This document shows positions 1-38,422 of a stretch of 38,422 nucleotides of DNA, piece after piece. The stretch is from a virus (taxonomy: Duplodnaviria > Heunggongvirae > Uroviricota > Caudoviricetes), in the IMG/VR virus record IMGVR_UViG_2925919700_000005, positions 1-38,422 of that record; one strand, given 5' to 3'. The notes below the pieces were generated by a model. The model was given only the letters and a program-made list of their open reading frames with translations. It did no database searches and had not been told where the DNA came from. The translations under genes and the position numbers were made by a program. How positions within the stretch are numbered: position 1 is the first letter of the stretch; every line of letters begins with the position of its first letter.

Positions 1-10
1 CACCCGATTT

Positions 11-44
11 CCAATAAAAAAGCCCCATCACAAGGACAGGGCTT
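11..44 (-). terminator. Rho-independent terminator downstream of the 63..368 gene
   Basis: Inverted repeat AAGCCC (20-25) / GGGCTT (39-44); on the minus strand it is followed by a T-run (A-run 13-20 on plus). Confidence 0.5.
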
Positions 45-62
45 AGGAATCAATTACTTACA

Positions 63-368
63 TCACTTAATATCTTTCATTTTACGGATACGCGCGCTTG
101 CTTCCGGTAGTTCATCCAGTGTTACGTGATAAGCAAGCATACAGACAGGAGTCGGATCAAATCCCTCATGAGTATTGATCAGATGGCTATTCCCGCCTTT
201 AAACTCATCCTGTCCATCCCACATAGCGTACACGTCATCTTCTGCTACATAGATAATCAATCCAATAGGGGAGTTAGTAAGCTGGAAGATGCAGCCAGTA
301 GAATCAATGCGATGTTCCCGAACGTCATCAACAGTTTCAAAGTCAATCTTAATATCTTTAGTCTTCAT
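63..368 (-). CDS. hypothetical protein (101 aa)
   Basis: ORF with GAGGG Shine-Dalgarno ~7 nt upstream of the ATG (minus strand) and a terminator after the stop; no recognisable family. Confidence 0.55.
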   Translation of the reverse strand: MKTKDIKIDFETVDDVREHRIDSTGCIFQLTNSPIGLIIYVAEDDVYAMWDGQDEFKGGNSHLINTHEGFDPTPVCMLAYHVTLDELPEASARIRKMKDIK

Positions 369-667
369 GATTTGCCCTCGCGTGAAAAATATTTTCGATT
401 ATTTATAAAAAAGACTTGACAAAATCAAAAGGTACTGATCCACGGGTGAAATAAAGCGAGTTTTCGGCACCCCGGTTTTTGATGTGCGTGTGAGATTTCA
501 AAACAGGTGCAGTGCAGCCCACCAGCGCGGTCGCTACGCGACTATTAACACCAGCCAATCCCTTTCCTCGCCTCGATCTTTCCCTTCGTTATAAAGCGTT
601 TTAGGCGCTCTCCTGAATGCGCAGATCAGATAAATAATTTTACGCAAATTTAATGGAGGATAACCGG

Positions 668-1222
668 ATGAAAGAAGAATTAACCCTTACAGAAATTTCC
701 CGCTTATACGGCTATACAATTAACGCCGCTAAGAAATGGCAAGAACGAGGAATGCCATTTAACACCAATACACGACGCGTACCGCTCAAGGAAGGGACCG
801 AATGGATAGCAAAAAATATCATCAGTCCACTCAGGGAAACTACTGTCAAAGAACAAATTGACGTAGAGAAATTACGCCGCGAGAGAGCATTAGCGGACGC
901 AGCCGAACGAGAGAACCAGGAAGCAATGAATCTCCTGATTCCCGTCGGTTATATAGAACAGCAACTAGCGGAATATTGCGGGAAAGTGAAGCAGACTATT
1001 TTGCAGATCGCCACAATCGACGCTTTAGAAATTATCGAATCTGCCACTGACCAGAAAACATTGAAGAATAAGCTAAGGGAGATCATCGAGCGTCGTTTAA
1101 ATGAAGTAGGGGACTTGTTCGAAAATGCAGATTTGGGAGAAGACGAGGAAGAAGAATTACCATTAATGGATGAACCGGAAGAACAAGAACCAGAAGAAGA
1201 CGATGAATTTGATGTGTCTTAA
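668..1222 (+). CDS. terminase small subunit-like DNA-binding protein (lambda Nu1-like N-terminus, acidic C-terminus)
   Basis: N-terminus LTLTEISRLYGYTINAAKKWQERGMPF resembles the Nu1 winged-HTH (Nu1 has ...IRTIQNWQEQGMPV, recalled from memory). Start moved to ATG 668, which has a GGAGGA SD; the track start is 653. Confidence 0.55.
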   Translation: MKEELTLTEISRLYGYTINAAKKWQERGMPFNTNTRRVPLKEGTEWIAKNIISPLRETTVKEQIDVEKLRRERALADAAERENQEAMNLLIPVGYIEQQLAEYCGKVKQTILQIATIDALEIIESATDQKTLKNKLREIIERRLNEVGDLFENADLGEDEEEELPLMDEPEEQEPEEDDEFDVS

Positions 1223-1316
1223 AACGCGTTATAAATAATAGTGAGAAAGATGTTGAACGGGTCAACGTCTACGGGGGAGAACATCCCCCGCTTAACTTTT
1301 AAGAGGATATAAAACT

Positions 1317-1601
1317 ATGGCTACTTTTATTACCTATGCTGTCATCATTACTATTCTGGCTGCTATCTCTGCTTATAAACTCGGAACCGAACCGAAAGAA
1401 CGAGGCGAATTATTCTTAGGTGCGTTTGTTGCATTTGCTAGCCTTGCGTTAATTGTCGAAGGAATTTCTTATATTGTTGGCCTAGTTAGTATGACACTTT
1501 TTAACTTCCATCCAACTATTGCTATGCATTTGATGCTGACCGTACTTTGGGTATATTGCTTAATCGAATTTTTAACGTTTGTTTTCAAACAGACTAAATA
1601 A
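1317..1601 (+). CDS. small integral membrane protein (94 aa)
   Basis: AGAGGA SD; translation is dominated by hydrophobic helices. Confidence 0.6.
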   Translation: MATFITYAVIITILAAISAYKLGTEPKERGELFLGAFVAFASLALIVEGISYIVGLVSMTLFNFHPTIAMHLMLTVLWVYCLIEFLTFVFKQTK

Positions 1602-1758
1602 TATTGTAATCTGCCATTTCTCCTTATGTGGTTTTAACAGGGAATTTTCGAAAGAGAGTTCCCGATTAAAAGCCATAAAACACATTCAGTACAGTGTTTT
1701 CATAGTCAGTGACTATACAACATAAAAACATAACAAGTATAGATTGAGTATTAATCCT

Positions 1759-1785
1759 CCCGCCCTTCGGGGCGGTTATTTTTCT
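1759..1785 (+). terminator. Rho-independent terminator (UUCG-loop hairpin + T-run)
   Basis: CCCGCCC-TTCG-GGGCGG followed by TTATTTTT. Confidence 0.7.
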
Positions 1786-1851
1786 GGCTTTACTAGATAA
1801 TGTAGCATTATAACCTCATCTTTGTTGTGCAAACCTAACCTAAACTTACTA

Positions 1852-1877
1852 GGGACTCTTCGGAGTCCCTTTTTTTA
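1852..1877 (+). terminator. Rho-independent terminator (UUCG-loop hairpin + T7)
   Basis: GGGACTC-TTCG-GAGTCCC followed by TTTTTTT; abuts the 3' end of the leftward gene 1875..2816. Confidence 0.7.
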
Positions 1878-2816
1878 TTGGCAGTAAGAAAAGTTAGTAC
1901 CGTACATTTCATCATGAAGCATTGCAGCATTGCGTTTCTGTTCTTCTTCCTCATCTTCTACATCACTAGAAAAATGAGATTTGCCCTTAAAAGAACGAAG
2001 TAATTGCAGTGCAGCCATCGGATCACGCATCACATCGATTTTCAATTCTACTTCATCATTTGCGGCCTCATCAGCCGCGTTTTCAACTACTGCTACCGGA
2101 GCAACTTCTTTAGCTTTCAGTTCTTCAATCTCAGATTTCTGTGCTTCGATAATCTGGTCTTTTTCTTCCAGTGCAGCTTTCAGTTCTGCGATCTGTGCTT
2201 CCAGTGCAGCAAAGCGATCTTCAACAACCGGAGAAACAGCATTCACCTGTGCTTCCAGTTCCAGAAATGCTTCGCAAGATTCAATACGTTCTTTCTCTTC
2301 ACCTTCATAAGCAACCAGTTCTACAACTTCTTTTTCGGTAGCGTGGCTGTTAAAGAATACAGCAAAGTAAGGATTGCCAGATTTAGTGAAGTTCAGTTTA
2401 GCTTTTCCGGTAACTTCTTTACGACGACCGAAGGTGATCTGGCAATCAGCGGTATCCTGAAAATCCATGTTAGGAGCGGAAACGATAGCAGTATCACCAG
2501 CAATAACCAGGTGGAACAGTTCAGAAGAGTTCTTAACGGTAAAAGTAACGATGTGGTCTACTGCAACGTCTTTAGCAGGTTTAACGCGGTCGATTGCTTT
2601 ACGAATGCCGTTAGGCAGTTTACCGTCAACACCAAAGCCAGCCGCGATCAGTGCTTCACGATGTGCTTTAAAGCCAGCGAAAGCGGATTTCTGCTGTGCA
2701 AAGGAAACATGAGCAACAACTTTCGGCTGAATCTTCTTGTTTGCTTCTGTGCCAAATTTGATAACTGCTTTAGCGTTGGTTACTTCGTTAGTGAAAAAGT
2801 TAGCGGAAAATAACAT
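1875..2816 (-). CDS. hypothetical protein (313 aa) with central coiled coil and acidic C-terminal region
   Basis: Long ORF with strong AGGAG SD 9 nt upstream of the ATG; heptad-like segment EAQIAELKAALEEKDQIIEAQKSEIEELKAKE; plus-strand ORFs inside it are treated as shadows. Confidence 0.7.
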   Translation of the reverse strand: MLFSANFFTNEVTNAKAVIKFGTEANKKIQPKVVAHVSFAQQKSAFAGFKAHREALIAAGFGVDGKLPNGIRKAIDRVKPAKDVAVDHIVTFTVKNSSELFHLVIAGDTAIVSAPNMDFQDTADCQITFGRRKEVTGKAKLNFTKSGNPYFAVFFNSHATEKEVVELVAYEGEEKERIESCEAFLELEAQVNAVSPVVEDRFAALEAQIAELKAALEEKDQIIEAQKSEIEELKAKEVAPVAVVENAADEAANDEVELKIDVMRDPMAALQLLRSFKGKSHFSSDVEDEEEEQKRNAAMLHDEMYGTNFSYCQ

Positions 2817-2859
2817 TATAAATACTCCTGTGGAAAGTTAGTTTTAATTGTTCATTTCA

Positions 2860-2899
2860 AGCCTCCTTTGCTGCAACAAGGGAGGCTTTTTCTTTTTTA
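2860..2899 (+). terminator. GC hairpin with T-run between two leftward genes (plus-sense terminator or mRNA structure)
   Basis: AGCCTCC ... GGAGGCT followed by TTTTTCTTTTTT. Confidence 0.4.
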
Positions 2900-2928
2900 A
2901 AGCCATCATATAATTCTCAGTCAAAGTA

Positions 2929-3111
2929 TTAGTAAACCTCTGCGGTTATCTTTACTTTAATGTCATACTTCTTTAAGAGTTTGTGGAAGGTTGATTGATC
3001 AATACCTTCACCTTTAAACCATTCACCCATCACTACATCAGGTGTCAGTTCAAAATAACGCTTTGCCATTTCTAAAACGATTTCACGAGTGAACTTAACA
3101 GGTCGTGCCAT
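2929..3111 (-). CDS. small hypothetical protein (60 aa)
   Basis: AGGAGG SD immediately upstream (minus strand); ATATAAATAATAGTGAG box ~55 nt upstream. Confidence 0.55.
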   Translation of the reverse strand: MARPVKFTREIVLEMAKRYFELTPDVVMGEWFKGEGIDQSTFHKLLKKYDIKVKITAEVY

Positions 3112-3246
3112 CTTGAATCCTCCTAAATCTGGATTAATGATTTCTTAAAAAAGAGCGTTAACCGCTCACTATTATTTATATGGGGATTGTATTTTATTTT
3201 TCAACCCCTCACACTTATCTCTTATATATGTATTTATAACAGAGAT

Positions 3247-3403
3247 ATGTTAAAATGTTATTCAGATGTTATCAGACGTGTTAAATGTGTTAAACCGCAG
3301 CACGAATTGCTAAAGCGGAGAGCACGAATTAACCAAATTGATGTATATTCAATCAATTTAGCAAAAAGGCATAGCACTTTTTGCTAAAGCGGTGAGCATT
3401 AAT
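3247..3403. repeat. Phased TGTTA repeats plus two ~24-bp direct repeats (TTGCTAAAGCGG(A/T)GAGCA...)
   Basis: TGTTA recurs five times at ~9-12 bp spacing (3248-3293); TTGCTAAAGCGGAGAGCACGAATT (3307-3330) and TTGCTAAAGCGGTGAGCATTAATT (3380-3403). Confidence 0.6.
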
Positions 3404-3630
3404 TGAGCTATGAATTGTAAAGATTTGTTACAAGATTTTCTCTCAGATCCAAATCTTCACAGGCATATAACAATTTAACACGGTGATAACAATAGGAAGG
3501 AAAATCGGTAAATTTTCACTTTCAATACAAATATTATAACATATTTATCTCGAATTTTCAAGTATACCACCGATCCTACACAGTGTCAACAAAGGATTTT
3601 CAAACCTACACTAGCCCTACACTATGAAAA

Positions 3631-3870
3631 TTGCCCCTGAATTTTGCCCCTGAACCAAAATCCCCTAGATTTCACTATCCCATTTTTGCCCCTGAAACCT
3701 ACTATTTTTGCCCCTGAAATTCTGGGAAACAGTGATTTTGCCCCTCATTTTTGCCCCTGAAATGCCAATAATTGCCCCTGAAAATCTAATTTTTGCCCCT
3801 GAAATTTGCCCCAGAAAAGGATTGGTGAGAAAAACTCTTTATAAAACATTAACTTAGCGAGGGGCAAAAG
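3631..3870. repeat. Iteron-like array of ~9 direct copies of TTTTGCCCCTGAA with one inverted copy
   Basis: Copies at ~3631, 3642, 3683, 3705, 3736 (variant CTCA), 3748, 3772, 3790, 3805 (variant CCAGAA); inverted copy GAGGGGCAAAAG at 3859-3870; spacers are 10-30 bp and irregular. Confidence 0.8.
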
Positions 3871-4012
3871 CGGGGGATCGGGTGTGCATAGATATTATAT
3901 AACACATTCGCTACGCTCATGTGTAAAACCAAAAACAACAAATAACCAAAAAGATATTAGGAGGGCGTAGCCCGACTGCGCGAAGCGCTAACCAATTACT
4001 TCTAGTAACACT

Positions 4013-4240
4013 AATTTAAACTAGATGATACTAGATGGTCTTAGAAGGAATTAACTAGTTTGCTCGCTCGCTTCGCTCACTCTCAAACGTCTGCGACGCC
4101 ACTGCGTGGCATCGAGAATCACTTCTGAAAGGATTTTCTTGAAAGGGATTTTAAACTAGTTACTAACTGATTCTAGAAAGATAGTAATAATCACTTTGAA
4201 GATAATAGTAGTTAACTGGTTACTAGATGATTCTAGATCA
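4013..4240. repeat. Three copies of a ~17-25 bp ACTAGATGAT(A/T)CTAGA-type direct repeat flanking a GC-rich structured core
   Basis: ACTAGATGATACTAGATGG (4020-4038), AACTAGTTACTAACTGATTCTAGAAAG (~4153-4180), AACTGGTTACTAGATGATTCTAGATCA (~4212-4238); GC-rich inverted repeats in 3961-4110. Confidence 0.6.
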
Positions 4241-4266
4241 CTTTAATGATCATGAAAGGTATTGGT

Positions 4267-4296
4267 TATCCCTTCGGGATTGCAACCTTCGGTTGC
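4267..4296 (+). other. Two tandem UUCG-tetraloop hairpins
   Basis: ATCCC-TTCG-GGAT and GCAACC-TTCG-GTTGC back to back. Confidence 0.5.
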
Positions 4297-4500
4297 TAAA
4301 TTGCTTCCGGATTATTATTTCTCCAAAAGAAAGATTCTTATATTCTAAAGATACTTCTTCGTTTTGATGATGATTTAATCAAAATCTATGAAGGAGGCGA
4401 AGCCGACTGAATACCAATTCCTTTCAAATTAGACAAAAATTTCTCGTTATAAATAATAGTGAACTTACTTTGATTCACTTTCTTTTAGAGGATTTCCACT

Positions 4501-4953
4501 ATGATCAATACTAAAACTCCTTTCATTCTTCTGGGTCTGAACCATGATGATAATCTGGCTATGATGCATGTTTTCGCTAATCGTGGTTATAACATCATTC
4601 GTCATTCCGAAGACTCCAATTTCTCAACTGCTTTCTATGCTCTTAAACGTAATGGTCGCCCTACGGTGATCGTAGACTGCTTTACTGATGAAGGTCGTGA
4701 ACAATACAACAACATTCCGGCAATTATTGTTCGTGATGACCTGCCGTTTGATGTTCGTGAATATGACGTTGATTTAGGCTCTTACTATGGGATCGCCGAT
4801 CTTGACCAGATTATGGCTGATTATGGTAAACAACCCGCTCAGGAAGCCCCAGAACACGATGAACAAGACGAAGATGACGACGACTACACACCAATCTGTT
4901 TCTCTTCTCACGGTGGCTTCTACGGTTACGATGAAGGCTTAGATATGCTGTAA
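4501..4953 (+). CDS. hypothetical acidic protein (150 aa); N-terminal pattern faintly resembles a receiver/flavodoxin-like fold
   Basis: GAGGA SD; CGTTATAAATAATAGTGA box 40 nt upstream; C-terminal run EHDEQDEDDDDY; alternating hydrophobic strands FILLG / YNIIRH / VIVDC / PAIIV. Confidence 0.6.
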   Translation: MINTKTPFILLGLNHDDNLAMMHVFANRGYNIIRHSEDSNFSTAFYALKRNGRPTVIVDCFTDEGREQYNNIPAIIVRDDLPFDVREYDVDLGSYYGIADLDQIMADYGKQPAQEAPEHDEQDEDDDDYTPICFSSHGGFYGYDEGLDML

Positions 4954-4975
4954 TTTAGGTCAACCCTTTGGCGTC

Positions 4976-5017
4976 TTGTCAAGGGGTATTGACAAAATTT
5001 TCTGACTTTTTTATGAT
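4976..5017 (+). promoter_or_regulatory. Sigma70-like promoter (TTGACA, 17 bp spacer, TATGAT) overlapped by an inverted repeat TTGTCAA-N6-TTGACAA
   Basis: -35 TTGACA at 4989-4994, -10 TATGAT at 5012-5017; inverted TTGTCAA at 4976-4982; further TTGACA-like boxes at 5026 and 5045. Confidence 0.45.
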
Positions 5018-5073
5018 TATCGCACTTGACAATTTTGAACCTATTTGACCTAGATTTGTAAAGAGGATGTAAC

Positions 5074-5406
5074 ATGAAAGAATTTACCATCACTAAATCC
5101 CTGTATGACTGGACTGTTAAAATCTCCGGCAAAACCGTTTCTGTAAGCCCTAGCCATGTAGAAAATGATTGGGGCGTATCCCGTGAAACTATCTCCCGTA
5201 GTATGCATGTTCCGTTTGATCTGATGTCCTTAACTGGTATTCATGCAATGCTGGAAGTTCGCGAACAATTCGAAGCTGGTAATCACAATGCGACTCCAGT
5301 TAGCAATCACCTTCTTACTAATGAAGAACGTGAAATCATCGAAAACTGGCGTTATGAATATGCGATTCCTTATTATGAAGAAGACCAAGTAGAAATCGAT
5401 TGGTAA
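5074..5406 (+). CDS. hypothetical protein (110 aa)
   Basis: AGAGGA SD; compact ORF; no recognisable family. Confidence 0.6.
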   Translation: MKEFTITKSLYDWTVKISGKTVSVSPSHVENDWGVSRETISRSMHVPFDLMSLTGIHAMLEVREQFEAGNHNATPVSNHLLTNEEREIIENWRYEYAIPYYEEDQVEIDW

Positions 5407-5502
5407 TAAATTTCTATCATAAATAAAAATGTTCCGGTGGTGATGCCGGAACTAGGAGGACCAATATCATTATCGCAAAACCGTTTAAGGGGAATTACTA
5501 CT

Positions 5503-6333
5503 ATGAATACTGTTACTGCTATGAATACTGCTGTTAAAACTGCTTCCGTGTCTCTGGTTGTTGATAACACCAAACCGCTGACCATGTCTACTTTGCAGAT
5601 CGCGCAAATGATGGATCGCGTAGACCGCCACCGTGATATTAAGCGAACTGTTGACCGTCTCGTTTCTTCCGGTGTAATTGTCCACACGCCAACGGCGCGC
5701 GAACAACTGGAAGATAAATTTGGTCGTTCTCGTGAAATTGAAGTTTATCTTCTTGATGAACGTTCGTCATATATTGTTGTTGCTCAAATTTCGCCAGAAT
5801 TTACCGCTTTTATCGTTGATGAATGGAAGCGACTGAAAGAAGAAAATGAAAAACTTCGCTCTACTCCGGTTAACCCGTATGCAGACTTTGAAGAAACCGA
5901 TTGGATCGAACTGGCATTAAAGAAAACTCGCGAAAATAAAAAGCTGATTGAACTTCATGTTCGCAAATCCGTAGATAGCCATTCAATGACCCGTCTGTTA
6001 GGAGCTAAAAAGGGCGCTACGAAGGTTAAAGAAGCACTGACGGCCTTGCGTACTGCTGGCTACATTGAGCGCGTCTACGATGAAAATAACAAGCCGTGTG
6101 GGTATGTTGCTAATGACTCTTCTCTGTCTTTCTGCCGCATGAATGCTCACTACCAACTTGAGTTTACTGTTGATGTTCTTCCTGTGCTGGTTGAATTGGG
6201 TGTTCTGGAAGAAGAACAAAAAGCAACTCTGAATCTTCCTAAGCCGAACAACACTATTCTGATTCAAAATAAAGCTGCTAAACAGATTCGTGAATCAGGT
6301 AACGTAATTTCCCTTGTTGATTTTGGGATCTGA
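5503..6333 (+). CDS. Rha-family phage regulatory protein / antirepressor-like
   Basis: N-terminal segment LTMSTLQIAQMMDRVDRHRDIKRTVDRL matches the Rha-type DNA-binding pattern as I recall it; start chosen at ATG 5503 (AAGGGG SD) rather than the track's GTG 5437. Confidence 0.55.
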   Translation: MNTVTAMNTAVKTASVSLVVDNTKPLTMSTLQIAQMMDRVDRHRDIKRTVDRLVSSGVIVHTPTAREQLEDKFGRSREIEVYLLDERSSYIVVAQISPEFTAFIVDEWKRLKEENEKLRSTPVNPYADFEETDWIELALKKTRENKKLIELHVRKSVDSHSMTRLLGAKKGATKVKEALTALRTAGYIERVYDENNKPCGYVANDSSLSFCRMNAHYQLEFTVDVLPVLVELGVLEEEQKATLNLPKPNNTILIQNKAAKQIRESGNVISLVDFGI

Positions 6334-6339
6334 TTAATC

Positions 6340-6374
6340 GCCCGGCGCATAATTGCGCTGGGCTTTTTGTTTTT
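6340..6374 (+). terminator. Rho-independent terminator
   Basis: GCCCGGCGC-ATAATT-GCGCTGGGC (one G-U pair) followed by TTTTTGTTTTT. Confidence 0.7.
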
Positions 6375-6469
6375 ATAGATAACAGCATTTTTGCTGGCAT
6401 CTATAGACCAGTCAAGATTTGGACTCAGCTTCGAGATGAGCGCAGTTTTGCGCCGATTGTTTTACATAC

Positions 6470-6493
6470 AAAAAAGCCACTCCGAAGAGTGGC
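6470..6493 (-). terminator. Rho-independent terminator for the leftward gene pair
   Basis: GCCACTC-CGAA-GAGTGGC preceded by A6 on plus (T-run on minus). Confidence 0.65.
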
Positions 6494-6508
6494 AAAGAGA
6501 ATCAAAAC

Positions 6509-6742
6509 TCAAAAACCTGTTGCTTCTACGATCTGACCATCACCGATCTGAACATAGAATTTAATGTCTAACTTCTTAATATTCTTATAGAATTGGGCGA
6601 TTGAGATCCCATGTTCACTAAGAATCTGTTCTTTCGCTTCCTTACCACGATCCGCTGTATAATAAGCGTAGGCAATATCAGCCATTTGTTCAGCGTTAAA
6701 ACGGGCAGGACGACCGCGAGTAGCTTTAGTAGTCATAGTCAT
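6509..6742 (-). CDS. small basic protein with RGRP (AT-hook-like) motif; putative DNA-binding
   Basis: GGAGA SD; N-terminus MTMTTKATRGRPARF. Confidence 0.5.
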   Translation of the reverse strand: MTMTTKATRGRPARFNAEQMADIAYAYYTADRGKEAKEQILSEHGISIAQFYKNIKKLDIKFYVQIGDGQIVEATGF

Positions 6743-6770
6743 TTCTCCAAATTAAAGTGAATGTTCACCT

Positions 6771-7373
6771 TTATTTAGAGGACTTACATTTTATCGGAAA
6801 AAGTTCTCCATCGTCAATACTCATAAAGAACTCTGCCTTAATCCCGTACTTCTTCAACCGTGAATAGTATGTACCCCGACTTATATCAACCTTGCGAAGC
6901 ACTTCAAAGAACCCTTTAGGATCGTTGTAATAGTGGCTATAACGCACGTTAGCGAGTTCAACGAATAGTTCCCTTGTATCACCATAGCCTTTCTTGAAAG
7001 CCTCGTTACGATAGCGTGTAATTGCGTGATTCAATCTCTTCTGTTTCAACACTTCTCGGATCGGCTTCCACTGCAACCGATAGATAGGACCGTCATCCAC
7101 TCGATAATAACGCTTGATATCAAAATCAAACCAATCTCGGACTCTCCGAAACTCTGTATGTGATGTTCTATGCTTCTTAAAGAAGTTGTGAACGTCTGTA
7201 TAACCATTATCGCGGTAAAACTCTATTAAAATCTCTTTCGCTTCCTCACGACTAAAGCCAGATGTTGTGTAGTCGGTTTTTAAATGCTTATGCTTAACTG
7301 GTAAACGATATTCATGATCGGTACAAGACAAGGCTAATTCTAATTCATCTCTTTGTTGCTGATTAATTAGCAT
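6771..7373 (-). CDS. hypothetical protein (200 aa), transcribed divergently from the terminase large subunit gene
   Basis: AAGGGGGG SD upstream of the ATG (minus strand); basic and Tyr/Arg-rich; no recognisable family. Confidence 0.6.
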   Translation of the reverse strand: MLINQQQRDELELALSCTDHEYRLPVKHKHLKTDYTTSGFSREEAKEILIEFYRDNGYTDVHNFFKKHRTSHTEFRRVRDWFDFDIKRYYRVDDGPIYRLQWKPIREVLKQKRLNHAITRYRNEAFKKGYGDTRELFVELANVRYSHYYNDPKGFFEVLRKVDISRGTYYSRLKKYGIKAEFFMSIDDGELFPIKCKSSK

Positions 7374-7458
7374 ACAACCCCCTTTAATTAATACCCGTAT
7401 TTATCAAAATATCAACAATTTAATAAATACCTTCATATTTCGTAATGAGGGTAATTAC

Positions 7459-9363
7459 ATGAAACTGATTTCAAATAAGGCAAAATTAAAAAAGATTCTT
7501 AAAAATATCTCTGCGGCAATTCGCCCACCTAAAACGATGAAACCTAGCGAATGGGTAGAGGCTAATGTAGTTGCAACCGATGGTGTTAAAGCCGGATCGC
7601 TAATTAAATTGCATCCCTTCCAACGTGGAATGATGGACGCGATCACCGAAGACCGTAGAAAAATTGTGTTTAAATGTTCGGCACAGTTGGGTAAGACCAT
7701 GATTCTTAACGGAATTATCTTCCATCGGATCGCGAGTAACCCTACTAATATTGGGGTGTTGCAAAGTAACGTTAGAGAACTAAATTCTTGGATCGCTGGT
7801 AAGGTGAAGCCAGTATTAGAGGCAACGCCAGAATTAAAGGCGATGATCACCGACAAATCAGACCGTAATGCCGTTAACAACTCATCGATTATTCAGCTTC
7901 GTAACGGATCATTCATGTATTTCATGTCGCTGAACAGTCCATCACACTTGCGCGGTAAAACACTCCCTTTGATTATTCTTGATGAAGTTGATGCGGCTGA
8001 TGAGTCAGACGAAGGGAACCCGATCCAGCTAGCGGAACAACGCGCAACCACTTTCGGGGAAGATGCAAGGATCGTAATTGCTTCCACTCCAACCGCTCGT
8101 GATGGGGCGATTAACCAACAATGGGAACTCTCGGATAAGAGAAAATATCATGTCGTTTGCCAGCATTGCGGACACAAGCACGTAATGGAATGGAGTAACG
8201 TACATTTCGATTGGCATACGATTAACGGTAAATCATTACCCAACCCAGATACAGCCGTTTACCGTTGCCCTGAATGTGAAACCGACTGGACCGAAGGGGA
8301 TCGCCTACGTGCTGTTGCTCAGGGAGAATGGGTCGCCACCGAACCAAACGCGGAAGTAATCGGTTTTCATGCTAACCGCCTTATGTCTCCGTTTAGTTCT
8401 ATCCGTGCGTGTGTGGTGGACTTTGCTGATAGCTACGCGAATATGTCGCTGGCAACGTTCTATAATGTGGTGCTCGGTGAAACCTTCGATGATCTTAACG
8501 AAGACCGCACAGCCGACGAATTAGAAACGCTGAAAACTGATATTAGCCTAGACAATATTCCTGATGATGTACTGGCTCTGGTTGGTGGAGTTGACCAGCA
8601 AAAAGACCGTCTGGAATCTACCTTGCTGGGTATTTCTCGTAAAGGGCTATGCGTAGTTGATCACCGATCATTCTATGATGTGAACTGCGAACGCCACGAA
8701 TCACCAGCATATAACCAGCTTTACAACTTCCTGAAAGCGAAATTCTATACCCGATCCGGTCAACGAATCCCGATGTTATCTGCTTTCGTGGACTCATCGA
8801 ACGGACGAGCTACAAACGTGATCTATCGATTCTGCACACAATGGCAAAACCTAACAGCCATTAAAGGGGCAAGCAATGTTGATGCTCCAATCCTTCCGGT
8901 CAAGGACACAAGAACGGGTGGTTTTACTCTTAAAATTCTGGGCGTAAACAACCTTAAGACGATGATCCGTGAAATGATTAACCGGAACTTGAGAGACAGC
9001 GATCCTCATACGGTCTTCCAGATTGGTGACGTTCCTGATGACTATTGCGAGCAATTGTTATCTGAACAGTTGAAACGGCAGGGTAATACCACACGTTGGG
9101 TAAAAGTTGGTCAGCAACGAAACGAGGCTCTCGACTGCCTGGCTTACTCCTATGCTGCTTCTCGCCATGTACTCAATAAAATGTCATGGGAAAAACTCGA
9201 AGCCATCAAAGATAGTTTGAACCGTGAACCAGAAGAACCCGTAGAAGCTCCTAAATCGCAATCTAACGAGCAAATAGAAGAAACTAAGCCAATCACACGA
9301 CCGCAACGTCAAAACATCGCCAGACGTCCAAATAGAGGCCGTAGCTGGGTAACATCGTTCTAA
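7459..9363 (+). CDS. terminase large subunit (lambda gpA-like ATPase/nuclease)
   Basis: Walker A CSAQLGKT and Walker B LPLIILDEVD; Cys/His cluster CQHCGH...CPEC; 634 aa, immediately upstream of the portal gene. Confidence 0.9.
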   Translation: MKLISNKAKLKKILKNISAAIRPPKTMKPSEWVEANVVATDGVKAGSLIKLHPFQRGMMDAITEDRRKIVFKCSAQLGKTMILNGIIFHRIASNPTNIGVLQSNVRELNSWIAGKVKPVLEATPELKAMITDKSDRNAVNNSSIIQLRNGSFMYFMSLNSPSHLRGKTLPLIILDEVDAADESDEGNPIQLAEQRATTFGEDARIVIASTPTARDGAINQQWELSDKRKYHVVCQHCGHKHVMEWSNVHFDWHTINGKSLPNPDTAVYRCPECETDWTEGDRLRAVAQGEWVATEPNAEVIGFHANRLMSPFSSIRACVVDFADSYANMSLATFYNVVLGETFDDLNEDRTADELETLKTDISLDNIPDDVLALVGGVDQQKDRLESTLLGISRKGLCVVDHRSFYDVNCERHESPAYNQLYNFLKAKFYTRSGQRIPMLSAFVDSSNGRATNVIYRFCTQWQNLTAIKGASNVDAPILPVKDTRTGGFTLKILGVNNLKTMIREMINRNLRDSDPHTVFQIGDVPDDYCEQLLSEQLKRQGNTTRWVKVGQQRNEALDCLAYSYAASRHVLNKMSWEKLEAIKDSLNREPEEPVEAPKSQSNEQIEETKPITRPQRQNIARRPNRGRSWVTSF

Positions 9364-9435
9364 TAACTCGCCGTCCTTCGGGGCGGCTTACTCCTAAATA
9401 TTGTTAATCCAATAACAATTAAATAAGGGGTAATT

Positions 9436-9930
9436 ATGAGTTTAGAACTAATTCCCTTAGTAATTCGTAAAGGCGAAAAAATCACGCTGGCGAATGAAGA
9501 GGGTGTAACCATTCAGGTCGGAAATAGTAAAGCTATCGTTTATCAAGTCGATGATGCACCGGAAAATCACGAGATTAAAACATTAGATTTTGCCGAGGGT
9601 AAATATACCATCGTAATAACTTTTGATGAAGAACTGGTATCAATGCAGGAATTAACTGTTTTACCAGTCTTTGCCAAACAATCCAAAAAACAGTATCTGC
9701 GGGAAACTATCGCCTTAATCGAGCAAGTTATTTTCGCCCGTTTATCTGGGGACGAAGCCGCATTATCTGCAATGACCGTGAAAGGGAATACTTTCGCCTA
9801 TGAGTCATTGGGTGTTCTCCAGACTCTAAAAGTCGATTATGAACGTCAGTTATCTAAAGTAATTCAAGCCGAACGACGTAAACAGGGAATTAGCCCTATT
9901 AAAAATATCAAATTACGTCTTACGCGATAA
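9436..9930 (+). CDS. hypothetical head-assembly region protein (164 aa)
   Basis: AAGGGGTAATT-ATG initiation region; lies between the terminase and portal genes. Confidence 0.6.
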   Translation: MSLELIPLVIRKGEKITLANEEGVTIQVGNSKAIVYQVDDAPENHEIKTLDFAEGKYTIVITFDEELVSMQELTVLPVFAKQSKKQYLRETIALIEQVIFARLSGDEAALSAMTVKGNTFAYESLGVLQTLKVDYERQLSKVIQAERRKQGISPIKNIKLRLTR

Positions 9931-9940
9931 GGGGTAAATC

Positions 9941-11452
9941 ATGTTTAATCTTTTTCGACGCAAAAAGGCGGTAGAAACTCCAGTTAAAACTAATCACCGC
10001 CAGCAACAACAAAAAATCTTTATCGACAAACAAGTAGAAAAATTCCAGAAAGATTTGTCTAAGCGTTCTTTGGGCTTAGTCGGTGATCGCATTGATGGAC
10101 AGCTTCAACAAGACACCATTACAGGAACCTTCAATAAGGCTCTCAAATCGAACGGTAAGCGCCTTTATGATCAGGGTCGTACTCTGGCTATAAACAATGC
10201 TGTAGGTAAGCGATACAAGCAGTATATCGTTGACCAAGTTGTTGGTACGGGGCTTGATCCGAAACCATCAATCGTTAAATCAAATGGCAAACTTGACACC
10301 GCACTGAATAAGCAGATCGAGAATGCTTTCTGGAAGTGGGCGCAGAGTGCTAAACGCTTCTCTCGCAACGGTCGCTTTAACTTCCGTGAAATGCTGGCAA
10401 TGGCAGAATCTGAACGTGTTCAGGGTGGAGAATGCTTCATCGTTTTAACCAAAGAGAACAATGAGTTACAAGTTTCTATTCTGTCTGCTGATAGGTGCGA
10501 CTGGTCGCTTAGTCGTGAAATAAGCAAAGAACGTGCGATCTATCAGGGGATTGAGTATGACGTAGACACAATGCGCCCTGTAGCATACTGGTTTAGAAAA
10601 ATCAATCTACTGACTCAGACCTACACTGGCGAAAATTATCGCGTAGATGCTTCTCAGGTGTGCCACTACTACCAGCCACTGTGCGCGGAAAGTTTACGTG
10701 GTGTGACTGACTTCCTGCCAGTGATTAAGGATATTGCGCATCAAGAAGCGTTCCGCGAAACCGCGATCGTCCAGAAACGTATTGCGGCTAGTTCTATGGG
10801 CTTTATCGAACGTCCTAAAGATTCTGGTGACGATTTTGATACTGGTGAAGAGGATGAACAATATCAAGCGCCGGAAGTAGTACAGGACTTTGCACCGGGT
10901 ACTATTCAGGAATTGCCGGAAGGGGCAACAATCAAGAGCATTCAATCATCGCAAAATGGCGATGACTTTAACAGCTTCAATGATGCGATGTTCACTAGCG
11001 TATCAATGGGCTTAGGCGTGTTCAAACAGGGCTTAACAGGAGATTGTTCACAGATCAACTACTCAGCCGCACGTTTTGGTGAATTAACTCAGCGTAACCG
11101 CATTAAAGCACTGCAAAACAAATTAATTGAAACAGTGGTATTGCCAATTTTCGAAGCATATCTACGCCATTATTCCGCGCGTGGTATTGTTCCGATTCGT
11201 ATTACTGCAATTCCTCATATTATCGATAACACTACTATTATTCGTCCGCGTTTTGAATCCGTCGATCCTATTAAAGACGTAAACGCCGAGATTGCTTTAA
11301 TTCAAAATGGTCTTAAATCACGTACTGCTGTTATTCTTGAACGTGGTGATGATCCTGAAAAAGTATTCTCAGAGATTCAAGCCGAAAAGAGCGCACTAAA
11401 TATTATCGTTGATGGTGAGAGCAAGGATAACCCTTCTCAAACCGATCCCTAA
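9941..11452 (+). CDS. portal protein
   Basis: 503-aa ORF between the terminase large subunit and the protease/capsid gene, the canonical portal position; size and acidic C-terminus fit. Confidence 0.8.
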   Translation: MFNLFRRKKAVETPVKTNHRQQQQKIFIDKQVEKFQKDLSKRSLGLVGDRIDGQLQQDTITGTFNKALKSNGKRLYDQGRTLAINNAVGKRYKQYIVDQVVGTGLDPKPSIVKSNGKLDTALNKQIENAFWKWAQSAKRFSRNGRFNFREMLAMAESERVQGGECFIVLTKENNELQVSILSADRCDWSLSREISKERAIYQGIEYDVDTMRPVAYWFRKINLLTQTYTGENYRVDASQVCHYYQPLCAESLRGVTDFLPVIKDIAHQEAFRETAIVQKRIAASSMGFIERPKDSGDDFDTGEEDEQYQAPEVVQDFAPGTIQELPEGATIKSIQSSQNGDDFNSFNDAMFTSVSMGLGVFKQGLTGDCSQINYSAARFGELTQRNRIKALQNKLIETVVLPIFEAYLRHYSARGIVPIRITAIPHIIDNTTIIRPRFESVDPIKDVNAEIALIQNGLKSRTAVILERGDDPEKVFSEIQAEKSALNIIVDGESKDNPSQTDP

Positions 11453-11497
11453 TAACCAACGGGGGCGCAATGCCCCCAATTAATTAAAGGTGATTAA

Positions 11498-13507
11498 ATG
11501 CTTAAATTTCGCCGCGATCTTAACGGTTACGGTGGAGTTATTAACGAAGGGCATAACGATCAATACGAGTTTGAAATTGCTTTCTCAAGTACACAGCCTT
11601 ATCAGCGCCAATTTTGGGATGAGCAAAATCAAGAAATGGTGGTATTAGATGAAATTCTGGTACATACACCGGAAGCGGTTGATCTGTCTCGTCTGAATAA
11701 TAACGCTCCGTTGCTGTTCAATCATAATTTCGATAATCACATTGGTGTCGTTTGTAACGCTCGAATCGATGCGGATAACGTAGGCCGTGCTCTGGTTAAA
11801 TTCTCTAAGCATGGGACTTTGGCTAATGATATTCGTAATAAAGTCATTGAAGGTACGATGGAAAAAATTTCTGTCGGTTATGACATTAAAGAATATCACA
11901 TCGACTACGCTAAATCGCAACTCATTGTTTCTAAATGGATTCCTCACGAAATTTCGTGGGTCACGGTGCCAGCGGACGATTCGGTCGGTTTAAATCGCTC
12001 TCTAAATACTATCACAGTTAATTTGGAGGCTAAACGCGATATGACTAAAGAACAAATCGAACAAGTTAAAGACGAAGAAGAAAAAGAAGTCGCTCAGGTT
12101 GAAGAAACTCCGGTAGAAGAAAATAAAGAATCGGAAGTTGAAGAAACTCAAGAGCGCCAAGTTGAAGAGAATGAAGAAAATGAAAATCTCGAAGACGGAA
12201 AAGACGCTGAACATCCTGAAAGTGTTGATGATGATAGTTCAACTGTTCGGGAAGCAGAAGAAATAAAAGAAGAACGTGAAGCTGCTCCGGTTGAAGAAGA
12301 AAAAATCGAAGAAGTGGCTGAACGTTCCGAAGAAGACGAAGAAGAAATTCGCGAAATTGCACGCGAACTAAATATTGATGACGAAGAATTGAAACGCGCA
12401 TTGGCAAATAAAGAAATGACGCCGGAAGCATTCCGCACTAAGGCACTAAATAACATTACCAATGCTCAACGTAATAACGAACAAATTAAGGACTCTAAAA
12501 TGGAAAAAACTTTTGACCTGAACAACGTAATTCGCTCTCTGGTAGATGGTGAAGCTCTGGGTGCTAACGAAGCCGAGTTTTCTGCAATGGCTGCTACTGC
12601 AACTATGCAGCGTGGTCGTGCTGCTCGTGGTGGCTCTGTATTCGTTCCGGCTGCTGCTATGCGTGCTGCTGCTGCTGGTAACACCAAAGCCGATCTGACT
12701 GCTATCACCGACGAAAAACTGATGACTGAATCCTACATCGAAATGCTGATGCCGGAATCTGTTCTGGGTCGTCTGGGTGTGACTGTTTACAGTGGCTTGA
12801 ATGCTCCGACCGCTATTCCAAAAATGACTAAATCCAGCGTTGATGCTTTCGGCTTCGTTGATGAAAACGGTGCTGCGCCGGAAAGCAAAGCTGAATTTGC
12901 GAACGTGAAACTGTCTCCTAAGACTTTCGCTGGTGGCAACCCGATTAGCCGTCAGTCTCTGAAAACCGTTCCGGGTATCGCTACCCTGATCACTGACCAC
13001 ATTAACAAAGCTGTTCGTATCAAACTGGAACAACTGATTCTGTCTGACAAAGAAAATGCTCGTGGTCCGGCTGGTCTGGTTAAACAACTGGTAGACGGTG
13101 GTCGCGTAGAGAAGAAAGCTGCTTTCTCTTACAAAGATTTCCTGAAAGAAATTGCTAAACTGACCGACGCTGGCGTTCCTGCTCAGGCGATCAAGTTTGC
13201 GATGAGCGGTGCAACTGCTGCCGAACTGGAATCTACCCTGAAAGATAACGGCGTTTCCGGTTATATCATCGAAAACGGCAAACTGGCTGGTTACGAAGTA
13301 GTTACTTCTGGTGTTATTCCGGCAGATCACATCGTTCTGGGTGACTTCTCCGGCATCACTATCGGTGAGTGGGGCGGTCTGGAACTGGATATGGACGACA
13401 CTACCTACCGTGCACAGTCTGCTATCGTTCCGCGTATCTGGGTAGATCTGGATTATGTTGTTACTCAGCCGGAAGCTCTGAAAGTTCTTCACCTCTCCGC
13501 TGAATGA
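11498..13507 (+). CDS. prohead protease - scaffold-like acidic linker - major capsid protein fusion (HK97-type)
   Basis: N-terminal ~170 aa carry an S78-protease-like motif HEISWVTVPADD; aa ~190-330 are an E/K-rich coiled coil; the C-terminal ~330 aa look like an HK97-fold capsid protein; terminator follows. Confidence 0.75.
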   Translation: MLKFRRDLNGYGGVINEGHNDQYEFEIAFSSTQPYQRQFWDEQNQEMVVLDEILVHTPEAVDLSRLNNNAPLLFNHNFDNHIGVVCNARIDADNVGRALVKFSKHGTLANDIRNKVIEGTMEKISVGYDIKEYHIDYAKSQLIVSKWIPHEISWVTVPADDSVGLNRSLNTITVNLEAKRDMTKEQIEQVKDEEEKEVAQVEETPVEENKESEVEETQERQVEENEENENLEDGKDAEHPESVDDDSSTVREAEEIKEEREAAPVEEEKIEEVAERSEEDEEEIREIARELNIDDEELKRALANKEMTPEAFRTKALNNITNAQRNNEQIKDSKMEKTFDLNNVIRSLVDGEALGANEAEFSAMAATATMQRGRAARGGSVFVPAAAMRAAAAGNTKADLTAITDEKLMTESYIEMLMPESVLGRLGVTVYSGLNAPTAIPKMTKSSVDAFGFVDENGAAPESKAEFANVKLSPKTFAGGNPISRQSLKTVPGIATLITDHINKAVRIKLEQLILSDKENARGPAGLVKQLVDGGRVEKKAAFSYKDFLKEIAKLTDAGVPAQAIKFAMSGATAAELESTLKDNGVSGYIIENGKLAGYEVVTSGVIPADHIVLGDFSGITIGEWGGLELDMDDTTYRAQSAIVPRIWVDLDYVVTQPEALKVLHLSAE

Positions 13508-13647
13508 AATAACGTAGAACCTTCTGTACCTTCCCCCGATTTGGGGGAAGAAAATCTGATTCCATCTCAGGAAGAAGAATCCCAGACGGTTACGGCGAAA
13601 GCCCCAGCTAAAAAGGTGGGACGTCCACCGAAAGCAAAATAATAATT

Positions 13648-13676
13648 AGCCCTGCCTAACGGTGGGGCTTTTTTGT
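13648..13676 (+). terminator. Rho-independent terminator after the capsid gene
   Basis: AGCCCTGCC-TAAC-GGTGGGGCT stem followed by TTTTTTG. Confidence 0.7.
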
Positions 13677-13704
13677 ATGTAAATACTCCATAAAGGGGGT
13701 AACT

Positions 13705-13995
13705 ATGTTCAAATTATCAGAATCACAATTATCAAGAATGTTCCGAAGTGCTCCTGTATTTTCGGTGGAAGGTGGTAAATCAATTCGTGCTTATCATGAA
13801 ATTACTACTACCGACGAACAAGGGGTAATGACAGAAACAGAGTTTCTATTTTGTCGTGAGGGAGACTTAAAGCAAGGTGATATTGTCATTGTAGAAAATC
13901 AGCGTTTCAAAGTTCAATACGTTAAGCGCAATGGTGACAATACAACTGATTGCTTTATCACTCTGGCAGGGGGTACACATGCTCGCTACCGTTAA
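13705..13995 (+). CDS. putative head-tail connector/adaptor protein (96 aa)
   Basis: AAAGGGGGTAACT-ATG; position directly after the capsid gene; functional call is by position only. Confidence 0.5.
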   Translation: MFKLSESQLSRMFRSAPVFSVEGGKSIRAYHEITTTDEQGVMTETEFLFCREGDLKQGDIVIVENQRFKVQYVKRNGDNTTDCFITLAGGTHARYR

Positions 13996-14401
13996 TAACA
14001 TGCCTAGACTGAAAATCAAACGCGCCTTGCAAGATATTATCGAACAAGATTTAGGTCTGGCTTTAAACGTAGAACAAACTCAGCAAGGCTTTAGTGATGA
14101 CGTGGTTTGTTGGATCACCGGAATGAATGAGACTTACACGCGTGTTCGTGGCGGTAATGCAATGCAAGCTGAATGTGTTATCGAAATGCAATTGTATTCT
14201 CAGATTCATGAAACCAAAATTCATGAGGGTATTTGCCAGATAATCCAGATTCAGCCGGATAACCCACGATTTAAAGATTTGGGCTTCTCTATTTCAGATA
14301 TCACTCCAGTAGCTTCTAATACCGATTATGACGATGATTCTAGTGATGGGGGTATCGTTGGGACACTTAGCCTTAAATTTTCTTATCTAGCGCGTTTTTA
14401 A
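13979..14401 (+). CDS. putative head-tail joining / tail terminator-like protein (140 aa)
   Basis: ATG 13979 has an AGGGGG SD and overlaps the upstream stop (coupling); the track's 13931 start is in the same frame. Confidence 0.5.
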   Translation: MLATVNNMPRLKIKRALQDIIEQDLGLALNVEQTQQGFSDDVVCWITGMNETYTRVRGGNAMQAECVIEMQLYSQIHETKIHEGICQIIQIQPDNPRFKDLGFSISDITPVASNTDYDDDSSDGGIVGTLSLKFSYLARF

Positions 14402-14410
14402 GGGGTAATA

Positions 14411-15244
14411 ATGAATATTACACAAGATAACTTAGACATTTTCACGGGGTCGCATGTTGAAGTCTCCGTGTCTACTATGGTGGATAACCAGCCGGATTTT
14501 TTCGATCCTGCATTTAGTCCTATCGAGAACATCGCAGCATTCCCGACGATAACCGAATCCACAGAGATCCAGACGTTAGAAGAGTATGATCAGGACGCTA
14601 CGGGTAAACTTGCTGGCTATCGTAAACTTGAATCAACTACGTTAGTAGTAAACCGTGTTCTGGATGACGAACATCAAGACATGTTGATGAAAGCGGTGAA
14701 TGATAAAACTCCTTTACGCTTTCGTATGTTCTATGTTGTGAACTCTGGTTACAGTGCTGCTAACACAGGTTACTACGTCATCTTTGACGCTTTCGTCTCG
14801 TCACATAAAACAAAATCCGGCGATAACAAAGCTGTAACACTGGAATTTAAACTTGAACCAGATGGCGGGATTTTGGCAAGGGGTATTGCTACCGAAGGCC
14901 GGATCTTACGTCAGGGTGATTTTGGTATTGGTGCTGGTGTAAATCCATTCACTGGTCCGATTGATAGCGAAGCATTAGCCGGAAACCGTTTCGTAACTTA
15001 TCAGGGATCAAGCGCATCTAATCCATTTAGTGCTGATACTTCACTAATTCACGTTCAACCTAATGAAGATGGTGGATGGCAATTAACTTGCACCGCTTCC
15101 GGCGCACCACGTTTACGAGTTCGCACAGTCCAGAAAGACGGTAATTCGGGATGGGTGAAAGTGTATTCCACAGAAGAAAAACCGACACCAGCCGAGATTG
15201 AAGCCGTTTCTATCCATGACCGGATCGATTTCGGGGAATACTGA
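14411..15244 (+). CDS. virion structural protein (277 aa); C-terminus shares a KPTPAEI motif with the tail fibre
   Basis: AAGGGGTAATA-ATG; C-terminal EEKPTPAEIEAVS versus fibre DKPTPAEIGAYS; hairpin and T-rich tract follow. Confidence 0.55.
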   Translation: MNITQDNLDIFTGSHVEVSVSTMVDNQPDFFDPAFSPIENIAAFPTITESTEIQTLEEYDQDATGKLAGYRKLESTTLVVNRVLDDEHQDMLMKAVNDKTPLRFRMFYVVNSGYSAANTGYYVIFDAFVSSHKTKSGDNKAVTLEFKLEPDGGILARGIATEGRILRQGDFGIGAGVNPFTGPIDSEALAGNRFVTYQGSSASNPFSADTSLIHVQPNEDGGWQLTCTASGAPRLRVRTVQKDGNSGWVKVYSTEEKPTPAEIEAVSIHDRIDFGEY

Positions 15245-15317
15245 TTGCTTCTCTAAATAAAACATGACGCGGGAGGTTAACGCCTCCCTTATTCCTGTTT
15301 TATAGTGAGGTGATTCG

Positions 15318-18300
15318 ATGCAGTCGATCCAATTTAAACGAACAAATGTTTCTGGCAAAAAACCAACGCCGGAACAATTACAGGTCGGTGAGGTGGCAAT
15401 CAACCTTAAAGACCATGTTATTTTTACCAAAGACCGAGATCATGAAGTAGTTCAAATCTCTGTTTCTCCTGAAACTCACGCGGCACTAGAATCTAAAGTT
15501 GATGCTAACAAACAAGAATTGGATAGCACAATTGCAGTAAATGACCGCAATATTCACGCTAAAGTAGATGAAATTAAACAAACTACTGATTCTACTATCG
15601 CAGCAAATCACGCAGAAATTAACAATAAAGTTGATGTAATTAAACGCGAAACCGACGCGACAATCGAGGCCAATAAAAATAAAGCTGCTTCCGATCTTGC
15701 TGGTGTTAAAGCTGAATTGTCGGATACTATCAACGCTAATAAAAATGCGGCTGCTGTAGCAACTCAGGAACTGGACACCCGCATCAATAAAAAAGTTGAT
15801 GATATTAAATCCCGTACTGATGCAACCATCGCAAGCAATCACAAAGCAATCAATGACAAGGTTGATTTGATTAAGGCAGAAACTGACCGCACTATCGCAG
15901 CAAATCAAGCCTATGCGGAAAATCAGTTAACTGACACCTACAATAACCTTACTGGTGTGATTGCAGCTAATAAGCAAGAGGCAGCGGATAGCGTCGCAGC
16001 ATTAACCCGTGATGTTGAAGCCAAAAATTCAGCAATTCATAGCAAAGTTGACAATAACAAGTCTTACACTGATTCTGAACTTGCACGTTTAGAAAGCCGT
16101 ATTGATGCAGCCGATGGATCTGCTGATGGCAAGTACATCAAAAAACACGTAAACACTTATACTGATGGTTATTTGCTGTCTAAGACCGCAAACTATTTTG
16201 ATGATCCAAATGCGCGTAATCTTAATTACTTTGGTGCATTCCGCATGAATGACCTGGCGGGTCATATTGCAATGATCTTGCATGTTCCGCATCCATCTGG
16301 TGTTAATCATGCTCGTGGCTTTGAGTTCACTTATGGGTCTAATCCGGTTCATACGGTAAGAACATACGGCTATGATGAATTGGGTCATTTGGCATATTCT
16401 CACCGCATGTATCATGAAGGTGATAAACCTACTCCTGCCGAAATTGGCGCATATTCGAAAGCAGAAATTGACCGACTGTTCCAGAAGACGCTTAATTTTG
16501 GGATCGAGGGTGGTTGGTTTAAACTAGGCACTTTGACAATGCCACAGCAACACGGTCGTAGTGCTAAGATCCGCTTAGTTGGTGGTAACGGTTATAACGT
16601 CGGGATGAATGGACAAGCCAATATTATCGAATTGGTGATTCGATGCGGCAACAATAGCCCGAAAGGTGTTGTATTCAATGCGTATTATACTATTTGGCAT
16701 TATGAACAACATTTTTGCGCTATTCCAACCGATGGCGACAATTACGATCTTTACGCTTACTACGGTGCACATACAGGATTTGTTTTAGCAGAATATCAAG
16801 TTTCTTCCGGTGGTGTTTCTTTAAACCTGTTGGATACTCCTGAATATCTGGGTGGTGAAAAACCTGTTGCAGATGAAATTTTTGATGCTCTTAACATTTC
16901 ATCGTTCACTAACTTTAGCAACCGTGGAACGTTAAATTTTGCGGGAAACCATCAAGGCCAATATGACATTGAGCATTTGAACGAACAACAAACTAACAGC
17001 AAAAAGATGTTGCGTCGCTTCCGTAGTTCTGCTCCTGCCACTATCTGGCATGAGACAGTTGATGATAACGCATATCGTCTTGCTACTGGATACGAAGATA
17101 CAAATCAGGAATTATTGCTGACAGCAACAACCGGGTTACATGTCAAGAGATTAACATTGGATGGTGGTGCTGCTGGTGGAAATGCTGGTATTGATATTCG
17201 TCGAGGACCAAACGAATCAAGCCATTTTAATTTTATGGATTATCGAACTGGTCAAGATGTTCGTAATGGCTGGTTTGGTTTTGGTGATTTGACGACCAAA
17301 GATTTTATTTGGTGGAACGATAACGGTCAAAACTCGATAAACTTGATCGAAAACGGTGAATTGCATATTACTGGCGGTAAAGGCCAGAAAATTGTAATGA
17401 ATAGCGAAGTTGCATTATCTGAAAATGCTCGTTTGGCTGTTAAAGGTGGCAATTATGGCTTAATTTTTAGAAATGATGGTACTGGTTTCCATATACTGAC
17501 TACCGATTTAAAAGATTCTTTTGGAAATTGGAATAATCGTAGACCATTCAGCTATAATTTTGATGATGGTGGACTATATTTAGGTGGCACTGAAACTGCT
17601 CGTTGTTTGCATCTGGGAATTGATGGTAGCACCCGTCTTGAGGAGAACTTAGTTTTCAGGGCGGGATCTCGTCAATCAATGGACTATATTGAAATGATCC
17701 ATTGGGGTAACAGTAATACCGCTCGTGACAACGTTTTGAGTATGAAAGACTCGAAAGGATTCCTTGCTGAATTTGAACGCGTGGGTGGGACTAACGGCGT
17801 TAAAACCAGATTCTTTGGTGAAACCTTCACTGACGGTACATTATACCTAAATCAGATGAATAATAGCTCTGAACGATTCTCTATCAACAATTGGGGAAAT
17901 TCAGAAGTTGGACGCGCGGCAGTAATGGAAATCGGTGATTCCAAAGGTTATCACTTCTATACTGAACGCAGGACAGATAACAGTTTGGCGTTTGATGTTG
18001 CTGGCGCTTTTACTGTGCATGGACCTAACGGAATAACCATCAAAAACTCAACTGGTGCACGCCATATCTGGTTTAGAGATGATAGCGATGCAGAAAAGGC
18101 TGTTATCTGGGCTACAGATGAGGGTATTTTACATATACGAAATAATCATGGGGGTTCATTTAGTCATCACTTCCAGGGTGCAATGATTAAAGCGGGAGAG
18201 CAAGTTCCTTATAATAGTGAATACGCTCTTATCCGTGGTGAGGTTTCTGGTGGTGCATGGGATGACTGGCGCAACCGTCCTGCTGGTATTCTCTTAGATT

Positions 18301-18839
18301 GTCAGGATTCACATACCCAAGCATATTCAATTTGGAAAGCAACTCATTGGGGTGTTGATCATCTTGCGGCAATGGGTGTTCATGCTGGCGGTGGTCAAGC
18401 TACCGTAATGATGCATATGAACAAAGGCGGCTGGTATTCATGGTCTGCAAATGGTGATTTCACATCTAGTGCGTCGGTTTACTGTAACGATGTTTATATT
18501 CGTTCCGACCGTCGTCTGAAAATTAACGTTGAAGACTACGAAGAAAATGCGGTAGATAAGGTAAATAAACTAAAAGTTAAAACCTACGATAAAGTTAAGT
18601 CTCTTTCTGACCGCGAAGTCATCGCACATGAGATTGGTATTATCGCACAGGATTTACAAGAAATTTTACCGGAAGCTGTTAGCACTTCTAATGTCGGATC
18701 TCTTGATAACCCAGAAGAGATTTTAACAATTTCTAACTCTGCTGTGAACGCGCTTTTAATTAAAGCGGTCCAAGAAATGAGCGAAGAAAATAAACTTCTT
18801 CGTGAACGTCTTGCTGCAATTGAAGCTAAATTAGGGTAA
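15318..18839 (+). CDS. long tail fibre with C-terminal S74 intramolecular chaperone (autoproteolytic) domain
   Basis: N-terminal ~250 aa of ~22-residue repeats (KVDxIKxxTDxTIAANxxxIN); C-terminal YIRSDRRLKINVEDYE...LLIKAVQEMSEENKLLRERLAAIEAKLG is the S74 signature with a predicted cleavage at S|D. Confidence 0.85.
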   Translation: MQSIQFKRTNVSGKKPTPEQLQVGEVAINLKDHVIFTKDRDHEVVQISVSPETHAALESKVDANKQELDSTIAVNDRNIHAKVDEIKQTTDSTIAANHAEINNKVDVIKRETDATIEANKNKAASDLAGVKAELSDTINANKNAAAVATQELDTRINKKVDDIKSRTDATIASNHKAINDKVDLIKAETDRTIAANQAYAENQLTDTYNNLTGVIAANKQEAADSVAALTRDVEAKNSAIHSKVDNNKSYTDSELARLESRIDAADGSADGKYIKKHVNTYTDGYLLSKTANYFDDPNARNLNYFGAFRMNDLAGHIAMILHVPHPSGVNHARGFEFTYGSNPVHTVRTYGYDELGHLAYSHRMYHEGDKPTPAEIGAYSKAEIDRLFQKTLNFGIEGGWFKLGTLTMPQQHGRSAKIRLVGGNGYNVGMNGQANIIELVIRCGNNSPKGVVFNAYYTIWHYEQHFCAIPTDGDNYDLYAYYGAHTGFVLAEYQVSSGGVSLNLLDTPEYLGGEKPVADEIFDALNISSFTNFSNRGTLNFAGNHQGQYDIEHLNEQQTNSKKMLRRFRSSAPATIWHETVDDNAYRLATGYEDTNQELLLTATTGLHVKRLTLDGGAAGGNAGIDIRRGPNESSHFNFMDYRTGQDVRNGWFGFGDLTTKDFIWWNDNGQNSINLIENGELHITGGKGQKIVMNSEVALSENARLAVKGGNYGLIFRNDGTGFHILTTDLKDSFGNWNNRRPFSYNFDDGGLYLGGTETARCLHLGIDGSTRLEENLVFRAGSRQSMDYIEMIHWGNSNTARDNVLSMKDSKGFLAEFERVGGTNGVKTRFFGETFTDGTLYLNQMNNSSERFSINNWGNSEVGRAAVMEIGDSKGYHFYTERRTDNSLAFDVAGAFTVHGPNGITIKNSTGARHIWFRDDSDAEKAVIWATDEGILHIRNNHGGSFSHHFQGAMIKAGEQVPYNSEYALIRGEVSGGAWDDWRNRPAGILLDCQDSHTQAYSIWKATHWGVDHLAAMGVHAGGGQATVMMHMNKGGWYSWSANGDFTSSASVYCNDVYIRSDRRLKINVEDYEENAVDKVNKLKVKTYDKVKSLSDREVIAHEIGIIAQDLQEILPEAVSTSNVGSLDNPEEILTISNSAVNALLIKAVQEMSEENKLLRERLAAIEAKLG

Positions 18840-18877
18840 TTGGAAAGCGGGGAGAAATCTCCGCTAAGGATTCTTAT

Positions 18878-19174
18878 ATGGGATATTGGGTAAGTAGTGA
18901 AATTAATACTAAAATCGATGCTTTAAAATGGCATGTGTTTGATATTCCTAATGGATATGTTCCCGGACGTGCTGGTGTTGCCGTTTTGCGGCATACCGCT
19001 CGTGATGGTTGGGGCGATATGCATATTTTCGTTGACGGTGTGGTCGCCGCGCGTCGTCGTGGTGGTGGGGATTGGGGATTTACGGTTAATGCGTTTGTTC
19101 CTGCTGGATGTACTGTCACCTTTGGTCATGGGGGTGTCGGTGGTATTGAATACTTTAAATTTATGGAGTTTTAA
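18878..19174 (+). CDS. glycine-rich small protein, paralog 1 of 3 (98 aa)
   Basis: TAAGGA SD; shares M-x-x-W-V, W[FH]xIPNG[WY], GGGD and a basic aromatic C-terminus with the next two ORFs. Confidence 0.65.
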   Translation: MGYWVSSEINTKIDALKWHVFDIPNGYVPGRAGVAVLRHTARDGWGDMHIFVDGVVAARRRGGGDWGFTVNAFVPAGCTVTFGHGGVGGIEYFKFMEF

Positions 19175-19176
19175 TT

Positions 19177-19482
19177 ATGGCTGGATGGGTTGCTGGAAGA
19201 ATGGCTAATGCCATTAGCATTTATGCTAATGGCGGCTGGTTTGGTATCCCTAATGGTTGGGTGGCGGATTCATGCGGTATTGTGTCTGTTCATGCCGAAG
19301 CCGTTGGTGGCGGTGGTGACCTGGACGCAGAATTATATGTAAACGGTACTCTCGAATCAGGTCATCACGCTGGTAATGCAGGAAGTTGGGGAGCAAGTTC
19401 TTTAGTTGGTGCTGGCGCTACTGTCAGTTTTAGTATTGGTAAAGGAAGTTTAAACCACTTCCAATTTAGGAGAATGCAATAA
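19177..19482 (+). CDS. glycine-rich small protein, paralog 2 of 3 (101 aa)
   Basis: Starts 2 nt after the paralog-1 stop; GIPNGWVADSCGIVSVHAEAVGGGGD. Confidence 0.65.
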   Translation: MAGWVAGRMANAISIYANGGWFGIPNGWVADSCGIVSVHAEAVGGGGDLDAELYVNGTLESGHHAGNAGSWGASSLVGAGATVSFSIGKGSLNHFQFRRMQ

Positions 19483-19784
19483 TGGCATTTTGGGTAGATG
19501 GTGCTTTAGGTAATAGAGCAGGTAAAGCGAATCAAGGATGGTTTGATATTCCTAACGGTTGGACACCTGACGCTTTCGGCACGGTTTCATTTGGTGCTCA
19601 TTCTTCTGGTGGTGGCGGTGGTGACTCAGAATTGCTTTTGCATGGCTTTTGTGTGTCTGGAAGTCATAAGGGTCATGATTGGGGACAGATCCATTCTTGT
19701 ATTGTGCCGCAAGGGGCGGTAATTACCGTTAGCACAAATAGGGGGGTCGCTCATCTTCGTTATAGACGTTTGAGCAACCGCTAA
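19482..19784 (+). CDS. glycine-rich small protein, paralog 3 of 3 (100 aa)
   Basis: ATG overlaps the paralog-2 stop (TAATG); DIPNGWTPDAFGTVSFGAHSSGGGGGD. Confidence 0.65.
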   Translation: MAFWVDGALGNRAGKANQGWFDIPNGWTPDAFGTVSFGAHSSGGGGGDSELLLHGFCVSGSHKGHDWGQIHSCIVPQGAVITVSTNRGVAHLRYRRLSNR

Positions 19785-19838
19785 ATAAATAGAATTACGG
19801 GTATGTGCCCTATTGTTTAAAATAGAAGGAAAAGAATA

Positions 19839-20312
19839 ATGACTACTAAATTTGATATTTTCTCTGGTGGCCTCGTTGGTCTGTTTCTGCAAGAAGACGT
19901 AAGCAATAAAGACCTTGATGCTGAAACCTATCTGGAAATCCCAGAATGCGCAGCGTTCCCGGAAACTGGTGTAGAACGTTCTACGATCGATGTTCCTAAC
20001 TTCTCTGGTGCTTATAACCGTAAGCTGGTTGGTCGTATGTCTGTACCGGATATCGAACTTTCGATCAACTACATGCCGGGTAACGAAGTACACGAAAAAC
20101 TGATTAAAGCAACCGAAGACGGTAAGCGCGTACAGCTTAAAATTGCTTACTACATCGATGCTACGAAAAAATCTGGTGTACATATCGCTTATAACGGCTT
20201 CCTGTCTAAAACTACCATGACTGGTGGTGAGGATGCTGTAGTAGGCCGTACCTTCACCTTTGTAGTAGATGGTGCTCCGGTTAAACAAGCTGTTTTCCAG
20301 AAAGTCGTCTAA
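19839..20312 (+). CDS. major tail tube protein (lambda gpV N-domain-like)
   Basis: Lies directly before the chaperone and tape measure genes; IELSINYMPGN resembles lambda V TSFTLAWMPGE (from memory); AAGGAA SD; strong terminator follows. Confidence 0.6.
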   Translation: MTTKFDIFSGGLVGLFLQEDVSNKDLDAETYLEIPECAAFPETGVERSTIDVPNFSGAYNRKLVGRMSVPDIELSINYMPGNEVHEKLIKATEDGKRVQLKIAYYIDATKKSGVHIAYNGFLSKTTMTGGEDAVVGRTFTFVVDGAPVKQAVFQKVV

Positions 20313-20320
20313 TATTATCT

Positions 20321-20349
20321 AGCCATCCTTCGGGGTGGCTTTTTTGTTT
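20321..20349 (+). terminator. Rho-independent terminator after the tail tube gene
   Basis: AGCCATCC-TTCG-GGGTGGCT followed by TTTTTTGTTT. Confidence 0.75.
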
Positions 20350-20606
20350 CCAATTCTAAATAAACATATCGAATTAACTTAAGAGGAAACAAGAATGAAT
20401 ATTAATGAAATGTTAGCCGCACTCTCTCCGAAACGTGAATCTTTGACCATCGGTGGATTCACTTTCTATGCTCGCCCTATGTCAGTAAAAGAATTTAACG
20501 AACATGTTTTCAATACTGATAAAGAAGACCGTGATGAACGTTCTATTCTTCGTTGTATTGAAGATGAAGACGGTAAGCCAGTATTTGAATCTATGGAACA
20601 AGTTAA

Positions 20607-20615
20607 GGCACTGTA
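20607..20615. repeat. IS10 target-site duplication, left copy (GGCACTGTA)
   Basis: Identical 9-mer immediately flanks both ends of the element. Confidence 0.95.
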
Positions 20616-21944
20616 CTGAGAGATCCCCTCATAATTTCCCCAAAACGTAACCATGTGTGAATAGATTTTGAGTAAGCAGGGTTGCAGCCACGAGTGAGTC
20701 TTCCCTTGTTATTGTGTAGCCAGAATGCCGCAAAACTTCCATGCCTAAGCGAACTGTTGAGAGTACGTTTCGATTTCTGACTGTGTTAGCCTGGAAGTGC
20801 TTGTCCCAACCTTGTTTCTGAGCATGAACGCCCGCAAGCCAACATGTTAGTTGAAGCATCAGGGCGATTAGCAGCATGATATCAAAACGCTCTGAGCTGC
20901 TCGTTCGGCTATGGCGTAGGCCTAGTCCGTAGGCAGGACTTTTCAAGTCTCGGAAGGTTTCTTCAATCTGCATTCGCTTCGAATAGATATTAACAAGTTG
21001 TTTGGGTGTTCGAATTTCAACAGGTAAGTTAGTTGCTAGAATCCATGGCTCCTTTGCCGACGCTGAGTAGATTTTAGGTGACGGGTGGTGACAATGAGTC
21101 CGTGTCGAGCGCTGATTTTTTCGGCCTTTAGAGCGAGATTTATACAATAGAATTTGGCATGAGATTGGATTGCTTTTAGTCAGCCTCTTATAGCCTAAAG
21201 TCTTTGAGTGACTAGATGACATATCATGTAAGTTGCTGATAGGTTTCCAGTTTTCCGCTCCTAGGTCTGCATATTGTACTTTTCCTCTTACTCGACTTAA
21301 CCAGTACCAACCCAGCTTCTCAACGGATTTATACCATGGCACTTTAAAGCCAGCATCACTGACAATGAGCGGTGTGGTGTTACTCGGTAGAATGCTCGCA
21401 AGGTCGGCTAGAAATTGGTCATGAGCTTTCTTTGAACATTGCTCTGAAAGCGGGAACGCTTTCTCATAAAGAGTAACAGAACGACCGTGTAGTGCGACTG
21501 AAGCTCGCAATACCATAAGCCGTTTTTGCTCACGGATATCAGACCAGTCAACAAGTACAATGGGCATCGTATTGCCCGAACAGATAAAGCTAGCATGCCA
21601 ACGGTATACAGCGAGTCGCTCTTTGTGGAGGTGACGATTACCTAACAATCGGTCGATTCGTTTGATGTTATGTTTTGTTCTCGCTTTGGTTGGCAGGTTA
21701 CGGCCAAGTTCGGTAAGAGTGAGAGTTTTACAGTCAAGTAAGGCGTGGCAAGCCAACGTTAAGCTGTTGAGTCGTTTTAAGTGTAATTCGGGGCAGAATT
21801 GGTAAAGAGAGTCGTGTAAAATATCGAGTTCGCACATTTTGTTGTCTGATTATTGATTTTTGGCGAAACCATTTGATCATATGACAAGATGTGTATCTAC
21901 CTTAACTTAATGATTTTGATAAAAATCATTAGGGGATTCATCAG
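20616..21944 (-). mobile_element. IS10 insertion sequence, complete (1329 bp)
   Basis: Ends CTGAGAGATCCCCTCATAATTTCCCC (inside end, 20616) and ...AAAATCATTAGGGGATTCATCAG (outside end, 21944); length 1329 bp; encodes the 402-aa IS10 transposase. Confidence 0.97.
20629..21837 (-). CDS. IS10 transposase
   Basis: 402-aa translation MCELDILHDSLYQFCPELHLKRL...HGYVLGKL matches the IS10/Tn10 transposase as I recall it; start is 107 bp inside the outside end. Confidence 0.97.
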   Translation of the reverse strand: MCELDILHDSLYQFCPELHLKRLNSLTLACHALLDCKTLTLTELGRNLPTKARTKHNIKRIDRLLGNRHLHKERLAVYRWHASFICSGNTMPIVLVDWSDIREQKRLMVLRASVALHGRSVTLYEKAFPLSEQCSKKAHDQFLADLASILPSNTTPLIVSDAGFKVPWYKSVEKLGWYWLSRVRGKVQYADLGAENWKPISNLHDMSSSHSKTLGYKRLTKSNPISCQILLYKSRSKGRKNQRSTRTHCHHPSPKIYSASAKEPWILATNLPVEIRTPKQLVNIYSKRMQIEETFRDLKSPAYGLGLRHSRTSSSERFDIMLLIALMLQLTCWLAGVHAQKQGWDKHFQANTVRNRNVLSTVRLGMEVLRHSGYTITREDSLVAATLLTQNLFTHGYVLGKL

Positions 21945-21953
21945 GGCACTGTA
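21945..21953. repeat. IS10 target-site duplication, right copy (GGCACTGTA)
   Basis: Perfect copy of 20607-20615. Confidence 0.95.
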
Positions 21954-22070
21954 TACTAACGTTCGAAGTGAATTAATCGGTTTAGTTGCTCAAGCGTCAT
22001 TGATGCAAGATCCGGCAGTAATTGAAAACGAGGTAAAGTAAACCCGCTTCTGAATTTCTATTTCCGGCAA

Positions 22071-22412
22071 ATGATGAGATCGGGGCTTAGTAAAGATGAA
22101 ATGGATAATATGCCAATCACTCTGTTTTGGAAATTATACATTTTCGACACCTACTTAGAACCACAAAGCCCCGCGTTTCATGATATGCAGAATGCGATGT
22201 TGCAATATTCCATGTATATGACGTCGCAAGGAATGACACGCGAAACTGCACGTAAACTCAAGCCTAGCCAATTCCAATTAATTAGAGAAGAAAAACTCTT
22301 TAAAACTAAAGAAGAACTGGAAGAAATTGCACGCAAGAAAGAAGAAGAACGTAAAGCGGCAATGCTGAACATGTTTGATCCATCTTTGCTTGAGAAACTC
22401 AGAAGCGGTTAA
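22071..22412 (+). CDS. tail assembly protein (lambda T-like position), possibly the downstream part of a frameshifted chaperone
   Basis: This frame is -1 relative to the chaperone and open from 22026; ends just before the tape measure start. Confidence 0.5.
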   Translation: MMRSGLSKDEMDNMPITLFWKLYIFDTYLEPQSPAFHDMQNAMLQYSMYMTSQGMTRETARKLKPSQFQLIREEKLFKTKEELEEIARKKEEERKAAMLNMFDPSLLEKLRSG

Positions 22413-22423
22413 AGGGGTAATTT

Positions 22424-24853
22424 ATGACAAGACATATAGTAACAATAGAAGGGGATAATAAAGGTCTAAGGAGAAGTACCAATGAAGCCGCCGACCTTCT
22501 CGATAGTTTGTCTGAAAAGGCAAGTAATATTGATTTTGGTGGTGGCTTATCTGGTCTGACTGGGTCTCTTCGTGGGATCGCTGGCTCTGCTGGTTTGGCT
22601 GCTGGTGGTATCGGCTTAGTTGCGACCGCAGTGGTTGCAGCCGCTAAAGCTGGCGCGGAATACGTTAAACAGTATTCAGAAGTATCTAAGGCGACCGGAC
22701 TCTCGATTGAATCCCTTCAAAGACTGGAAAAGGAATTTTCTGGCACTGGCTTAACAGTTGAAAAATTTGGCGATATCAACAAAGACACCTTAGATAAGAT
22801 GGGTGATGCGTGGGCTAACGGTGGTGGTATTGCTGATGACTTAGAATCGGTTGGCCTTAAGTTAGAAAACTATGCTCACTTCATGACAGATCCGCAAGGT
22901 GGTATGAAAGCGGCGATCCAAGTGTTCTATGACATGAAGAAAGCCGGAAAATCAATGGCTGAAATCAAGTTCATGATGGAATCTTTAGCCAGTGATTCAA
23001 GCCATATGACCAGCCAGCTTGAGAAATATAATAGTGCTCAAGAGGCGATGATCGCTATTCAGAATCAATCTGTTAACGTCACCGAAGAAAACGCTAAAAA
23101 ATATGATAAATTTTCTCAGAATATTAATAAGCTGGAAAATAACCTGAAAGGTGTCGGCATGACCATTACTGGTCCTTTGGTTGATAGCTTAAACTGGTTA
23201 TTTGACTGGTTTAATATTGATTGGGAAAAGAGTTCTCTATTCAGGGCATTAGACCGACTGAATAAAGAAGGCAAGACCGCAACTGGCGGTATTCTTAACG
23301 CCAACCATAAAGACGCTCAAAAAATTATTGACAAGTACAATAAAGAAAAGCGTTGGAATAATCTGGCAGATTGGGAAAAGGCCGCGATCCGTGGTGCTGG
23401 TGTCGATCCTCGTACTGCTGGCTTTGATGTAGAAGCATATAAGAAACGTTTTGGTAATTCTTATAAGAAAAATGGCTCTCTGATTGTAGTCGATAACGGG
23501 GAACATCTAACCCGCAAGGCAGATCCTAACCGTGATTTGACTATCCCAACTACACCAACTCGACCAGCTTCATTGGGTAAGTCTGGCAACGAGAAGAAAG
23601 CCGAGGAAGAAGCCAAAAAGAAAGCGGAAGAGGCAGCTAAAAAGGCTAAGGAAGCCGCAGAAAAAGCACAGAAAGAACGTGAGGATGCAATCAAGCGTCT
23701 GAATGCACTTGATGTTAAATTGCAAGGGCAAGTCGCCGCGTCTATTGCTTCTCAAAACAAGCAATTAGAATCCAGTTTGAAAGATTTGGACACTGCTTTA
23801 GATCTGGGCTTAATCTCTCAGCAAGACGCAGCCGCGAAACGCCAATCCTTAATCGATCAGAATACTGAAAACGTATACAAAATGGTTTTAGGTGCTGATC
23901 CGGTTGATGCTTTGAATGCCTTAACACAATTGCAACAAATAAGGGACAACGAGCTAGAAAGCCATAAACGGTTACTTGATGGTAAAGCTATCTCCTACGA
24001 AGAATATATGCGTCGTGTGAACGATACCGAGCAAAACTATTCTCAGATTGAAAATTCTTTACAGGGAATGGATGGTTTTAAAACCAATCAGTTGACCAAT
24101 AGCTTAGACTATCAGGATTCAAATAACCCGTTTGCTAAATTTAATGCAATCGATAAAGAGAAATCGGAAGCGGAACAAGATTATAAAACCGATAAACTCA
24201 AGATTGACGGTATTAATGATCCGGCTAAACGGATGGAAGCATTAGAAAAACTCAATGAAAACCATCAAAAACGAATGGCTGCAATTGAGAAGAAATATGC
24301 TGATGCTCGACAGTCAATAGCCGATGATATGTATGGCGGTTTTGCTGCTGCAATGACTCTCTTCGGGCAGGAAAACACTAAAGCTATGCAGATGGCTTTC
24401 ACTGCTCATAAAGCATTCTCCATTGGACAAGCGACGGTGAACATGTGGACGGCTGCTACCGATGCATGGAACGATCCAACCAACGTAACCACAGGTCAAA
24501 AAATCGCTGCTGCTGCATTGGCTGTTTCTCAGAACATGGGGAGCATCGCAAACATCAAGTCTACTAACGTTAGCGGTATGGCTCATGATGGTATTGATAA
24601 CATCCCTCGTGAGGGTACATGGCTGCTTGATAAGGGTGAACGAGTAGTTGATCAGCGTACTAACGGTGATTTGAAAGACTTCTTATCTGCTCAAAAATCA
24701 GGCGGTGGTAACTCTCAGCCGATTGAAGTTAACGCACCTTTGAACATTAACGGCAACGTTAATAGCTCAGACAAGATGGTCATGGATGCTATCAAACGTC
24801 ATGCTAAGTTAGTTGCTCAGGCGGTAGAAGACGCACAGCGCCGTAAGATGTAA
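22424..24853 (+). CDS. tape measure protein
   Basis: 809 aa, directly downstream of the tube and chaperone genes; N-terminal Gly/Ala-rich hydrophobic segments and long K/E-rich helical regions; AAAGGGGTAATTT-ATG. Confidence 0.8.
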   Translation: MTRHIVTIEGDNKGLRRSTNEAADLLDSLSEKASNIDFGGGLSGLTGSLRGIAGSAGLAAGGIGLVATAVVAAAKAGAEYVKQYSEVSKATGLSIESLQRLEKEFSGTGLTVEKFGDINKDTLDKMGDAWANGGGIADDLESVGLKLENYAHFMTDPQGGMKAAIQVFYDMKKAGKSMAEIKFMMESLASDSSHMTSQLEKYNSAQEAMIAIQNQSVNVTEENAKKYDKFSQNINKLENNLKGVGMTITGPLVDSLNWLFDWFNIDWEKSSLFRALDRLNKEGKTATGGILNANHKDAQKIIDKYNKEKRWNNLADWEKAAIRGAGVDPRTAGFDVEAYKKRFGNSYKKNGSLIVVDNGEHLTRKADPNRDLTIPTTPTRPASLGKSGNEKKAEEEAKKKAEEAAKKAKEAAEKAQKEREDAIKRLNALDVKLQGQVAASIASQNKQLESSLKDLDTALDLGLISQQDAAAKRQSLIDQNTENVYKMVLGADPVDALNALTQLQQIRDNELESHKRLLDGKAISYEEYMRRVNDTEQNYSQIENSLQGMDGFKTNQLTNSLDYQDSNNPFAKFNAIDKEKSEAEQDYKTDKLKIDGINDPAKRMEALEKLNENHQKRMAAIEKKYADARQSIADDMYGGFAAAMTLFGQENTKAMQMAFTAHKAFSIGQATVNMWTAATDAWNDPTNVTTGQKIAAAALAVSQNMGSIANIKSTNVSGMAHDGIDNIPREGTWLLDKGERVVDQRTNGDLKDFLSAQKSGGGNSQPIEVNAPLNINGNVNSSDKMVMDAIKRHAKLVAQAVEDAQRRKM

Positions 24854-24856
24854 TTA

Positions 24857-24903
24857 AAAGCCCTCATAGTGATAAATAATCATAAAACTATGGGGGCTTT
24901 TTC
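24857..24903 (+). promoter_or_regulatory. Hairpin AAGCCCTCATAG...CTATGGGGGCTT that sequesters the GGGGG Shine-Dalgarno of the next gene; also terminator-like (T-run)
   Basis: 12-bp stem with one G-U pair and a 19-nt loop, followed by TTTTT; the right arm GGGGG lies 9 nt upstream of ATG 24905. Confidence 0.5.
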
Positions 24904-24904
24904 T

Positions 24905-25465
24905 ATGTTCAAATCCAAAAATATTAAAATCACAGATTTTACTCTTAAATCAAAACAACCTTTCTTCAAGGCGCAATCTATTTCTGGTAAGTTCCAGCGT
25001 CGCTTTACTGGTATTCATTTTTATGAAGCAGAATTTACAGCTAATTTCATGGCTCAGGATATTAACGAAGTAAAAGAATTTGTAGCACGTCACCTTTTTG
25101 GTCGTCCTTTTAGTGTGCCACTGTCTTACTTTTCAAAATATACAGGTGATGTACGCCAGATGGTTACGGCTGCTGCTGGTACTGCTCGCGGTGGGCGTAA
25201 GGTGAGAATCTCCAACTTCACCGGAACACTGAAAGCGGGAACTATCATCCAGTTTGAGAACCACAAGAAAATCTACACGATCACCGAAGATGTGAAATCA
25301 GGTGGTGAAATGAAACTCTTCCCTAACTTGCGTCAGAACGTCCTGGCGGGTGAGGTGATCAAGTATCAAAACGTAGAAGGCGAATTTGTTCTCAAAACTG
25401 AAAATATCGATTGGAAGATCGCCCAGATTGGCAAGATGAAATTCGAATTAGTGGAGAATGTATAA
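24905..25465 (+). CDS. minor tail protein (lambda gpM-like position)
   Basis: First gene after the tape measure; start chosen at ATG 24905 downstream of the hairpin; functional call by position only. Confidence 0.5.
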   Translation: MFKSKNIKITDFTLKSKQPFFKAQSISGKFQRRFTGIHFYEAEFTANFMAQDINEVKEFVARHLFGRPFSVPLSYFSKYTGDVRQMVTAAAGTARGGRKVRISNFTGTLKAGTIIQFENHKKIYTITEDVKSGGEMKLFPNLRQNVLAGEVIKYQNVEGEFVLKTENIDWKIAQIGKMKFELVENV

Positions 25466-26118
25466 TGGCAACTATTCAGGAATCATTCAGCAAACTATGC
25501 ACTAATCTGGACTTCATCGAGGTCTACAACGACCAGACAGGTCAGAATGTGTCTAGATTGACGCTACCGCAGCTTTTTTCCACTGGATCGATGTTTCACA
25601 TTATCGAAGTGATAACAGCGTCAGGGGACGTTCTACGGCTTACAGATGGGTATTTCGATTTGGACTATAACGGATTTACGTATCTCGCAACGGGTGATTT
25701 TCTTCAAATCTCATCGAATACCGAAGAGAAGGAGATCAACAACAACGGGATCAACGTAACTGTTTCTAACGTTCGCGAAGAATACATTACCCTGATTCGA
25801 AACAAGCAATTCGATAAATCAGATGTGAAAATCGAGATGGTTTTCCTGAACCCTAACACGGGCAAGGTTGAAACCACTTACCCTGTTTTCCGTGGGGTAG
25901 TCGATTCCATCGGGATTAACATCGAACATGAAGATGATGAGTGTAAAAACGAATCAGAATTTCAGCTTAATAGTATCTGGGAAGTTCTAGATAAAAACGC
26001 TCGTAGTCATGCTTCCGATGGTATCCACCGATCCTATGTTGGAAACGAGAACGATCTATTCTTCTCAAGGGCGGGTCGCTGGCAATCGGAAAGCAAGTGG
26101 CATTCATCGAAGAAATAA
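25465..26118 (+). CDS. minor tail protein (lambda gpL-like position)
   Basis: ATG overlaps the upstream stop (TAATG); GGAGA SD; position in the tail tip cluster. Confidence 0.5.
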   Translation: MATIQESFSKLCTNLDFIEVYNDQTGQNVSRLTLPQLFSTGSMFHIIEVITASGDVLRLTDGYFDLDYNGFTYLATGDFLQISSNTEEKEINNNGINVTVSNVREEYITLIRNKQFDKSDVKIEMVFLNPNTGKVETTYPVFRGVVDSIGINIEHEDDECKNESEFQLNSIWEVLDKNARSHASDGIHRSYVGNENDLFFSRAGRWQSESKWHSSKK

Positions 26119-26164
26119 TCCCTTCTCCCTAAGCCTAGTAAATAACAGCATGGAGGTATTCAAC

Positions 26165-26584
26165 ATGCTAAAAACTAGGCTTATCACCGATTACATCAAT
26201 TCTTTAATAGGTCAGGAGTTCGTTCAAGGCGAGAATGATTGCAATCTAATTGCATGTAAGATCATCGATATTCTCGCTGGTACTGACCTATATAATTCTC
26301 TTTATAAAAAATATTCAACTAAAGAAGAAGGCTTGAAAATCTGCAAAGAATTAAGCGGGTATTCAAATATCCTTCAACCAATTAAGAAACATTTCAAATT
26401 AGTCACTGATGATTTACAGGACGGCGACTTACTGGTCACAGCCCACAAATTAGGGAACCGCAAATATTATTCCGTAGTTCCTCATTATTCCGGTTATGGC
26501 CTCGTTGAAGAAGATGGTATCTGGATGACCATTCCTGTTTCAGACATTGAATATGAACAAGTTTATAGATTCGGGGGTGAATAA
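26165..26584 (+). CDS. tail assembly protein with NlpC/P60-like Cys-His motif (lambda gpK-like C-terminal domain)
   Basis: GGAGG SD; QGENDCNLIACKI (candidate catalytic Cys) and a downstream His (TAHKLG); stop overlaps the J start. Confidence 0.5.
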   Translation: MLKTRLITDYINSLIGQEFVQGENDCNLIACKIIDILAGTDLYNSLYKKYSTKEEGLKICKELSGYSNILQPIKKHFKLVTDDLQDGDLLVTAHKLGNRKYYSVVPHYSGYGLVEEDGIWMTIPVSDIEYEQVYRFGGE

Positions 26585-29500
26585 TGGGATTTGAAGTATT
26601 GGTAGGCGCGGTTATTGCTGGTGCGTCTGCTGGGATGGCTGCTGCTGCAACATTTTCTGTTATGACCGCAGTCGCTATCGGTATGGCTGCTGGTGCAATG
26701 ACCTTGATCGCTTCCACTGTAGGCGCACCAAAAACACCTAAAGTACAAAGCCCAGATAATGCGGTGACACTAGGAACATCAAACGATCCTAAGACAGTAT
26801 TACCCGTCCTTTTCGGTACTACCCGCACGGGTGCAATCTGCGTTTACAAAGCAATTTCACAGCGTGAAAACAACAAACTGGTACAAATTTTTGCTATTTC
26901 AGAAGGTGAGATCGATCACTTTAAAGCACTGCACATCGATAATAAAAATGTTCTCATTAGCCAGAATATGACAATTCGTGATGGTGTTCTCGATAAAGGA
27001 AACATTAAAGAAGAATACCGCAAAGTGTTAGAAGTCGAGTTTCGCACGGGTAAAAATCCTAACACCGCATTGGATTTAGCTAAACATCATTTGGGCGCAG
27101 ATTGGGATGATCGGTATCAGGGTAACGGCATTGCGACCATGTGTATTGTTTTACGTCGTGATGACAAATCTTTGGCTGCTGGTGTTGATATTCTCCAGCC
27201 TAATAGCCAGGTAGCGGTCGATGTTATGGGCTTAAAAATCCGTAACCTCGAAACCAATGCTATTGAGGCAAGCACTAACGGCGTGGACCAGATTTTCCAT
27301 TACCTAACAAATGAAAAATATGGTCTATCAGTACCAATTGAAAACATTAACGTTGATTCATTCCTGAAAGTACGTAAGCAAGTACGCCAGATGGATTTGC
27401 ATTCAAACGGTGCATGTGATCCGAACGCCAGCTTTAAAGAGAACTTGACTAGCCTTATGCAGACTTTCGGCGGGGTAATGTTCGAATCCTTCGGAAGAAT
27501 TACCCTGAAACTGGATGCTCCTGATATTGTTAAGCATACCTTCAATGAAGACAATATTATGATGGGTAAAGTATCACTGAAAACAGGTGGCACTAACGGT
27601 TATTTCAATACCATTAACGCGATGTATCAAGAACCATCAATTGACTATTCCGAGCAAATGCTACGTTATCCGGCTGATGCTGAAAACGATGCTACTATTC
27701 GTCAAGATGGTCGAATTATCGCTAAAGATATTGAATATCGTTTTGTTAAGTCTAAAGCCCAGATTGATAAACTCGCGAGCATTGAGCGAAATAAATCTCG
27801 TATCACTCAGGTTATCAGCTTCATGACTACTGACGCATTCACTGCCGAAGTGTGGGATGTTATTAGCGTTACCTATGATGAATTGAAACTGAATAATTCA
27901 CTTTGGCGCATTACTGCAATTGATCGCTCGATTGATTCTGGTATTGCTGGGATGATGACTATCACCGCCACAGAATATAATTCTCAGGTTTATACTGACC
28001 TGAACTATGCGGCGACTCCAGACAATAGACCTACCGGTTTACCGGATTCAATGACAGTACAGAAACCGACTAATTTCAGAATTAAGGCAACTGGTGAGAC
28101 AATCCACGGTAAAAACGTAACTTTGACATGGGACGCACCGGAAGATTTTAACCGCTACGGTTTCCAGATTGATTATCGTGTGAGTGGATCACCTAACTGG
28201 ATTAAGCTGGGACAGACTTCACAGCAAATTTTCAATATCAATGCACTGGCAAAAGATCGCTCCTACGATTATCGCGTTTGTGCTTTCGGTATTATTGCTC
28301 GTTCCGAATGGGTGGAACTGGTTAACCAGAATCCAGAAGTTACCTATGAACTGCCTACTCCAGTGATCCGCATCAAAAATCAGGGTAGTTCACCTGGTAC
28401 TTTCGAAGGCAATGATCTGATTATCGAATGGGAAAATCAGCAACAATTAGATGTGATGATCAACGGCGAAGCTAACAAGTTTAGTGACCTGTTTGAAGCA
28501 TACATTATCAAGGTGACTAACAAGGCTGGTAAGTCTATTCAGTACCGTACCCGCGATCCTGAATCATGGACCTATACGCTTGATATGAACCAGTTTAACG
28601 GCCTTTCCCGTGAATTGACGGTAGAAGTATCGGCTAAGGGCTATAACAACTCAGAGAGCGCCCCAGCGCGTTTAGTGGCTATCAACCCACAACATAAGCC
28701 GATGAAAGGTTTTAGTGCGCGTGGTGGCTTTAATACTGCGTTTGTTAGCTGGGCGGATGACGTAGAACATGACTATGCAGGGTCAATCATTCAGTATGCA
28801 ACCGATAACACTTTCTCCGATGCAAGGGCAGTGACTACCAATAGCGTTAGTCATACTTCCTTTGATTTGGCTGACGGTGATTATTATATCCGTGGTGCTC
28901 ACTACGATATTTTCGGTATGGATGATGCTGTTTGGTCTGAACCGTATTTCATGCAAATGAAATCTACCATTAGCTGGGACGATCAGGACAAAGAAGCACT
29001 TGAAGACCTGATTGGTTTACAAGATCGCTTAGATGAAACTATCGCGGATGCTATTGCTCAAGCTGGCGCTAATGCCGATGCTAAAATTGATGCAATGCAT
29101 AAGCAAATCACTACCGAAACCGGAAAGACGGTCCAAGCCTCAGCCGATACTCTCAAGAGTCTGATTGCTACCAGCGAGCAAGCTAGCTCCACTAAGATTG
29201 ATCAGGTTAAAGCTGAACTGAAAGGCGATATCACCAATGAAGTTAGCGCATCTGCTACTACCCTGAAACAAGCAATTGCTACCAGTGAGGCAGCAAGCGC
29301 AAGTAAGATCGACCAAGTTCGGGTAGAAATGGATGGCAAGATTGCTGGTGTGAATCAGGAAGCAGATGTAAAAATCGATGCTTTGAAAGGAACCATTAAC
29401 AGCAAATACAATCTAGCGGTTAATGCAGATGGTCGCGTGGCTGGTATTCATATGAGCGCAACCAACGATCCGGCGCAACCGACGAGAATCATCTTTACGG

Positions 29501-30360
29501 CTGATAAAATCGCGGTAGCTCCACAGAACGGATCGGAAGTATGCCCGTTTGGTATCGAAGATAACAAAGTTTATCTCGATAATGCGATGATTCGTAATGC
29601 TGCAATTGGCACAGCCCAGATTAGTGATGCTAGTATCACCACGGCTAAAATCGGCACAGCCCAGATTAACGGCGCTCACATCCAACACGCACAGATCGGA
29701 ACAGGTCATATTATTGATGGCTCTATCGATAATGCTAAAATTGGTAACTATATCCAGTCTTATAACTGGAATGGTAACGATGGATGGTATATCGGGAAGG
29801 ATGGCACTTGTCATTTTAGACACGCTAACATTCGTGGTCATTTGGTGGCTGATTCCGGCGAAATGAACAACGTAACGATTAATTCAAGTTGCCGCATTTT
29901 GGGTATGCTTGATGCTAATCAGGTGCGTGGTGACTTCGTGAAAGCTATTGGTCGTCGATTCCCACATTGGGACGAAAACCCATCATTGGGCTATCCCGGT
30001 TATCCGCAAGGTACAATCACTGTTCGAATTGAAGATGATCACCCGTTTGATCGTCAGATTATCGTTCCGGCTATTAGCTTTGGTGGTCTTAATGCGCGTG
30101 AAGGCTCGAATAACAATACTTACTATGATAACTGTCGCTTGATTGTTCGCAAGAACGGTGCTGAATTATATAACCGTGCATATGGTAGACAGACTGGATT
30201 GTATAGTGCTGTTATTGATATGCCAGCCGGACACGGACCAGTTACGCTAACTTTTGAAGTAAGTTCAAGCGCAATCAACAACTGGACTCCCAGCACATGG
30301 ATCAGCGATCTAACGGTAATGGTAACTAAGAAAGCCGCTACTGGTATTTCTGTTTCTTAA
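26584..30360 (+). CDS. central tail fibre / host specificity protein (lambda J-like) with an N-terminal gpI-like Gly/Ala-rich segment
   Basis: C-terminus DDHPFDRQIIVPAISFGG...MPAGHGPVTLTFEVSS...DLTVMVTKKAATGISVS closely parallels the lambda J receptor-binding C-terminus (from memory); fibronectin-III-like repeats mid-protein; N-terminal 90 aa resemble the lambda I C-terminal region. Confidence 0.9.
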   Translation: MGFEVLVGAVIAGASAGMAAAATFSVMTAVAIGMAAGAMTLIASTVGAPKTPKVQSPDNAVTLGTSNDPKTVLPVLFGTTRTGAICVYKAISQRENNKLVQIFAISEGEIDHFKALHIDNKNVLISQNMTIRDGVLDKGNIKEEYRKVLEVEFRTGKNPNTALDLAKHHLGADWDDRYQGNGIATMCIVLRRDDKSLAAGVDILQPNSQVAVDVMGLKIRNLETNAIEASTNGVDQIFHYLTNEKYGLSVPIENINVDSFLKVRKQVRQMDLHSNGACDPNASFKENLTSLMQTFGGVMFESFGRITLKLDAPDIVKHTFNEDNIMMGKVSLKTGGTNGYFNTINAMYQEPSIDYSEQMLRYPADAENDATIRQDGRIIAKDIEYRFVKSKAQIDKLASIERNKSRITQVISFMTTDAFTAEVWDVISVTYDELKLNNSLWRITAIDRSIDSGIAGMMTITATEYNSQVYTDLNYAATPDNRPTGLPDSMTVQKPTNFRIKATGETIHGKNVTLTWDAPEDFNRYGFQIDYRVSGSPNWIKLGQTSQQIFNINALAKDRSYDYRVCAFGIIARSEWVELVNQNPEVTYELPTPVIRIKNQGSSPGTFEGNDLIIEWENQQQLDVMINGEANKFSDLFEAYIIKVTNKAGKSIQYRTRDPESWTYTLDMNQFNGLSRELTVEVSAKGYNNSESAPARLVAINPQHKPMKGFSARGGFNTAFVSWADDVEHDYAGSIIQYATDNTFSDARAVTTNSVSHTSFDLADGDYYIRGAHYDIFGMDDAVWSEPYFMQMKSTISWDDQDKEALEDLIGLQDRLDETIADAIAQAGANADAKIDAMHKQITTETGKTVQASADTLKSLIATSEQASSTKIDQVKAELKGDITNEVSASATTLKQAIATSEAASASKIDQVRVEMDGKIAGVNQEADVKIDALKGTINSKYNLAVNADGRVAGIHMSATNDPAQPTRIIFTADKIAVAPQNGSEVCPFGIEDNKVYLDNAMIRNAAIGTAQISDASITTAKIGTAQINGAHIQHAQIGTGHIIDGSIDNAKIGNYIQSYNWNGNDGWYIGKDGTCHFRHANIRGHLVADSGEMNNVTINSSCRILGMLDANQVRGDFVKAIGRRFPHWDENPSLGYPGYPQGTITVRIEDDHPFDRQIIVPAISFGGLNAREGSNNNTYYDNCRLIVRKNGAELYNRAYGRQTGLYSAVIDMPAGHGPVTLTFEVSSSAINNWTPSTWISDLTVMVTKKAATGISVS

Positions 30361-30378
30361 AATTTAATTCTAATAATT

Positions 30379-30418
30379 AATCCCGCTTAATTCTTTTGGG
30401 TTAGGCGGGATTATTTTT
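30379..30418 (+). terminator. Rho-independent terminator after the J-like gene
   Basis: AATCCCGC ... GCGGGATT followed by TTATTTTT. Confidence 0.7.
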
Positions 30419-30462
30419 ATCTAAATAATTCTGCCATTAAATTATAAAATATCGGGGGCGTA

Positions 30463-30741
30463 ATGACTGAAATTATATATGGCGGTATCGGTGTTATCGC
30501 CTTAATTTGTGGTGGTCTTTGGAGACTTCACCGAAATCAATTAGCAACAGAAAATAGATTGTCGAAATTAGAGTCCAATGATGCATTGTTTAATCAGAAG
30601 TTTGAAACAATGCAAAGTAACCACGACCAGATCGCCGAGAGAGTTTATCGCATGGAACAAACACTACACGGTATAGAGAAGAAAGTGGTTGCGATGGACG
30701 CCAAATTTGACCAAGTTCTCGACATACTCAAACAAAAATAA
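30463..30741 (+). CDS. membrane protein with one N-terminal TM helix and a coiled coil (holin- or spanin-like)
   Basis: TM segment IIYGGIGVIALICGGLW followed by a coiled-coil region; ATCTAAATAATTCTG box upstream; lies four genes upstream of the endolysin. Confidence 0.5.
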   Translation: MTEIIYGGIGVIALICGGLWRLHRNQLATENRLSKLESNDALFNQKFETMQSNHDQIAERVYRMEQTLHGIEKKVVAMDAKFDQVLDILKQK

Positions 30742-30759
30742 TAATAAAGGGGTGAATAT

Positions 30760-30930
30760 ATGAAGAATAAACTTAAGAAATATTTTGGTTATCTCTTGAT
30801 TATCGCCCTCACTTATAACGTAGCAATTAGACCTCTGCTAACGTCCTTTGGGCTTGAACTCCCGGCTATGACCGTGGATGAGCAATTGCTAAGGACACTG
30901 GCGGGGGTCTTTTCGTTATTAGGGGGCTAA
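30760..30930 (+). CDS. small membrane protein (56 aa), below the ORF-track cutoff
   Basis: AAGGGG SD 8 nt upstream of the ATG; translation MKNKLKKYFGYLLIIALTYNVAIRPLLTSFGLELPAMTVDEQLLRTLAGVFSLLGG; stop abuts the next start. Confidence 0.45.
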   Translation: MKNKLKKYFGYLLIIALTYNVAIRPLLTSFGLELPAMTVDEQLLRTLAGVFSLLGG

Positions 30931-30931
30931 C

Positions 30932-31615
30932 ATGGCAACCAGTACCAATAAACGAAACGCTCTAAGGACTAAGAAAGCGTTACGCCAATGGACTGATAAA
31001 GCAACCGATACATTCGAAAGGGCGATAGGGGAAGGGGCGATCTTTGCTTCCAGAGCACTCCAGAAGAAGATTAACAAGAATGTTGATAGACCTACTCGCT
31101 GGACTCAGCAAGCTGTAGGTAATACCAACTACAAGAACCGATCAGGGACGAGACACCAAATCTTCATCAAGGGCGCAAGGGATAAGGACAAGAAGATCGG
31201 CAGTCAAGACGACTATCTGAAACACTATTTCGATGGTGGCAAAATCAATAAGCTAGTGCCAATAGCTAACGGTAAGGTCTTAGACTCCCACGGGAACATT
31301 AAGGCCATTAAAGGCGGTAAGATGATGCGTAACATCGAAAATGGCAACTTCATCAAGGTAGAGAACAAGGAAGGGACTTTTATCATGAAGAAGTACAAGC
31401 CTAAGAAATCCCGAACCAAACGCGCTAGGAATGGATCGGCGGTGGCAAAACGTCGCTTAGAGAAACGCATACAGAAACAGAGCAAGCGAATTGTTGCCGT
31501 TAAGTCAGATAAAATTTCTACTCGTTATTCGACGCTAGGATCGTGGGAAAGCAACGAGGAAATGATGCTTAAGAACATTAATAAGCACATTAAATCGCGC
31601 ATGAGATACGTTTAA
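30932..31615 (+). CDS. highly basic hypothetical protein (227 aa)
   Basis: AGGGGG SD; Lys/Arg-rich throughout; no recognisable family. Confidence 0.6.
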   Translation: MATSTNKRNALRTKKALRQWTDKATDTFERAIGEGAIFASRALQKKINKNVDRPTRWTQQAVGNTNYKNRSGTRHQIFIKGARDKDKKIGSQDDYLKHYFDGGKINKLVPIANGKVLDSHGNIKAIKGGKMMRNIENGNFIKVENKEGTFIMKKYKPKKSRTKRARNGSAVAKRRLEKRIQKQSKRIVAVKSDKISTRYSTLGSWESNEEMMLKNINKHIKSRMRYV

Positions 31616-31653
31616 TCCATAAATACCCTCATAGAATCTTATGGGGGTATAAC
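31616..31653 (+). promoter_or_regulatory. Second copy of the CCCTCATA...TATGGGGG hairpin, sequestering the SD of the 31654 gene
   Basis: ACCCTCATA-GAATCT-TATGGGGGT; the right arm is the SD 7 nt upstream of ATG 31654. Confidence 0.45.
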
Positions 31654-32001
31654 ATGGCTAAAAATATTTTTACTGAATTTCCTACTTATCCGGTCGATCA
31701 GCTTTCCGGTATTTTTATTAATGGCATTAGCCCAGAATCCATGACACATGATTTTGAGGCGAAGAGAGTTAAACATAAACAATATAAAGAATGTATCCGC
31801 GATCATGAAAAAGGGACCGTGTTTTGTGTCGCTACATTGGCTAAACGTCCTAAGTATCGTTTTCGTGTAGGACAAGAAGTTGATGTGGTTAATCCTTATA
31901 GCTTTAACTGTCTGGGCGATGCACGCGCGGTGTGTGTAGGCACTGCTCCTTATTATATCAAGGGTATGCGCTTTATTGGTTATATCTTCGAAATGATCTA
32001 A
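31654..32001 (+). CDS. hypothetical protein (115 aa)
   Basis: ORF with GGGGG SD; Cys-containing; no recognisable family. Confidence 0.55.
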   Translation: MAKNIFTEFPTYPVDQLSGIFINGISPESMTHDFEAKRVKHKQYKECIRDHEKGTVFCVATLAKRPKYRFRVGQEVDVVNPYSFNCLGDARAVCVGTAPYYIKGMRFIGYIFEMI

Positions 32002-32010
32002 GGGGGTAAT

Positions 32011-32364
32011 ATGTTAAGTAAGCATTTTTCTCGCAAGGAATTTAAATGTAAATGCGGAAAATGTGATTATGATACAATCGACGCTGAATTACTGGTGATT
32101 CTTGAGGATGTACGCGAACACTTCGGGAAACCAGTAATTATTAACAGTGGGAACCGTTGTCCGACTCATAACAAGAATGTAGGCGGTGCAACCAACAGCT
32201 ATCACGTTCGAGGTCGTGCGGCTGACATTGTGGTCAAGGGTGTCTCCCCTGATATTGTCCATGCTTATCTTGATGGGAAATATCCTACTCAATACGGCTT
32301 AGGCAAATATAAAACCTTTACGCATATTGATTCCAGATCAAAAAAATCACGGTGGAATGGATAA
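32011..32364 (+). CDS. endolysin, peptidase M15 family (zinc D-Ala-D-Ala carboxypeptidase / L-Ala-D-Glu peptidase type)
   Basis: SYHVRGRAADIVV (S-x-H-x-x-G-x-A-x-D) and a downstream THID motif form the Zn-binding H-D-H pattern; N-terminal FSRKEFKCKCGKC is typical of this family; AGGGGGTAAT-ATG. Confidence 0.8.
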   Translation: MLSKHFSRKEFKCKCGKCDYDTIDAELLVILEDVREHFGKPVIINSGNRCPTHNKNVGGATNSYHVRGRAADIVVKGVSPDIVHAYLDGKYPTQYGLGKYKTFTHIDSRSKKSRWNG

Positions 32365-32396
32365 AACAAAAGCGCCTCTAGTGGGCGCTTTTTTGT
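32364..32396. terminator. Bidirectional rho-independent terminator between convergent genes
   Basis: AAGCGCC-TCTAGT-GGGCGCTT flanked by an A-run upstream and a T-run downstream. Confidence 0.7.
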
Positions 32397-33886
32397 TATA
32401 TGGCAATTGTTTTAGTTGCATAGCTGAACTTGTCGGTTAGATAATAGCGGATTCTCTCAAGTGCATGTTTTACCGCATAATTTTTATGCTTGACTTTTCC
32501 GTTACGACCGAATATACACAGATGATCGATAAGATCCCAGACCGTTGCAATGTCTTTCGAACCATGTTTACGCAATGCACGACCGATACTCTGACGAACG
32601 ATAGTTGATTCCTTCACGGGATGACCGAAAATAACATGGTGCAAATTCTTAATTGAAACACCAGTAGAGAAAACACCATAGGATGCAACGCAAATGATCC
32701 CTGTTTCCCCTTCCGCTAATTTCTTAAATTCATCACGTTCTTCTGTCTTAACTCCACCGTCAATATAATAAACCTTGTCGTGTACCTTCTGTAACGCGTC
32801 ATACATAAGTTTTCCGTGCTTAGTATTGCGGAACATCAGGAATACGTTTTCTCCCTTCTTAGCGAGTTTTAGCGCCAAATTACAAGCAAACTTATTTCGT
32901 CGTGGATTAGACGTAATATACTTGATCTCTTCCGCATATTCTCTACCCTTAACCGCGCTACATTCCTCATCGGTATAACGAAGGAAAAGACAGTTAATTT
33001 TCAGTTTTGTCACCTGCCCTTCTTCCATCAGGCGGTCAATACTCACGATCTTAGAAATATCACCGAAAAGCCCGACATACTGCATTAAATGGCACTTTGA
33101 TTCTTTCGGGGAACCAGTCATGCCGATCTTAAATTGGCAATGATTCATTCCGTTAATGATATTGGTAATATTTTTGGCACTAGCCTTATGCGATTCATCA
33201 ACTATCAACATTCCATATTGTTTGAACCATTCAGGAGGCATCTTGCACGCTGATTGCCAGGTACTAACCGTGATTAACCTGTCTCCCGGATGTTTCCCGC
33301 TACCACTCATCATTGTATGAATTGCTTCATAAGGGAATAGCCTATAATCGATGAAATCATCCCTCATTTGAACCACTAGCGATGTAGTAGGGACAATGAT
33401 TAACACTTTTCCGGTGTAATGCTCTAAGTACCAACGAGACAGCATACAAGCAATCAATGACTTACCCGCACTGGTAGGAAGAACCAGCATTCTACGGCGA
33501 TTATGAATACCCTGAAAGACTGCCTCCCTTTGATACCAGTAAGGATTGATTTTATTGGAACCGGAATACACTTCTAGGGAATCAATCCATTCATTAATCG
33601 CGTCTTTGGTTACATCTTCCTTCTCAAGCAATCGCGGGTCAATCCAGACTGAATAGCCCATATTTTTAACGAAGACACCCAACGTTTTTAATAGTCCAAT
33701 TGGTAGGGTATTTTCATGCGTAAACAGTCTTATTCGTCCATCCCAGCCGGAATACTTGTAGCGGGGGCTAAACCTAGCCCCTTCAACCTCAAACGAGAAA
33801 TAATCCCTTAATTCCATTCCGATAGAAGGAGAGCAATCAACCTTAACGAAACTGTAATCTTGAAAATGAATTTTAATATCTTGCAT
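32396..33886 (-). CDS. UvsW-like SF2 DNA helicase
   Basis: Walker A LPTSAGKS, IIVPTT, DExH box IVDESH and VWDLIDH; overall resemblance to T4 UvsW as recalled; start set to ATG 33886, overlapping the upstream stop. Confidence 0.8.
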   Translation of the reverse strand: MQDIKIHFQDYSFVKVDCSPSIGMELRDYFSFEVEGARFSPRYKYSGWDGRIRLFTHENTLPIGLLKTLGVFVKNMGYSVWIDPRLLEKEDVTKDAINEWIDSLEVYSGSNKINPYWYQREAVFQGIHNRRRMLVLPTSAGKSLIACMLSRWYLEHYTGKVLIIVPTTSLVVQMRDDFIDYRLFPYEAIHTMMSGSGKHPGDRLITVSTWQSACKMPPEWFKQYGMLIVDESHKASAKNITNIINGMNHCQFKIGMTGSPKESKCHLMQYVGLFGDISKIVSIDRLMEEGQVTKLKINCLFLRYTDEECSAVKGREYAEEIKYITSNPRRNKFACNLALKLAKKGENVFLMFRNTKHGKLMYDALQKVHDKVYYIDGGVKTEERDEFKKLAEGETGIICVASYGVFSTGVSIKNLHHVIFGHPVKESTIVRQSIGRALRKHGSKDIATVWDLIDHLCIFGRNGKVKHKNYAVKHALERIRYYLTDKFSYATKTIAI

Positions 33887-34455
33887 TAGTTCCACTCCAC
33901 ACTTGCAATATTCTTTATATTGTTTAGTGATTTATTGCAGTAGTGGAATGTTTCAGTTTTGCCGTATTCAATCCCGCCTATACCCACATCCAGTAATCTC
34001 TTTATTGCTCTTTCAGTGGCTAAAGCATGTTTCATTGATGGCATTTCACCAGCAAAGACAATATCAAAGTTATGACCGGGATTGCGTACACCCAGATTAA
34101 TGCGTCGCTTGATGATTGACTTTGTTACACCAAATTTACCAATATCCCCTGATTTCATTACATAGAGATAAGGCACACCCGCTTTATATTGAAAGTAATC
34201 ACTTTTGAGACATGCACAGCGTTTACCTTCATTAAGCAGGTTGGTAGCTGATTTGTCGGCTCTATTGCCGCATCGGGTACATGTAAGAGCAATTCTTGAA
34301 TGAAGCCCTTTAAACTCACCCAGAAAGCCATGAAAGACTAACGGTAAGTCCTTCTCTTTGATGTGAGTCAGAATGCGTTGTTCTAATGCCGATGGAGTTA
34401 CAGCACGGGAGGATTTAGGAGTAAAAACAATATCTTTAGCCATTACTGGAATCAT
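33886..34455 (-). CDS. GIY-YIG-like (T5orf172-type) protein with N-terminal zinc ribbon; possible homing endonuclease or DNA-binding nuclease
   Basis: CTRCGN...CAC Cys cluster followed by YLYVMKSGDIGKFGVTKSIIKRR (GIY-YIG-like Y-x-Y...K-F-G-x-T...R pattern). Confidence 0.5.
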   Translation of the reverse strand: MIPVMAKDIVFTPKSSRAVTPSALEQRILTHIKEKDLPLVFHGFLGEFKGLHSRIALTCTRCGNRADKSATNLLNEGKRCACLKSDYFQYKAGVPYLYVMKSGDIGKFGVTKSIIKRRINLGVRNPGHNFDIVFAGEMPSMKHALATERAIKRLLDVGIGGIEYGKTETFHYCNKSLNNIKNIASVEWN

Positions 34456-34609
34456 ATAGACCTCACTTTTTTAACTTATAGGCATAACCTCAATATGGTT
34501 GGTTTGGGATTTAGGGTCGCGTATTATACACATTCAGATAGAGAATGCAATAGTAAGACAATTTTCTCTAATAAATAGTAGTGAGCTTATTATTTTAGAG
34601 GAAACTACT

Positions 34610-35785
34610 ATGAAACTTGCTTACGCTGCCGAAATTCCTTTTGTTAAGAAAACTCGCGGTTTATCGCCGGAAGAGTACCAACAACGAATCATCGCTAAAC
34701 TGGAACCTGCTTTCGTATTTGGTGGATTTATCCTACCGTGGAAGGGTAATCACACTTACTTTCGAATCTACAATTTAGATACACAAGAATATAAGGACTA
34801 CAAATTACGCAAACTGGAAGATACTAACGGGGGTGAGTTACTCCAGACTGAAAAGGCTGTATGGTTGAAAATGGAATCTCGTTGTAATGAGAAGGGAAAG
34901 AAATTCCTCGGATGGCAAGGAGAATGGAAAGGGCGCAACAAGACAAAATCCCGTGTTTTGTGCCCTGAACACAATCAAATCATGACGCCATCTCTATTAC
35001 ATGCTCTCAAAGATGATTTCGATTTTGATTGCAAAATCTGTATGGCTGAAAAATCCCAACGGGTAAGAAGTGGCAAGACTTTTGATGAAGTTATTAAGGA
35101 CAAAGAGACAATCATCAATGCACGTTGCGAGAGTACGCCTTACACCTTCAAAGGATTCATCATAAACACCCCACACCTAAAGGATGTTAAATTTAAAACC
35201 TATTGCAAGACACATAATCACGAATGGGAATCTCATTTAAGATGTGCTGATTCTTTCACTTGTCCGCTTTGCATTAAAGACCAACTGGTGCAACTGTCTA
35301 ACCGGACTTATCAGGGTAAGGCTAGTTTCTATATTCAATTATTAGATGACAAATTTATTAAATTTGGAATCACTACCCGGAAACCAGAAGAACGAATGAG
35401 AGAGCAAACCAGAAAGAGCAACTTCACTCACCGCTTAATCTTTACTCATGAGTTTGAGGATGGTTGGAAAGCCGTTGATTTAGAGCATGAAGTAAAACAA
35501 CGCTTCAAGACTCATGCAGCACCCTACAAAGATTTCAAGGATGGATGGTCGGAAACTCTGACTATTGATGAGTTACCACACTTACAGCAACTGGTTTATG
35601 ACTACCTAACCAATCAACCGGACGAGGCTAATATGTGGGTATCCCAGAAAGATGTATTTGATGACGATACATTCAAGCTACATACTCACTTCTACGGCAT
35701 CAATAAACCGGAATTTTTCTGTATTGATGACGACAGTCCTGATTTAATGGATGAATACTTTAATACTCTCTTAGACGCTGTCTAA
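34610..35785 (+). CDS. multi-zinc-finger protein with C-terminal GIY-YIG/T5orf172-like domain
   Basis: Several C/H clusters (CPEHN...CKIC; CKTHNHEWESHLRCADSFTCPLC) then FYIQLLDDKFIKFGITTRKPEERMREQ; TAATAAATAGTAGTGAG box 25 nt upstream; start set at ATG 34610 (track start is TTG 34499). Confidence 0.55.
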   Translation: MKLAYAAEIPFVKKTRGLSPEEYQQRIIAKLEPAFVFGGFILPWKGNHTYFRIYNLDTQEYKDYKLRKLEDTNGGELLQTEKAVWLKMESRCNEKGKKFLGWQGEWKGRNKTKSRVLCPEHNQIMTPSLLHALKDDFDFDCKICMAEKSQRVRSGKTFDEVIKDKETIINARCESTPYTFKGFIINTPHLKDVKFKTYCKTHNHEWESHLRCADSFTCPLCIKDQLVQLSNRTYQGKASFYIQLLDDKFIKFGITTRKPEERMREQTRKSNFTHRLIFTHEFEDGWKAVDLEHEVKQRFKTHAAPYKDFKDGWSETLTIDELPHLQQLVYDYLTNQPDEANMWVSQKDVFDDDTFKLHTHFYGINKPEFFCIDDDSPDLMDEYFNTLLDAV

Positions 35786-35795
35786 CGCAATTAAA

Positions 35796-35832
35796 TTAAA
35801 AAGGGGTACATCTGTACCCCTTAACTGTTTTA
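35796..35832. terminator. Palindromic hairpin GGGGTACA-TC-TGTACCCC between convergent genes (terminator-like)
   Basis: Perfect 8-bp inverted repeat around a central TC, A-run upstream and T-rich downstream. Confidence 0.55.
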
Positions 35833-35858
35833 GCTCGTTATACGTCGATTTAGGCCGC

Positions 35859-37538
35859 TTAAATTCCAAATTCCTGTAATGGACCTGGTATTTCCTCTTC
35901 TGGTTTCCAGTTCTTATCTGTCAGCATGTCTAAACATGGATGCAGAACAAGCCCGTTACTCTCCAGAATCTGCCTATCATTGATAGTTTTCAAATCGACA
36001 AAGATTTGTCCTTTCCTCGTTCCTCTTGAATTTTCTATTACAACTCTCTGGGTCTTTCCATCGATGTATTCCAGTACAAACAAGTTTTTGTTTCTGTCAA
36101 TCCTGCTACACCCGATCCGCTTTAGAGCTTGCTTAATCTTAAACCGGACCTTTAGTCGTTCCTCGTTGTAAACATCTTCTAAATCAAATTCTGCGAGCTT
36201 CTCCCAGCCTTGAGAGTCAACAGAATACATTTCCTCTTCTGCCATCTTGATCTGATTGTAGAGTGTTTCACGCTCGCTATTGAGGGTAGTAATCTGATCG
36301 GCTAGTTCCTTCGTTGCTCCTGTCATAGCAGAAAGGGCAATCAGGTTATCAATCTTGCGTGATATTTCATCAACCTGTACTTTCAACGCCGGAACCGGAT
36401 TAGCCTTATCCTCAGCAATCCAGATTTTATCAGCCAGCAATTGCAATACAGCTTTCTCTAATTGATCACCTCGAAAACTCCAGTTTGGATGCTCGCAATC
36501 AAGTCTACGTGAACGGGTCGCATCACATGTATAACGATACTGGTCAGAACGTTTGTTCGTTCCCTTCACTTTAACCATAGCGCAACCGCAATGATCACAT
36601 TTCAATAGGCCAATACCACTAAGCAGGGGGATCGGTTTAACTTCTTCCTTGTCTCCAAAGTTCCATGCTCTAGCACCAATATTTTTCTTAAGGTGATAGA
36701 ACGTAGCATCATCAATAACACGAGGGTAATAATCCTTTAACTCATAGTTAACACCATCAACAGAGACCTCCTTGATACCAATCAAAGCGCGGGTATGAAA
36801 CAACCTTTCAACCATTGCCCGTGACCATTTTGAATGCTTCTTGTTGCTTACTGCTGGTGGTGGTGCATATGTCTCGTTAAGGTGATCCAGTATTTCGGCG
36901 GTTGAACGTCCATTCTTCCGTAATTCCACAATCTCCTGAACAACAGGGAAGTACACCGGATGAGGCAGCACATAACCGGAAGTGGTATCAGTCCACCACA
37001 TATTCTTTCCAACTTCCTCGATTGCCACTGCCGGATTCTGGGGATTTTCTTGATGCGATTTAATCTTAATCAGTGCGCTTGAATTAGTACGATTGCGCTT
37101 AGTCTGGCTTTCCTCATTACCACGGATGAATAAAAGGATGGAGAACATCAGGTCCATCGGGTTAGCGGTAACAGTATCCAGCGAGTAGATCTTGTTATCC
37201 ATGCCAGTAACAATGGTTATCCCCCTACGGATTATCGAAAGGAATAACTCCTGCGCACTGACAATATCGGCACGGGATAAACGGTCCAAGTTTTCAATGA
37301 ATAGCCAGCTACCAACAGGAACGGATCTACCAATTGCATCAAGGAAACGAGATAGCGCCCCTGTTTTAGAGTTAGCACCTTTAAACGCAGATACACCCAG
37401 ATCCTGATAATCATTTACCAGTTCTAAGTCATACTTTGCCGCAATCTCTCTCGCCATCCTGATTTGTCGTTCATAACTCGAACCATCACTCTGACGCATA
37501 GACGAGAAGCGAATATACGAATATAGTTTAGTTTTCAT
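35859..37538 (-). CDS. large serine recombinase (resolvase/invertase-type catalytic domain + recombinase domain + zinc ribbon)
   Basis: N-terminal YIRFSSMRQSDGSSYERQ (catalytic Ser motif), ENLDRLSRAD, Cys cluster CDHCGCAMV...YRYTCD, C-terminal coiled coil; 559 aa. Confidence 0.85.
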   Translation of the reverse strand: MKTKLYSYIRFSSMRQSDGSSYERQIRMAREIAAKYDLELVNDYQDLGVSAFKGANSKTGALSRFLDAIGRSVPVGSWLFIENLDRLSRADIVSAQELFLSIIRRGITIVTGMDNKIYSLDTVTANPMDLMFSILLFIRGNEESQTKRNRTNSSALIKIKSHQENPQNPAVAIEEVGKNMWWTDTTSGYVLPHPVYFPVVQEIVELRKNGRSTAEILDHLNETYAPPPAVSNKKHSKWSRAMVERLFHTRALIGIKEVSVDGVNYELKDYYPRVIDDATFYHLKKNIGARAWNFGDKEEVKPIPLLSGIGLLKCDHCGCAMVKVKGTNKRSDQYRYTCDATRSRRLDCEHPNWSFRGDQLEKAVLQLLADKIWIAEDKANPVPALKVQVDEISRKIDNLIALSAMTGATKELADQITTLNSERETLYNQIKMAEEEMYSVDSQGWEKLAEFDLEDVYNEERLKVRFKIKQALKRIGCSRIDRNKNLFVLEYIDGKTQRVVIENSRGTRKGQIFVDLKTINDRQILESNGLVLHPCLDMLTDKNWKPEEEIPGPLQEFGI

Positions 37539-37550
37539 ACCATTTCCAAA

Positions 37551-37587
37551 ACAAAAAGCCCCTACCGCGTATTATAACGATAGGGGC
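37551..37587 (-). terminator. Rho-independent terminator immediately upstream of the recombinase start
   Basis: GCCCCTA ... TAGGGGC with a T-run on the minus strand (A-run 37551-37557 on plus). Confidence 0.55.
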
Positions 37588-37603
37588 ATTGGTTAGTAAG
37601 TCA

Positions 37604-37849
37604 TTAATATTTCTTTCCAGTTAGTTTTGCATCACGTTTATTAATATCCTCGATATGACTCCATACACACGCAGTAATAAAGTCGTCATCGTCACCAACT
37701 CCGGCAACCTGTGCTAATTCAGTACACAGTTGATTTAAAGAAGGTGCAACGGCAGCACGCTTGACACTATCACCCTGTACATATTGTTCGGCATTTGCAG
37801 CACCAACCAAACCCAGAGCAAGAACGATACCAGCGATAATCTTTTTCAT
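37604..37849 (-). CDS. small secreted (periplasmic) protein with signal peptide
   Basis: MKKIIAGIVLALGLVGAANA|EQ: classic signal peptide with AxA cleavage site; two Cys in the mature part; AGAGGA SD. Confidence 0.65.
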   Translation of the reverse strand: MKKIIAGIVLALGLVGAANAEQYVQGDSVKRAAVAPSLNQLCTELAQVAGVGDDDDFITACVWSHIEDINKRDAKLTGKKY

Positions 37850-37890
37850 AATTGAATCCTCTTTGAATGAATTACGATATATTTATATCG

Positions 37891-38016
37891 TTAAAAATTG
37901 ATGCTAATTACCAGACCAAACACAACCGCACCAATCAAATCAATCCAGTTAATACACAATCCGCTATATTCTTTCTTGAATGTCTTGGATGAAATGCCAT
38001 CATGAAATTGTTTCAT
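37891..38016 (-). CDS. small membrane peptide (41 aa), below the ORF-track cutoff
   Basis: GGGGTGAG SD; translation MKQFHDGISSKTFKKEYSGLCINWIDLIGAVVFGLVISINF with a C-terminal TM helix. Confidence 0.4.
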   Translation of the reverse strand: MKQFHDGISSKTFKKEYSGLCINWIDLIGAVVFGLVISINF

Positions 38017-38022
38017 TGCTCA

Positions 38023-38100
38023 CCCCATACTAACGACAAGACAAGAAAGACTAATCATAGTTGTGAGACTTCCTCCCACGAATGAGATAAAAGCTAACAT
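38023..38100 (-). CDS. small hydrophobic peptide (25 aa), below the ORF-track cutoff
   Basis: GGAGA SD; translation MLAFISFVGGSLTTMISLSCLVVSM (25 residues; stop 38023-38025 included); a terminator-like hairpin (38115-38135) lies upstream on the minus strand. Confidence 0.35.
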
Positions 38101-38152
38101 GTTTGATTCTCCATTTAAAAAGCGGTGGGAATTGCACCCACCAAATTAGAAA

Positions 38153-38422
38153 TTACTTCTTGCTAATAAACTCTTTGTGGATAAAATCTAAGACTTCCTT
38201 TAACTTCTTATCGGTGTCAATCATCGCCGGAAGTTCTTCTTTAATATCGCGAGGAAGATACACATTACCTTTCCAGAACAAGCAACCACATTGAGCAATC
38301 GAATAGCTGAACATCCATTCACAATCTTGTTCTATCTCCCAGAATCTAACCTGCTCATCTTCGAGTTGAAGTTCGATTCCACGGCGGCGAGCATAGTTAT
38401 GGATTGCTTTGGTAATGTTCAT
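38153..38422 (-). CDS. hypothetical protein (89 aa or longer; start at or beyond the window edge)
   Basis: ORF runs to the last base of the window; Cys-rich (CEW...CGC); may be 5'-truncated by the window. Confidence 0.45.
   Translation of the reverse strand: MNITKAIHNYARRRGIELQLEDEQVRFWEIEQDCEWMFSYSIAQCGCLFWKGNVYLPRDIKEELPAMIDTDKKLKEVLDFIHKEFISKK

Follow-up and report, generated by a model that had tools for sequence, protein, structure and literature searches.

The 38,422-nt stretch of DNA analysed here (referred to as the window) very probably records a recent transposition of an IS10 element, of the IS10-Left allele of Tn10, into the tail assembly chaperone gene G of an Escherichia coli prophage. 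The insertion is found in one lineage, and the tail function provided by G and T is predicted to be lost in the prophage that carries it.

Structure of the inserted element and its target site

The inserted element is a complete IS10 of 1329 bp (positions 20616-21944), which lies on the minus strand, with its inside end at 20616 and its outside end at 21944. The left terminus is CTGAGAGATCCCCTCATAATTTCCCC (inside end), and at the right terminus CTGATGAATCCCCTAATGATTTT (outside end) is present as its reverse complement. The terminal inverted repeats are imperfect and of the IS10 type, as is seen from the element ends CTGAGAGATCCCCTCATAATTT and CTGATGAATCCCCTAATGATTT, which agree with the start CTGA(G/T)(A/G)(G/A)ATCCCCT. 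The transposase gene, identified from the ORF list on the minus strand (20629-21837), is intact and encodes a protein of 402 aa, which matches the Pfam family DDE_Tnp_1 (E=1.5e-24) and the NCBIfam model NF033591 of IS4-family transposases (402 bits, cut-off 152). The antisense RNA of IS10, RNA-OUT, is located on the plus strand (21830-21899), where the Rfam family RF00240 is matched over its full length (97.3 bits, gathering score 41, E=2e-20). This orientation implies that transcription from pOUT is directed at the outside end and at the tail genes that lie beyond it. Apart from RNA-OUT, the Rfam scan finds nothing in the window, and the tRNA gene search finds zero genes.

The element is flanked by a perfect 9-bp target site duplication, GGCACTGTA, with the left copy at 20607-20615 and the right copy at 21945-21953. 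When both strands of the window are scanned, this 9-mer is found in exactly two copies, both of which flank IS10, and it is single-copy at the empty site of the relatives; for any one pair of 9-mers, the probability of identity by chance is 4^-9, or about 4e-6. A duplication of this length is typical of IS10, which usually moves by a cut-and-paste route in which a 9-bp staggered cut in the target leaves a 9-bp duplication behind. The element and the duplicated 9-mer together add 1338 bp to the provirus. The target sequence is in agreement with the relaxed IS10 target consensus, NRCNNNGYN (PMC4574204), and it is not a hotspot, since the hotspot core GCTNAGC is matched at only three of the six positions. 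The preliminary description of this DNA, which had reported a complete IS10 with an intact transposase gene and a perfect 9-bp target duplication, is confirmed by these data on both counts.

Comparison with the two arms of Tn10

In the alignment to IS10R and IS10L that was proposed in the preliminary description, here run on the arms of Tn10 in plasmid R100, the element is identical at all 1329 nt to the jemA/gltS-side arm (IS10-Left; R100/NR1, NC_002134.1, 36132-37460), including the inverted repeats, the transposase gene and RNA-OUT, whereas it differs at 15 nt from the tetD-side arm (98.87% identity). The transposase shows no amino acid differences when compared with that of R100 IS10-Left and four when compared with that of IS10-Right (I266V, S381L, T389A and V398A, from the window to IS10-Right). 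Six of the 15 nt differences with IS10-Right are within 107 nt of the outside end, in the part of IS10 that holds pIN, pOUT and the RNA-IN/RNA-OUT region. The outside end of IS10-Right, which we take to be GATTTTGGTAAAAATC, was used in the assignment of the arms, together with the annotation of R100. The gene order of Tn10 (PMC5571418) was also used for telling the Left arm from the Right arm.

This sequence comparison identifies the element as the Tn10 allele IS10-Left and not as IS10-Right, the textbook active IS10, which has the same length and the same organisation. Unlike IS10-Left in Tn10, the copy in the window stands alone and does not form part of a composite transposon; the window has neither tet genes nor a second IS10. 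All 1329 bases are matched at 100% also by many copies in E. coli and in plasmids, and IS10 is a multi-copy element in E. coli genomes, with as many as 45 places in a single genome. An allele identical to IS10-Left is the closest match in most of the E. coli records that carry IS10.

IS10-Left has been described as inactive or weakly active (PMC11148124), and its de novo transposition has been observed (PMC11481808). In view of the former description, the copy found here may have been mobilised in trans by another IS10 copy.

The interrupted tail assembly chaperone gene

The genes around the insertion are, in this order, the tail tube gene, G (when restored), T and the tape measure gene. The major tail (tube) protein gene (19839-20312, plus strand) lies directly upstream of G; its product matches phrog_158, major tail protein (E=6.7e-20), has weak Pfam matches to Phage_TTP_12/11 and is annotated as "phage tail tube protein" in the relatives. 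In the interval between the tail tube gene and G, a consensus scan detects a putative intrinsic-terminator-like hairpin with a T-run on the plus strand (20321-20340), which has an 8-bp stem with five G-C pairs, followed by TTTTTTGTTTC. The first gene downstream of G and T (22424-24853, plus strand) encodes the tape measure protein of 809 aa, which matches phrog_13674, tail length tape measure protein (E=5.7e-65).

IS10 is inserted at codon 74/75 of G. The truncated 5' part of the gene (20395-20619, plus strand), present in the ORF list, has 74 native codons; all residues of its product are native, with the last codon, TAC, borrowing its C from IS10, and the stop codon TGA is formed by bases 2-4 of IS10. 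The orphaned 3' part (21954-22041, plus strand), as obtained by reconstruction, consists of 28 codons and the stop codon TAA. When IS10 and one 9-mer are deleted in silico, an ORF of 309 nt is obtained, which encodes 102 aa plus the stop, and a 102-aa gene is called at the same place in the intact relatives. The restored protein matches phrog_344, tail assembly chaperone (E=1.8e-7); its match to the Pfam family Phage_TAC_13 (22.2 bits) is below the cut-off of 28.8, and the NCBIfam search with this protein gives no match. The restoration of a chaperone ORF on removal of the element, its location at the position of lambda G with a T-like frame next to it in -1, and its truncation by the insertion had all been proposed previously and are borne out, except that the length is 102 aa and not 101 aa; the truncated 74-aa product is also called in the independent assembly GCA_013369685.1.

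Frame analysis places the T-like frame at 22038-22412 (plus strand), in -1 relative to G, and opening 13 nt ahead of the G stop codon. The -1 frame is open over 128-131 codons in 21 of the 22 distinct relatives. The product of the T frame matches the Pfam family Phage_tail_T with E=1e-3 (19.9 bits, below the cut-off of 25.9), and the PHROG search gives no match. A putative slip site, GGTAAAG (22032-22038), is located at the end of G, just before TAA, and the sequence of this GGTAAAG-TAA region, GAGGTAAAGTA, is invariant among the 22 distinct relatives. The heptamer is not a canonical XXXYYYZ motif, being off at the third base, and re-pairing with GGU would be poor for GUA, the Val codon in the P site. 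Its conservation and its position suggest a programmed frameshift at GGTAAAG, and T would normally be made only as a G-T fusion.

In lambda, a small G ORF with T in the -1 frame is likewise found between the major tail and tape measure genes. When the slip motif of lambda, GGGAAAG (PMC3296357), is compared with the GGTAAAG of the window, both have AAAG directly before the stop codon of G, with the difference being at the third base. Also different from lambda is that G and T of the window score below the curated Pfam thresholds and that the frameshift is here a putative one. The phrog_344 match, the location downstream of the tube gene and upstream of the tape measure gene, and the conservation of a T frame in -1 together point to the interrupted gene being that of the tail assembly chaperone, equivalent to lambda G.

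Chromosomal setting, empty-site relatives and junctions

The window is a ~37-kb siphovirus-type provirus in the E. coli chromosome, located within ycdX beside ycdY and the csg genes. The set of head, tail, lysis-type and recombinase genes in it is complete, host genes are absent, and its termini fall exactly at gene boundaries, as expected of a trimmed provirus prediction. The left end of the provirus adjoins a truncated ycdX, and in the assembly carrying the same insertion (GCA_013369685.1), the prophage runs straight into ycdY, ycdZ and csgG. The Pfam search with seven ORFs of the left arm of the provirus gives no match. Among 50,697 records, no close isolated-phage relative of the backbone is found; the matches to isolated phages are T-even-like mosaic segments only, with the tape measure protein having 37% aa identity to that of phage DCP80.

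In about 30 relatives from IMG/VR, the alignment with the window runs to 20615 and resumes at 21945 with a 9-nt overlap, such that the site is empty in all of them. The sibling prophage of GCA_012314665.1 has the empty site and shows zero mismatches over positions 5318-20615 and 21945-38422 of the window (~31.8 kb). SRR6380509 (zero mismatches over 15246-20615 and 21945-38422) and SRR7278639 (zero mismatches over shorter flanks) also have the empty site. Since these isogenic empty-site siblings show no mismatches, the hop is very recent. Among contigs with an identical tape measure protein, the occupied site is found in one lineage only, and the remaining ORFs of the prophage have the same lengths as in the intact relatives. 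The hop could have occurred during laboratory culture of the isolate, instead of in nature. A host IS element inside a phage genome, inactivating or altering the gene that it enters, is also seen in the lambdoid phage CL707 (EF120459.1), where an IS10 copy lies in the immunity region; this copy is 98.7%, and not 100%, identical to the element of the window, and its target gene and site are different.

Both IS10 junctions are present in GCA_013369685.1, an independent draft assembly which only an exact search with the truncated 74-aa G product brought up, and they are on separate contigs. The left contig, with 100% identity to the window over 15,425 nt, includes 127 nt of IS10 at the inside end, where it stops. 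The right contig, with 100% identity over 17,290 nt, takes in 812 nt of IS10 up to the outside end and extends from there to ycdY and csgG. Three other contigs with the same 74-aa product (L035-L037) were considered as additional occupied sites, but the sequence at their ends, GGCACTGTAT(AC), is that of the empty site; these contigs end coincidentally at that spot, were picked by the exact-length look-up and are not counted. The occupied left junction, searched as the 29-mer GTTAAGGCACTGTACTGAGAGATCCCCTC, has no match in IMG/VR or in the GTDB species representatives, and none of the complete E. coli genomes covers both sides of a 400-bp junction query, from which it follows that the insertion is rare. 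A cloning artefact from library hosts (DH10B, DH5alpha) was also considered and is rejected, the host itself being E. coli and the data being whole-genome isolate assemblies.

Discussion

Host IS10 reads might have been misplaced into the prophage contig, as had been suggested in the preliminary description, since IS10 is a multi-copy repeat in E. coli and since short-read assembly of this lineage gives contigs that end at IS10, where the scaffolder had to bridge. Such a misassembly is extremely improbable when it is considered that independent contigs read from unique prophage DNA into IS10 on either side and that the flanks are colinear with the relatives; moreover, a chimeric join would not exactly duplicate a 9-mer of which about 30 relatives have one copy each, such a duplication being the signature of transposition. 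The full phage gene set and the lack of host genes in the window would also be expected of a packaged free-phage genome with IS10, propagated as a virion. This is highly improbable, as the prophage is flanked by ycdY, ycdZ, csgG and the truncated ycdX, the window has the ends of a trimmed provirus, isolated phages match it in mosaic segments only, and a genome lacking G and GT function should not propagate as a phage. Of the "defective prophage or phage variant" in the preliminary description, the prophage is retained, with host genes at both ends, and a packaged phage genome is not. The recent hop that had been listed beside it as another scenario is upheld by the empty-site siblings and is compatible with the prophage, both being true.

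If the insertion were old and fixed, in a cryptic prophage that has long been decaying, this would be in line with the acquisition of IS elements by this prophage family, as in its closest complete-genome relative, UTME-12, where IS1B has likewise entered a prophage gene, the portal gene being the target. An old insertion would not agree with the zero substitutions over ~31.8 kb, the 100% identity of IS10 to its source allele, the perfect duplication, the full-length ORFs of the rest of the prophage and the confinement to one lineage, and it has hardly any probability. Residual tail function has also been considered. An ORF starting at an ATG inside IS10 (21889-22041) continues in the reading frame of G through its final 28 codons, as far as the slip site, and it could, with transcription from pOUT, which is directed at the downstream genes, supply enough of a shortened G-T and of the downstream tail proteins for tails to be made; transcription reading out of IS10 has been reported (PMC11481808). 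Nevertheless, this is very unlikely, because RNA-OUT normally ends at nt 47 of IS10 (PMC5006887), the ATG at 21889 sits in the RNA-OUT stem, and an exact look-up of the chimeric product in the gene-call collection finds no record. The chimera also lacks residues 1-74 of G, which are most of the chaperone domain and whose equivalent is said to bind the tape measure protein, and in TP901-1 the loss of G or T abolishes tails (PMC4493119). There is a slim chance that the insertion is more than a neutral knock-out, with IS10-Left having moved by itself, with constitutive pOUT transcription in the lysogen and with possible selection for a partly domesticated prophage. Autonomous movement would fit the prevalence of this allele as the closest match in IS10-bearing E. 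coli records. If this reading is true, constitutive transcription from pOUT would extend to T, the tape measure gene and the genes of the tail tip, and the prophage would retain immunity, heads and lysis, with no further spread.

In the preferred reading, a recent transposition into the chaperone gene, the IS10 allele identical to IS10-Left would have moved by the usual cut-and-paste route into codon 74/75 of G, cutting its product to 74 of the 102 residues. Ribosomes would then be unable to get to GGTAAAG-TAA, and no G-T fusion would be made. Late transcripts entering IS10 would contain ~1.3 kb of untranslated RNA, antisense to the transposase gene, because of which a polar effect on T, the tape measure gene and the genes of the tail tip is probable; outward transcription from pOUT may relieve only some of it. 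That the G/GT chaperone would be needed for tail assembly, and would be absent from the virion, has precedents in lambda and TP901-1. Lambda requires both gpG and gpGT (PMC3296357), and the gpG::Ter and gpT mutants of TP901-1 make only capsids and have zero infectivity (PMC4493119). Judged from its sequence and by analogy with these phages, the prophage is probably tail-deficient. Its induction would be predicted to generate DNA-filled heads, no functional tails and no infectious particles, with the exception of rare revertants formed by precise excision across the 9-bp repeats.

The element is known, and the type of event is known and ordinary; the main use of the finding lies in correct annotation, and it has little importance beyond this. 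When this provirus is used as a phage genome, for example in studies of host range, taxonomy or tail genes, it should be noted that it contains 1338 bp of foreign sequence and a split G/GT, and that its induction will probably not yield infectious particles. The sibling strains have the intact form, which can serve as a reference. The provirus is a clean natural case of prophage inactivation by an IS element, datable to zero substitutions and with isogenic strains available, and it shows that IS10-Left, an allele supposed to be inactive, is mobile, perhaps in trans, and common in wild E. coli.

Structure of the element and its allele

The reading of the sequence between 20300 and 22500, together with a script check, places a 1329-bp element at 20616-21944, with the IS10 inside end (CTGAGAGATCCCCTCATAATTTCCCC) as its left terminus and the IS10 outside end (the reverse complement of CTGATGAATCCCCTAATGATTTT) as its right terminus. 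In the ORF list, the transposase gene (402 aa) occupies 21837-20629 of the minus strand, and its product matches Pfam DDE_Tnp_1 (E=1.5e-24) and the NCBIfam IS4-family transposase model (402 bits, cut-off 152). Full-length RNA-OUT, the antisense RNA of IS10, is found by Rfam on the plus strand at 21830-21899 (97.3 bits, gathering score 41). The preliminary description of a complete IS10 is thus confirmed, and so is that of a perfect 9-bp target duplication: the 9-mer GGCACTGTA abuts the element on both sides (20607-20615 and 21945-21953), and no further copy is present on either strand of the 38.4-kb window. Identity by chance of one given 9-mer pair has a probability of 4^-9 (~4e-6). The 9-mer satisfies the relaxed IS10 target consensus NRCNNNGYN but matches the hotspot core GCTNAGC at only three of six positions (PMC4574204); this fit agrees with a one-off insertion, not with a recurrent hotspot.

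The comparison with IS10R and IS10L that had been proposed earlier was made by aligning both Tn10 arms of plasmid R100 (NC_002134.1) to the element. The arm adjoining gltS (jemA) shows no differences in 1329 nt, whereas the arm adjoining tetC/tetD shows 15 nucleotide differences (numbered from the outside end: 24, 25, 27, 47, 83, 107, 410, 425, 903, 1249, 1268, 1271, 1272, 1281 and 1300) and four amino-acid differences. By its sequence, the element is the IS10-Left allele. Many chromosomal and plasmid IS10 copies of E. coli, named "ISVsa5 family" in the NCBI annotation, also match it at all 1329 bases. IS10-Left has been called inactive (PMC11148124), yet a plasmid carried by NEB5alpha was found to have gained it by de novo insertion (PMC11481808). 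In 1387 of the 2301 IS10-bearing E. coli records, with up to 45 IS10 places per genome, the best match to the window allele is at least 99%, where IS10-Right would score 98.87%. In nature, the IS10-Left-type allele seems to be at least as successful as IS10-Right.

Authenticity and age of the insertion

A misassembly joining host IS10 reads had been considered as an alternative to a recent hop of IS10. An occupied assembly, the NCBI draft GCA_013369685.1, was located by searching for an exact match to the 74-aa product of the truncated chaperone gene. Its contig JABXDQ010000033.1 shares 15,425 nt with the window at 100% identity and stops at window 20742, exactly 127 nt into IS10 from its inside end; this resembles a k=127 assembly breaking at a repeat. 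Its contig JABXDQ010000019.1 begins 812 nt inside IS10 (window 21133), crosses the outside end and continues through the remaining prophage into ycdY and csgG, with 100% identity over 17,290 nt. Both junctions are therefore supported by an assembly that left the IS unbridged. The alignments of all ~30 relatives run up to 20615 and again from 21945, with a 9-nt overlap that corresponds to a single-copy 9-mer, and the empty site can be read directly in the relative L001. Taken together, the junction contigs, the exact duplication, the single-copy 9-mer in the relatives and the flanks, which are colinear with the relatives, exclude the misassembly.

The left and right contigs of GCA_013369685.1 reach unequally far into IS10 (127 versus 812 nt). 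This suggests that the other IS10-related sequence in this genome has the inside-end part in common with the element and lacks ~685 nt at the outside end, as a truncated copy would. Three unrelated contigs with the same 74-aa product (from GCA_013065185.1, SRR22784515 and ERR1656403) end 1-3 nt from the insertion point, and these ends read GGCACTGTAT(AC), which is the empty-site sequence (window 20615 / 21954-21956). The position of these ends is probably due to chance, selected by the exact 74-aa look-up, or they may reflect a graph branch from a second prophage copy or a nearby polymorphism.

The recent hop is borne out by siblings having the empty site. GCA_012314665.1 has no mismatches over window 5318-20615 and 21945-38422 (~31.8 kb), SRR6380509 has none over 15246-20615 and 21945-38422, and SRR7278639 has none over shorter flanks. 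The remaining prophage ORFs have the same lengths as in the intact relatives. Among the contigs with an identical tape measure, the insertion is seen in the GCA_013369685.1 lineage only, and the occupied junction was not found in IMG/VR, GTDB representatives or complete E. coli genomes. The identical empty-site siblings, an IS identical to its source allele, the perfect duplication and the restriction to one lineage indicate that the insertion is a single, very recent event.

The interrupted chaperone gene

When the IS is deleted along with one 9-mer, a 309-nt ORF (102 aa) is restored, and a 102-aa gene is annotated at the same place in intact relatives; the restoration of a chaperone ORF was therefore correctly foreseen, but not its length of 101 aa. 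Its product has a match to phrog_344 "tail assembly chaperone" (E=1.8e-7) and, below threshold, one to Pfam Phage_TAC_13. As had been proposed, the ORF occupies the position of lambda G, with the major tail protein gene (19839-20312; phrog_158, E=~7e-20) on one side and that of the tape measure (22424-24853; phrog_13674, E=~6e-65) on the other. Shifted by -1 from G, the T-like frame becomes open only 13 nt upstream of the G stop codon, ends at 22412 and has a weak Phage_tail_T match. The sequence GAGGTAAAGTA is unvarying in 22 of 22 distinct relatives, and in 21 of these the -1 frame has no stop for 128-131 codons. The lambda slip site, GGGAAAG, lies immediately 5' of the G stop (PMC3296357), and in the window a putative slip site, GGTAAAG, lies immediately 5' of TAA; the A-site slip of Lys from AAG to AAA is common to both, whereas the P-site re-pairing is weaker in the window. 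Synteny and conservation lend good support to the G/GT architecture, and a -1 frameshift from G into T is predicted. Between the tail tube gene and G, at 20321-20340, a strong hairpin (AGCCATCCTTCGGGGTGGCT) with a T-run behind it resembles a terminator; it may set the ratio of tube protein transcripts to those of the chaperone and tape measure.

Predicted consequences

The G product ends after 74 native residues, codon 74 being TAC with its C contributed by IS10, and the stop TGA being IS10 bases 2-4. IS10 moves the T frame, along with the putative slip site and the last 28 G codons, 1.3 kb downstream, in agreement with the truncation and separation described previously. Neither full-length G nor the G-T fusion would be made. 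Late transcripts would cross IS10 untranslated and antisense to the transposase gene, and such passage makes Rho-dependent polarity on T, the tape measure and the tip genes likely. The outward promoter of IS10, pOUT, would have the right orientation for some downstream transcription; RNA-OUT normally terminates at IS10 nt 47 (PMC5006887). An ORF at 21889-22041 runs in-frame from IS10 into the 3' end of G, lacking G residues 1-74, and no such gene is present in the gene-call collection. In TP901-1, where gpG carries stop mutations or gpT is blocked, only capsids form and infectivity is zero (PMC4493119), and in lambda both gpG and gpGT are required (PMC3296357). By analogy with these requirements, the prophage should be tail-defective on induction. 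Precise excision across 9-bp repeats is known for Tn10/IS10, and rare revertants would be expected to arise in this way.

Prophage identity and chromosomal site

No close relative of this prophage family is found among 50,697 isolated phage records, the closest tape measure match being phage DCP80 (37% aa), but ~30 IMG/VR proviruses of ~35 kb have tape measure proteins that are 92-98% identical. The tail tube and G region is present in 51 of 5,426 complete E. coli genomes (~1%), and is chromosomal every time. In E. coli UTME-12 (NZ_CP157095.1), a 559-aa serine recombinase closes the prophage, adjoining ycdY, ycdZ and csgGFED; in relatives, the left side adjoins ghrA and a truncated PHP-domain gene, ycdX. 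The first base of the window comes after the truncated ycdX gene call, and the window ends on the start codon belonging to the final prophage gene before ycdY, so that the window is a provirus cut at gene boundaries. Of the earlier reading as a defective prophage or phage variant, the prophage part is upheld by these host flanks, but the sequence is not a free phage. The family integrates in ycdX beside ycdY/csg via the serine recombinase (559 aa; window 35859-37538, minus strand), and some relatives occupy a different site, beside a Peptidase_U32 gene and hicAB.

Likeness to isolated phages is limited to two segments, both T-even-like. One is the 3' part (~2.4 kb) of the tail-fibre gene (1173 aa, Gp34_trimer and Peptidase_S74 domains; 15318-19800 with the downstream ORFs) and the small ORFs downstream of it, with 84-97% nt identity to virulent T-even phages, including vB_EcoM_G37-3, G2248 and IME340, in the region of gp37 (distal long tail fibre). 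This points to receptor-binding modules having been exchanged recently between T4-like phages and a temperate prophage of siphovirus type. The other is a UvsW-like helicase (32396-33895, minus strand; Pfam UvsW_N, ResIII and Helicase_C), whose nt identity to the uvsW gene in RB49/Phi1-like T-even phages is 84-85%. Pfam gave no match for seven ORFs in the left arm. Between divergently oriented genes, the ~1.4 kb at 3112-4500 holds only ORFs of 66 aa or less and gave neither an Rfam hit nor a tRNA gene, and the matching region in relatives is left empty by gene callers; it could be a regulatory or origin region of the prophage.

Precedents and significance

The element is an exact copy of a known IS10 allele, with nothing new in its mechanism, and its target has the typical layout of a lambda-like G/GT chaperone locus. 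Phage and prophage genes are commonly hit by IS elements, one case being IS10 in the immunity region of phage CL707. In UTME-12, the closest complete-genome relative, IS1B lies inside the portal gene (10425-11122 of the UTME-12 locus), the portal CDS being 421 aa versus 503 aa in the window; inactivation of morphogenesis genes by IS elements is thus recurrent in this prophage family. The finding is of use for annotation hygiene, and it provides a clean isogenic pair with which G/GT function or the mobility of IS10-Left can be tested.

Follow-up and report, generated by a model that had tools for sequence, protein, structure and literature searches.

The window, meaning the whole 38,422-nt stretch of DNA analysed here, corresponds to a prophage of ~35 kb and 41% G+C whose host is E. 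coli. Near-identical copies of this prophage are present in 55 of 5426 complete E. coli genomes (~1%), and in one of these genomes the insertion site is ycdX, with a large serine recombinase adjoining. A scan of genome contigs led to one locus only. No close relative at the DNA level was found in the isolated-phage collection, and a literature search on a prophage in ycdX returned nothing useful. The structural genes are encoded on the plus strand, and two of the gaps between them, here called site 1 and site 2, carry strong hairpins. The genes and elements concerned are as follows:

7459-32364, plus strand: structural block, with terL, portal, capsid, tail tube and chaperones, then the tape measure onward, that is distal tail, hub, J-like tip protein, three small ORFs and a 227-aa ORF, and at the end a 115-aa ORF and the M15 endolysin
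22424-24853, plus strand: tape measure gene, 809 aa, with its stop codon TAA at 24851-24853
24856-24870, plus strand: site 1 5' arm, AAAAGCCCTCATAGT, with the anti-Shine-Dalgarno (anti-SD) core CCCTC at 24861-24865
24871-24886, plus strand: site 1 loop of 16 nt, GATAAATAATCATAAA, holding TAAATA at 24873-24878
24887-24901, plus strand: site 1 3' arm, ACTATGGGGGCTTTT, with the Shine-Dalgarno (SD) GGGGG at 24892-24896
24898-24902, plus strand: site 1 T-run, a terminator-like tail of 5 T in the window and 4 T in many relatives
24905-25465, plus strand: distal tail protein gene, 186 aa (phrog_1302, E 2.6e-16), its ribosome-binding site (RBS) buried by site 1
31620-31625, plus strand: TAAATA abutting site 2, its last three bases within the stem
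31623-31634, plus strand: site 2 5' arm, ATACCCTCATAG, with the anti-SD core CCCTC at 31626-31630
31639-31650, plus strand: site 2 3' arm, TTATGGGGGTAT, with the SD GGGGG at 31643-31647
31654-32001, plus strand: 115-aa gene of no assigned function, its RBS buried by site 2
32011-32364, plus strand: M15 endolysin gene, next after the 115-aa gene

Site 1 forms a stem of 15 pairs, one of them U.G, in front of the ATG at 24905, and site 2 forms a stem of 12 pairs, two of them G.U, which is closed by the 4-nt loop AATC and precedes the ATG at 31654. RNA folding gave -23.3 kcal/mol for site 1 (z -6.5) and -18.7 kcal/mol for site 2 (z -4.9). None of 200 shuffles was as stable in either case, so the original prediction of two hairpins at these places is borne out. 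The pattern CCCTCATA-N3-30-TATGGGGG occurs twice in the window and gave no match in 100 dinucleotide shuffles. The hairpin begins 3 nt past the upstream stop codon at site 1 and 8 nt past it at site 2, where that codon occupies 31613-31615. A T-run follows the stem at site 1 only; site 2 and the terL hairpin described below are devoid of a U-tract. The covariance models of Rfam 15 gave no match at either site, even at E values up to 10. The four stems described here contain five non-Watson-Crick pairs between them, each of which is G.U in the sense RNA and would be A.C in the antisense strand, which argues for a sense-RNA structure over a DNA palindrome. The start regions of both downstream genes are A/U-rich and unstructured.

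The RBSs of this prophage are very uniform, with GGGG(G)T(A/G)A lying 4-8 nt 5' of the ATG, as seen at the genes starting at 9436, 9941, 13705, 14411, 22424, 26584, 30463, 30760, 30932 and 32011. The G-runs at 24892-24896 and 31643-31647 match this consensus, in agreement with the earlier proposal that each 3' arm is a GGGGG ribosome-binding site; their distance to the ATG, originally given as 7-9 nt, measures 8 and 6 nt at sites 1 and 2, respectively. The T4/T5 length polymorphism at site 1 indicates that this stretch is non-coding and that the start codon is at 24905, because any start further upstream would frameshift. When the energy needed to open the SD was computed for 38 gene starts in the prophage, the two sites were extreme outliers: the cost is 18.9 kcal/mol at site 1 and 16.5 kcal/mol at site 2, compared with at most 9.0 (median ~3.6) at the 36 other starts, and the probability of an unpaired SD is ~0 at both. 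The SD burial is thus real and exceptional for this genome, and it is sequestration of the type described for the e, soc, 49 and I-TevI hairpins of phage T4. Together with the maintenance of pairing in relatives (see below), it favours the translational control that had been suggested from the sequence alone.

The identity of the two stems had also been taken as a sign of one shared, recognised element, and this part does not stand. A 3' arm that is merely the consensus RBS, present at 10 or more other genes, requires a C/U-rich 5' arm, and at site 1 most relatives have CCCCCATAG rather than CCCTCATAG. Since GGGGG is the standard RBS and CCCTC a minority variant, stem identity is weak evidence for such an element; beyond the RBS complement, only CATAG/CT(T)ATG is common to both sites. 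The true common features are the adjacent TAAATA and where the anti-SD arm lies with respect to it. The earlier interpretation is therefore partly supported, in that translational control and the terminator-like character of site 1 hold and a specifically shared stem does not.

Both sites are conserved in related prophages. Site 1 was compared across 51 loci, which yielded 14 distinct sequences, plus a variant in L082. The usual form in the 51 loci is GCCCCCATAG with a CCCCC core, and the changes concern the lengths of homopolymer runs or turn one C-G pair into U.G. In L073 the core stem loses the G-C pair at its foot through a G-to-A change; in L082 one C-G pair is replaced by U-A in a compensatory manner. 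Covariation in the close family is weak, as this is the one compensatory pair and 46 of 500 shuffles equal it. Site 2 is almost invariant in relatives, with one variant that loses a pair; in L061 and L062 a mosaic breakpoint lies just upstream of it. Stronger evidence for pairing than covariation in the close family comes from the diverged terL leaders.

The motif shared by both sites is the commonest hexamer in late intergenic DNA, a set of 970 nt. TAAATA occurs there 11 times in 10 gaps, compared with 0.95 copies expected, and this count was reached in none of 2000 shuffles. Across 1000 shuffles, no hexamer of any kind was shared by more than 6 gaps. All 11 copies are on the sense strand, and the reverse complement is found once in the same DNA. 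The coding sequence, 22.7 kb, has only 7 copies. The base before the motif is most often A (49%) or C (37%). Apart from the two sites, the following copies and elements carrying the motif are relevant here:

7424-7461, plus strand: terL leader, a third element, with TAAATA at 7424-7429, SD GAGGG at 7447-7451 and ATG at 7459
7428-7436 with 7445-7453, plus strand: terL stem, TACCTTCAT pairing with ATGAGGGTA, diverged in sequence and of the same design as sites 1 and 2
9395-9400, plus strand: TAAATA preceded directly by the anti-SD TTACTCC, the pairing partner of the SD in front of the 9436 gene; a further copy of TAAATA at 9420
13680-13707, plus strand: small version, with TAAATA at 13680-13685, TACTCC at 13684-13689 opposite GGGGTA at 13696-13701, and ATG at 13705
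15254-15259, plus strand: TAAATA 5' of the gene at 15318
19786-19791, plus strand: TAAATA 5' of the tail tube gene at 19839
20357-20362, plus strand: TAAATA ~10 nt past the terminator at 20321-20346 and 5' of the gene at 20395
26139-26144, plus strand: TAAATA 5' of the gene at 26165
30422-30427, plus strand: TAAATA ~4 nt past the terminator at 30378-30418 and 5' of the gene at 30463

The position of the motif is conserved as well. In all 12 distal-tail loci compared, down to 36% protein identity, TAAATA lies 29-40 nt 5' of the distal-tail ATG, and this placement holds with or without a hairpin. At seven of these 12 loci the upstream neighbour is divergent and separated by a gap of about 48-51 nt, an arrangement in which a promoter is needed. 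The tape-measure/distal-tail junction of DCP80, the sole isolated-phage relative, was examined separately from these loci and has a hairpin and no TAAATA. TAAATA is likewise present 5' of genes that do not belong to the structural operon, on both strands, and may therefore not be specific to late genes. A literature search for a TAAATA phage promoter gave nothing useful.

Strong hairpins bury the RBS of at least three late genes, the third being terL, whose leader (TAAATA-CCTTCAT-loop-ATGAGGG) folds at -10.5 kcal/mol with a z of -3.2. The small version at 13705 directly follows a canonical terminator. Diverged lineages keep both TAAATA and an SD-occluding terL stem despite changed sequences or layouts. 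For example, the leader in L121 (TerL 67% identical) has a CCTCTATC/GATGGAGG stem with TAAATA kept; that in L146 (51% identical) reads TTTCTCAC-[TAAATA in loop]-AGTGAGGA; the Salmonella loci L173 and L174 have the stem arms of the window with a different loop; and in the Proteus locus L172 the anti-SD is shifted upstream of TAAATA. Among 16 diverged loci, all 28 TAAATA-linked leaders with an SD cost of at least 6 kcal/mol, which are not all independent as some loci are homologous, have an SD whose partner precedes the motif or lies +0 to +4 from the motif's end; partners further downstream were found in weakly paired leaders only. An anti-SD-like tetramer lies within 10 nt upstream of TAAATA in 23 of 79 leaders, compared with 6 of 79 for positions further downstream. 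A few loci have TAAATA just 20-21 nt from the ATG, so that only a very short leader would remain.

These observations can be combined in a reading to which we give a probability of roughly 0.4: TAAATA may be a promoter element resembling that of T4 late genes, whose own transcripts would be translatable, whereas read-through transcripts would be locked. In this reading the motif would play the part of a -10-like core, and the promoter, which would have no -35 element, would belong to the T4 late TATAAATA type; transcription would start ~6-8 nt past TAAATA. The start at site 1 would fall near 24884-24886, within the loop, that at site 2 near 31631-31633, inside the 5' arm, and that of terL likewise inside its 5' arm; transcripts from all three would leave out the anti-SD arm and could be translated. 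Transcripts reading through from upstream would carry both arms, fold and have their RBS locked. Selection for G.U-tolerant pairing in the sense strand lends indirect support to these predicted transcripts. At site 1 the U-run would in part terminate read-through and so end the tape-measure unit.

RNAs beginning at the predicted starts fold at -2.6, -1.0 and -2.5 kcal/mol, no better than shuffles, and it is their lack of structure, along with the T4 parallel, that makes promoter gating the favoured reading. The genes 5' of sites 1 and 2 are themselves late, which makes the benefit of locking read-through doubtful. Other points that weigh against this reading are the DCP80 junction without TAAATA, the copies of the motif outside the structural operon and the very short leaders at a few loci. 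A sigma-70 promoter inside the hairpins was considered and rejected, because there is no convincing -35/-10 pair and TAAATA is no sigma-70 -10 element; sigma-70-like sites in the 19-38 kb region number 28 compared with 45.9 expected. Pfam and PHROGs searches on ~30 ORFs of the window found no sigma-like or gp55/gp33-like factor, although remote homologues are possible, and sequence searches of the PDB gave no gp55/gp33-like factor. An AlphaFold model (pLDDT 76) of the 200-aa protein beside terL likewise gave nothing, its best Foldseek hit against the PDB having E = 1.0.

The closest known system is that of T4, in which long transcripts of e (lysozyme), soc, 49 and I-TevI fold into an RBS-sequestering helix, and a TATAAATA late promoter within the DNA for the 5' strand yields short, translatable transcripts (PMC3014915). 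The prophage sites resemble these hairpins in several respects. A stable helix sequesters the SD and/or AUG; the DNA for the 5' strand contains or adjoins an A/T-rich motif that has no -35 element, namely TATAAATA in T4 and TAAATA in the prophage; and transcripts from just past the motif would leave out that strand and be translatable. Furthermore, one of the gated units in the prophage ends with an endolysin gene. There are also differences. The prophage is a temperate siphovirus-type element in E. coli, whereas T4-like phages are lytic; searches for a gp55/gp33 homologue were negative; and the design is placed at structural genes (terL and distal tail), in one case with the motif in a terminator-like loop. 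TAAATA, a putative promoter here, represents the last 6 of the 8 T4 consensus bases. Site 1 (GATAAATA) and site 2 (CATAAATA) each match 7 of 8, and positions -2 and -1 are not a conserved TA; the conserved core is TAAATA and not the T4-type 8-bp TATAAATA. In DCP80, the homologous module has the canonical GTTATAAATA after terminators. The record of this phage contains T4-like genes, three rIIA copies and duplicated blocks, and it looks scrambled or chimeric. For this reason it was rejected as evidence of T4 late machinery for the module, and only the direct observation of GTTATAAATA was used, as a lead.

A broader version of the proposal is held only tentatively and is rather doubtful at present. 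Under it, a widespread group of temperate prophages of siphovirus type, in E. coli, Salmonella and Proteus, would express most of their genes through an unrecognised factor from short TAAATA promoters that resemble those of T4 late genes and have no -35 element. An anti-SD placed systematically at or just upstream of the motif would lock read-through, including leak in the lysogen, at terL, at the tail tip and at the unit ending with the endolysin. At site 1, the loop of a terminator would then contain the promoter, and the 3' arm of this terminator would be the RBS of the next gene.

Hairpins after stop codons are common in this region. Every late gap of at least 38 nt has a hairpin right after the stop codon except 26119-26161, and that in 19785-19838, 5' of the tail tube gene, is weak. 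Canonical terminators occur at the following places:

Near 13651: canonical terminator, 3' end GGGGC-TTTTT, resembling site 1
20321-20346: canonical terminator, 3' end GGGGC-TTTTT, resembling site 1
30378-30418: canonical terminator, 3' end GGGGC-TTTTT, resembling site 1

In all three gaps with canonical terminators, TAAATA follows the U-run at 4-11 nt. The tape-measure/distal-tail junction itself carries a canonical terminator in the distant relative L092, and the hairpin at this junction in DCP80 is closed by UUCG; these, and the T-run, agree with the earlier suggestion that site 1 resembles a terminator or attenuator. Like intrinsic terminators, site 1 lies just past a stop codon and has an A-tract and a U-tract on either side of a G+C-rich stem, and it alone of the two sites combines such a stem (a 10-bp GC core with an A-U extension) with a U-tract (T5). 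In contrast to them, it has only 4-5 U, a loop of 16 nt instead of about 3-8 nt, and a 3' arm that doubles as the RBS of the next gene; site 2 has a short loop (4 nt) and no U-tract. The 16-nt loop explains why site 1 was absent from a consensus terminator scan. From its sequence, site 1 is plausibly a terminator or attenuator with an oversized loop.

It is in this setting that an explanation without any gating has to be weighed. Both sites could be ordinary intercistronic hairpins, site 1 a terminator or attenuator and site 2 a stabiliser of the upstream 3' end, in which the G-rich RBS of the next gene was simply reused. The downstream proteins would be needed in low copy and translated weakly through breathing of the hairpin or SD-independent initiation, and TAAATA would be used otherwise. 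The frequency of post-stop hairpins, the three canonical terminators, the elements at the tape-measure/distal-tail junction of L092 and DCP80 and the A/U-rich, unstructured start regions all fit this explanation. However, a cost of 16-19 kcal/mol should nearly abolish initiation, and tails do not assemble without the distal tail protein. The placement of the anti-SD upstream of TAAATA or at most +4 from it is also left unexplained, and at terL the occlusion is kept with changed stems although no upstream gene on the same strand needs a terminator. In addition, a U-run is missing at site 2, and terminators do not usually have a loop as large as that of site 1. We regard this explanation as unlikely, though still as a serious rival. 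A further serious rival, yet an improbable one, is that UAAAUA is an RNA site for a phage translational activator similar to Com of phage Mu, whose binding would melt the hairpin and time late translation. As in the mom/Com system, a stem locks the SD, and next to this inhibitory helix is a short conserved sequence to which an activator could bind: in many leaders the anti-SD is 0-3 nt from the motif, on either side, and the tetramer bias given above points the same way, as do the sense-strandedness of the motif and the selection of the hairpins as sense RNA. Against an activator, the motif follows strong terminators and lies between divergent genes, where a promoter fits better; at the seven divergent distal-tail loci, a transcript could include the anti-SD only if it began within the adjacent gene. 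Moreover, no Com-like protein was identified in the prophage, as the Pfam and PHROGs searches on the window ORFs gave no candidate RNA-binding protein.

The other explanations fit less well. SD-occluding structures mediate translational coupling in RNA phages and ribosomal-protein operons, and the short distances from the upstream stop codons to the hairpins suggest that ribosomes ending the upstream gene might unwind them, so that the downstream gene would be translated only once the upstream one has been, and proportionally to it. As in the coat-replicase and ribosomal-protein cases, the downstream RBS pairs with sequence near the preceding stop. The ribosome reportedly opens mRNA as far as about +11 to +13, counted from the first base in the P site (work of Takyar et al. 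in 2005). With the stop codon in the A site, this reach would end at 24858-24860, in the A-U foot of site 1, and at 31620-31622, short of the site 2 stem. The anti-SD cores at 24861-24865 and 31626-31630 thus lie outside the upstream ORFs and beyond a terminating ribosome, unlike in the known systems, and terL and the divergent distal-tail loci share the design without an upstream gene on the same strand, which makes coupling very unlikely. Processing by RNase III or RNase E, with cleavage separating or activating the downstream cistron, is hardly probable either. With weak outer pairs across an internal loop, site 1 reaches ~21 interrupted bp and site 2 gains extra flanking pairs, and an A/U-rich single-stranded segment beside a stem is a typical RNase E context. 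Nevertheless, the continuous helices of 15 and 12 bp are short for RNase III (about two turns, 20 bp or more), a cut in UAAAUA would neither open the stem at site 2 nor expose its SD, and the Rfam search gave no match. The remotest explanation is that the sites are palindromes acting at the DNA level, as the operator of a dimeric regulator or a recombination or mosaic joint, or that they resemble each other by chance. Near-perfect palindromes of up to 18 bp do occur between divergent genes in distant relatives (L037/L088), and the breakpoint in L061/L062 is close to site 2. Yet the mismatches are all G.U, and this in the sense strand alone, most of each palindrome at divergent loci is accounted for by two back-to-back modules of TAAATA plus SD, and the L061/L062 breakpoint is at the end of the upstream gene, outside the stem. 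Chance is excluded by the shuffle test on the pattern and the outlier statistics of SD opening.

If promoter gating is true, placing a promoter in an inhibitory hairpin would be more than a peculiarity of T4-like lytic phages: it would serve as a general means of insulation among enterobacterial prophages of a family that is common yet uncharacterised. A new transcription factor recognising TAAATA would then be expected, and the way in which leaky synthesis of terminase, tail-tip and lysis-associated proteins is avoided in a silent prophage would be accounted for. The ~50 nt that combine terminator, promoter and conditional RBS would make a compact natural part. If gating fails, the sites would still show clearly that the hairpin of a terminator or stabiliser can overlap an RBS.

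Finally, there is a third exact CCCTCATA in the window, at 20626, which is unrelated to the two sites and coincidental:

20616-21944: IS10 insertion, with CCCTCATA at 20626 as its terminal inverted repeat

A shared mobile or repeated element was accordingly rejected as the source of the two stems, since this copy is an IS10 end and the window holds no further ones. Transposon ends of the IS200/IS605 type were considered and dropped, because the 402-aa minus-strand ORF in the tail module is the IS10 transposase, accompanied by the RNA-OUT of IS10, the sole Rfam match in the window.

The window has an intergenic gap at 7374-7458, between the 200-aa gene and terL, in which two opposed copies of TAAATA, the proposed T4-late-like promoter core, lie 20 nt apart:

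7403-7398, minus strand, TAAATA
7424-7429, plus strand, TAAATA

Both motifs are invariant among the E. coli relatives, and the pair is also conserved in relatives from Salmonella and Proteus. The related loci show strong mosaicism, as seen between L003 and L129 and in other IMG/VR contigs. In IMG/VR prophages with a distal tail protein 99-100% identical, TerL is merely about 59% identical to that of the window; despite this, the terL leader, comprising TAAATA and the hairpin, is identical. A further relative, phage DCP80 (loci L109-L111; PQ671644.1), is a 141-kb record labelled Tevenvirinae that contains a 26-kb siphovirus-type module homologous to the window prophage (TerL 44% identical) together with T4-like genes, including three rIIA copies, and duplicated blocks. 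The assembly behind this record is probably chimeric or scrambled.

Among more distant relatives, the distal tail and hub proteins have homologues at 45-51% identity, encoded together as a two-gene cassette adjoining a large serine recombinase (L037 and L088, also L034, L083 and L090). In L037 and L088, a T4-type lysozyme gene is divergent from this cassette, and an almost perfect palindrome, up to 18 bp long, holds the Shine-Dalgarno sequences of both divergent genes as well as both TAAATA motifs. Nearby in L088 is an ORF of 298 aa whose product, judged by eye, looks similar to a TIR-like nucleotide-binding protein.

Within the window, at 31641-31652 and 7446-7462, an upstream AUG lies in the 3' arm of two of the hairpins that bury a ribosome-binding site, those before the 115-aa gene and terL. 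These AUGs open the tiny ORFs MGV* and MRVIT*, which stop 1 nt short of the main start codon or overlap it. At the hairpin before the distal tail gene, only the T5 variants of the polymorphic T-run put the upstream AUG (24890) in frame.

The 17-mer GTTATAAATAATAGTGAG occurs in four copies, all outside the structural block and containing the full T4-like TATAAATA:

1228-1245, plus strand
4446-4463, plus strand
34568-34585, plus strand, variant
3182-3165, minus strand

These copies may represent a separate promoter or operator class. Both halves of the 17-mer, in swapped order, are found in the loop of the hairpin before the distal tail gene (ATAGTGATAAATAAT).

The tail assembly chaperone gene of the window is interrupted by an insertion sequence:

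20616-21944, complete IS10, transposase of 402 aa encoded on the minus strand

The element includes an RNA-OUT match (21830-21899) and is flanked by a 9-bp target duplication, GGCACTGTA (20607-20615 and 21945-21953). After removal of IS10, the repaired chaperone ORF is 102 aa, the same as in relatives; the window's prophage copy is probably defective in tail assembly. In L002 (IMG/VR contig 2690316210_000001), the stretch immediately 5' of the distal-tail hairpin, which ends in ...TTGGCAGCATCACC, resembles an IS1 terminal repeat and takes the place of the tape measure gene's final part.

At 3629-3817, TTTTGCCCCTGAA-type repeats recur at least six times with spacings of 13-43 nt, in an array that looks like replication-origin iterons. 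A T4-like replication or recombination gene is also present inside this temperate prophage:

32396-33895, minus strand, 499-aa helicase with a T4 UvsW N-terminal domain (Pfam E 2e-34)

Follow-up and report, generated by a model that had tools for sequence, protein, structure and literature searches.

The gene at positions 26584 to 30360 of the window, the whole 38,422-nucleotide stretch of DNA that was analysed, very probably codes for one of the two polypeptides of a siphophage baseplate hub, namely the large subunit, which continues into the central tail fibre and begins with a segment of the type found in the C-terminal half of lambda gpI (gpI-C). Homology shows this N-terminus to be a counterpart of TAPI-C, in which residues ~1–47 would form two hydrophobic helices, ~48–70 a lumen plug and ~71–105 beta-strands. 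By homology, too, the segment is followed by hub domains HDII to HDIV and then by fibronectin III (FN3)-like repeats, after which come a helical region, the straight-fibre domain and finally a receptor-binding domain of lambda J type. The HDI part resides on a separate 217-aa protein, and a DUF6950 gene lies between the two hub genes.

The Gene and Its Copies in Other Genomes

26584..30360, + strand: tail-tip or baseplate hub and central fibre protein with a gpI C-terminal-type N-terminus, 1258 aa (open reading frame list; RefSeq annotation of the E. coli UTME-12 copy)

The reading frame described in the first-pass annotation exists as an intact ORF of 1258 aa with an ATG start. In the sequence TAATG, the stop codon of the upstream gene and this ATG overlap, and a Shine–Dalgarno-like run, GGGGGTGA, lies ahead of the start. 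The host of the prophage is E. coli. At least 80% of window positions 20000–38422 is present in 12 complete E. coli genomes, and the chromosome of strain UTME-12 carries a 1258-aa copy, named 'phage tail tip protein' in RefSeq, in which 1250 of 1258 residues are identical (99.4%; 8 substitutions, no indels).

The first-pass annotation had also raised, as a general possibility, that a sequencing error created the fusion. Nothing else speaks for an artefact in which faulty sequencing or assembly, or else a frameshift or deletion that arose recently in this one copy, brought a separate I gene and J together, and its probability is negligible. In addition to the UTME-12 frame and the 12 genomes, the same segment begins the homologous proteins of phage DCP80, Providencia phage PSTCR4, Pseudomonas phage Lebethron and seven long library representatives. 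The frame cannot be extended upstream, and it has both a good ribosome-binding site and a stop–start overlap with the preceding gene. The artefact reading is refuted because the fused form is conserved across genomes.

A neighbouring tail gene of the window copy contains an IS10-type insertion, and this copy may be unable to make tails.

The gpI-Like N-Terminal Segment

26584..26724, + strand: Gly/Ala-rich hydrophobic stretch, residues 1–47, counterpart of gpI H1/H2, predicted to insert into the membrane (hydropathy; aligns with gpI ~103–155; low AlphaFold confidence)
26725..26793, + strand: residues 48–70, beginning APKTPKVQSPDN, corresponding to the lumen plug of gpI (gpI 159–175; APK--TPKVQSPDNA aligns with APKARTPRIQTTDNG)
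26794..26904, + strand: residues 71–107, in which the strand motif VLPVLFGTTRTG (end of gpI) continues without a break into LVQIFAISEGEID (where the J/pb3 hub begins) (aligns with gpI 192–213; whole stretch against T5 pb3 262–314, E=8e-8)

Residues 1–105 share homology with lambda gpI over the C-terminal half of the latter (residues ~102–223), as the earlier annotation had proposed for the first ~90 residues. Pairwise alignment is significant, with 35% identity between residues 48–107 and gpI 156–223 (BLASTP with composition adjustment, E=8e-7), and identity to gpI is modest at 30–35%; stand-alone gpI proteins were beyond the reach of a single-sequence search of 1.84 billion proteins. The Smith–Waterman score of 67 was reached by none of 5000 shuffles (22.2 ± 4.2; z=10.6), and the full alignment begins at F3, opposite F103 of gpI. 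The first residues, MGFEVLVGAVIAGAS, align with gpI 103–115, directly past the ubiquitin-like domain. A profile built from ten such N-termini matches the lambda gpI chains in the PDB (E=1.7e-7), while hhalign of the N-terminus against gpI gives 94.8% probability and E=5e-8. The same profile finds the T5 pb3 stretch listed above, and residues 71–107 additionally show a weak collinear match to lambda J 21–52.

In lambda, the C-terminal half of gpI is the half that resides in the virion (TAPI-C); it contains two hydrophobic helices, a lumen plug and VLPVLYG strands. The first gpI residue resolved in the closed tail tip is 101, and the role of H1/H2 and the definition of the plug come from the same work (PMC11101478). 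Compared with gpI (PDB 8IYK chain I, 9E7M), the segment has the same Gly/Ala-rich hydrophobic helices, APK..TP(K/R)(V/I)Q..DN plug and VLPVL(F/Y)G..R.G strands, in an order collinear with gpI ~103 to 223. The likely role would also be shared: closing the lumen, holding the tape-measure C-terminus and then inserting into the outer membrane. In contrast, gpI is a separate protein of ~220 aa with an N-terminal ubiquitin-like domain (PF06805), whereas the segment described here is covalently continuous with the hub and has no JAB-bearing gpK partner.

It is very improbable that this resemblance is an effect of composition, with the N-terminus being a generic signal peptide or membrane anchor. Residues 1–47 are indeed low-complexity and hydrophobic (Kyte–Doolittle 19-residue means of 1.4–1.8 over residues 1–45), no Pfam domain is called there, and single-sequence phmmer against the PDB reaches just E=0.03. 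However, the alignment owes its significance, obtained with composition adjustment, to the non-repetitive stretch 48–107, and both the shuffles and the family profile's matches to gpI and to the corresponding pb3 stretch argue for homology. Pfam is silent because PF06805 spans just the ubiquitin-like domain of gpI, residues 14–97. AlphaFold confidence for the N-terminal 70 residues is very low (pLDDT 21–33); therefore, the fold and lumen position of this part are assigned from homology.

The statement that no separate I-like gene is present also holds within the window. An I_C profile run against its 361 six-frame ORFs matched none besides the J-like one, and a tblastn search of the entire window with full-length gpI gave a single match, gpI 121–223 at 26656–26904 (E=4.6e-4). 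Pfam found neither Lambda_tail_I nor a JAB domain on the tail-tip proteins scanned, and the window holds no ubiquitin-like domain.

The Hub Core and the Neighbouring Tail Genes

26794..28134, + strand: hub domains of HDII–HDIII–HDIV type, residues 71–517 (hhalign, AlphaFold, Foldseek)

The hub core resembles T5 pb3 more closely than it does lambda J. With hhalign, it matches pb3 262–764 over 426 columns (99.6% probability, E=2.6e-24), compared with 95.3% probability for lambda J 267–518. AlphaFold models residues 71–470 with block-mean pLDDT of about 70–94; the second AlphaFold model has a pTM of 0.72. Foldseek ranked the pb3 hubs of T5 and DT57C first (pb3 E~1e-25, TM 0.65–0.67), followed by the hubs of phage Chi, JBD30, lambda J (~1e-15), Sf11, RcGTA (2e-14) and T1. 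Pfam Phage-tail_3 stays below its cut-off on the core, and lambda J's FNIII-A_GpJ, Ig_J and Ig_J_second domains are absent by Pfam from the protein. The reading as lambda J with I attached was rejected on these hhalign and Foldseek differences.

T5 pb3 (PDB 7ZHJ, 7ZQP) is thus the best profile and structural match for residues 71–517. It also carries its tube-closing element in one polypeptide with HDII–IV and has FN3 domains after the hub. Within pb3 262–314, one chain spans both the 'VVYG' motif, which in lambda lies in gpI, and the 'AEGEIDGF' motif, which in lambda lies at the J N-terminus; gpL, gpI and gpJ's N-terminal part together have been equated with pb3 (PLoS Biol 2023). The two systems differ in that pb3 contains HDI (residues 1–261, without counterpart in the large protein; here HDI is the separate 217-aa protein). 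Moreover, the plug of T5 is inserted as a beta-hairpin, in which no similarity to residues 1–70 was detected, and T5 has a separate fibre, pb4, and receptor-binding protein, pb5, whereas both parts are fused onto the hub protein here.

The genes upstream complete the module:

22424..24853, + strand: tape measure protein, 809 aa (phrog_13674, E=5.7e-65)
24905..25465, + strand: distal tail protein, start set from the RefSeq homologue (phrog_1302, E=3e-16; weak match to the pb9 B domain)
25465..26118, + strand: separate hub protein, 217 aa, HDI/attachment part, RcGTA g13 / phiJL001 gp84 type (Pfam PF09931, phrog_2048)
26165..26584, + strand: DUF6950 protein, 139 aa, at the lambda K position, its stop overlapping the J start (Pfam PF22262, E=2.9e-12)

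The 217-aa protein scores 26.4 bits against PF09931 (cut-off 26) and matches phrog_2048, 'tail protein', at E=7.5e-28; BLASTP finds no similarity to lambda L. By analogy with the lambda and T5 structures, the tape measure protein would be expected to rest on the plug with its C-terminus. The DUF6950 protein had been described as K-like. This stands for its position and for a weak profile resemblance to the NlpC/P60 half of gpK (E=0.009), but the protein belongs to DUF6950 and has no BLASTP similarity to gpK. It carries a conserved G-x-x-DC motif and no JAB domain, for which 139 aa would also be too short. All six other loci examined have a gene of ~140 aa immediately upstream of their J-like gene. 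The copies in E. coli UTME-12, Klebsiella and Citrobacter are DUF6950 by Pfam or annotation, and those of DCP80, PSTCR4 and Lebethron align with them and have the G-x-x-DC motif in common.

The order of distal tail protein, DUF2163-type hub, DUF6950 protein and I_C–J is that of the RcGTA hub (g13), peptidase (g14) and megatron (g15) set, and the hub is split at the same point. Both modules have a DUF2163-type hub, a protein of ~140–150 aa and a large protein starting with a short hydrophobic, channel-closing 'iris/penetration' segment, and the hub cores match structurally, as given above. According to the T5 paper, the GTA hub and megatron align well with pb3. The megatron differs in having adhesin-like and fibre-binding domains in place of a lambda-type central fibre. 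Since no sequence similarity was detected between its N-terminus and the N-terminal segment described here, the RcGTA comparison is positional and functional only.

The Fibre and the Receptor-Binding Domain

28051..28968, + strand: weakly supported fibronectin-III/Ig-like repeats, residues ~490–795 (Pfam fn3 at 506–575, E=0.003, below cut-off; weak matches to PDB fn3 chains)
28972..29376, + strand: helical region with an internal ~33-aa repeat, residues ~797–931, in the place that the helix-sheet domain has in lambda J (sequence; aligned to J-like fibres in the PDB, that of T1 among them)
29377..29667, + strand: Phage_Tail_Tip domain, central straight fibre, residues 932–1028 (Pfam PF09327, E=6e-19)
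29785..30357, + strand: lambda-J-type C-terminal receptor-binding region, residues 1068–1258 (Pfam Ig_GpJ_C, pairwise alignment with lambda J, PDB matches)

Residues ~490–795 are conserved in DCP80. No DNA tandem repeat was found behind the ~33-aa protein repeat of residues ~797–931. The C-terminal region is lambda J-like, as first suggested, over the last ~190 aa: Ig_GpJ_C spans residues 1123–1258 (E=2e-36), residues 1073–1257 are 42% identical to lambda J 952–1131 in pairwise alignment (E=8e-35), and the lambda J receptor-binding domain matches with 41% identity (E=5e-36). The closest solved receptor-binding domain is that of the A8 gpJ chimera (PDB 9WCA; 48% identity, E=1.3e-50). The protein thus shares Phage_Tail_Tip and Ig_GpJ_C with the lambda and A8 fibres, and differs from them in its N-terminal two thirds, which have no lambda-specific J domains, and in an 8-residue loop insertion, DENPSLGY, in a segment that departs from both.

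A trimeric porin in the E. coli outer membrane is a plausible receptor, and the sequence does not single out one such porin. The first-pass annotation's LamB-type porin is plausible as far as the porin is concerned, while LamB itself is not implied. Binding to LamB (maltoporin) is possible but rather doubtful. The domain belongs to the family of the LamB-binding lambda J domain and the host is E. coli, but the nearer relative, A8 gpJ, used OmpC for DNA delivery into a strain with lamB deleted (PMC11338833), and the J-type fibre of phage 434 likewise uses OmpC. The DENPSLGY insertion also weighs against LamB. Because the A8 and lambda domains are about 52% identical and use different porins, identity at this level fails to predict the receptor.

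Spread and Origin of the Fused Form

In phage DCP80 the architecture recurs at 39% identity, with another C-terminal cassette, and the similarity ends at residue ~1119 (GDFV), the boundary of the receptor-binding cassette. J-like proteins headed by this segment occur in phages of E. coli, Providencia and Pseudomonas. PSTCR4 and Lebethron share this N-terminus and the gene order, and relatives at about 20–40% identity over the aligned region share the architecture. Among 11 matching library representatives, seven carry the segment at residues ~4–113 of proteins of 781–1593 aa, and three are short proteins (110–310 aa) with the segment at the start. In Vibrio and Pelagibacter phages, tblastn alignments begin at query residues 26–38, which are alignment starts and not ORF starts.

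Joining of I to J is as such already known, since TAPI–TAPJ fusions, and JAB loss in such operons, were noted in 2006 by Iyer, Burroughs and Aravind (PMC1779556). Those fusions also join an I-type segment to J beside a peptidase gene without JAB, but TAPI is defined there by the ubiquitin-like domain, whereas the present protein has TAPI-C alone.

A recent fusion from a lambda-type ancestor with split I and J, rather than descent in a lineage in which the segment always belonged to the hub protein, is unlikely. The clearly lambda-J-like fibre and receptor-binding domain would fit it, as would the prophages of Iyer et al. in which the whole TAPI is joined to TAPJ. However, the lambda-like part is limited to the exchangeable C-terminal portion, the core is much nearer pb3, the lambda-specific J domains are missing and no remnant of the ubiquitin-like domain is present. 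By BLASTP or tblastn, the neighbouring genes resemble none of lambda M, L and K, the DUF6950–gpK link being just a weak profile resemblance. The fused form is common to Providencia and Pseudomonas phages, and the Vibrio and Pelagibacter alignments point the same way, within the limits of their starts.

Proposed Mechanism and Implications

The gpI-C-type segment is here a plain hub N-terminus, comparable to the plug within T5 pb3 and to the iris/penetration domain that heads the RcGTA megatron. On the basis of the lambda, T5 and RcGTA structures, three N-terminal segments of a trimer would shut the tail lumen and hold the tape measure C-terminus. Receptor binding by the C-terminal domain would rotate HDII/III, and this rotation would free the plug, so that the hydrophobic helices at the N-terminus could enter the outer membrane with the beta-strands of the segment still anchored to the hub.

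The fused arrangement is real, conserved and fairly ordinary, and among the solved hubs compared, lambda alone encodes the gpI-C-type segment separately. Covalent attachment of the segment may explain why gpI's ubiquitin-like carrier domain and gpK's JAB peptidase domain are both absent from this phage; the two domains would appear dispensable once the segment is attached to the hub.

The tail-tip locus and its host

The window is a prophage of Escherichia coli. At least 80% of positions 20000–38422 is present, at 94–98% identity, in 12 of 5426 complete E. coli genomes. In strain UTME-12 the element adjoins ycdY/csg and has a large serine recombinase gene at its end. A megablast search of the phage collection returned no DNA-level match to the locus. 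The genes of the tail tip are arranged as follows:

22424–24853, tape measure protein
24905–25465, distal tail protein (phrog_1302)
25465–26118, hub protein of 217 aa (Pfam Phage_phiJL001_Gp84_N, PF09931, 26.4 bits against a cut-off of 26)
26165–26584, DUF6950 protein of 139 aa (Pfam)
26584–30360 (+), J-like ORF of 1258 aa

The start codon of the J-like ORF overlaps the stop codon of the preceding gene (TAATG) and lies behind a GGGGGTGA run.

Other features of the prophage surround this module. Upstream of the tail tube gene, a 1173-aa protein (15318–18839, +; phrog_1699, E=5e-135) contains the T4 gp37-like distal part of a long tail fibre; it is probably a side fibre, and so a second host-recognition protein. 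An IS10-type element of 1329 bp (ISVsa5, IS4 family; 20616–21944, with the transposase ORF at 20629–21837 on the minus strand) is 99.6–99.7% identical to copies on many plasmids and is flanked by a 9-bp target duplication (20607–20615 = 21945–21953). It is inserted, between the tail tube and tape measure genes, in the homologue of a 102-aa gene of UTME-12 that stands where the tail assembly chaperone would be, and this insertion may have cost this copy of the prophage its tail building. Among the products of the small genes 3' of the J-like ORF (30463–32364, +) are one of 92 aa, hydrophobic at its N-terminus and with a coiled coil, and one of 117 aa, homologous to a D-Ala-D-Ala carboxypeptidase-family metallohydrolase (UTME-12 annotation); these genes are probably a lysis cassette.

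The N-terminus of the J-like protein and lambda gpI

The first-pass annotation had proposed that the J-like protein opens with a counterpart of the C-terminal half of lambda gpI, the tail tip assembly protein (TAPI), and that a separate I-like gene is missing from the locus. Both proposals are borne out. In a composition-adjusted BLASTP search with residues 1–120, residues 48–107 matched gpI 156–223 with 35% identity (E=8e-7). The Smith–Waterman score was 67, against 22 ± 4 for shuffles of residues 48–110, none of which reached 67 in 5000 trials (z=10.6). Moreover, a profile built from ten such N-termini recovered from the PDB both the lambda gpI chains (E=1.7e-7) and T5 baseplate hub pb3 at 262–314 (E=8e-8), and hhalign comparison of the family alignment with gpI gave a probability of 94.8% (E=5e-8). 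When whole gpI was compared with the window by tblastn, the sole match was the N-terminus of the J-like ORF (E=4.6e-4); gpI 1–120 matched nowhere in the window, and the profile of the segment matched no window ORF other than the J-like one.

The segment, residues ~1–105, has a distinct order: hydrophobic helices (19-residue hydropathy means of 1.4–1.8 over residues 1–45) are followed by a plug-like APKTPKVQSPDN, then VLPVLFG..R.G and then LVQIFAISEGEID. The features of the C-terminal half of gpI, namely hydrophobic helices, plug and VLPVLYG..R.G strands, are therefore all present. The full local alignment starts at F3 of the J-like ORF, which corresponds to F103 of gpI, and the first residues, MGFEVLVGAVIAGAS, align with gpI 103–115 (FQIVLGAAAIAGS), directly after GAKSGG. 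Pfam gives no match on residues 1–120, because PF06805 (Lambda_tail_I) spans only the ubiquitin-like (Ubl) domain of gpI (14–97); the C-terminal half of gpI is matched by no Pfam model. The homology between this half of gpI and the J-like N-terminus rests on pairwise and profile comparisons, since a library search with the segment (described below) reached no stand-alone gpI.

A hub core of the T5 type

Behind the N-terminal segment lies a hub core that is homologous to that of lambda gpJ, the hub and fibre protein, but not of the lambda subtype. Residues 71–517 align with T5 pb3 262–764 over 426 columns (hhalign, probability 99.6%, E=2.6e-24), and residues 228–457 with lambda J 267–518 (probability 95.3%). 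Pfam Phage-tail_3 (PF13550) scores 19.9 bits, below its cut-off of 23. The domains FNIII-A_GpJ, Ig_J and Ig_J_second, which Pfam detects in lambda J, were not found by Pfam in the J-like ORF.

Structure prediction gives the same relationship. A first AlphaFold run from a shallow alignment of 10 sequences was unusable (mean pLDDT 42.6). A second, from a more diverse alignment (pTM 0.72), is usable for residues 71–474 only, with block-mean pLDDT of about 70–94 for residues 71–470 and 21–33 for residues 1–70. In Foldseek comparison with the PDB, pb3 of T5 and DT57C ranked first (E~1e-25, TM 0.65–0.67, rmsd 3.8–4.5 Å), followed by phages Chi and JBD30, lambda gpJ (~1e-15, with an rmsd above 12 Å), Sf11, the RcGTA particle (6TBA, 2e-14) and T1. 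By both hhalign and Foldseek, the protein contains a pb3-type core of hub domains HDII, HDIII and HDIV, followed by putative FN3 domains. HDI of pb3 (1–261) had no counterpart in the J-like ORF in the hhalign comparison. Whereas T5 pb3 includes HDI in a single-chain hub, here the HDI-type part is the separate upstream 217-aa protein of the DUF2163 type.

In the helical fibre part, an internal protein repeat of ~33 residues (TLKSLIATSEQASSTKIDQVKAE / TLKQAIATSEAASASKIDQVRVE) occupies residues ~855–915 (29146–29328); Tandem Repeats Finder detected no DNA tandem repeat in the fibre region.

An exchangeable receptor-binding domain

The C-terminus is, as had been noted, close to the receptor-binding domain of lambda J: residues 1073–1257 are 42% identical to lambda J 952–1131 (E=8e-35). 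Pfam places Ig_GpJ_C (PF12421) on residues 1123–1258 (E=2e-36) and Phage_Tail_Tip (PF09327) on 932–1028 (E=6e-19). Among solved structures, however, the last ~190 residues come closest to 'A8 gpJ 713' (PDB 9WCA; E=1.3e-50, 48% identity), ahead of lambda J (E=5e-36, 41% identity). A8 is a lambda chimera with the gpJ C-terminus of a natural E. coli prophage, and in a strain deleted for lamB it delivers DNA via OmpC (PMC11338833); the fibre of phage 434 also uses OmpC. A8 and lambda are ~52% identical over the receptor-binding region, yet they use different porins, and for this reason the domain family points to a trimeric outer-membrane porin without naming it. Of the earlier suggestion of a LamB-type receptor, the porin part remains plausible, and LamB itself becomes one candidate among several. 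The published paper on gpJ–LamB contacts names loops L1–L4 in its text rather than residues; compared with A8, one segment of the domain carries eight inserted residues, and compared with lambda four.

Similarity to the homologue in phage DCP80 ends sharply at residue ~1119 (NQVRGDFV; ~29938–29940), and other family members (P0007, P0008 and P0010) have unrelated C-termini past this point. Since these proteins differ after NQVRGDFV, sequence comparison points to a receptor-binding domain that behaves as an exchangeable cassette, with residue ~1119 as a recombination junction. The cassette (residues ~1120–1258) is a natural gpJ receptor-binding variant and a candidate for lambda-based delivery vectors such as the A8 and 1A2 chimeras.

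Conservation of the fused form

A sequencing error could in principle join two genes artificially, and this explanation of the fusion is contradicted by its relatives. The ORF of UTME-12 has the same length, with 1250 of 1258 residues identical, and the fused form recurs in distant phages. DCP80 has the same five-gene order as the window, and its J-like protein of 1252 aa, 39% identical over residues 29–1119, opens with a matching hydrophobic segment and ends with ~130 unrelated residues. Providencia phage PSTCR4 ('central tail fiber J', 1347 aa; per-sequence profile E of 5e-15) and Pseudomonas phage Lebethron (815 aa; 2e-18) have J-like proteins that begin with the segment, and in both the gene order is distal tail protein or tape measure, a ~190-aa tail protein, a ~140–150-aa protein and the J-like protein. 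Additionally, Klebsiella and Citrobacter prophages have a DUF6950 gene directly upstream of a matching J-like N-terminus.

A single-sequence search of 1.84 billion representatives with the first 110 residues found 11 relatives, 10 of which carry the segment at the N-terminus: seven at ~4–113 of proteins 781–1593 aa long, and three as short proteins (110–310 aa) that start with it. None of the 11 was a stand-alone gpI. When proteins were searched through a word index with the N-terminus, its profile or residues 1–500, nearly all matches were fragments of close relatives; as low-complexity words saturated the candidate list, these searches say little on the spread of the architecture. The fused architecture is no oddity and is common to several distantly related phages and prophages.

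Two of these records have peculiarities of their own. The record of Escherichia phage DCP80 (PQ671644.1, 12763–26124) is classed in the Straboviridae (T4-like, 141 kb), yet a full tail-tip module of the siphophage type is encoded there (tape measure, distal tail protein, hub, DUF6950 and J-like protein); the classification may be wrong, or the assembly may be mixed. In three Klebsiella/Citrobacter prophage loci (L005, 6586–11124; L006; L007, 6585–10690) the J-like gene is in two ORFs, of 868 or 720 aa and then of 472 or 424 aa with Phage_Tail_Tip, and the stretch from the tube gene to DUF6950 lacks genes for the tape measure, distal tail and hub proteins; these prophages may be degraded or rearranged.

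Division of the hub in lambda, T5 and RcGTA

Residues ~101–223 of lambda gpI lie inside the tail tip in cryo-EM structures. The hydrophobic helices H1 and H2 are predicted to be membrane-spanning, the plug (159–175) seals the lumen beneath the tape-measure C-terminus, and the strands augment gpJ sheets; after LamB binding the plug loosens and H1/H2 vanish towards the membrane, while gpI from 167 onward stays bound (PMC11101478, PMC10721106, PMC12617516). Together, gpL, gpI and N-terminal gpJ have been equated with the single T5 pb3, whose plug lies where gpI does (PLoS Biology, PMC10721106). According to the T5 paper, the plug refolds into membrane-anchoring hairpins with the tip near residue 233, and the RcGTA hub and megatron jointly align well with pb3. 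At the N-terminus of the megatron, 46 residues form an iris/penetration domain, which shuts the channel and has been proposed to enter the outer membrane.

The segment order of the J-like ORF is spread in lambda across the end of gpI and the start of gpJ, whereas in T5 it recurs within pb3 at ~233–314. The boundary between gpI and gpJ falls between the VLPVLYG strands and the AISEG motif, which are contiguous here and in pb3, and a single alignment with pb3 spans both. Judged by this shared order, the hub is split once in this phage, between HDI and the plug, as in RcGTA, and lambda adds a second split at the gpI/gpJ boundary. The likeness to RcGTA extends to a stand-alone DUF2163/phiJL001-gp84-type hub, followed by a small protein and by a large hub protein that opens with a hydrophobic, channel-closing stretch; run against the PDB, the N-terminal profile matched none of the RcGTA chains at E<=10.

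Homology shows in which order the domains come and what each segment is, and the structures of lambda, T5 and RcGTA suggest how the segments might act. Three N-termini would seal the lumen and retain the C-terminus of the tape measure. Once the C-terminal domain binds its receptor, the change would travel up the fibre and rotate HDII/III, the plug would be freed, and the N-terminal helices would go into the outer membrane. Covalent attachment of the segment is compatible with such a mechanism, because in lambda the gpI strands stay bound to gpJ when the tip is open (PMC11101478).

The upstream gene and the Ubl/JAB pair

Lambda makes gpI from a gene of its own, between K and J, and pairs it with gpK (JAB plus NlpC/P60); here, in contrast, the segment is the N-terminus of the ORF itself and the upstream gene lacks JAB. 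No JAB domain was found by Pfam in the 139-aa DUF6950 protein, which is too short to hold one, and a phmmer search of the PDB with this protein gave no significant match. BLASTP detected no similarity of lambda K or L to the upstream genes, and tblastn no match of lambda K, L or M in the window. The DUF6950 family aligns weakly by hhalign with gpK 60–131, the NlpC/P60 half (E=0.009, probability 4%), with the G..DC cysteine motif lining up. PF06805 has no match at E<=0.1 in the J-like ORF, in which nothing precedes the hydrophobic segment.

Iyer et al. (PMC1779556) described the Ubl domain and Gly-rich linker of gpI and predicted cleavage by the gpK JAB domain after the C-terminal glycine of Ubl. 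They also reported prophages with a TAPI–TAPJ fusion, in whose operons the NlpC protein usually has no JAB. A Ubl/JAB pair serving only the split arrangement would fit a J-like ORF that starts just after the counterpart of the gpI Ubl. Tentatively, and with slightly less than even confidence, the family may be regarded as a natural 'pre-processed' gpI/gpJ pair, whose N-terminus coincides with the point just past Ubl, the predicted JAB cleavage site, and with the first residue seen in the lambda tip.

Significance

What the first-pass annotation noticed is real, and most of its reading was correct. The parts match known structures (the C-terminal half of gpI, pb3, the megatron and the gpJ C-terminus), I–J fusions and variable hub splitting are already in the literature, and current understanding is not overturned. 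An explicit sequence link between the C-terminal half of gpI and the N-termini of pb3-like or J-like hub proteins was not found stated in the cited literature, nor was the coincidence of the J-like N-terminus with the end of the gpI Ubl. These comparisons help to annotate a widespread and poorly labelled tail-tip module, most genes of which are 'hypothetical' in RefSeq and whose gpI C-terminal segment has no Pfam model.

The locus also offers comparative support for the gpI Ubl and gpK JAB domains as accessories of the split arrangement. If the pre-processed reading is true, these two domains would have no purpose beyond the delivery and release of a plug/penetration segment encoded on its own, a 20-year-old prediction would become directly testable by genetics, and the fused state would be the common, possibly ancestral, state of the tail tip.

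Follow-up and report, generated by a model that had tools for sequence, protein, structure and literature searches.

A prophage interrupting Escherichia coli ycdX carries a large serine integrase and a T4-like accessory island on its right arm

What brings a T4-type branch-migration helicase, two zinc-finger genes with GIY-YIG-like domains and a large serine recombinase together at the right end of a viral genome? We addressed this question for a stretch of 38,422 nucleotides (IMGVR_UViG_2925919700_000005; "the window" is this whole stretch), for which a preliminary description had considered a selfish mobile cassette, the integration module of a temperate element, or an invertible or defence-related system. 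All four predicted open reading frames are present, and domain HMM searches supported their four domain assignments with E-values far beyond chance. We conclude that the four genes comprise an integrase and, unrelated to it, an accessory island that came from T4-like phages. In the region from 32.4 to 37.6 kb, which is probably the right arm of a lambda-like temperate prophage of 38.5 kb, the two form functionally separate modules. The idea of a selfish cassette thus holds for the two GIY-YIG zinc-finger genes and fails for all four genes as one system.

The window is 100% identical to DNA of E. coli KSC64, where the 38.5-kb prophage interrupts ycdX and is flanked on both sides by the halves of that gene. 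This copy has an IS10-type insertion among its tail genes and may be defective. The recombinase gene (35859-37538, minus strand) encodes 559 amino acids with Pfam matches to Recombinase (PF07508, 4.3e-9) and Zn_ribbon_recom (PF13408, 1.1e-10), both above cut-off; residues 1-145, scanned alone, matched Resolvase (PF00239, 1.7e-14; 54.6 bits, cut-off 23.3). The protein also matched the phrog_95 integrases (3e-63), and Ser12 in its motif YIRFSS aligned with the catalytic Ser of 3GUV. Since 3GUV was the only solved structure to match, at an E-value of 1e-3, similarity to structures is low. For the coiled coil that enzymes of this type carry within the zinc-ribbon domain, the sole sign was a weak coiled-coil-type Pfam match at residues 402-454 (APG6_N, E 0.098). 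With all three expected domains present, the sequence appears to encode a large serine recombinase of complete length.

The att sites were derived by comparing attL, attR and the intact attB of K-12 ycdX. The sole sequence common to the three is AA, which gives a non-palindromic 2-bp crossover. The rebuilt attP of ∼58 bp, GTGTTATTGTGGGTACATGATATTAGGG-AA-CCCGAACGTAGTCAACCCCCAATAACAC, is a 28+2+28 imperfect palindrome whose arms are symmetric at 20 of 28 positions (13 of 14 in the outer part), and attB lies inside host ycdX as CCCGGA-AA-TCCCAAAT. Of attL, the window retains just the final 3 nt of the P′ arm, which is the phage-side one (1-3, plus strand), the AA crossover being ∼25 nt to the left of position 1. 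On the other side, the attR P arm and AA core are at window-equivalent positions 38437-38466, 15-44 nt past the right end, for a core-to-core distance of 38,491 bp. The attR junction is the same in six other strains, and the same insertion site is in use in Salmonella. The recombinase of a relative that sits in codB shows 73% identity overall, falling to 46-60% across residues 200-350, the DNA-recognition domains. Because the att cores sit at the prophage ends and the hairpins beside the gene are terminators, we assign the recombinase as the prophage integrase, in line with the proposed integration module of a temperate element. The enzyme would join attP to attB with crossover at AA, thereby splitting ycdX, and, together with a directionality factor, would also act in excision. 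We found no literature report of ycdX in E. coli or Salmonella as an integrase target, and identified no recombination directionality factor for this recombinase.

The hairpins themselves bear on another proposal, that the recombinase, through sites flanking its own gene, inverts or excises a segment within 32.4-37.6 kb. Such sites had been expected near 35786-35858 and 37539-37603. What we found there were terminators, the att sites being ∼25 nt to the left and ∼44 nt to the right of the window. A bidirectional terminator-like hairpin (35801-35822) separates the recombinase gene from the convergent large nuclease gene, and a minus-strand hairpin (37558-37587; 11 pairs, 7 of them G-C, with a T tail) stands 10-20 nt upstream of the recombinase ATG. 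Their G+C-rich stems and T tails mark both as terminators. The second, rightly anticipated as a terminator just upstream of the recombinase start, closes an upstream 81-aa moron-like gene (37604-37849), and the homology break of relatives falls exactly at 37587. Since the recombinase gene follows this terminator, its expression in the lysogen is probably low. Serine recombinases do include invertases, hairpins do lie on either side of the gene, and a perfect 17-nt inverted repeat (31776-31792 and 33910-33926) surrounds the endolysin gene and uvsW. However, serine DNA invertases such as Hin, Gin and Pin are proteins of ∼190 aa with an HTH at the C terminus, whose inverted-repeat crossover sites enclose a segment seen in both orientations, whereas the protein here is of the 559-aa integrase type. 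No flanking inverted repeats of the right kind were found; the 17-mer is the sole notable one, and all relatives examined share one gene order and orientation, at the 17-mer pair as elsewhere. Taken together with the att sites at the prophage ends, this makes an invertible segment highly improbable, and we retain the assignment as prophage integrase.

The other three genes occupy the accessory island, which we define as 32393-35800. Its left border is a bidirectional terminator-like hairpin (32368-32392; 10 pairs, T tails on both strands) between the endolysin gene (32011-32364, plus strand) and the uvsW stop, and homology to uvsW-less relatives (L018) ends at ∼32366. At the right, homology to all relatives starts again at ∼35771-35775, and the hairpin at 35801-35822 forms the border of the variable island.

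The helicase gene uvsW (32396-33886, minus strand) encodes 496 aa that are orthologous over their full length to UvsW, the branch-migration helicase of T4. We place its start at the ATG at 33886 (MQDIK...), in agreement with homologues and RefSeq, over an upstream GTG (ORF 32396-33895). The UvsW-type assignment was borne out by matches to UvsW_N (PF21241, 2e-34), ResIII and Helicase_C in Pfam and by a collinear alignment of residues 3-494 with the T4 UvsW structure 2OCA (E 2e-183); the Walker A (PTSAGKS) and DExH (DESH) motifs are undamaged. The closest phage relatives of the protein are all Krischvirus, with 73.5-82% identity to Krischvirus UvsW over the N-terminal 260 aa. A dN/dS of 0.07-0.17 indicates purifying selection; its cause could be a real benefit of the gene to the prophage, or it could date from the gene's earlier time in T4-like hosts.

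Within uvsW, a patch at 32535-33065 is 97.4% identical to the RB49-type Krischvirus gene (∼14 mismatches in 530 nt) and has sharp borders. Outside the patch uvsW is 56-76% identical to the RB49 type, the flanking parts having 25-65% mismatches, and across it the prophage alleles L005 and L013 are just ∼70% identical both to RB49 and to the window. This pattern points to a recent gene conversion. The patch occupies the 3′ half of uvsW, on the far side from both nuclease genes, and is not necessarily a product of their cuts.

Could UvsW instead be the core replication and recombination helicase of the temperate phage, with the nuclease genes as incidental neighbours? An intact uvsW ORF in 17 of 17 E. 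coli copies and in Salmonella would agree with this, as would the low dN/dS, and we recognised no other replication helicase among the ORFs scanned in part of the left arm. Yet uvsW was found in 17 genomes compared with at least 54 related prophages with recombinase-side sequence, such that most prophages sharing the integrase, lysis and tail genes do without it, and the gene is a mosaic with virulent-phage DNA. We regard a core role as improbable and treat uvsW as part of the accessory island.

Of the two zinc-finger genes, the small one (33886-34455, minus strand; 189 aa, or 185 aa from 34443 in RefSeq) is a free-standing gene of homing-endonuclease type whose stop overlaps the uvsW start in the TAATG noted previously. 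Its product combines one CapR CxxC...CxC zinc ribbon (LTCTRCG...KRCAC; PF21817, 25.2 bits, cut-off 24.2) with a T5orf172/GIY-YIG nuclease domain, and matched phrog_681 at 6e-19. The GIY-YIG fold is supported, and Y94, G102, K103, G105, R113 and E144 are invariant across 13 alleles with identities down to 42%. The large gene (34610-35785, plus strand), also of homing-endonuclease type, encodes 391 aa with two CapR-type modules (PF21817, 37.5 bits over two stretches, cut-off 24.2) and a C-terminal MUG113/T5orf172 domain of the GIY-YIG superfamily (MUG113, 26.2 bits, cut-off 22.3), and matched phrog_681 at 3.9e-44. Its best phage homologue (29.7% identity, E 5e-35) is located between uvsW and uvsW.1 in Krischvirus Whisky. 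The motifs Y...KFG...R...E...G.TET are conserved in both proteins, and R, E and G.TET are invariant across the two paralogues and the Krischvirus homologue. Between the divergent genes lies a region (34456-34609) that presumably carries the promoters of both, with short inverted repeats at 34562-34611; positions 34529-34630 are retained in relatives that lost both genes.

We interpret the two as CapR-domain/T5orf172 homing-endonuclease-type genes with a predicted GIY-YIG fold, a family described from ICP1, T5-like and T4-like phages (Barth, Dunham & Seed 2023, PMC10448857) and linked to the boundaries of phage-phage exchange (PMC10448857, PMC8096241). Some Krischviruses, too, have endonuclease genes at these borders: in G5211 a seg-type GIY-YIG gene lies immediately upstream of uvsW, and in Whisky a CapR-family gene lies immediately downstream. 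No close copy (>30% identity) of either gene was found in sequenced T4-like phages or IMG/VR contigs, so no donor was identified. The CapR zinc-finger domains in both proteins and the divergent layout of the genes about a shared control region with inverted repeats would also suit domesticated DNA-binding regulators of prophage or invader transcription, as exemplified by CapR of the satellite PLE, a domesticated T5orf172-endonuclease relative and repressor of the ICP1 capsid genes (Netter et al. 2021, PMC8096241; PMC10448857). Regulators of this kind are nonetheless a poor fit here, since the GIY-YIG catalytic positions (Tyr, the Lys/Gly motif, Arg and Glu) are invariant in alleles only 19-42% identical, and turnover with allele swapping is the behaviour of selfish nucleases.

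That turnover became apparent in relatives, some of which lack parts of the block, a point that the preliminary description had suggested checking. Of the 17 uvsW-bearing prophages, 12-13 have both nuclease genes and four have lost them through microhomology deletions. The nuclease-free relatives keep the start codon and 3′ end, and are therefore deletion derivatives rather than empty homing sites; a vacant target with a cleanly bounded insertion point was looked for and not found. Nuclease alleles are merely 25-42% identical between some prophages whose backbones are 95-97% identical (recombinases 97%). One relative has a third nuclease copy on the opposite side of the recombinase, and another has a nuclease gene without uvsW. 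Relatives also carry full-length uvsY and baseplate (gp27/gp51) fragments, 97-100% identical to Krischviruses, and keep the convergent uvsY/uvsW order; another has a 5′ inh fragment 91.7% identical to RB49. It is this patchy presence, together with the deletions, the divergent alleles and the other Krischvirus fragments, that identifies uvsW and the nuclease genes as an accessory island. The selfish or mobile character proposed for the GIY-YIG genes likewise gains support from presence and absence, allele swapping and the homing-endonuclease genes at the same T4-like phage borders.

The same variability has to be set against an anti-phage role, in which the helicase and two nucleases would serve the prophage in defence or superinfection exclusion against T4-like phages. 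In this scheme the nucleases would cleave Krischvirus DNA as it enters, and its recombination-dependent replication would be disturbed or redirected by UvsW, together with UvsY where a relative has it. A cargo slot beside the integrase is a typical site of prophage defence genes, and pairs of a helicase and a nuclease are frequent in defence systems. The island occupies such a variable slot and holds such a pairing, its captured DNA is homologous to Krischviruses of the same host, and uvsW is under purifying selection. However, PADLOC-DB 2.0 gave zero matches for the two nucleases, the recombinase and the neighbouring small genes, and UvsW produced just generic SF2-helicase matches (best PbeA, 4.8e-12, partial). 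Orthology groups the helicase with the UvsW of T4-like phages rather than with defence helicases. Relatives have lost or exchanged the nuclease genes irrespective of the helicase gene, and one has a nuclease gene but no uvsW. Lastly, this slot holds in relatives pieces of Krischvirus DNA (gp27/51, inh′) that are plainly non-functional, which fits passive capture better. The earlier suggestion of a defence-related system is thus unlikely.

An accessory island acquired from phage remains our preferred reading. Its DNA appears to descend from the uvsY-uvsW-inh region of a T4-like phage of the Krischvirus lineage, and it appears still to exchange sequence with virulent phages. By a mechanism predicted from sequence in its nuclease activity, its targets and the role of breaks in exchange, the nucleases would make double-strand breaks near uvsW in endonuclease-free alleles of co-resident phage genomes, and homologous repair would then copy the nuclease gene and flanking DNA. 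Such copying would keep the island mosaic and permit sequence trade with virulent Krischviruses infecting the lysogen. More speculatively, and with a rather low probability in our judgement, the island could be a working temperate/virulent interface that cuts infecting Krischvirus genomes at uvsW-inh while the resident uvsW homology allows two-way DNA exchange. If so, the prophage would act as a reservoir through which endonuclease genes, along with tail-fibre genes and those for T4 recombination, pass from one lifestyle to the other, and would also give the lysogen a weapon of marker exclusion.

Both modules resemble known systems. Large serine recombinases serve as phage integrases of the phiC31, Bxb1, A118, SPbeta SprA and TP901-1 type, and the attB of SPbeta lies inside spsM, a host gene that the prophage splits. 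The ycdX recombinase shares with these the resolvase domain with its Ser nucleophile, the recombinase and zinc-ribbon domains, an imperfectly palindromic attP of ∼58 bp, a non-palindromic 2-bp crossover without long direct repeats, and an attB in a split host gene, as with SPbeta and spsM. It differs in its new target, ycdX, and in its low similarity to structures.

The island matches the uvsY-uvsW-inh region of Krischviruses (RB49, Phi1, G5211, Whisky) in full-length UvsW orthology, in the 530-nt tract of 97.4% identity and in the endonuclease genes at both uvsW borders in some of them, but it lacks uvsW.1 and uvsY.-2, and in the window uvsY as well, and it resides in a siphovirus-type temperate genome without other T4 replication or recombination genes. 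With the seg/mob homing endonucleases and marker exclusion of T4 it has in common free-standing nuclease genes between conserved genes and a co-conversion-like flanking mosaic. Its nucleases, however, are T5orf172 proteins with a CapR finger rather than SegA-G or Mob HNH enzymes, and the seg-type gene at the uvsW border of G5211 has no sequence relation to them. They resemble the CapR/T5orf172 genes described previously (PMC10448857, PMC8096241), with at least one CapR CxxC...CxC finger followed by a T5orf172/MUG113 nuclease domain, a free-standing position beside an essential or replication gene, and a location at the edge of a block common to otherwise unrelated phages. In contrast to these, the predicted nucleases here are ≤30% identical to any sequenced phage copy and are encoded in an integrated temperate prophage rather than a virulent phage or satellite.

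All four open reading frames (ORFs) of the preliminary description exist as it gave them. The helicase gene (32396-33895, minus strand) encodes UvsW_N (2e-34), ResIII and Helicase_C domains, and the sequence of the T4 UvsW crystal structure, 2OCA, aligned with it from end to end (E 2e-183); NCBIfam returned generic helicase matches only. Translation most likely begins at the ATG at 33886 (MQDIK...), in agreement with RefSeq and with homologues, and this ATG overlaps the stop of the upstream 189-aa gene (33886-34455, minus strand) as TAATG. The 189-aa protein contains a CapR zinc-ribbon domain, and the product of the 391-aa gene (34610-35785, plus strand) contains two CapR stretches and MUG113/T5orf172. 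Both proteins matched phrog_681 'endonuclease' and neither had a match in NCBIfam. The 559-aa recombinase (35859-37538, minus strand) has Recombinase and Zn_ribbon_recom domains, and a scan of residues 1-145 alone detected Resolvase (1.7e-14), with Ser12 aligned to the catalytic serine; in NCBIfam it showed only weak XisF and CcrB similarity. Terminator-like hairpins were found at 37587-37558 (minus strand), 35801-35822 and 32368-32392.

The right 8.4 kb of the window are 100% identical to the E. coli KSC64 chromosome, and the annotation lists phage terminase, portal, capsid, tail and lysis genes. Since half of ycdX lies on either side of these structural and lysis genes, the window is a prophage, and the recombinase is its sole integrase candidate. 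We reconstructed the att sites by aligning both junctions to intact K-12 ycdX. At attL, host identity extends to CCCGGAAA, and at attR it begins with AATCCC, so that the dinucleotide AA is the only possibility for the predicted crossover. The rebuilt attP, GTGTTATTGTGGGTACATGATATTAGGG-AA-CCCGAACGTAGTCAACCCCCAATAACAC, has 28-nt arms that are symmetric about AA at 20 of 28 positions, and at 13 of 14 in the outer part. Large serine integrases have a 2-bp non-palindromic core within an imperfectly palindromic attP of ~58 bp. The attL core lies ~25 nt to the left of window position 1 and the attR core at window-equivalent 38465-38466, giving an element of 38,491 bp from core to core; because the cores fall beyond both ends, both att sites are just outside the window. 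Recombinase sites had been proposed near 35786-35858 and 37539-37603, where the inverted repeats proved to be terminator hairpins only, and the sites are found at the prophage ends instead. The attR junction has the same sequence in six other strains, and Salmonella relatives use the same chromosomal insertion site. RefSeq annotates a 3′ ycdX pseudogene fragment from window position 38408; as the phage-host junction actually lies at 38465/38466, the initial ~58 nt of this feature are phage DNA. The literature searched contained no relevant report of prophages or serine recombinases using ycdX as a site, and to this extent the target and its att sites are new. For this integrase there is now a defined attP/attB pair whose natural target lies within ycdX of E. 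coli and Salmonella.

A related prophage in E. coli 06-00048 (locus L006, 5512-8416) is inserted in codB rather than ycdX and encodes a 561-aa recombinase. The two recombinases are 73% identical overall but just 46-60% identical at residues 200-350, which are the DNA-recognition domains. They represent a compact natural retargeting pair for studying specificity change in large serine recombinases. The large nuclease gene of the codB-inserted prophage is truncated by an IS3 element.

The only phage records with nucleotide similarity to the helicase gene were those of Krischviruses (RB49 group), and the N-terminal 260 aa of UvsW are 73.5-82% identical to Krischvirus UvsW. Within the gene, positions 32535-33065 form a sharply bordered patch that is 97.4% identical to RB49 (~14 mismatches in 530 nt), and identity outside this patch is 56-76%. 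Since the alleles of two other strains (L005 and L013) are only ~70% identical to RB49 across the patch, this prophage lineage has recently acquired it from a Krischvirus by conversion. The dN/dS values ranged from 0.07 to 0.17 in uvsW and from 0.13 to 0.42 in the nuclease genes, and the alleles of uvsW and the nuclease genes are all intact. Recombinase-side sequence was present in at least 54 of 5,426 complete E. coli genomes and uvsW in just 17; that most relatives are without the gene makes it unlikely that UvsW has a core role in replication. We found no relevant report of uvsW in prophages in the literature searched. The uvsW locus of the virulent Krischvirus vB_EcoM_G37-3 (L009, 3866-5479) is labeled just 'similar to helicase'. 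Its 1614 nt contain many stop codons in the uvsW frame, and it aligns twice with window positions 32810-33005, indicating a partial internal duplication. This locus appears to be rearranged in the phage too.

The combination of a CapR domain with T5orf172 is a homing-endonuclease family architecture of ICP1, T5-like and T4-like phages, and the family takes its name from the domesticated PLE repressor CapR (PMC8096241, PMC10448857). The motif Y...GKxG...R...E...G.TET is invariant in both paralogues and in alleles down to 19-42% identity. A CapR-like regulatory role for the nuclease genes is possible but fits poorly with these conserved catalytic residues. The nuclease-helicase pair could also be read as a dedicated defence system, but PADLOC models gave nothing specific and this reading is not supported. 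In Krischviruses, endonuclease genes occupy the same borders of uvsW. For instance, in G5211 a seg-type GIY-YIG gene lies upstream of uvsW at a distance of 4 nt, and in Whisky the space between uvsW and uvsW.1 is taken by the gene whose product is the best phage match to the 391-aa protein (29.7% identity, E 5e-35). No donor phage for the nuclease genes emerged from a tblastn search of 50,697 phage records (≤30% identity), and IMG/VR scans for a donor yielded only prophage-type contigs from the same family. Beyond uvsW, the nuclease genes and flanks have no nucleotide similarity to the Krischvirus loci.

Both nuclease genes occur in the window form in 12 of the 17 uvsW-bearing prophages, and one more has a divergent large allele. 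In the other four, two separate deletions, which occurred between imperfect repeats of 8-15 nt, have removed both genes except for the start codon and 7 further codons of the large gene and the final 35 codons of the small one. CFSAN061761 represents this nuclease-free allele. We considered these relatives as clean empty homing sites and rejected this, as double microhomology deletions define no insertion site. Prophages with 97%-identical recombinases carry nuclease alleles that are merely 42% (small) and 25% (large) identical. The last 23-30 residues, at the uvsW junction, do not differ between divergent small alleles, so cassettes were exchanged at fixed borders. One relative has a third CapR/T5orf172 gene on the other side of the recombinase. 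Unrelated cargo occurs in others. A second variable cargo slot (37588-38152) lies upstream of the recombinase terminator, with homology stopping exactly at 37587. Its occupant in the window encodes an 81-aa protein of secreted type (37604-37849), whose N terminus resembles a signal peptide; relatives carry genes for proteins of 137 aa or 113 aa, or a CapR/T5orf172 gene for 348 aa, in its place.

The sequence TAAACAATATAAAGAAT forms a perfect 17-nt inverted repeat (31776-31792 and 33910-33926) that encloses the endolysin gene, uvsW and the end of ORF 31654-32001. Its second copy falls in the conserved 3′-terminal part of the small nuclease gene; ~0.05 chance matches are expected in the window. 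Most relatives keep both copies, and all four Krischvirus loci examined lack the repeat. An invertible segment was rejected despite this repeat, as no inversion around it was seen in any relative examined.

Some relatives carry full-length uvsY convergent with uvsW, together with two gp27/gp51 fragments in tandem that share 97-100% identity with Krischviruses. One relative, without uvsW, has the 5′ two-thirds of inh (91.7% identity to RB49) followed by a CapR-family gene; in RB49, inh is the gene on the opposite side of uvsW. In one relative there is a fragment of uvsY with 86.6% identity to Krischvirus uvsY. The slot between the endolysin and recombinase terminators therefore contains different-aged pieces of one T4-like region (gp27...uvsY-uvsW-inh). 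In E. coli VTB96775v (L007, 4762-6025), a relative without uvsW, the slot contains 72-aa and 332-aa genes with no Pfam match.

A second block of T-even DNA spans 15318-19800. The C-terminal ~530 aa of its 1173-aa tail-fibre protein are a T4-type long-tail-fibre distal subunit (phrog_1699, 5e-135); positions 16404-19800 have 84.5% nucleotide identity to Krischvirus G37-3, and other T-even phages match 17800-18794 and 18783-19785 at 96% identity, downstream small genes included. Among the tail genes is an IS10/ISVsa5 (IS4-family) transposase gene (20629-21837, minus strand; 98.7% identical to IS10), and because of this insertion the KSC64 prophage copy may be defective; lysogens such as UTME-12 and ETEC1703 have an intact copy.

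Taken together, the cluster is best read as an integration module, namely an integrase whose sites are located at the prophage ends, and a second module, a T4-like accessory island of selfish endonuclease genes. The island would keep trading DNA with virulent Krischviruses, and its nucleases may make the breaks that drive this exchange, as known family behavior and their position suggest. The T4-like tracts (97-100% identity) sit exactly where homing-endonuclease-type genes sit. An endonuclease-bordered island common to a temperate prophage and virulent T4-like phages is new in that we found no report of one in the literature searched. It is a concrete example, open to experiment, of recent DNA movement between the two, and E. 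coli, RB49/Phi1 and lysogens allow a direct test of whether nucleases drive exchange across phage lifestyles. Every part belongs to a known family and this is no new kind of system; nuclease-driven exchange has itself been proposed for virulent phages and satellites (PMC10448857).

Follow-up and report, generated by a model that had tools for sequence, protein, structure and literature searches.

At the right end of a prophage inserted in the ycdX gene of Escherichia coli, three small open reading frames (ORFs) follow one another on the minus strand, between the attachment site and the gene for a large serine integrase. Are they genes, do they belong together, and what could they do for the phage? 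The DNA analyzed here, referred to as the window, is 38,422 nucleotides long and corresponds to the 38-kb prophage that interrupts ycdX. An earlier note had viewed the three ORFs as a single module, composed of a secreted protein and two hydrophobic peptides and possibly devoted to superinfection exclusion, receptor masking, lysis timing or toxicity. On one side, the locus is bordered by the integrase gene (559 aa; 35859..37538, minus strand), whose product matches the Pfam Recombinase and Zn_ribbon_recom domains and the phrog_95 integrase profile (E 3e-63). On the other side lies an 89-aa ORF (38153..38422, minus strand; phrog_6147, E 3.7e-32), the first gene of the att-proximal operon; its ATG is the final triplet of the window, with its Shine-Dalgarno (SD) sequence and the attP arm located just beyond. 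The product of this ORF is a cytoplasmic protein and its position is variable among relatives, in which the slot holds genes for proteins of 128, 145, 80 or 71 aa. The G+C content of the locus (0.38 versus 0.42 for the window) differs too little to suggest a foreign origin. Comparing the region with 50,697 phage records for near and distant DNA similarity returned no match, and a literature search for ycdX prophages produced two unrelated papers and none on this phage lineage. Matches to T-even tail fibres fall on the side tail-fibre gene of the prophage.

The two smaller ORFs span 26 codons (38020..38100, minus strand; encoding MLAFISFVGGSLTTMISLSCLVVSMG) and 41 codons (37891..38016, minus strand; encoding MKQFHDGISSKTFKKEYSGLCINWIDLIGAVVFGLVISINF). 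They lie upstream of the 81-aa gene on the same strand, as initially reported, except that the shorter one has 26 codons and not 25. Sequence comparisons strongly support the conclusion that both are protein-coding genes under purifying selection. When nine divergent loci were examined, the proposed frame was for each ORF the only one open in 9/9, all other frames being interrupted in 5 to 9 of them, and lengths were kept at 25-27 and 39-41 codons. Synonymous divergence exceeded nonsynonymous divergence in both cases: pS was 0.46-0.86 against a pN of 0.18-0.43 for the 26-codon ORF, and 0.44-0.75 against 0.11-0.31 for the 41-codon ORF. In the first 16 codons of the latter, pN did not exceed 0.10 while pS reached 0.65; changes in this segment are almost exclusively synonymous and include a switch between TCC and AGC serine codons. 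One could argue that these are untranslated chance ORFs within a regulatory spacer, as they are short, omitted by the RefSeq annotation and flanked on either side by conserved hairpins. However, a frame maintained across about 35-60% protein divergence, together with the excess of pS over pN, the conservation of length, start codons and SD sequences and the interruption of the other frames, makes this explanation hardly credible. Antisense ORFs on the plus strand (e.g., 37867..37992) were also considered and dropped, being interrupted in divergent loci. The ORFs had been described as unannotated; this is true of the RefSeq annotation of a near-identical prophage, whereas a few GenBank records list the 40/41-aa ORF as a hypothetical protein. 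In the sequence records examined, the 26-aa ORF is nowhere listed separately and appears only inside a 68-aa fusion (P0017).

Each of the three ORFs is preceded by its own ribosome-binding site, in agreement with the earlier note: GGAG at 38109..38112 for the 26-codon ORF, GGGGTGA at 38020..38026 for the 41-codon ORF and GAGGA at 37857..37861 for the 81-aa gene. Predicted pairing energies with the 16S rRNA tail are -6.4, -6.0 and -5.8 kcal/mol, respectively, as compared to a mean of -1.8 kcal/mol over all 1350 ATGs of the window, which places the three sites within roughly the best 5-8%. The proposed coupling of translation is plausible for the first two ORFs, as only 3 nt separate them (TGA-GCA-ATG) and the SD of the second overlaps the stop codon of the first. 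It does not extend to the 81-aa gene, since the 41-nt gap in front of this gene contains its own SD and a palindrome with 7-bp arms, hence tight coupling is not expected. In divergent loci, the small ORFs overlap neighbouring ORFs through ATGA or TAATG sequences. The end of the 26-codon ORF lies within 0-5 nt of the next start, or overlaps it (ATGA), in every lineage, even though the gene that follows varies and can encode a protein of 40, 62 or 75-80 aa. The two small ORFs share a frame relation in the window, and a TGA>TGG mutation in one contig generates the P0017 fusion, for which a single-sequence AF2 model shows two long helices and is uninformative. The idea that the two peptides are normally joined by read-through of the in-frame UGA was abandoned as the frame relation is lost in loci L003, L032, L036 and others.

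Hydropathy analysis bears out the hydrophobic character ascribed to both products. The 26-mer (GRAVY 1.76) has no charged residues and is predicted to be essentially a single membrane helix that crosses the bilayer once. The other forms compared are also free of charge, with the exception of the L042 variant, which has a single K and a single E. Of 46 related loci, 45 encode a counterpart of 25-27 aa (the remaining one, L024, has a frameshifted form of 29 aa), and the motif ..L[IL]SF......T[IM].S[FY]VY.VV.A. persists across loci. The 41-mer is predicted to consist of a polar, basic head, on the cytoplasmic side, and of a C-terminal helix passing once through the membrane (best 19-residue hydropathy window, 2.12). 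The head, M[KR]QFHxGISSKT[FY], extends over some 13-15 residues and includes the invariant positions M1, Q3, F4, H5, G7, I8, S9, S10, K11 and T12. These features define a micro-protein family (39-41 residues, N-terminal motif, C-terminal hydrophobic helix, location upstream of a ycdX-targeting serine integrase) into which the 41-mer of the window fits. Clustering divides the family into 24 groups at 90% identity and 9 groups at 50%; an exhaustive search recovered 9 representatives, so that the family is tiny and restricted. A tblastn search of the phage records with the 41-mer gave chance matches only (E at least 3). The serine integrase adjoins the 41-mer gene in every context looked up, and in L032-35, L048, L050 and L051 the 40-aa gene lies 63-67 nt from the integrase start. 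In spite of this proximity, a role as recombination directionality factor is unlikely given the C-terminal membrane helix, and the 41-mer gave no match to such factors in PHROGs.

Both tiny ORFs were found in all of the 46 related prophage ends examined, always just upstream of the integrase, their constant downstream neighbour. There is thus strong support for the pair being the invariant core of a short operon, bounded by the attachment site on one side and the integrase gene on the other, and for the prophages that carry it forming one lineage of ycdX-integrating enterobacterial elements. In L032, L033 and L036, the host DNA next to the prophage shares only about 78% identity with that of E. 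coli. Scanning species-representative genomes with peptide and integrase profiles detected a single 512-bp contig, 100% identical to the integrase of the window and assigned to an actinomycete assembly, where it is probably a contaminant; a metagenome scan for relatives of the small ORFs returned close relatives and none from other settings. Neither the locus nor any of the three proteins has a family match in Pfam, PHROGs, NCBIfam, PADLOC or Rfam, the PHROGs matches of the proteins being at the level of signal peptides only (E ~0.1).

The third gene behaves differently. The 81-aa protein (37604..37849, minus strand) begins with MKKIIAGIVLALGLVGAANA/EQ, in which a basic n-region precedes a hydrophobic core and a signal peptidase I site of the A-x-A type. 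The cleavable signal peptide previously proposed is confirmed by these features: it occupies codons 1-20 (37790..37849) and ends at ANA/EQ, leaving a mature form of 61 aa. The sequence around the site, LVGAANA/EQ, has no lipobox and no cysteine at +1, the first cysteine being residue 42, and a match to LPAM_1 (15.2 bits) falls under the cut-off of 20. Two cysteines are invariant across 16 homologues, and homologues occur in E. coli only, in 15 clusters with 73-96% identity, all unnamed. The AF2 model is a generic two-helix hairpin (mean pLDDT 67; 74-91 over residues 31-80), and a Foldseek search of the PDB with it found no fold match, the best E value (4.2, histone-fold proteins) being meaningless.

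Tabulation of 46 loci showed the 81-aa gene to be absent or replaced in many relatives. The site where it resides is either empty or occupied by another gene, whose product may be a protein of 137-139 residues sharing the signal peptide of the 81-aa protein, or one of 113, 130-134 or 348 residues; other genes can also separate the 26- and 41-codon ORFs. Thus, there is strong support for the 81-aa protein being one of several interchangeable occupants of a cargo slot. The 139-aa and 81-aa cargo genes have a common 5' untranslated region and signal peptide (93% identity over 109 nt) and their homology stops at the cleavage site, strongly supporting the notion that cargo is exchanged precisely at this site and at the terminator. 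The 113-aa variant has a weak match to Rz-like spanins (phrog_739, E 0.0024). A presumed homology between the 81-aa protein and the secreted, two-cysteine proteins of 75-80 aa found in relatives was discarded when the profile alignment covered the signal peptide only, with a probability of 4%. With one gene replaceable and the two peptides invariant, the three do not make up the single module originally envisaged.

The upstream edge of the cargo slot, directly 3' of the 41-codon ORF, is marked by a palindrome, CGATATAAATATATCG (37875..37890), predicted to form a weak RNA hairpin (-5.7 kcal/mol, z = -3.1). It is found wherever a cargo gene follows, with a double-compensated variant, CGTTATAAATATAACG, in L036, and it is imperfect in L052 and in the TGATATA... 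variants. This element was evaluated as a cargo promoter and rejected: its best -10 match, TATAAA, lacks the T at the last position, a -35 is absent and the promoter scan called nothing at this place. The downstream edge is a strong intrinsic terminator that closes the operon (37558..37587, minus strand), with an 11-bp stem and a T-run (-20.3 kcal/mol, z = -4.8). Located immediately upstream of the integrase gene and with a perfect TATAAT in its loop, it is kept in all lineages and shows a compensatory stem change in L033 (GCCCCTC...GAGGGGC). The stretch that separates the 89-aa gene from the 26-codon ORF contains a third structure, resembling a terminator or attenuator: a G+C-rich hairpin followed by CTTTTTAAAT (38123..38143, minus strand; -11.4 kcal/mol, z = -2.9), identified by the terminator scan and ending 22 nt before the 26-codon ORF. 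It is kept in E. coli-type loci and missing from divergent loci, where genes overlap directly.

A simple consensus scan, which weak or non-sigma-70 promoters may escape, found no minus-strand sigma-70 match of at least 9/12 in the interval 37850-38422. The reconstructed attP contains TTGACT-17-TATCAT across the crossover, a 10/12 match of a kind that occurs at 0.13 per kb in the window, whereas attR has no match at 9/12 or better. One possibility is that the operon has a promoter that is whole only when the phage is circular; integration would leave just its -10 half beside host DNA. The gene upstream of attP is insulated by a terminator, and the same P' arm with TTGACT is also present in a prophage having a different left end. 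In L052-type hosts, however, attR itself scores 9/12, so that the on/off contrast is not clean. Furthermore, the promoter-like match sits within the integrase binding site, and integrase binding could explain its conservation. If real, a promoter that spans attP would be a simple physical switch telling the circular from the integrated phage.

What, then, might these proteins do? Among the functions put forward in the earlier note, superinfection exclusion or receptor masking is the most plausible class. It is favoured because the neighbourhood is a slot for envelope-targeted proteins: besides the 81-aa protein, it accommodates secreted (periplasmic) proteins of 75-80 and 130-139 aa, a lipoprotein (phrog_13472 / phrog_10370) and Lom/OmpW-like barrels. 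We propose that conserved translational coupling leads to joint production of the 26-mer and the 41-mer and that both enter the inner membrane, the 41-mer with its head in the cytoplasm, as the positive-inside rule would predict. The invariant head could then contact a conserved partner where the membrane faces the cytoplasm. Interference at the level of the envelope would be the likeliest role, in the manner of small inner-membrane exclusion proteins that stop DNA entry, and the variable cargo, whether secreted, lipoprotein or outer-membrane protein, would supply further envelope functions. There is a precedent in HK97, whose small inner-membrane protein gp15 prevents the genome from entering (PMC3594210). 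For this reading as a whole, which brings together the coding core, the membrane micro-proteins, the cargo slot, envelope interference and the split promoter, we estimate a probability of about 0.45. The narrower claim that the two micro-proteins themselves have an exclusion function is possible but more doubtful. Exclusion genes tend to be accessory and variable, whereas the pair is universal and its head invariant, as one would rather expect of a core phage function. If the attP promoter is the sole one, a stable lysogen would express the genes weakly or not at all, an argument against a classical, prophage-expressed exclusion system, and the presence of a T-run hairpin upstream of the 26-codon ORF with no minus-strand promoter found downstream of it points, with some uncertainty, in the same direction. 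No similarity in sequence or fold to any exclusion protein or other family was detected in Pfam, PHROGs, NCBIfam, PADLOC or a PDB fold search; this covers exclusion families such as YebO/gp15, Imm, SieB, Cor and Llp in so far as Pfam, PHROGs or PADLOC include them.

The core status of the pair invites other explanations. The peptides could serve the establishment of lysogeny or host takeover, being made from the circular genome around the time when integrase is needed and acting on a conserved inner-membrane machine, for instance by blocking the FtsH protease in a substrate-like manner, the way lambda CIII does, or by inhibiting division or transport. The constant association with int in every member of the lineage is consistent with such a role, as are the conserved partner implied by the invariant cytoplasmic head, a best promoter candidate that is intact in attP only and the lack of any recognisable CI-like repressor or other lysogeny-control gene in the window. 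Yet int lies beyond a strong terminator, and the TATAAT in the terminator loop suggests a separate int promoter; neither CIII nor Kil nor any other known regulator resembles the peptides, and the promoter inference is weak and the argument purely analogical. We consider this role unlikely. Much the same likelihood applies to the 26-codon ORF being mainly a cis-acting leader that couples ribosomes to the next start, with the 41-mer as the sole effector. Its position within 0-5 nt of, or overlapping, the next start whatever gene follows would be accounted for, and so would a peptide that is less constrained than the 41-mer yet retains its length and hydrophobicity. The 26-mer helix might even bring the mRNA to the membrane and aid insertion of the downstream protein, a useful step because the only helix of this protein emerges after termination. 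Against a mere leader, the persisting motif and the excess of pS over pN suggest that the peptide itself matters, the downstream ORFs carry their own SD in the window, and membrane targeting is conjectural. The two ideas can be merged into an unrecognised core system: the 26-mer would act as a leader peptide for membrane targeting, the invariant head of the 41-mer, the effector, would control a step in the lysogeny or integration cycle at the inner membrane, and a promoter present only with an intact attP would switch both. In addition, the two genes and the int terminator would be the fixed recombination anchors of a hotspot where exported cargo proteins are swapped exactly at the signal-peptide cleavage site. 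We would give this combination no better than an outside chance.

Toxicity was an attractive option on account of size and composition, which are like those of TisB, ZorO, Ibs and AapA-type toxins, and of the basic head and hydrophobic tail of the 41-mer, although the likeness to hydrophobic toxins is one of composition only. One or both peptides would depolarise the membrane when expressed, as in type I toxin or abortive-infection systems. But the two hallmarks of a type I system, an antisense RNA and a stand-alone locus, are missing: the interval 37850..38150 has neither promoter nor terminator on the plus strand, Rfam gives nothing at E <= 1 save a chance match of rli38 to the terminator, and, instead of an isolated gene with a long 5' untranslated region, one finds overlapping operon genes with others inserted between them. 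No toxin family matched in NCBIfam (E <= 10) or Pfam (E <= 1), nor was there any PADLOC match. All this makes toxin-like peptides quite improbable. Lower still ranks a function in lysis, as holin/antiholin, spanin or timing factor. Small, envelope-targeted proteins would suit it, as would the Rz-like match of the 113-aa cargo variant and an M15 endolysin (Peptidase_M15_3; 32011..32364) without a recognisable spanin adjoining it. This endolysin gene, however, is the sole recognisable lysis gene and is 5 kb away in the opposite orientation, the small ORFs being a separate unit beside int. None of the three proteins is holin- or spanin-like: the 26- and 41-mers end within 1-3 residues of the helix, so that they have essentially no periplasmic domain with which to cross the periplasm, and the 81-aa protein is devoid of a lipobox, its gene being missing from many relatives. 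A lysis role is therefore very unlikely.

Small membrane proteins are routinely missed in annotation, and those of phages that have been studied often decide who infects a cell. The locus provides two mostly unannotated micro-proteins, conserved across host genera and tied to a serine integrase, which amount to a new family that can be tested; the invariant head of the 41-mer should ease finding its partner. In the flanking slot, exported cargo is exchanged with a common signal peptide as the recombination joint. Current ideas are not overturned, and the prophage end illustrates neatly how an unchanging core can stand next to exchangeable cargo.

Among systems already described, one close to the envelope interference proposed for the 26/41 pair is gp15 of HK97, a YebO-like moron product and a small single-pass inner-membrane protein from a temperate E. 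coli siphophage (PMC3594210). Gp15 acts from the membrane without blocking the receptor (PMC3594210), as we propose for the pair, but the two have no sequence similarity, as judged from the lack of a Pfam or PHROG match. They also differ in genetic organization: gp15 is encoded by a tail-operon moron with its own promoter and terminator and a patchy distribution, whereas the pair consists of two coupled peptides, beside int, universal and with no promoter of its own found. Of the attributes of a moron, the small genes have a terminator (37587..37558) and, in the consensus scan, no promoter of their own, and patchy presence applies to the 81-aa gene and not to the pair. SieA of P22, Imm of T4 and Sim of P1 are likewise phage envelope proteins, of the inner membrane or the periplasm, that stop incoming DNA, a property only proposed here. 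They are larger, and some cross the membrane more than once; their sequences are unrelated to those of the peptides and none is a pair of 26 and 41 residues. SieA is referred to as prophage-expressed and membrane-bound in PMC10883804.

The 81-aa cargo recalls Cor (phi80, N15 and T1-like phages) and Llp (T5), all being exported proteins made by phages, about 60-80 residues long and with the envelope as their site of action. The lipobox cysteine makes Cor and Llp lipoproteins, whereas the 81-aa protein has an A-N-A/E signal peptidase I site, no lipobox and no sequence match to them. Type I toxins (Hok, TisB, ZorO, Ibs, AapA) resemble the pair as hydrophobic peptides of 19-50 residues, some with a coupled leader ORF (mok/hok), but the pair has no antisense RNA signals, stand-alone locus or family match, and genes can be inserted between its ORFs. 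The product of lambda cIII is a small protein encoded upstream of int that influences the establishment of lysogeny via the membrane protease FtsH. A small protein gene upstream of int, within the early-left operon in lambda, is the common element; CIII is amphipathic, peripheral and 54 residues long, and it has no sequence similarity to the pair. Finally, MgrB, AcrZ, KdpF, MgtS/MgtR and SidA are single-helix proteins of 26-50 residues that bind a larger membrane protein. They are chromosomally encoded, with known partners, and no homology with the peptides was found (NCBIfam, E <= 10). By analogy with these micro-proteins, the 26- and 41-mers would, in general terms, most likely work by binding a larger membrane protein.

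The 38,422-base window is essentially a single complete prophage, with genes for terminase, portal, a protease-capsid fusion, tail proteins, an endolysin of the M15 peptidase type and a serine recombinase. Near-identical copies are present in 56-57 of 5,426 complete E. coli genomes, and in strain UTME-12 the element splits ycdX, so that the gene's 5' part adjoins the left end and its 3' part the right end. The recombinase, a large serine enzyme of 559 aa (35859..37538, minus strand), is the integrase, and the small-ORF region is located between its gene and the right attachment site. Lysogeny control in this prophage lineage is not obvious; among the scanned ORFs, a subset of those in the window, PHROGs and Pfam gave no hit to a CI-like repressor, Cro or a replication module; their hits include a Rha/anti-repressor-like protein (5437..6333), a DEAD/UvsW-like helicase (32396..33895) and two endonuclease-like genes (33886..35785). 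Within the tail-gene block, a 402-aa ORF (20629..21837, minus strand) lies under a 98.7% match to phage record CL707, where the matched features are an annotated immunity region and an IS10 transposase; the ORF looks like an IS10 insertion. The 1173-aa tail-fibre ORF (15318..18839) and the adjoining downstream sequence include, at about 16181..19800, stretches 78-96% identical to T-even long-tail-fibre distal subunit genes, e.g. of vB_EcoM_IME340, a case of mosaicism between a temperate siphophage and virulent myophages. Part of the integrase is also found, 100% identical, on a 512-bp contig of an Actinacidiphila cocklensis assembly (JANCAF010000145.1); its occurrence in an actinomycete assembly is almost certainly contamination.

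Read along the minus strand, the right end of the window opens with an 89-aa ORF (38153..38422; phrog_6147), followed by a G+C hairpin with a T-run (38143..38123, -11.4 kcal/mol). Then come two tiny ORFs, one of 26 codons (38020..38100) and one of 41 (37891..38016), the second starting 3 nt past the stop of the first. A 16-nt palindrome (37875..37890) lies between the latter and an 81-codon ORF (37604..37849) for a signal-peptide protein, after which a strong terminator (37587..37558, -20.3 kcal/mol) precedes the integrase gene. The N-terminus of the 81-aa protein, MKKIIAGIVLALGLVGAANA/EQ, is a standard signal-peptidase I signal without a lipobox. The 26-mer has zero charged residues, and the 41-mer joins a basic head to a hydrophobic C-terminal stretch. 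Predicted Shine-Dalgarno pairing energies are -6.4, -6.0 and -5.8 kcal/mol for the 26-, 41- and 81-codon ORFs, respectively, against an average of -1.8 for all ATGs in the window. The three ORFs described in an earlier note, and the ribosome-binding sites it gave to the two tiny ones, were thus found in place, and its signal peptide was confirmed; the note's size of 41 aa for one tiny peptide stands, and its 25 aa for the other is corrected to 26 codons. The two tiny ORFs are in frame within the window, with UGA-GCA alone between them. On a 747-bp ENA contig (P0017), the stop of the 26-codon ORF is changed to TGG, resulting in an in-frame 68-aa fusion of both micro-proteins.

Related loci (numbered with the prefix L) were gathered, 5 from E. 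coli genomes, 25 from IMG/VR, 10 from metagenomes and 10 from Logan assemblies, the last located via divergent homologues of the 41-mer. A 39-41-codon ORF is intact in 46 of 46 tabulated loci, a figure biased by sampling since loci were found via that peptide. It is preceded by a 25-27-codon hydrophobic ORF in 45 of them and by a frameshifted 29-codon version in L024. For both ORFs, the proposed frame alone stays open across nine loci that diverge from one another; stops interrupt each other frame in 5-9 of these. The 26-mer (pS 0.46-0.86 vs pN 0.18-0.43) and the 41-mer (pS 0.44-0.75 vs pN 0.11-0.31) both show more synonymous than non-synonymous difference; in the latter, nearly all changes in codons 1-16 are synonymous, including a TCC/AGC serine switch. 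Three of the divergent loci (L032, L033 and L036) probably come from hosts outside E. coli, likely another enterobacterial genus, because their host flanks (csgEFG/ycdYZ) share only about 78% identity with E. coli; both small genes are conserved across these hosts. Such patterns argue with high confidence that the 26- and 41-codon ORFs are both protein-coding. RefSeq annotation leaves both out; the 40/41-mer appears in a few GenBank records, labelled as hypothetical.

When 1.84 billion representatives were searched exhaustively with HMMER, only nine 41-mer clusters came back; a word-indexed search gave 24 at 90% identity. Every family member has the motif M[KR]QFHxGISSKT[FY] and, after it, a variable, hydrophobic helix at the C-terminus. 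Models in Pfam, PHROGs, NCBIfam and PADLOC gave no match to the 26-mer, the 41-mer or the 81-aa protein, and an Rfam search found no RNA family.

The earlier note had taken the three genes as one module, and this is the main point on which it needs correcting. Comparison of the loci speaks against this: the 81-aa gene is missing or replaced in relatives and the 26/41 pair stays. In seven loci (L032-L035, L048, L050 and L051) the 40-aa gene leads into the terminator and integrase gene across a gap of 63-67 nt from which the 81-aa gene is absent. Elsewhere the position after the 41-mer is occupied by the 81-aa gene alone, by a 113-aa membrane coiled-coil protein plus the 81-aa gene, by a secreted protein of 137-139 or 130-134 aa, or by a cytoplasmic protein of 348 aa in which a cysteine-rich motif is repeated. 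In some relatives the genes for the 26-mer and the 40-mer are separated by one for a 62-aa cytoplasmic protein, one for a secreted two-cysteine protein of 75-80 aa, or both; the att-proximal operon can also include, upstream of the 26-codon ORF, a lipoprotein gene (phrog_13472; L033-L035) or an OmpW/Lom-like outer-membrane barrel gene (L051:2616-3353, L052:2698-3630). The 81- and 139-aa cargo genes have in common the 5'UTR and a signal peptide of 20 codons (93% over 109 nt); their similarity ends at the cleavage site and returns about 12 nt ahead of the terminator. At 37790..37861, comparison with L004 and L005 pairs an identical 20-residue signal peptide with unrelated 81-aa and 137-139-aa cargo. 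Because homology breaks exactly at the signal-peptidase site, we suggest that cassettes may be swapped with the signal-peptide coding sequence as the joint. The 81-aa family comprises 15 clusters, from E. coli only, with Cys42 and Cys61 invariant. Its predicted structure, a two-helix hairpin (mean pLDDT 67), has no meaningful neighbour in the PDB, and no relationship to the 75-80-aa secreted proteins was detectable.

From the att-proximal gene through to the 40-mer, each ORF in the divergent loci overlaps or touches the next (ATGA or TAATG); judging from this layout, these genes form one operon, which must be driven from the att end. A scan of the minus strand at 37850..38422 called no promoter. 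Rebuilding attP from both UTME-12 junctions (L031:5027-5047 and L001:10628-10690) placed the crossover at the TT common to ...ACGTT/GGGATT... (phage) and ...ATTT/CGGG... (host). The join creates TTGACT-17-TATCAT, a 10/12 promoter match whose -35 comes from the left-end arm and whose -10 comes from the right-end arm; it lies about 30 nt ahead of the start of the 89-aa ORF. Both halves are outside the window, and integration parts them. The background rate of 10/12 matches in the window is 0.13 per kb, and the attR junction in E. coli has no match of at least 9/12. A prophage with a different left end retains the same arm, including TTGACT. At the window's left end, an intrinsic terminator with a 10-bp stem (44..20, minus strand), directly past the 101-aa gene (63..368), insulates that gene from the attachment site. 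The attP match sits inside the integrase binding site, so its conservation is explicable without a promoter, and in L052-type hosts attR itself matches at 9/12. For these two reasons, a promoter complete only in the circular phage is put forward as a hypothesis, at somewhat under even odds. The terminator preceding the integrase gene (37558..37587), an element also found in L032-L052, has a perfect TATAAT in its loop in most lineages, so the integrase gene may have its own promoter nested there. For L052 the scan of this element yields TTAATA-16-TATAAT (10/12), and in L033 the stem carries a compensatory change.

It is thus shown or strongly supported that the two micro-protein genes are conserved and coupled and their products hydrophobic, that the 41-mer has an invariant, polar and basic head, and that the pair keeps a fixed position before the integrase gene with a slot around it for mostly envelope-targeted cargo. 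Both micro-proteins would insert in the inner membrane, with the 41-mer head toward the cytoplasm by the positive-inside rule, where it would bind a partner that is itself conserved. Of the functional classes, the most probable (about 0.3) would be envelope-level interference, like that of HK97 gp15, which is small, resides in the inner membrane and blocks the entry of the genome (PMC3594210). Counting against such interference are the universal presence of the pair in the lineage, the invariance of the head and the doubtful expression of the pair in lysogens. Exclusion genes are typically patchy in distribution. The pair might instead act on a membrane machine of the host as an establishment or takeover factor, or the 26-mer might be a coupling or membrane-targeting leader for the downstream ORF, both of which we consider rather unlikely. 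A toxin or abortive-infection peptide is less probable still, antisense RNA being absent and the locus not stand-alone. We give very little weight to a lysis function, and equally little to the small ORFs being untranslated.

In its mode of action, the 26/41 pair probably resembles gp15, MgrB, AcrZ and SidA, micro-proteins with a single helix that bind to a larger membrane protein, although by sequence it belongs to none of these families. It departs from the definition of a moron in promoter and patchiness, from type I toxins in antisense RNA and locus structure, and from spanins in lipobox, periplasmic domain and location. The pair constitutes a new family of narrow distribution and known general kind; the more unusual features are the architecture of the cargo slot and the possible promoter split at attP.
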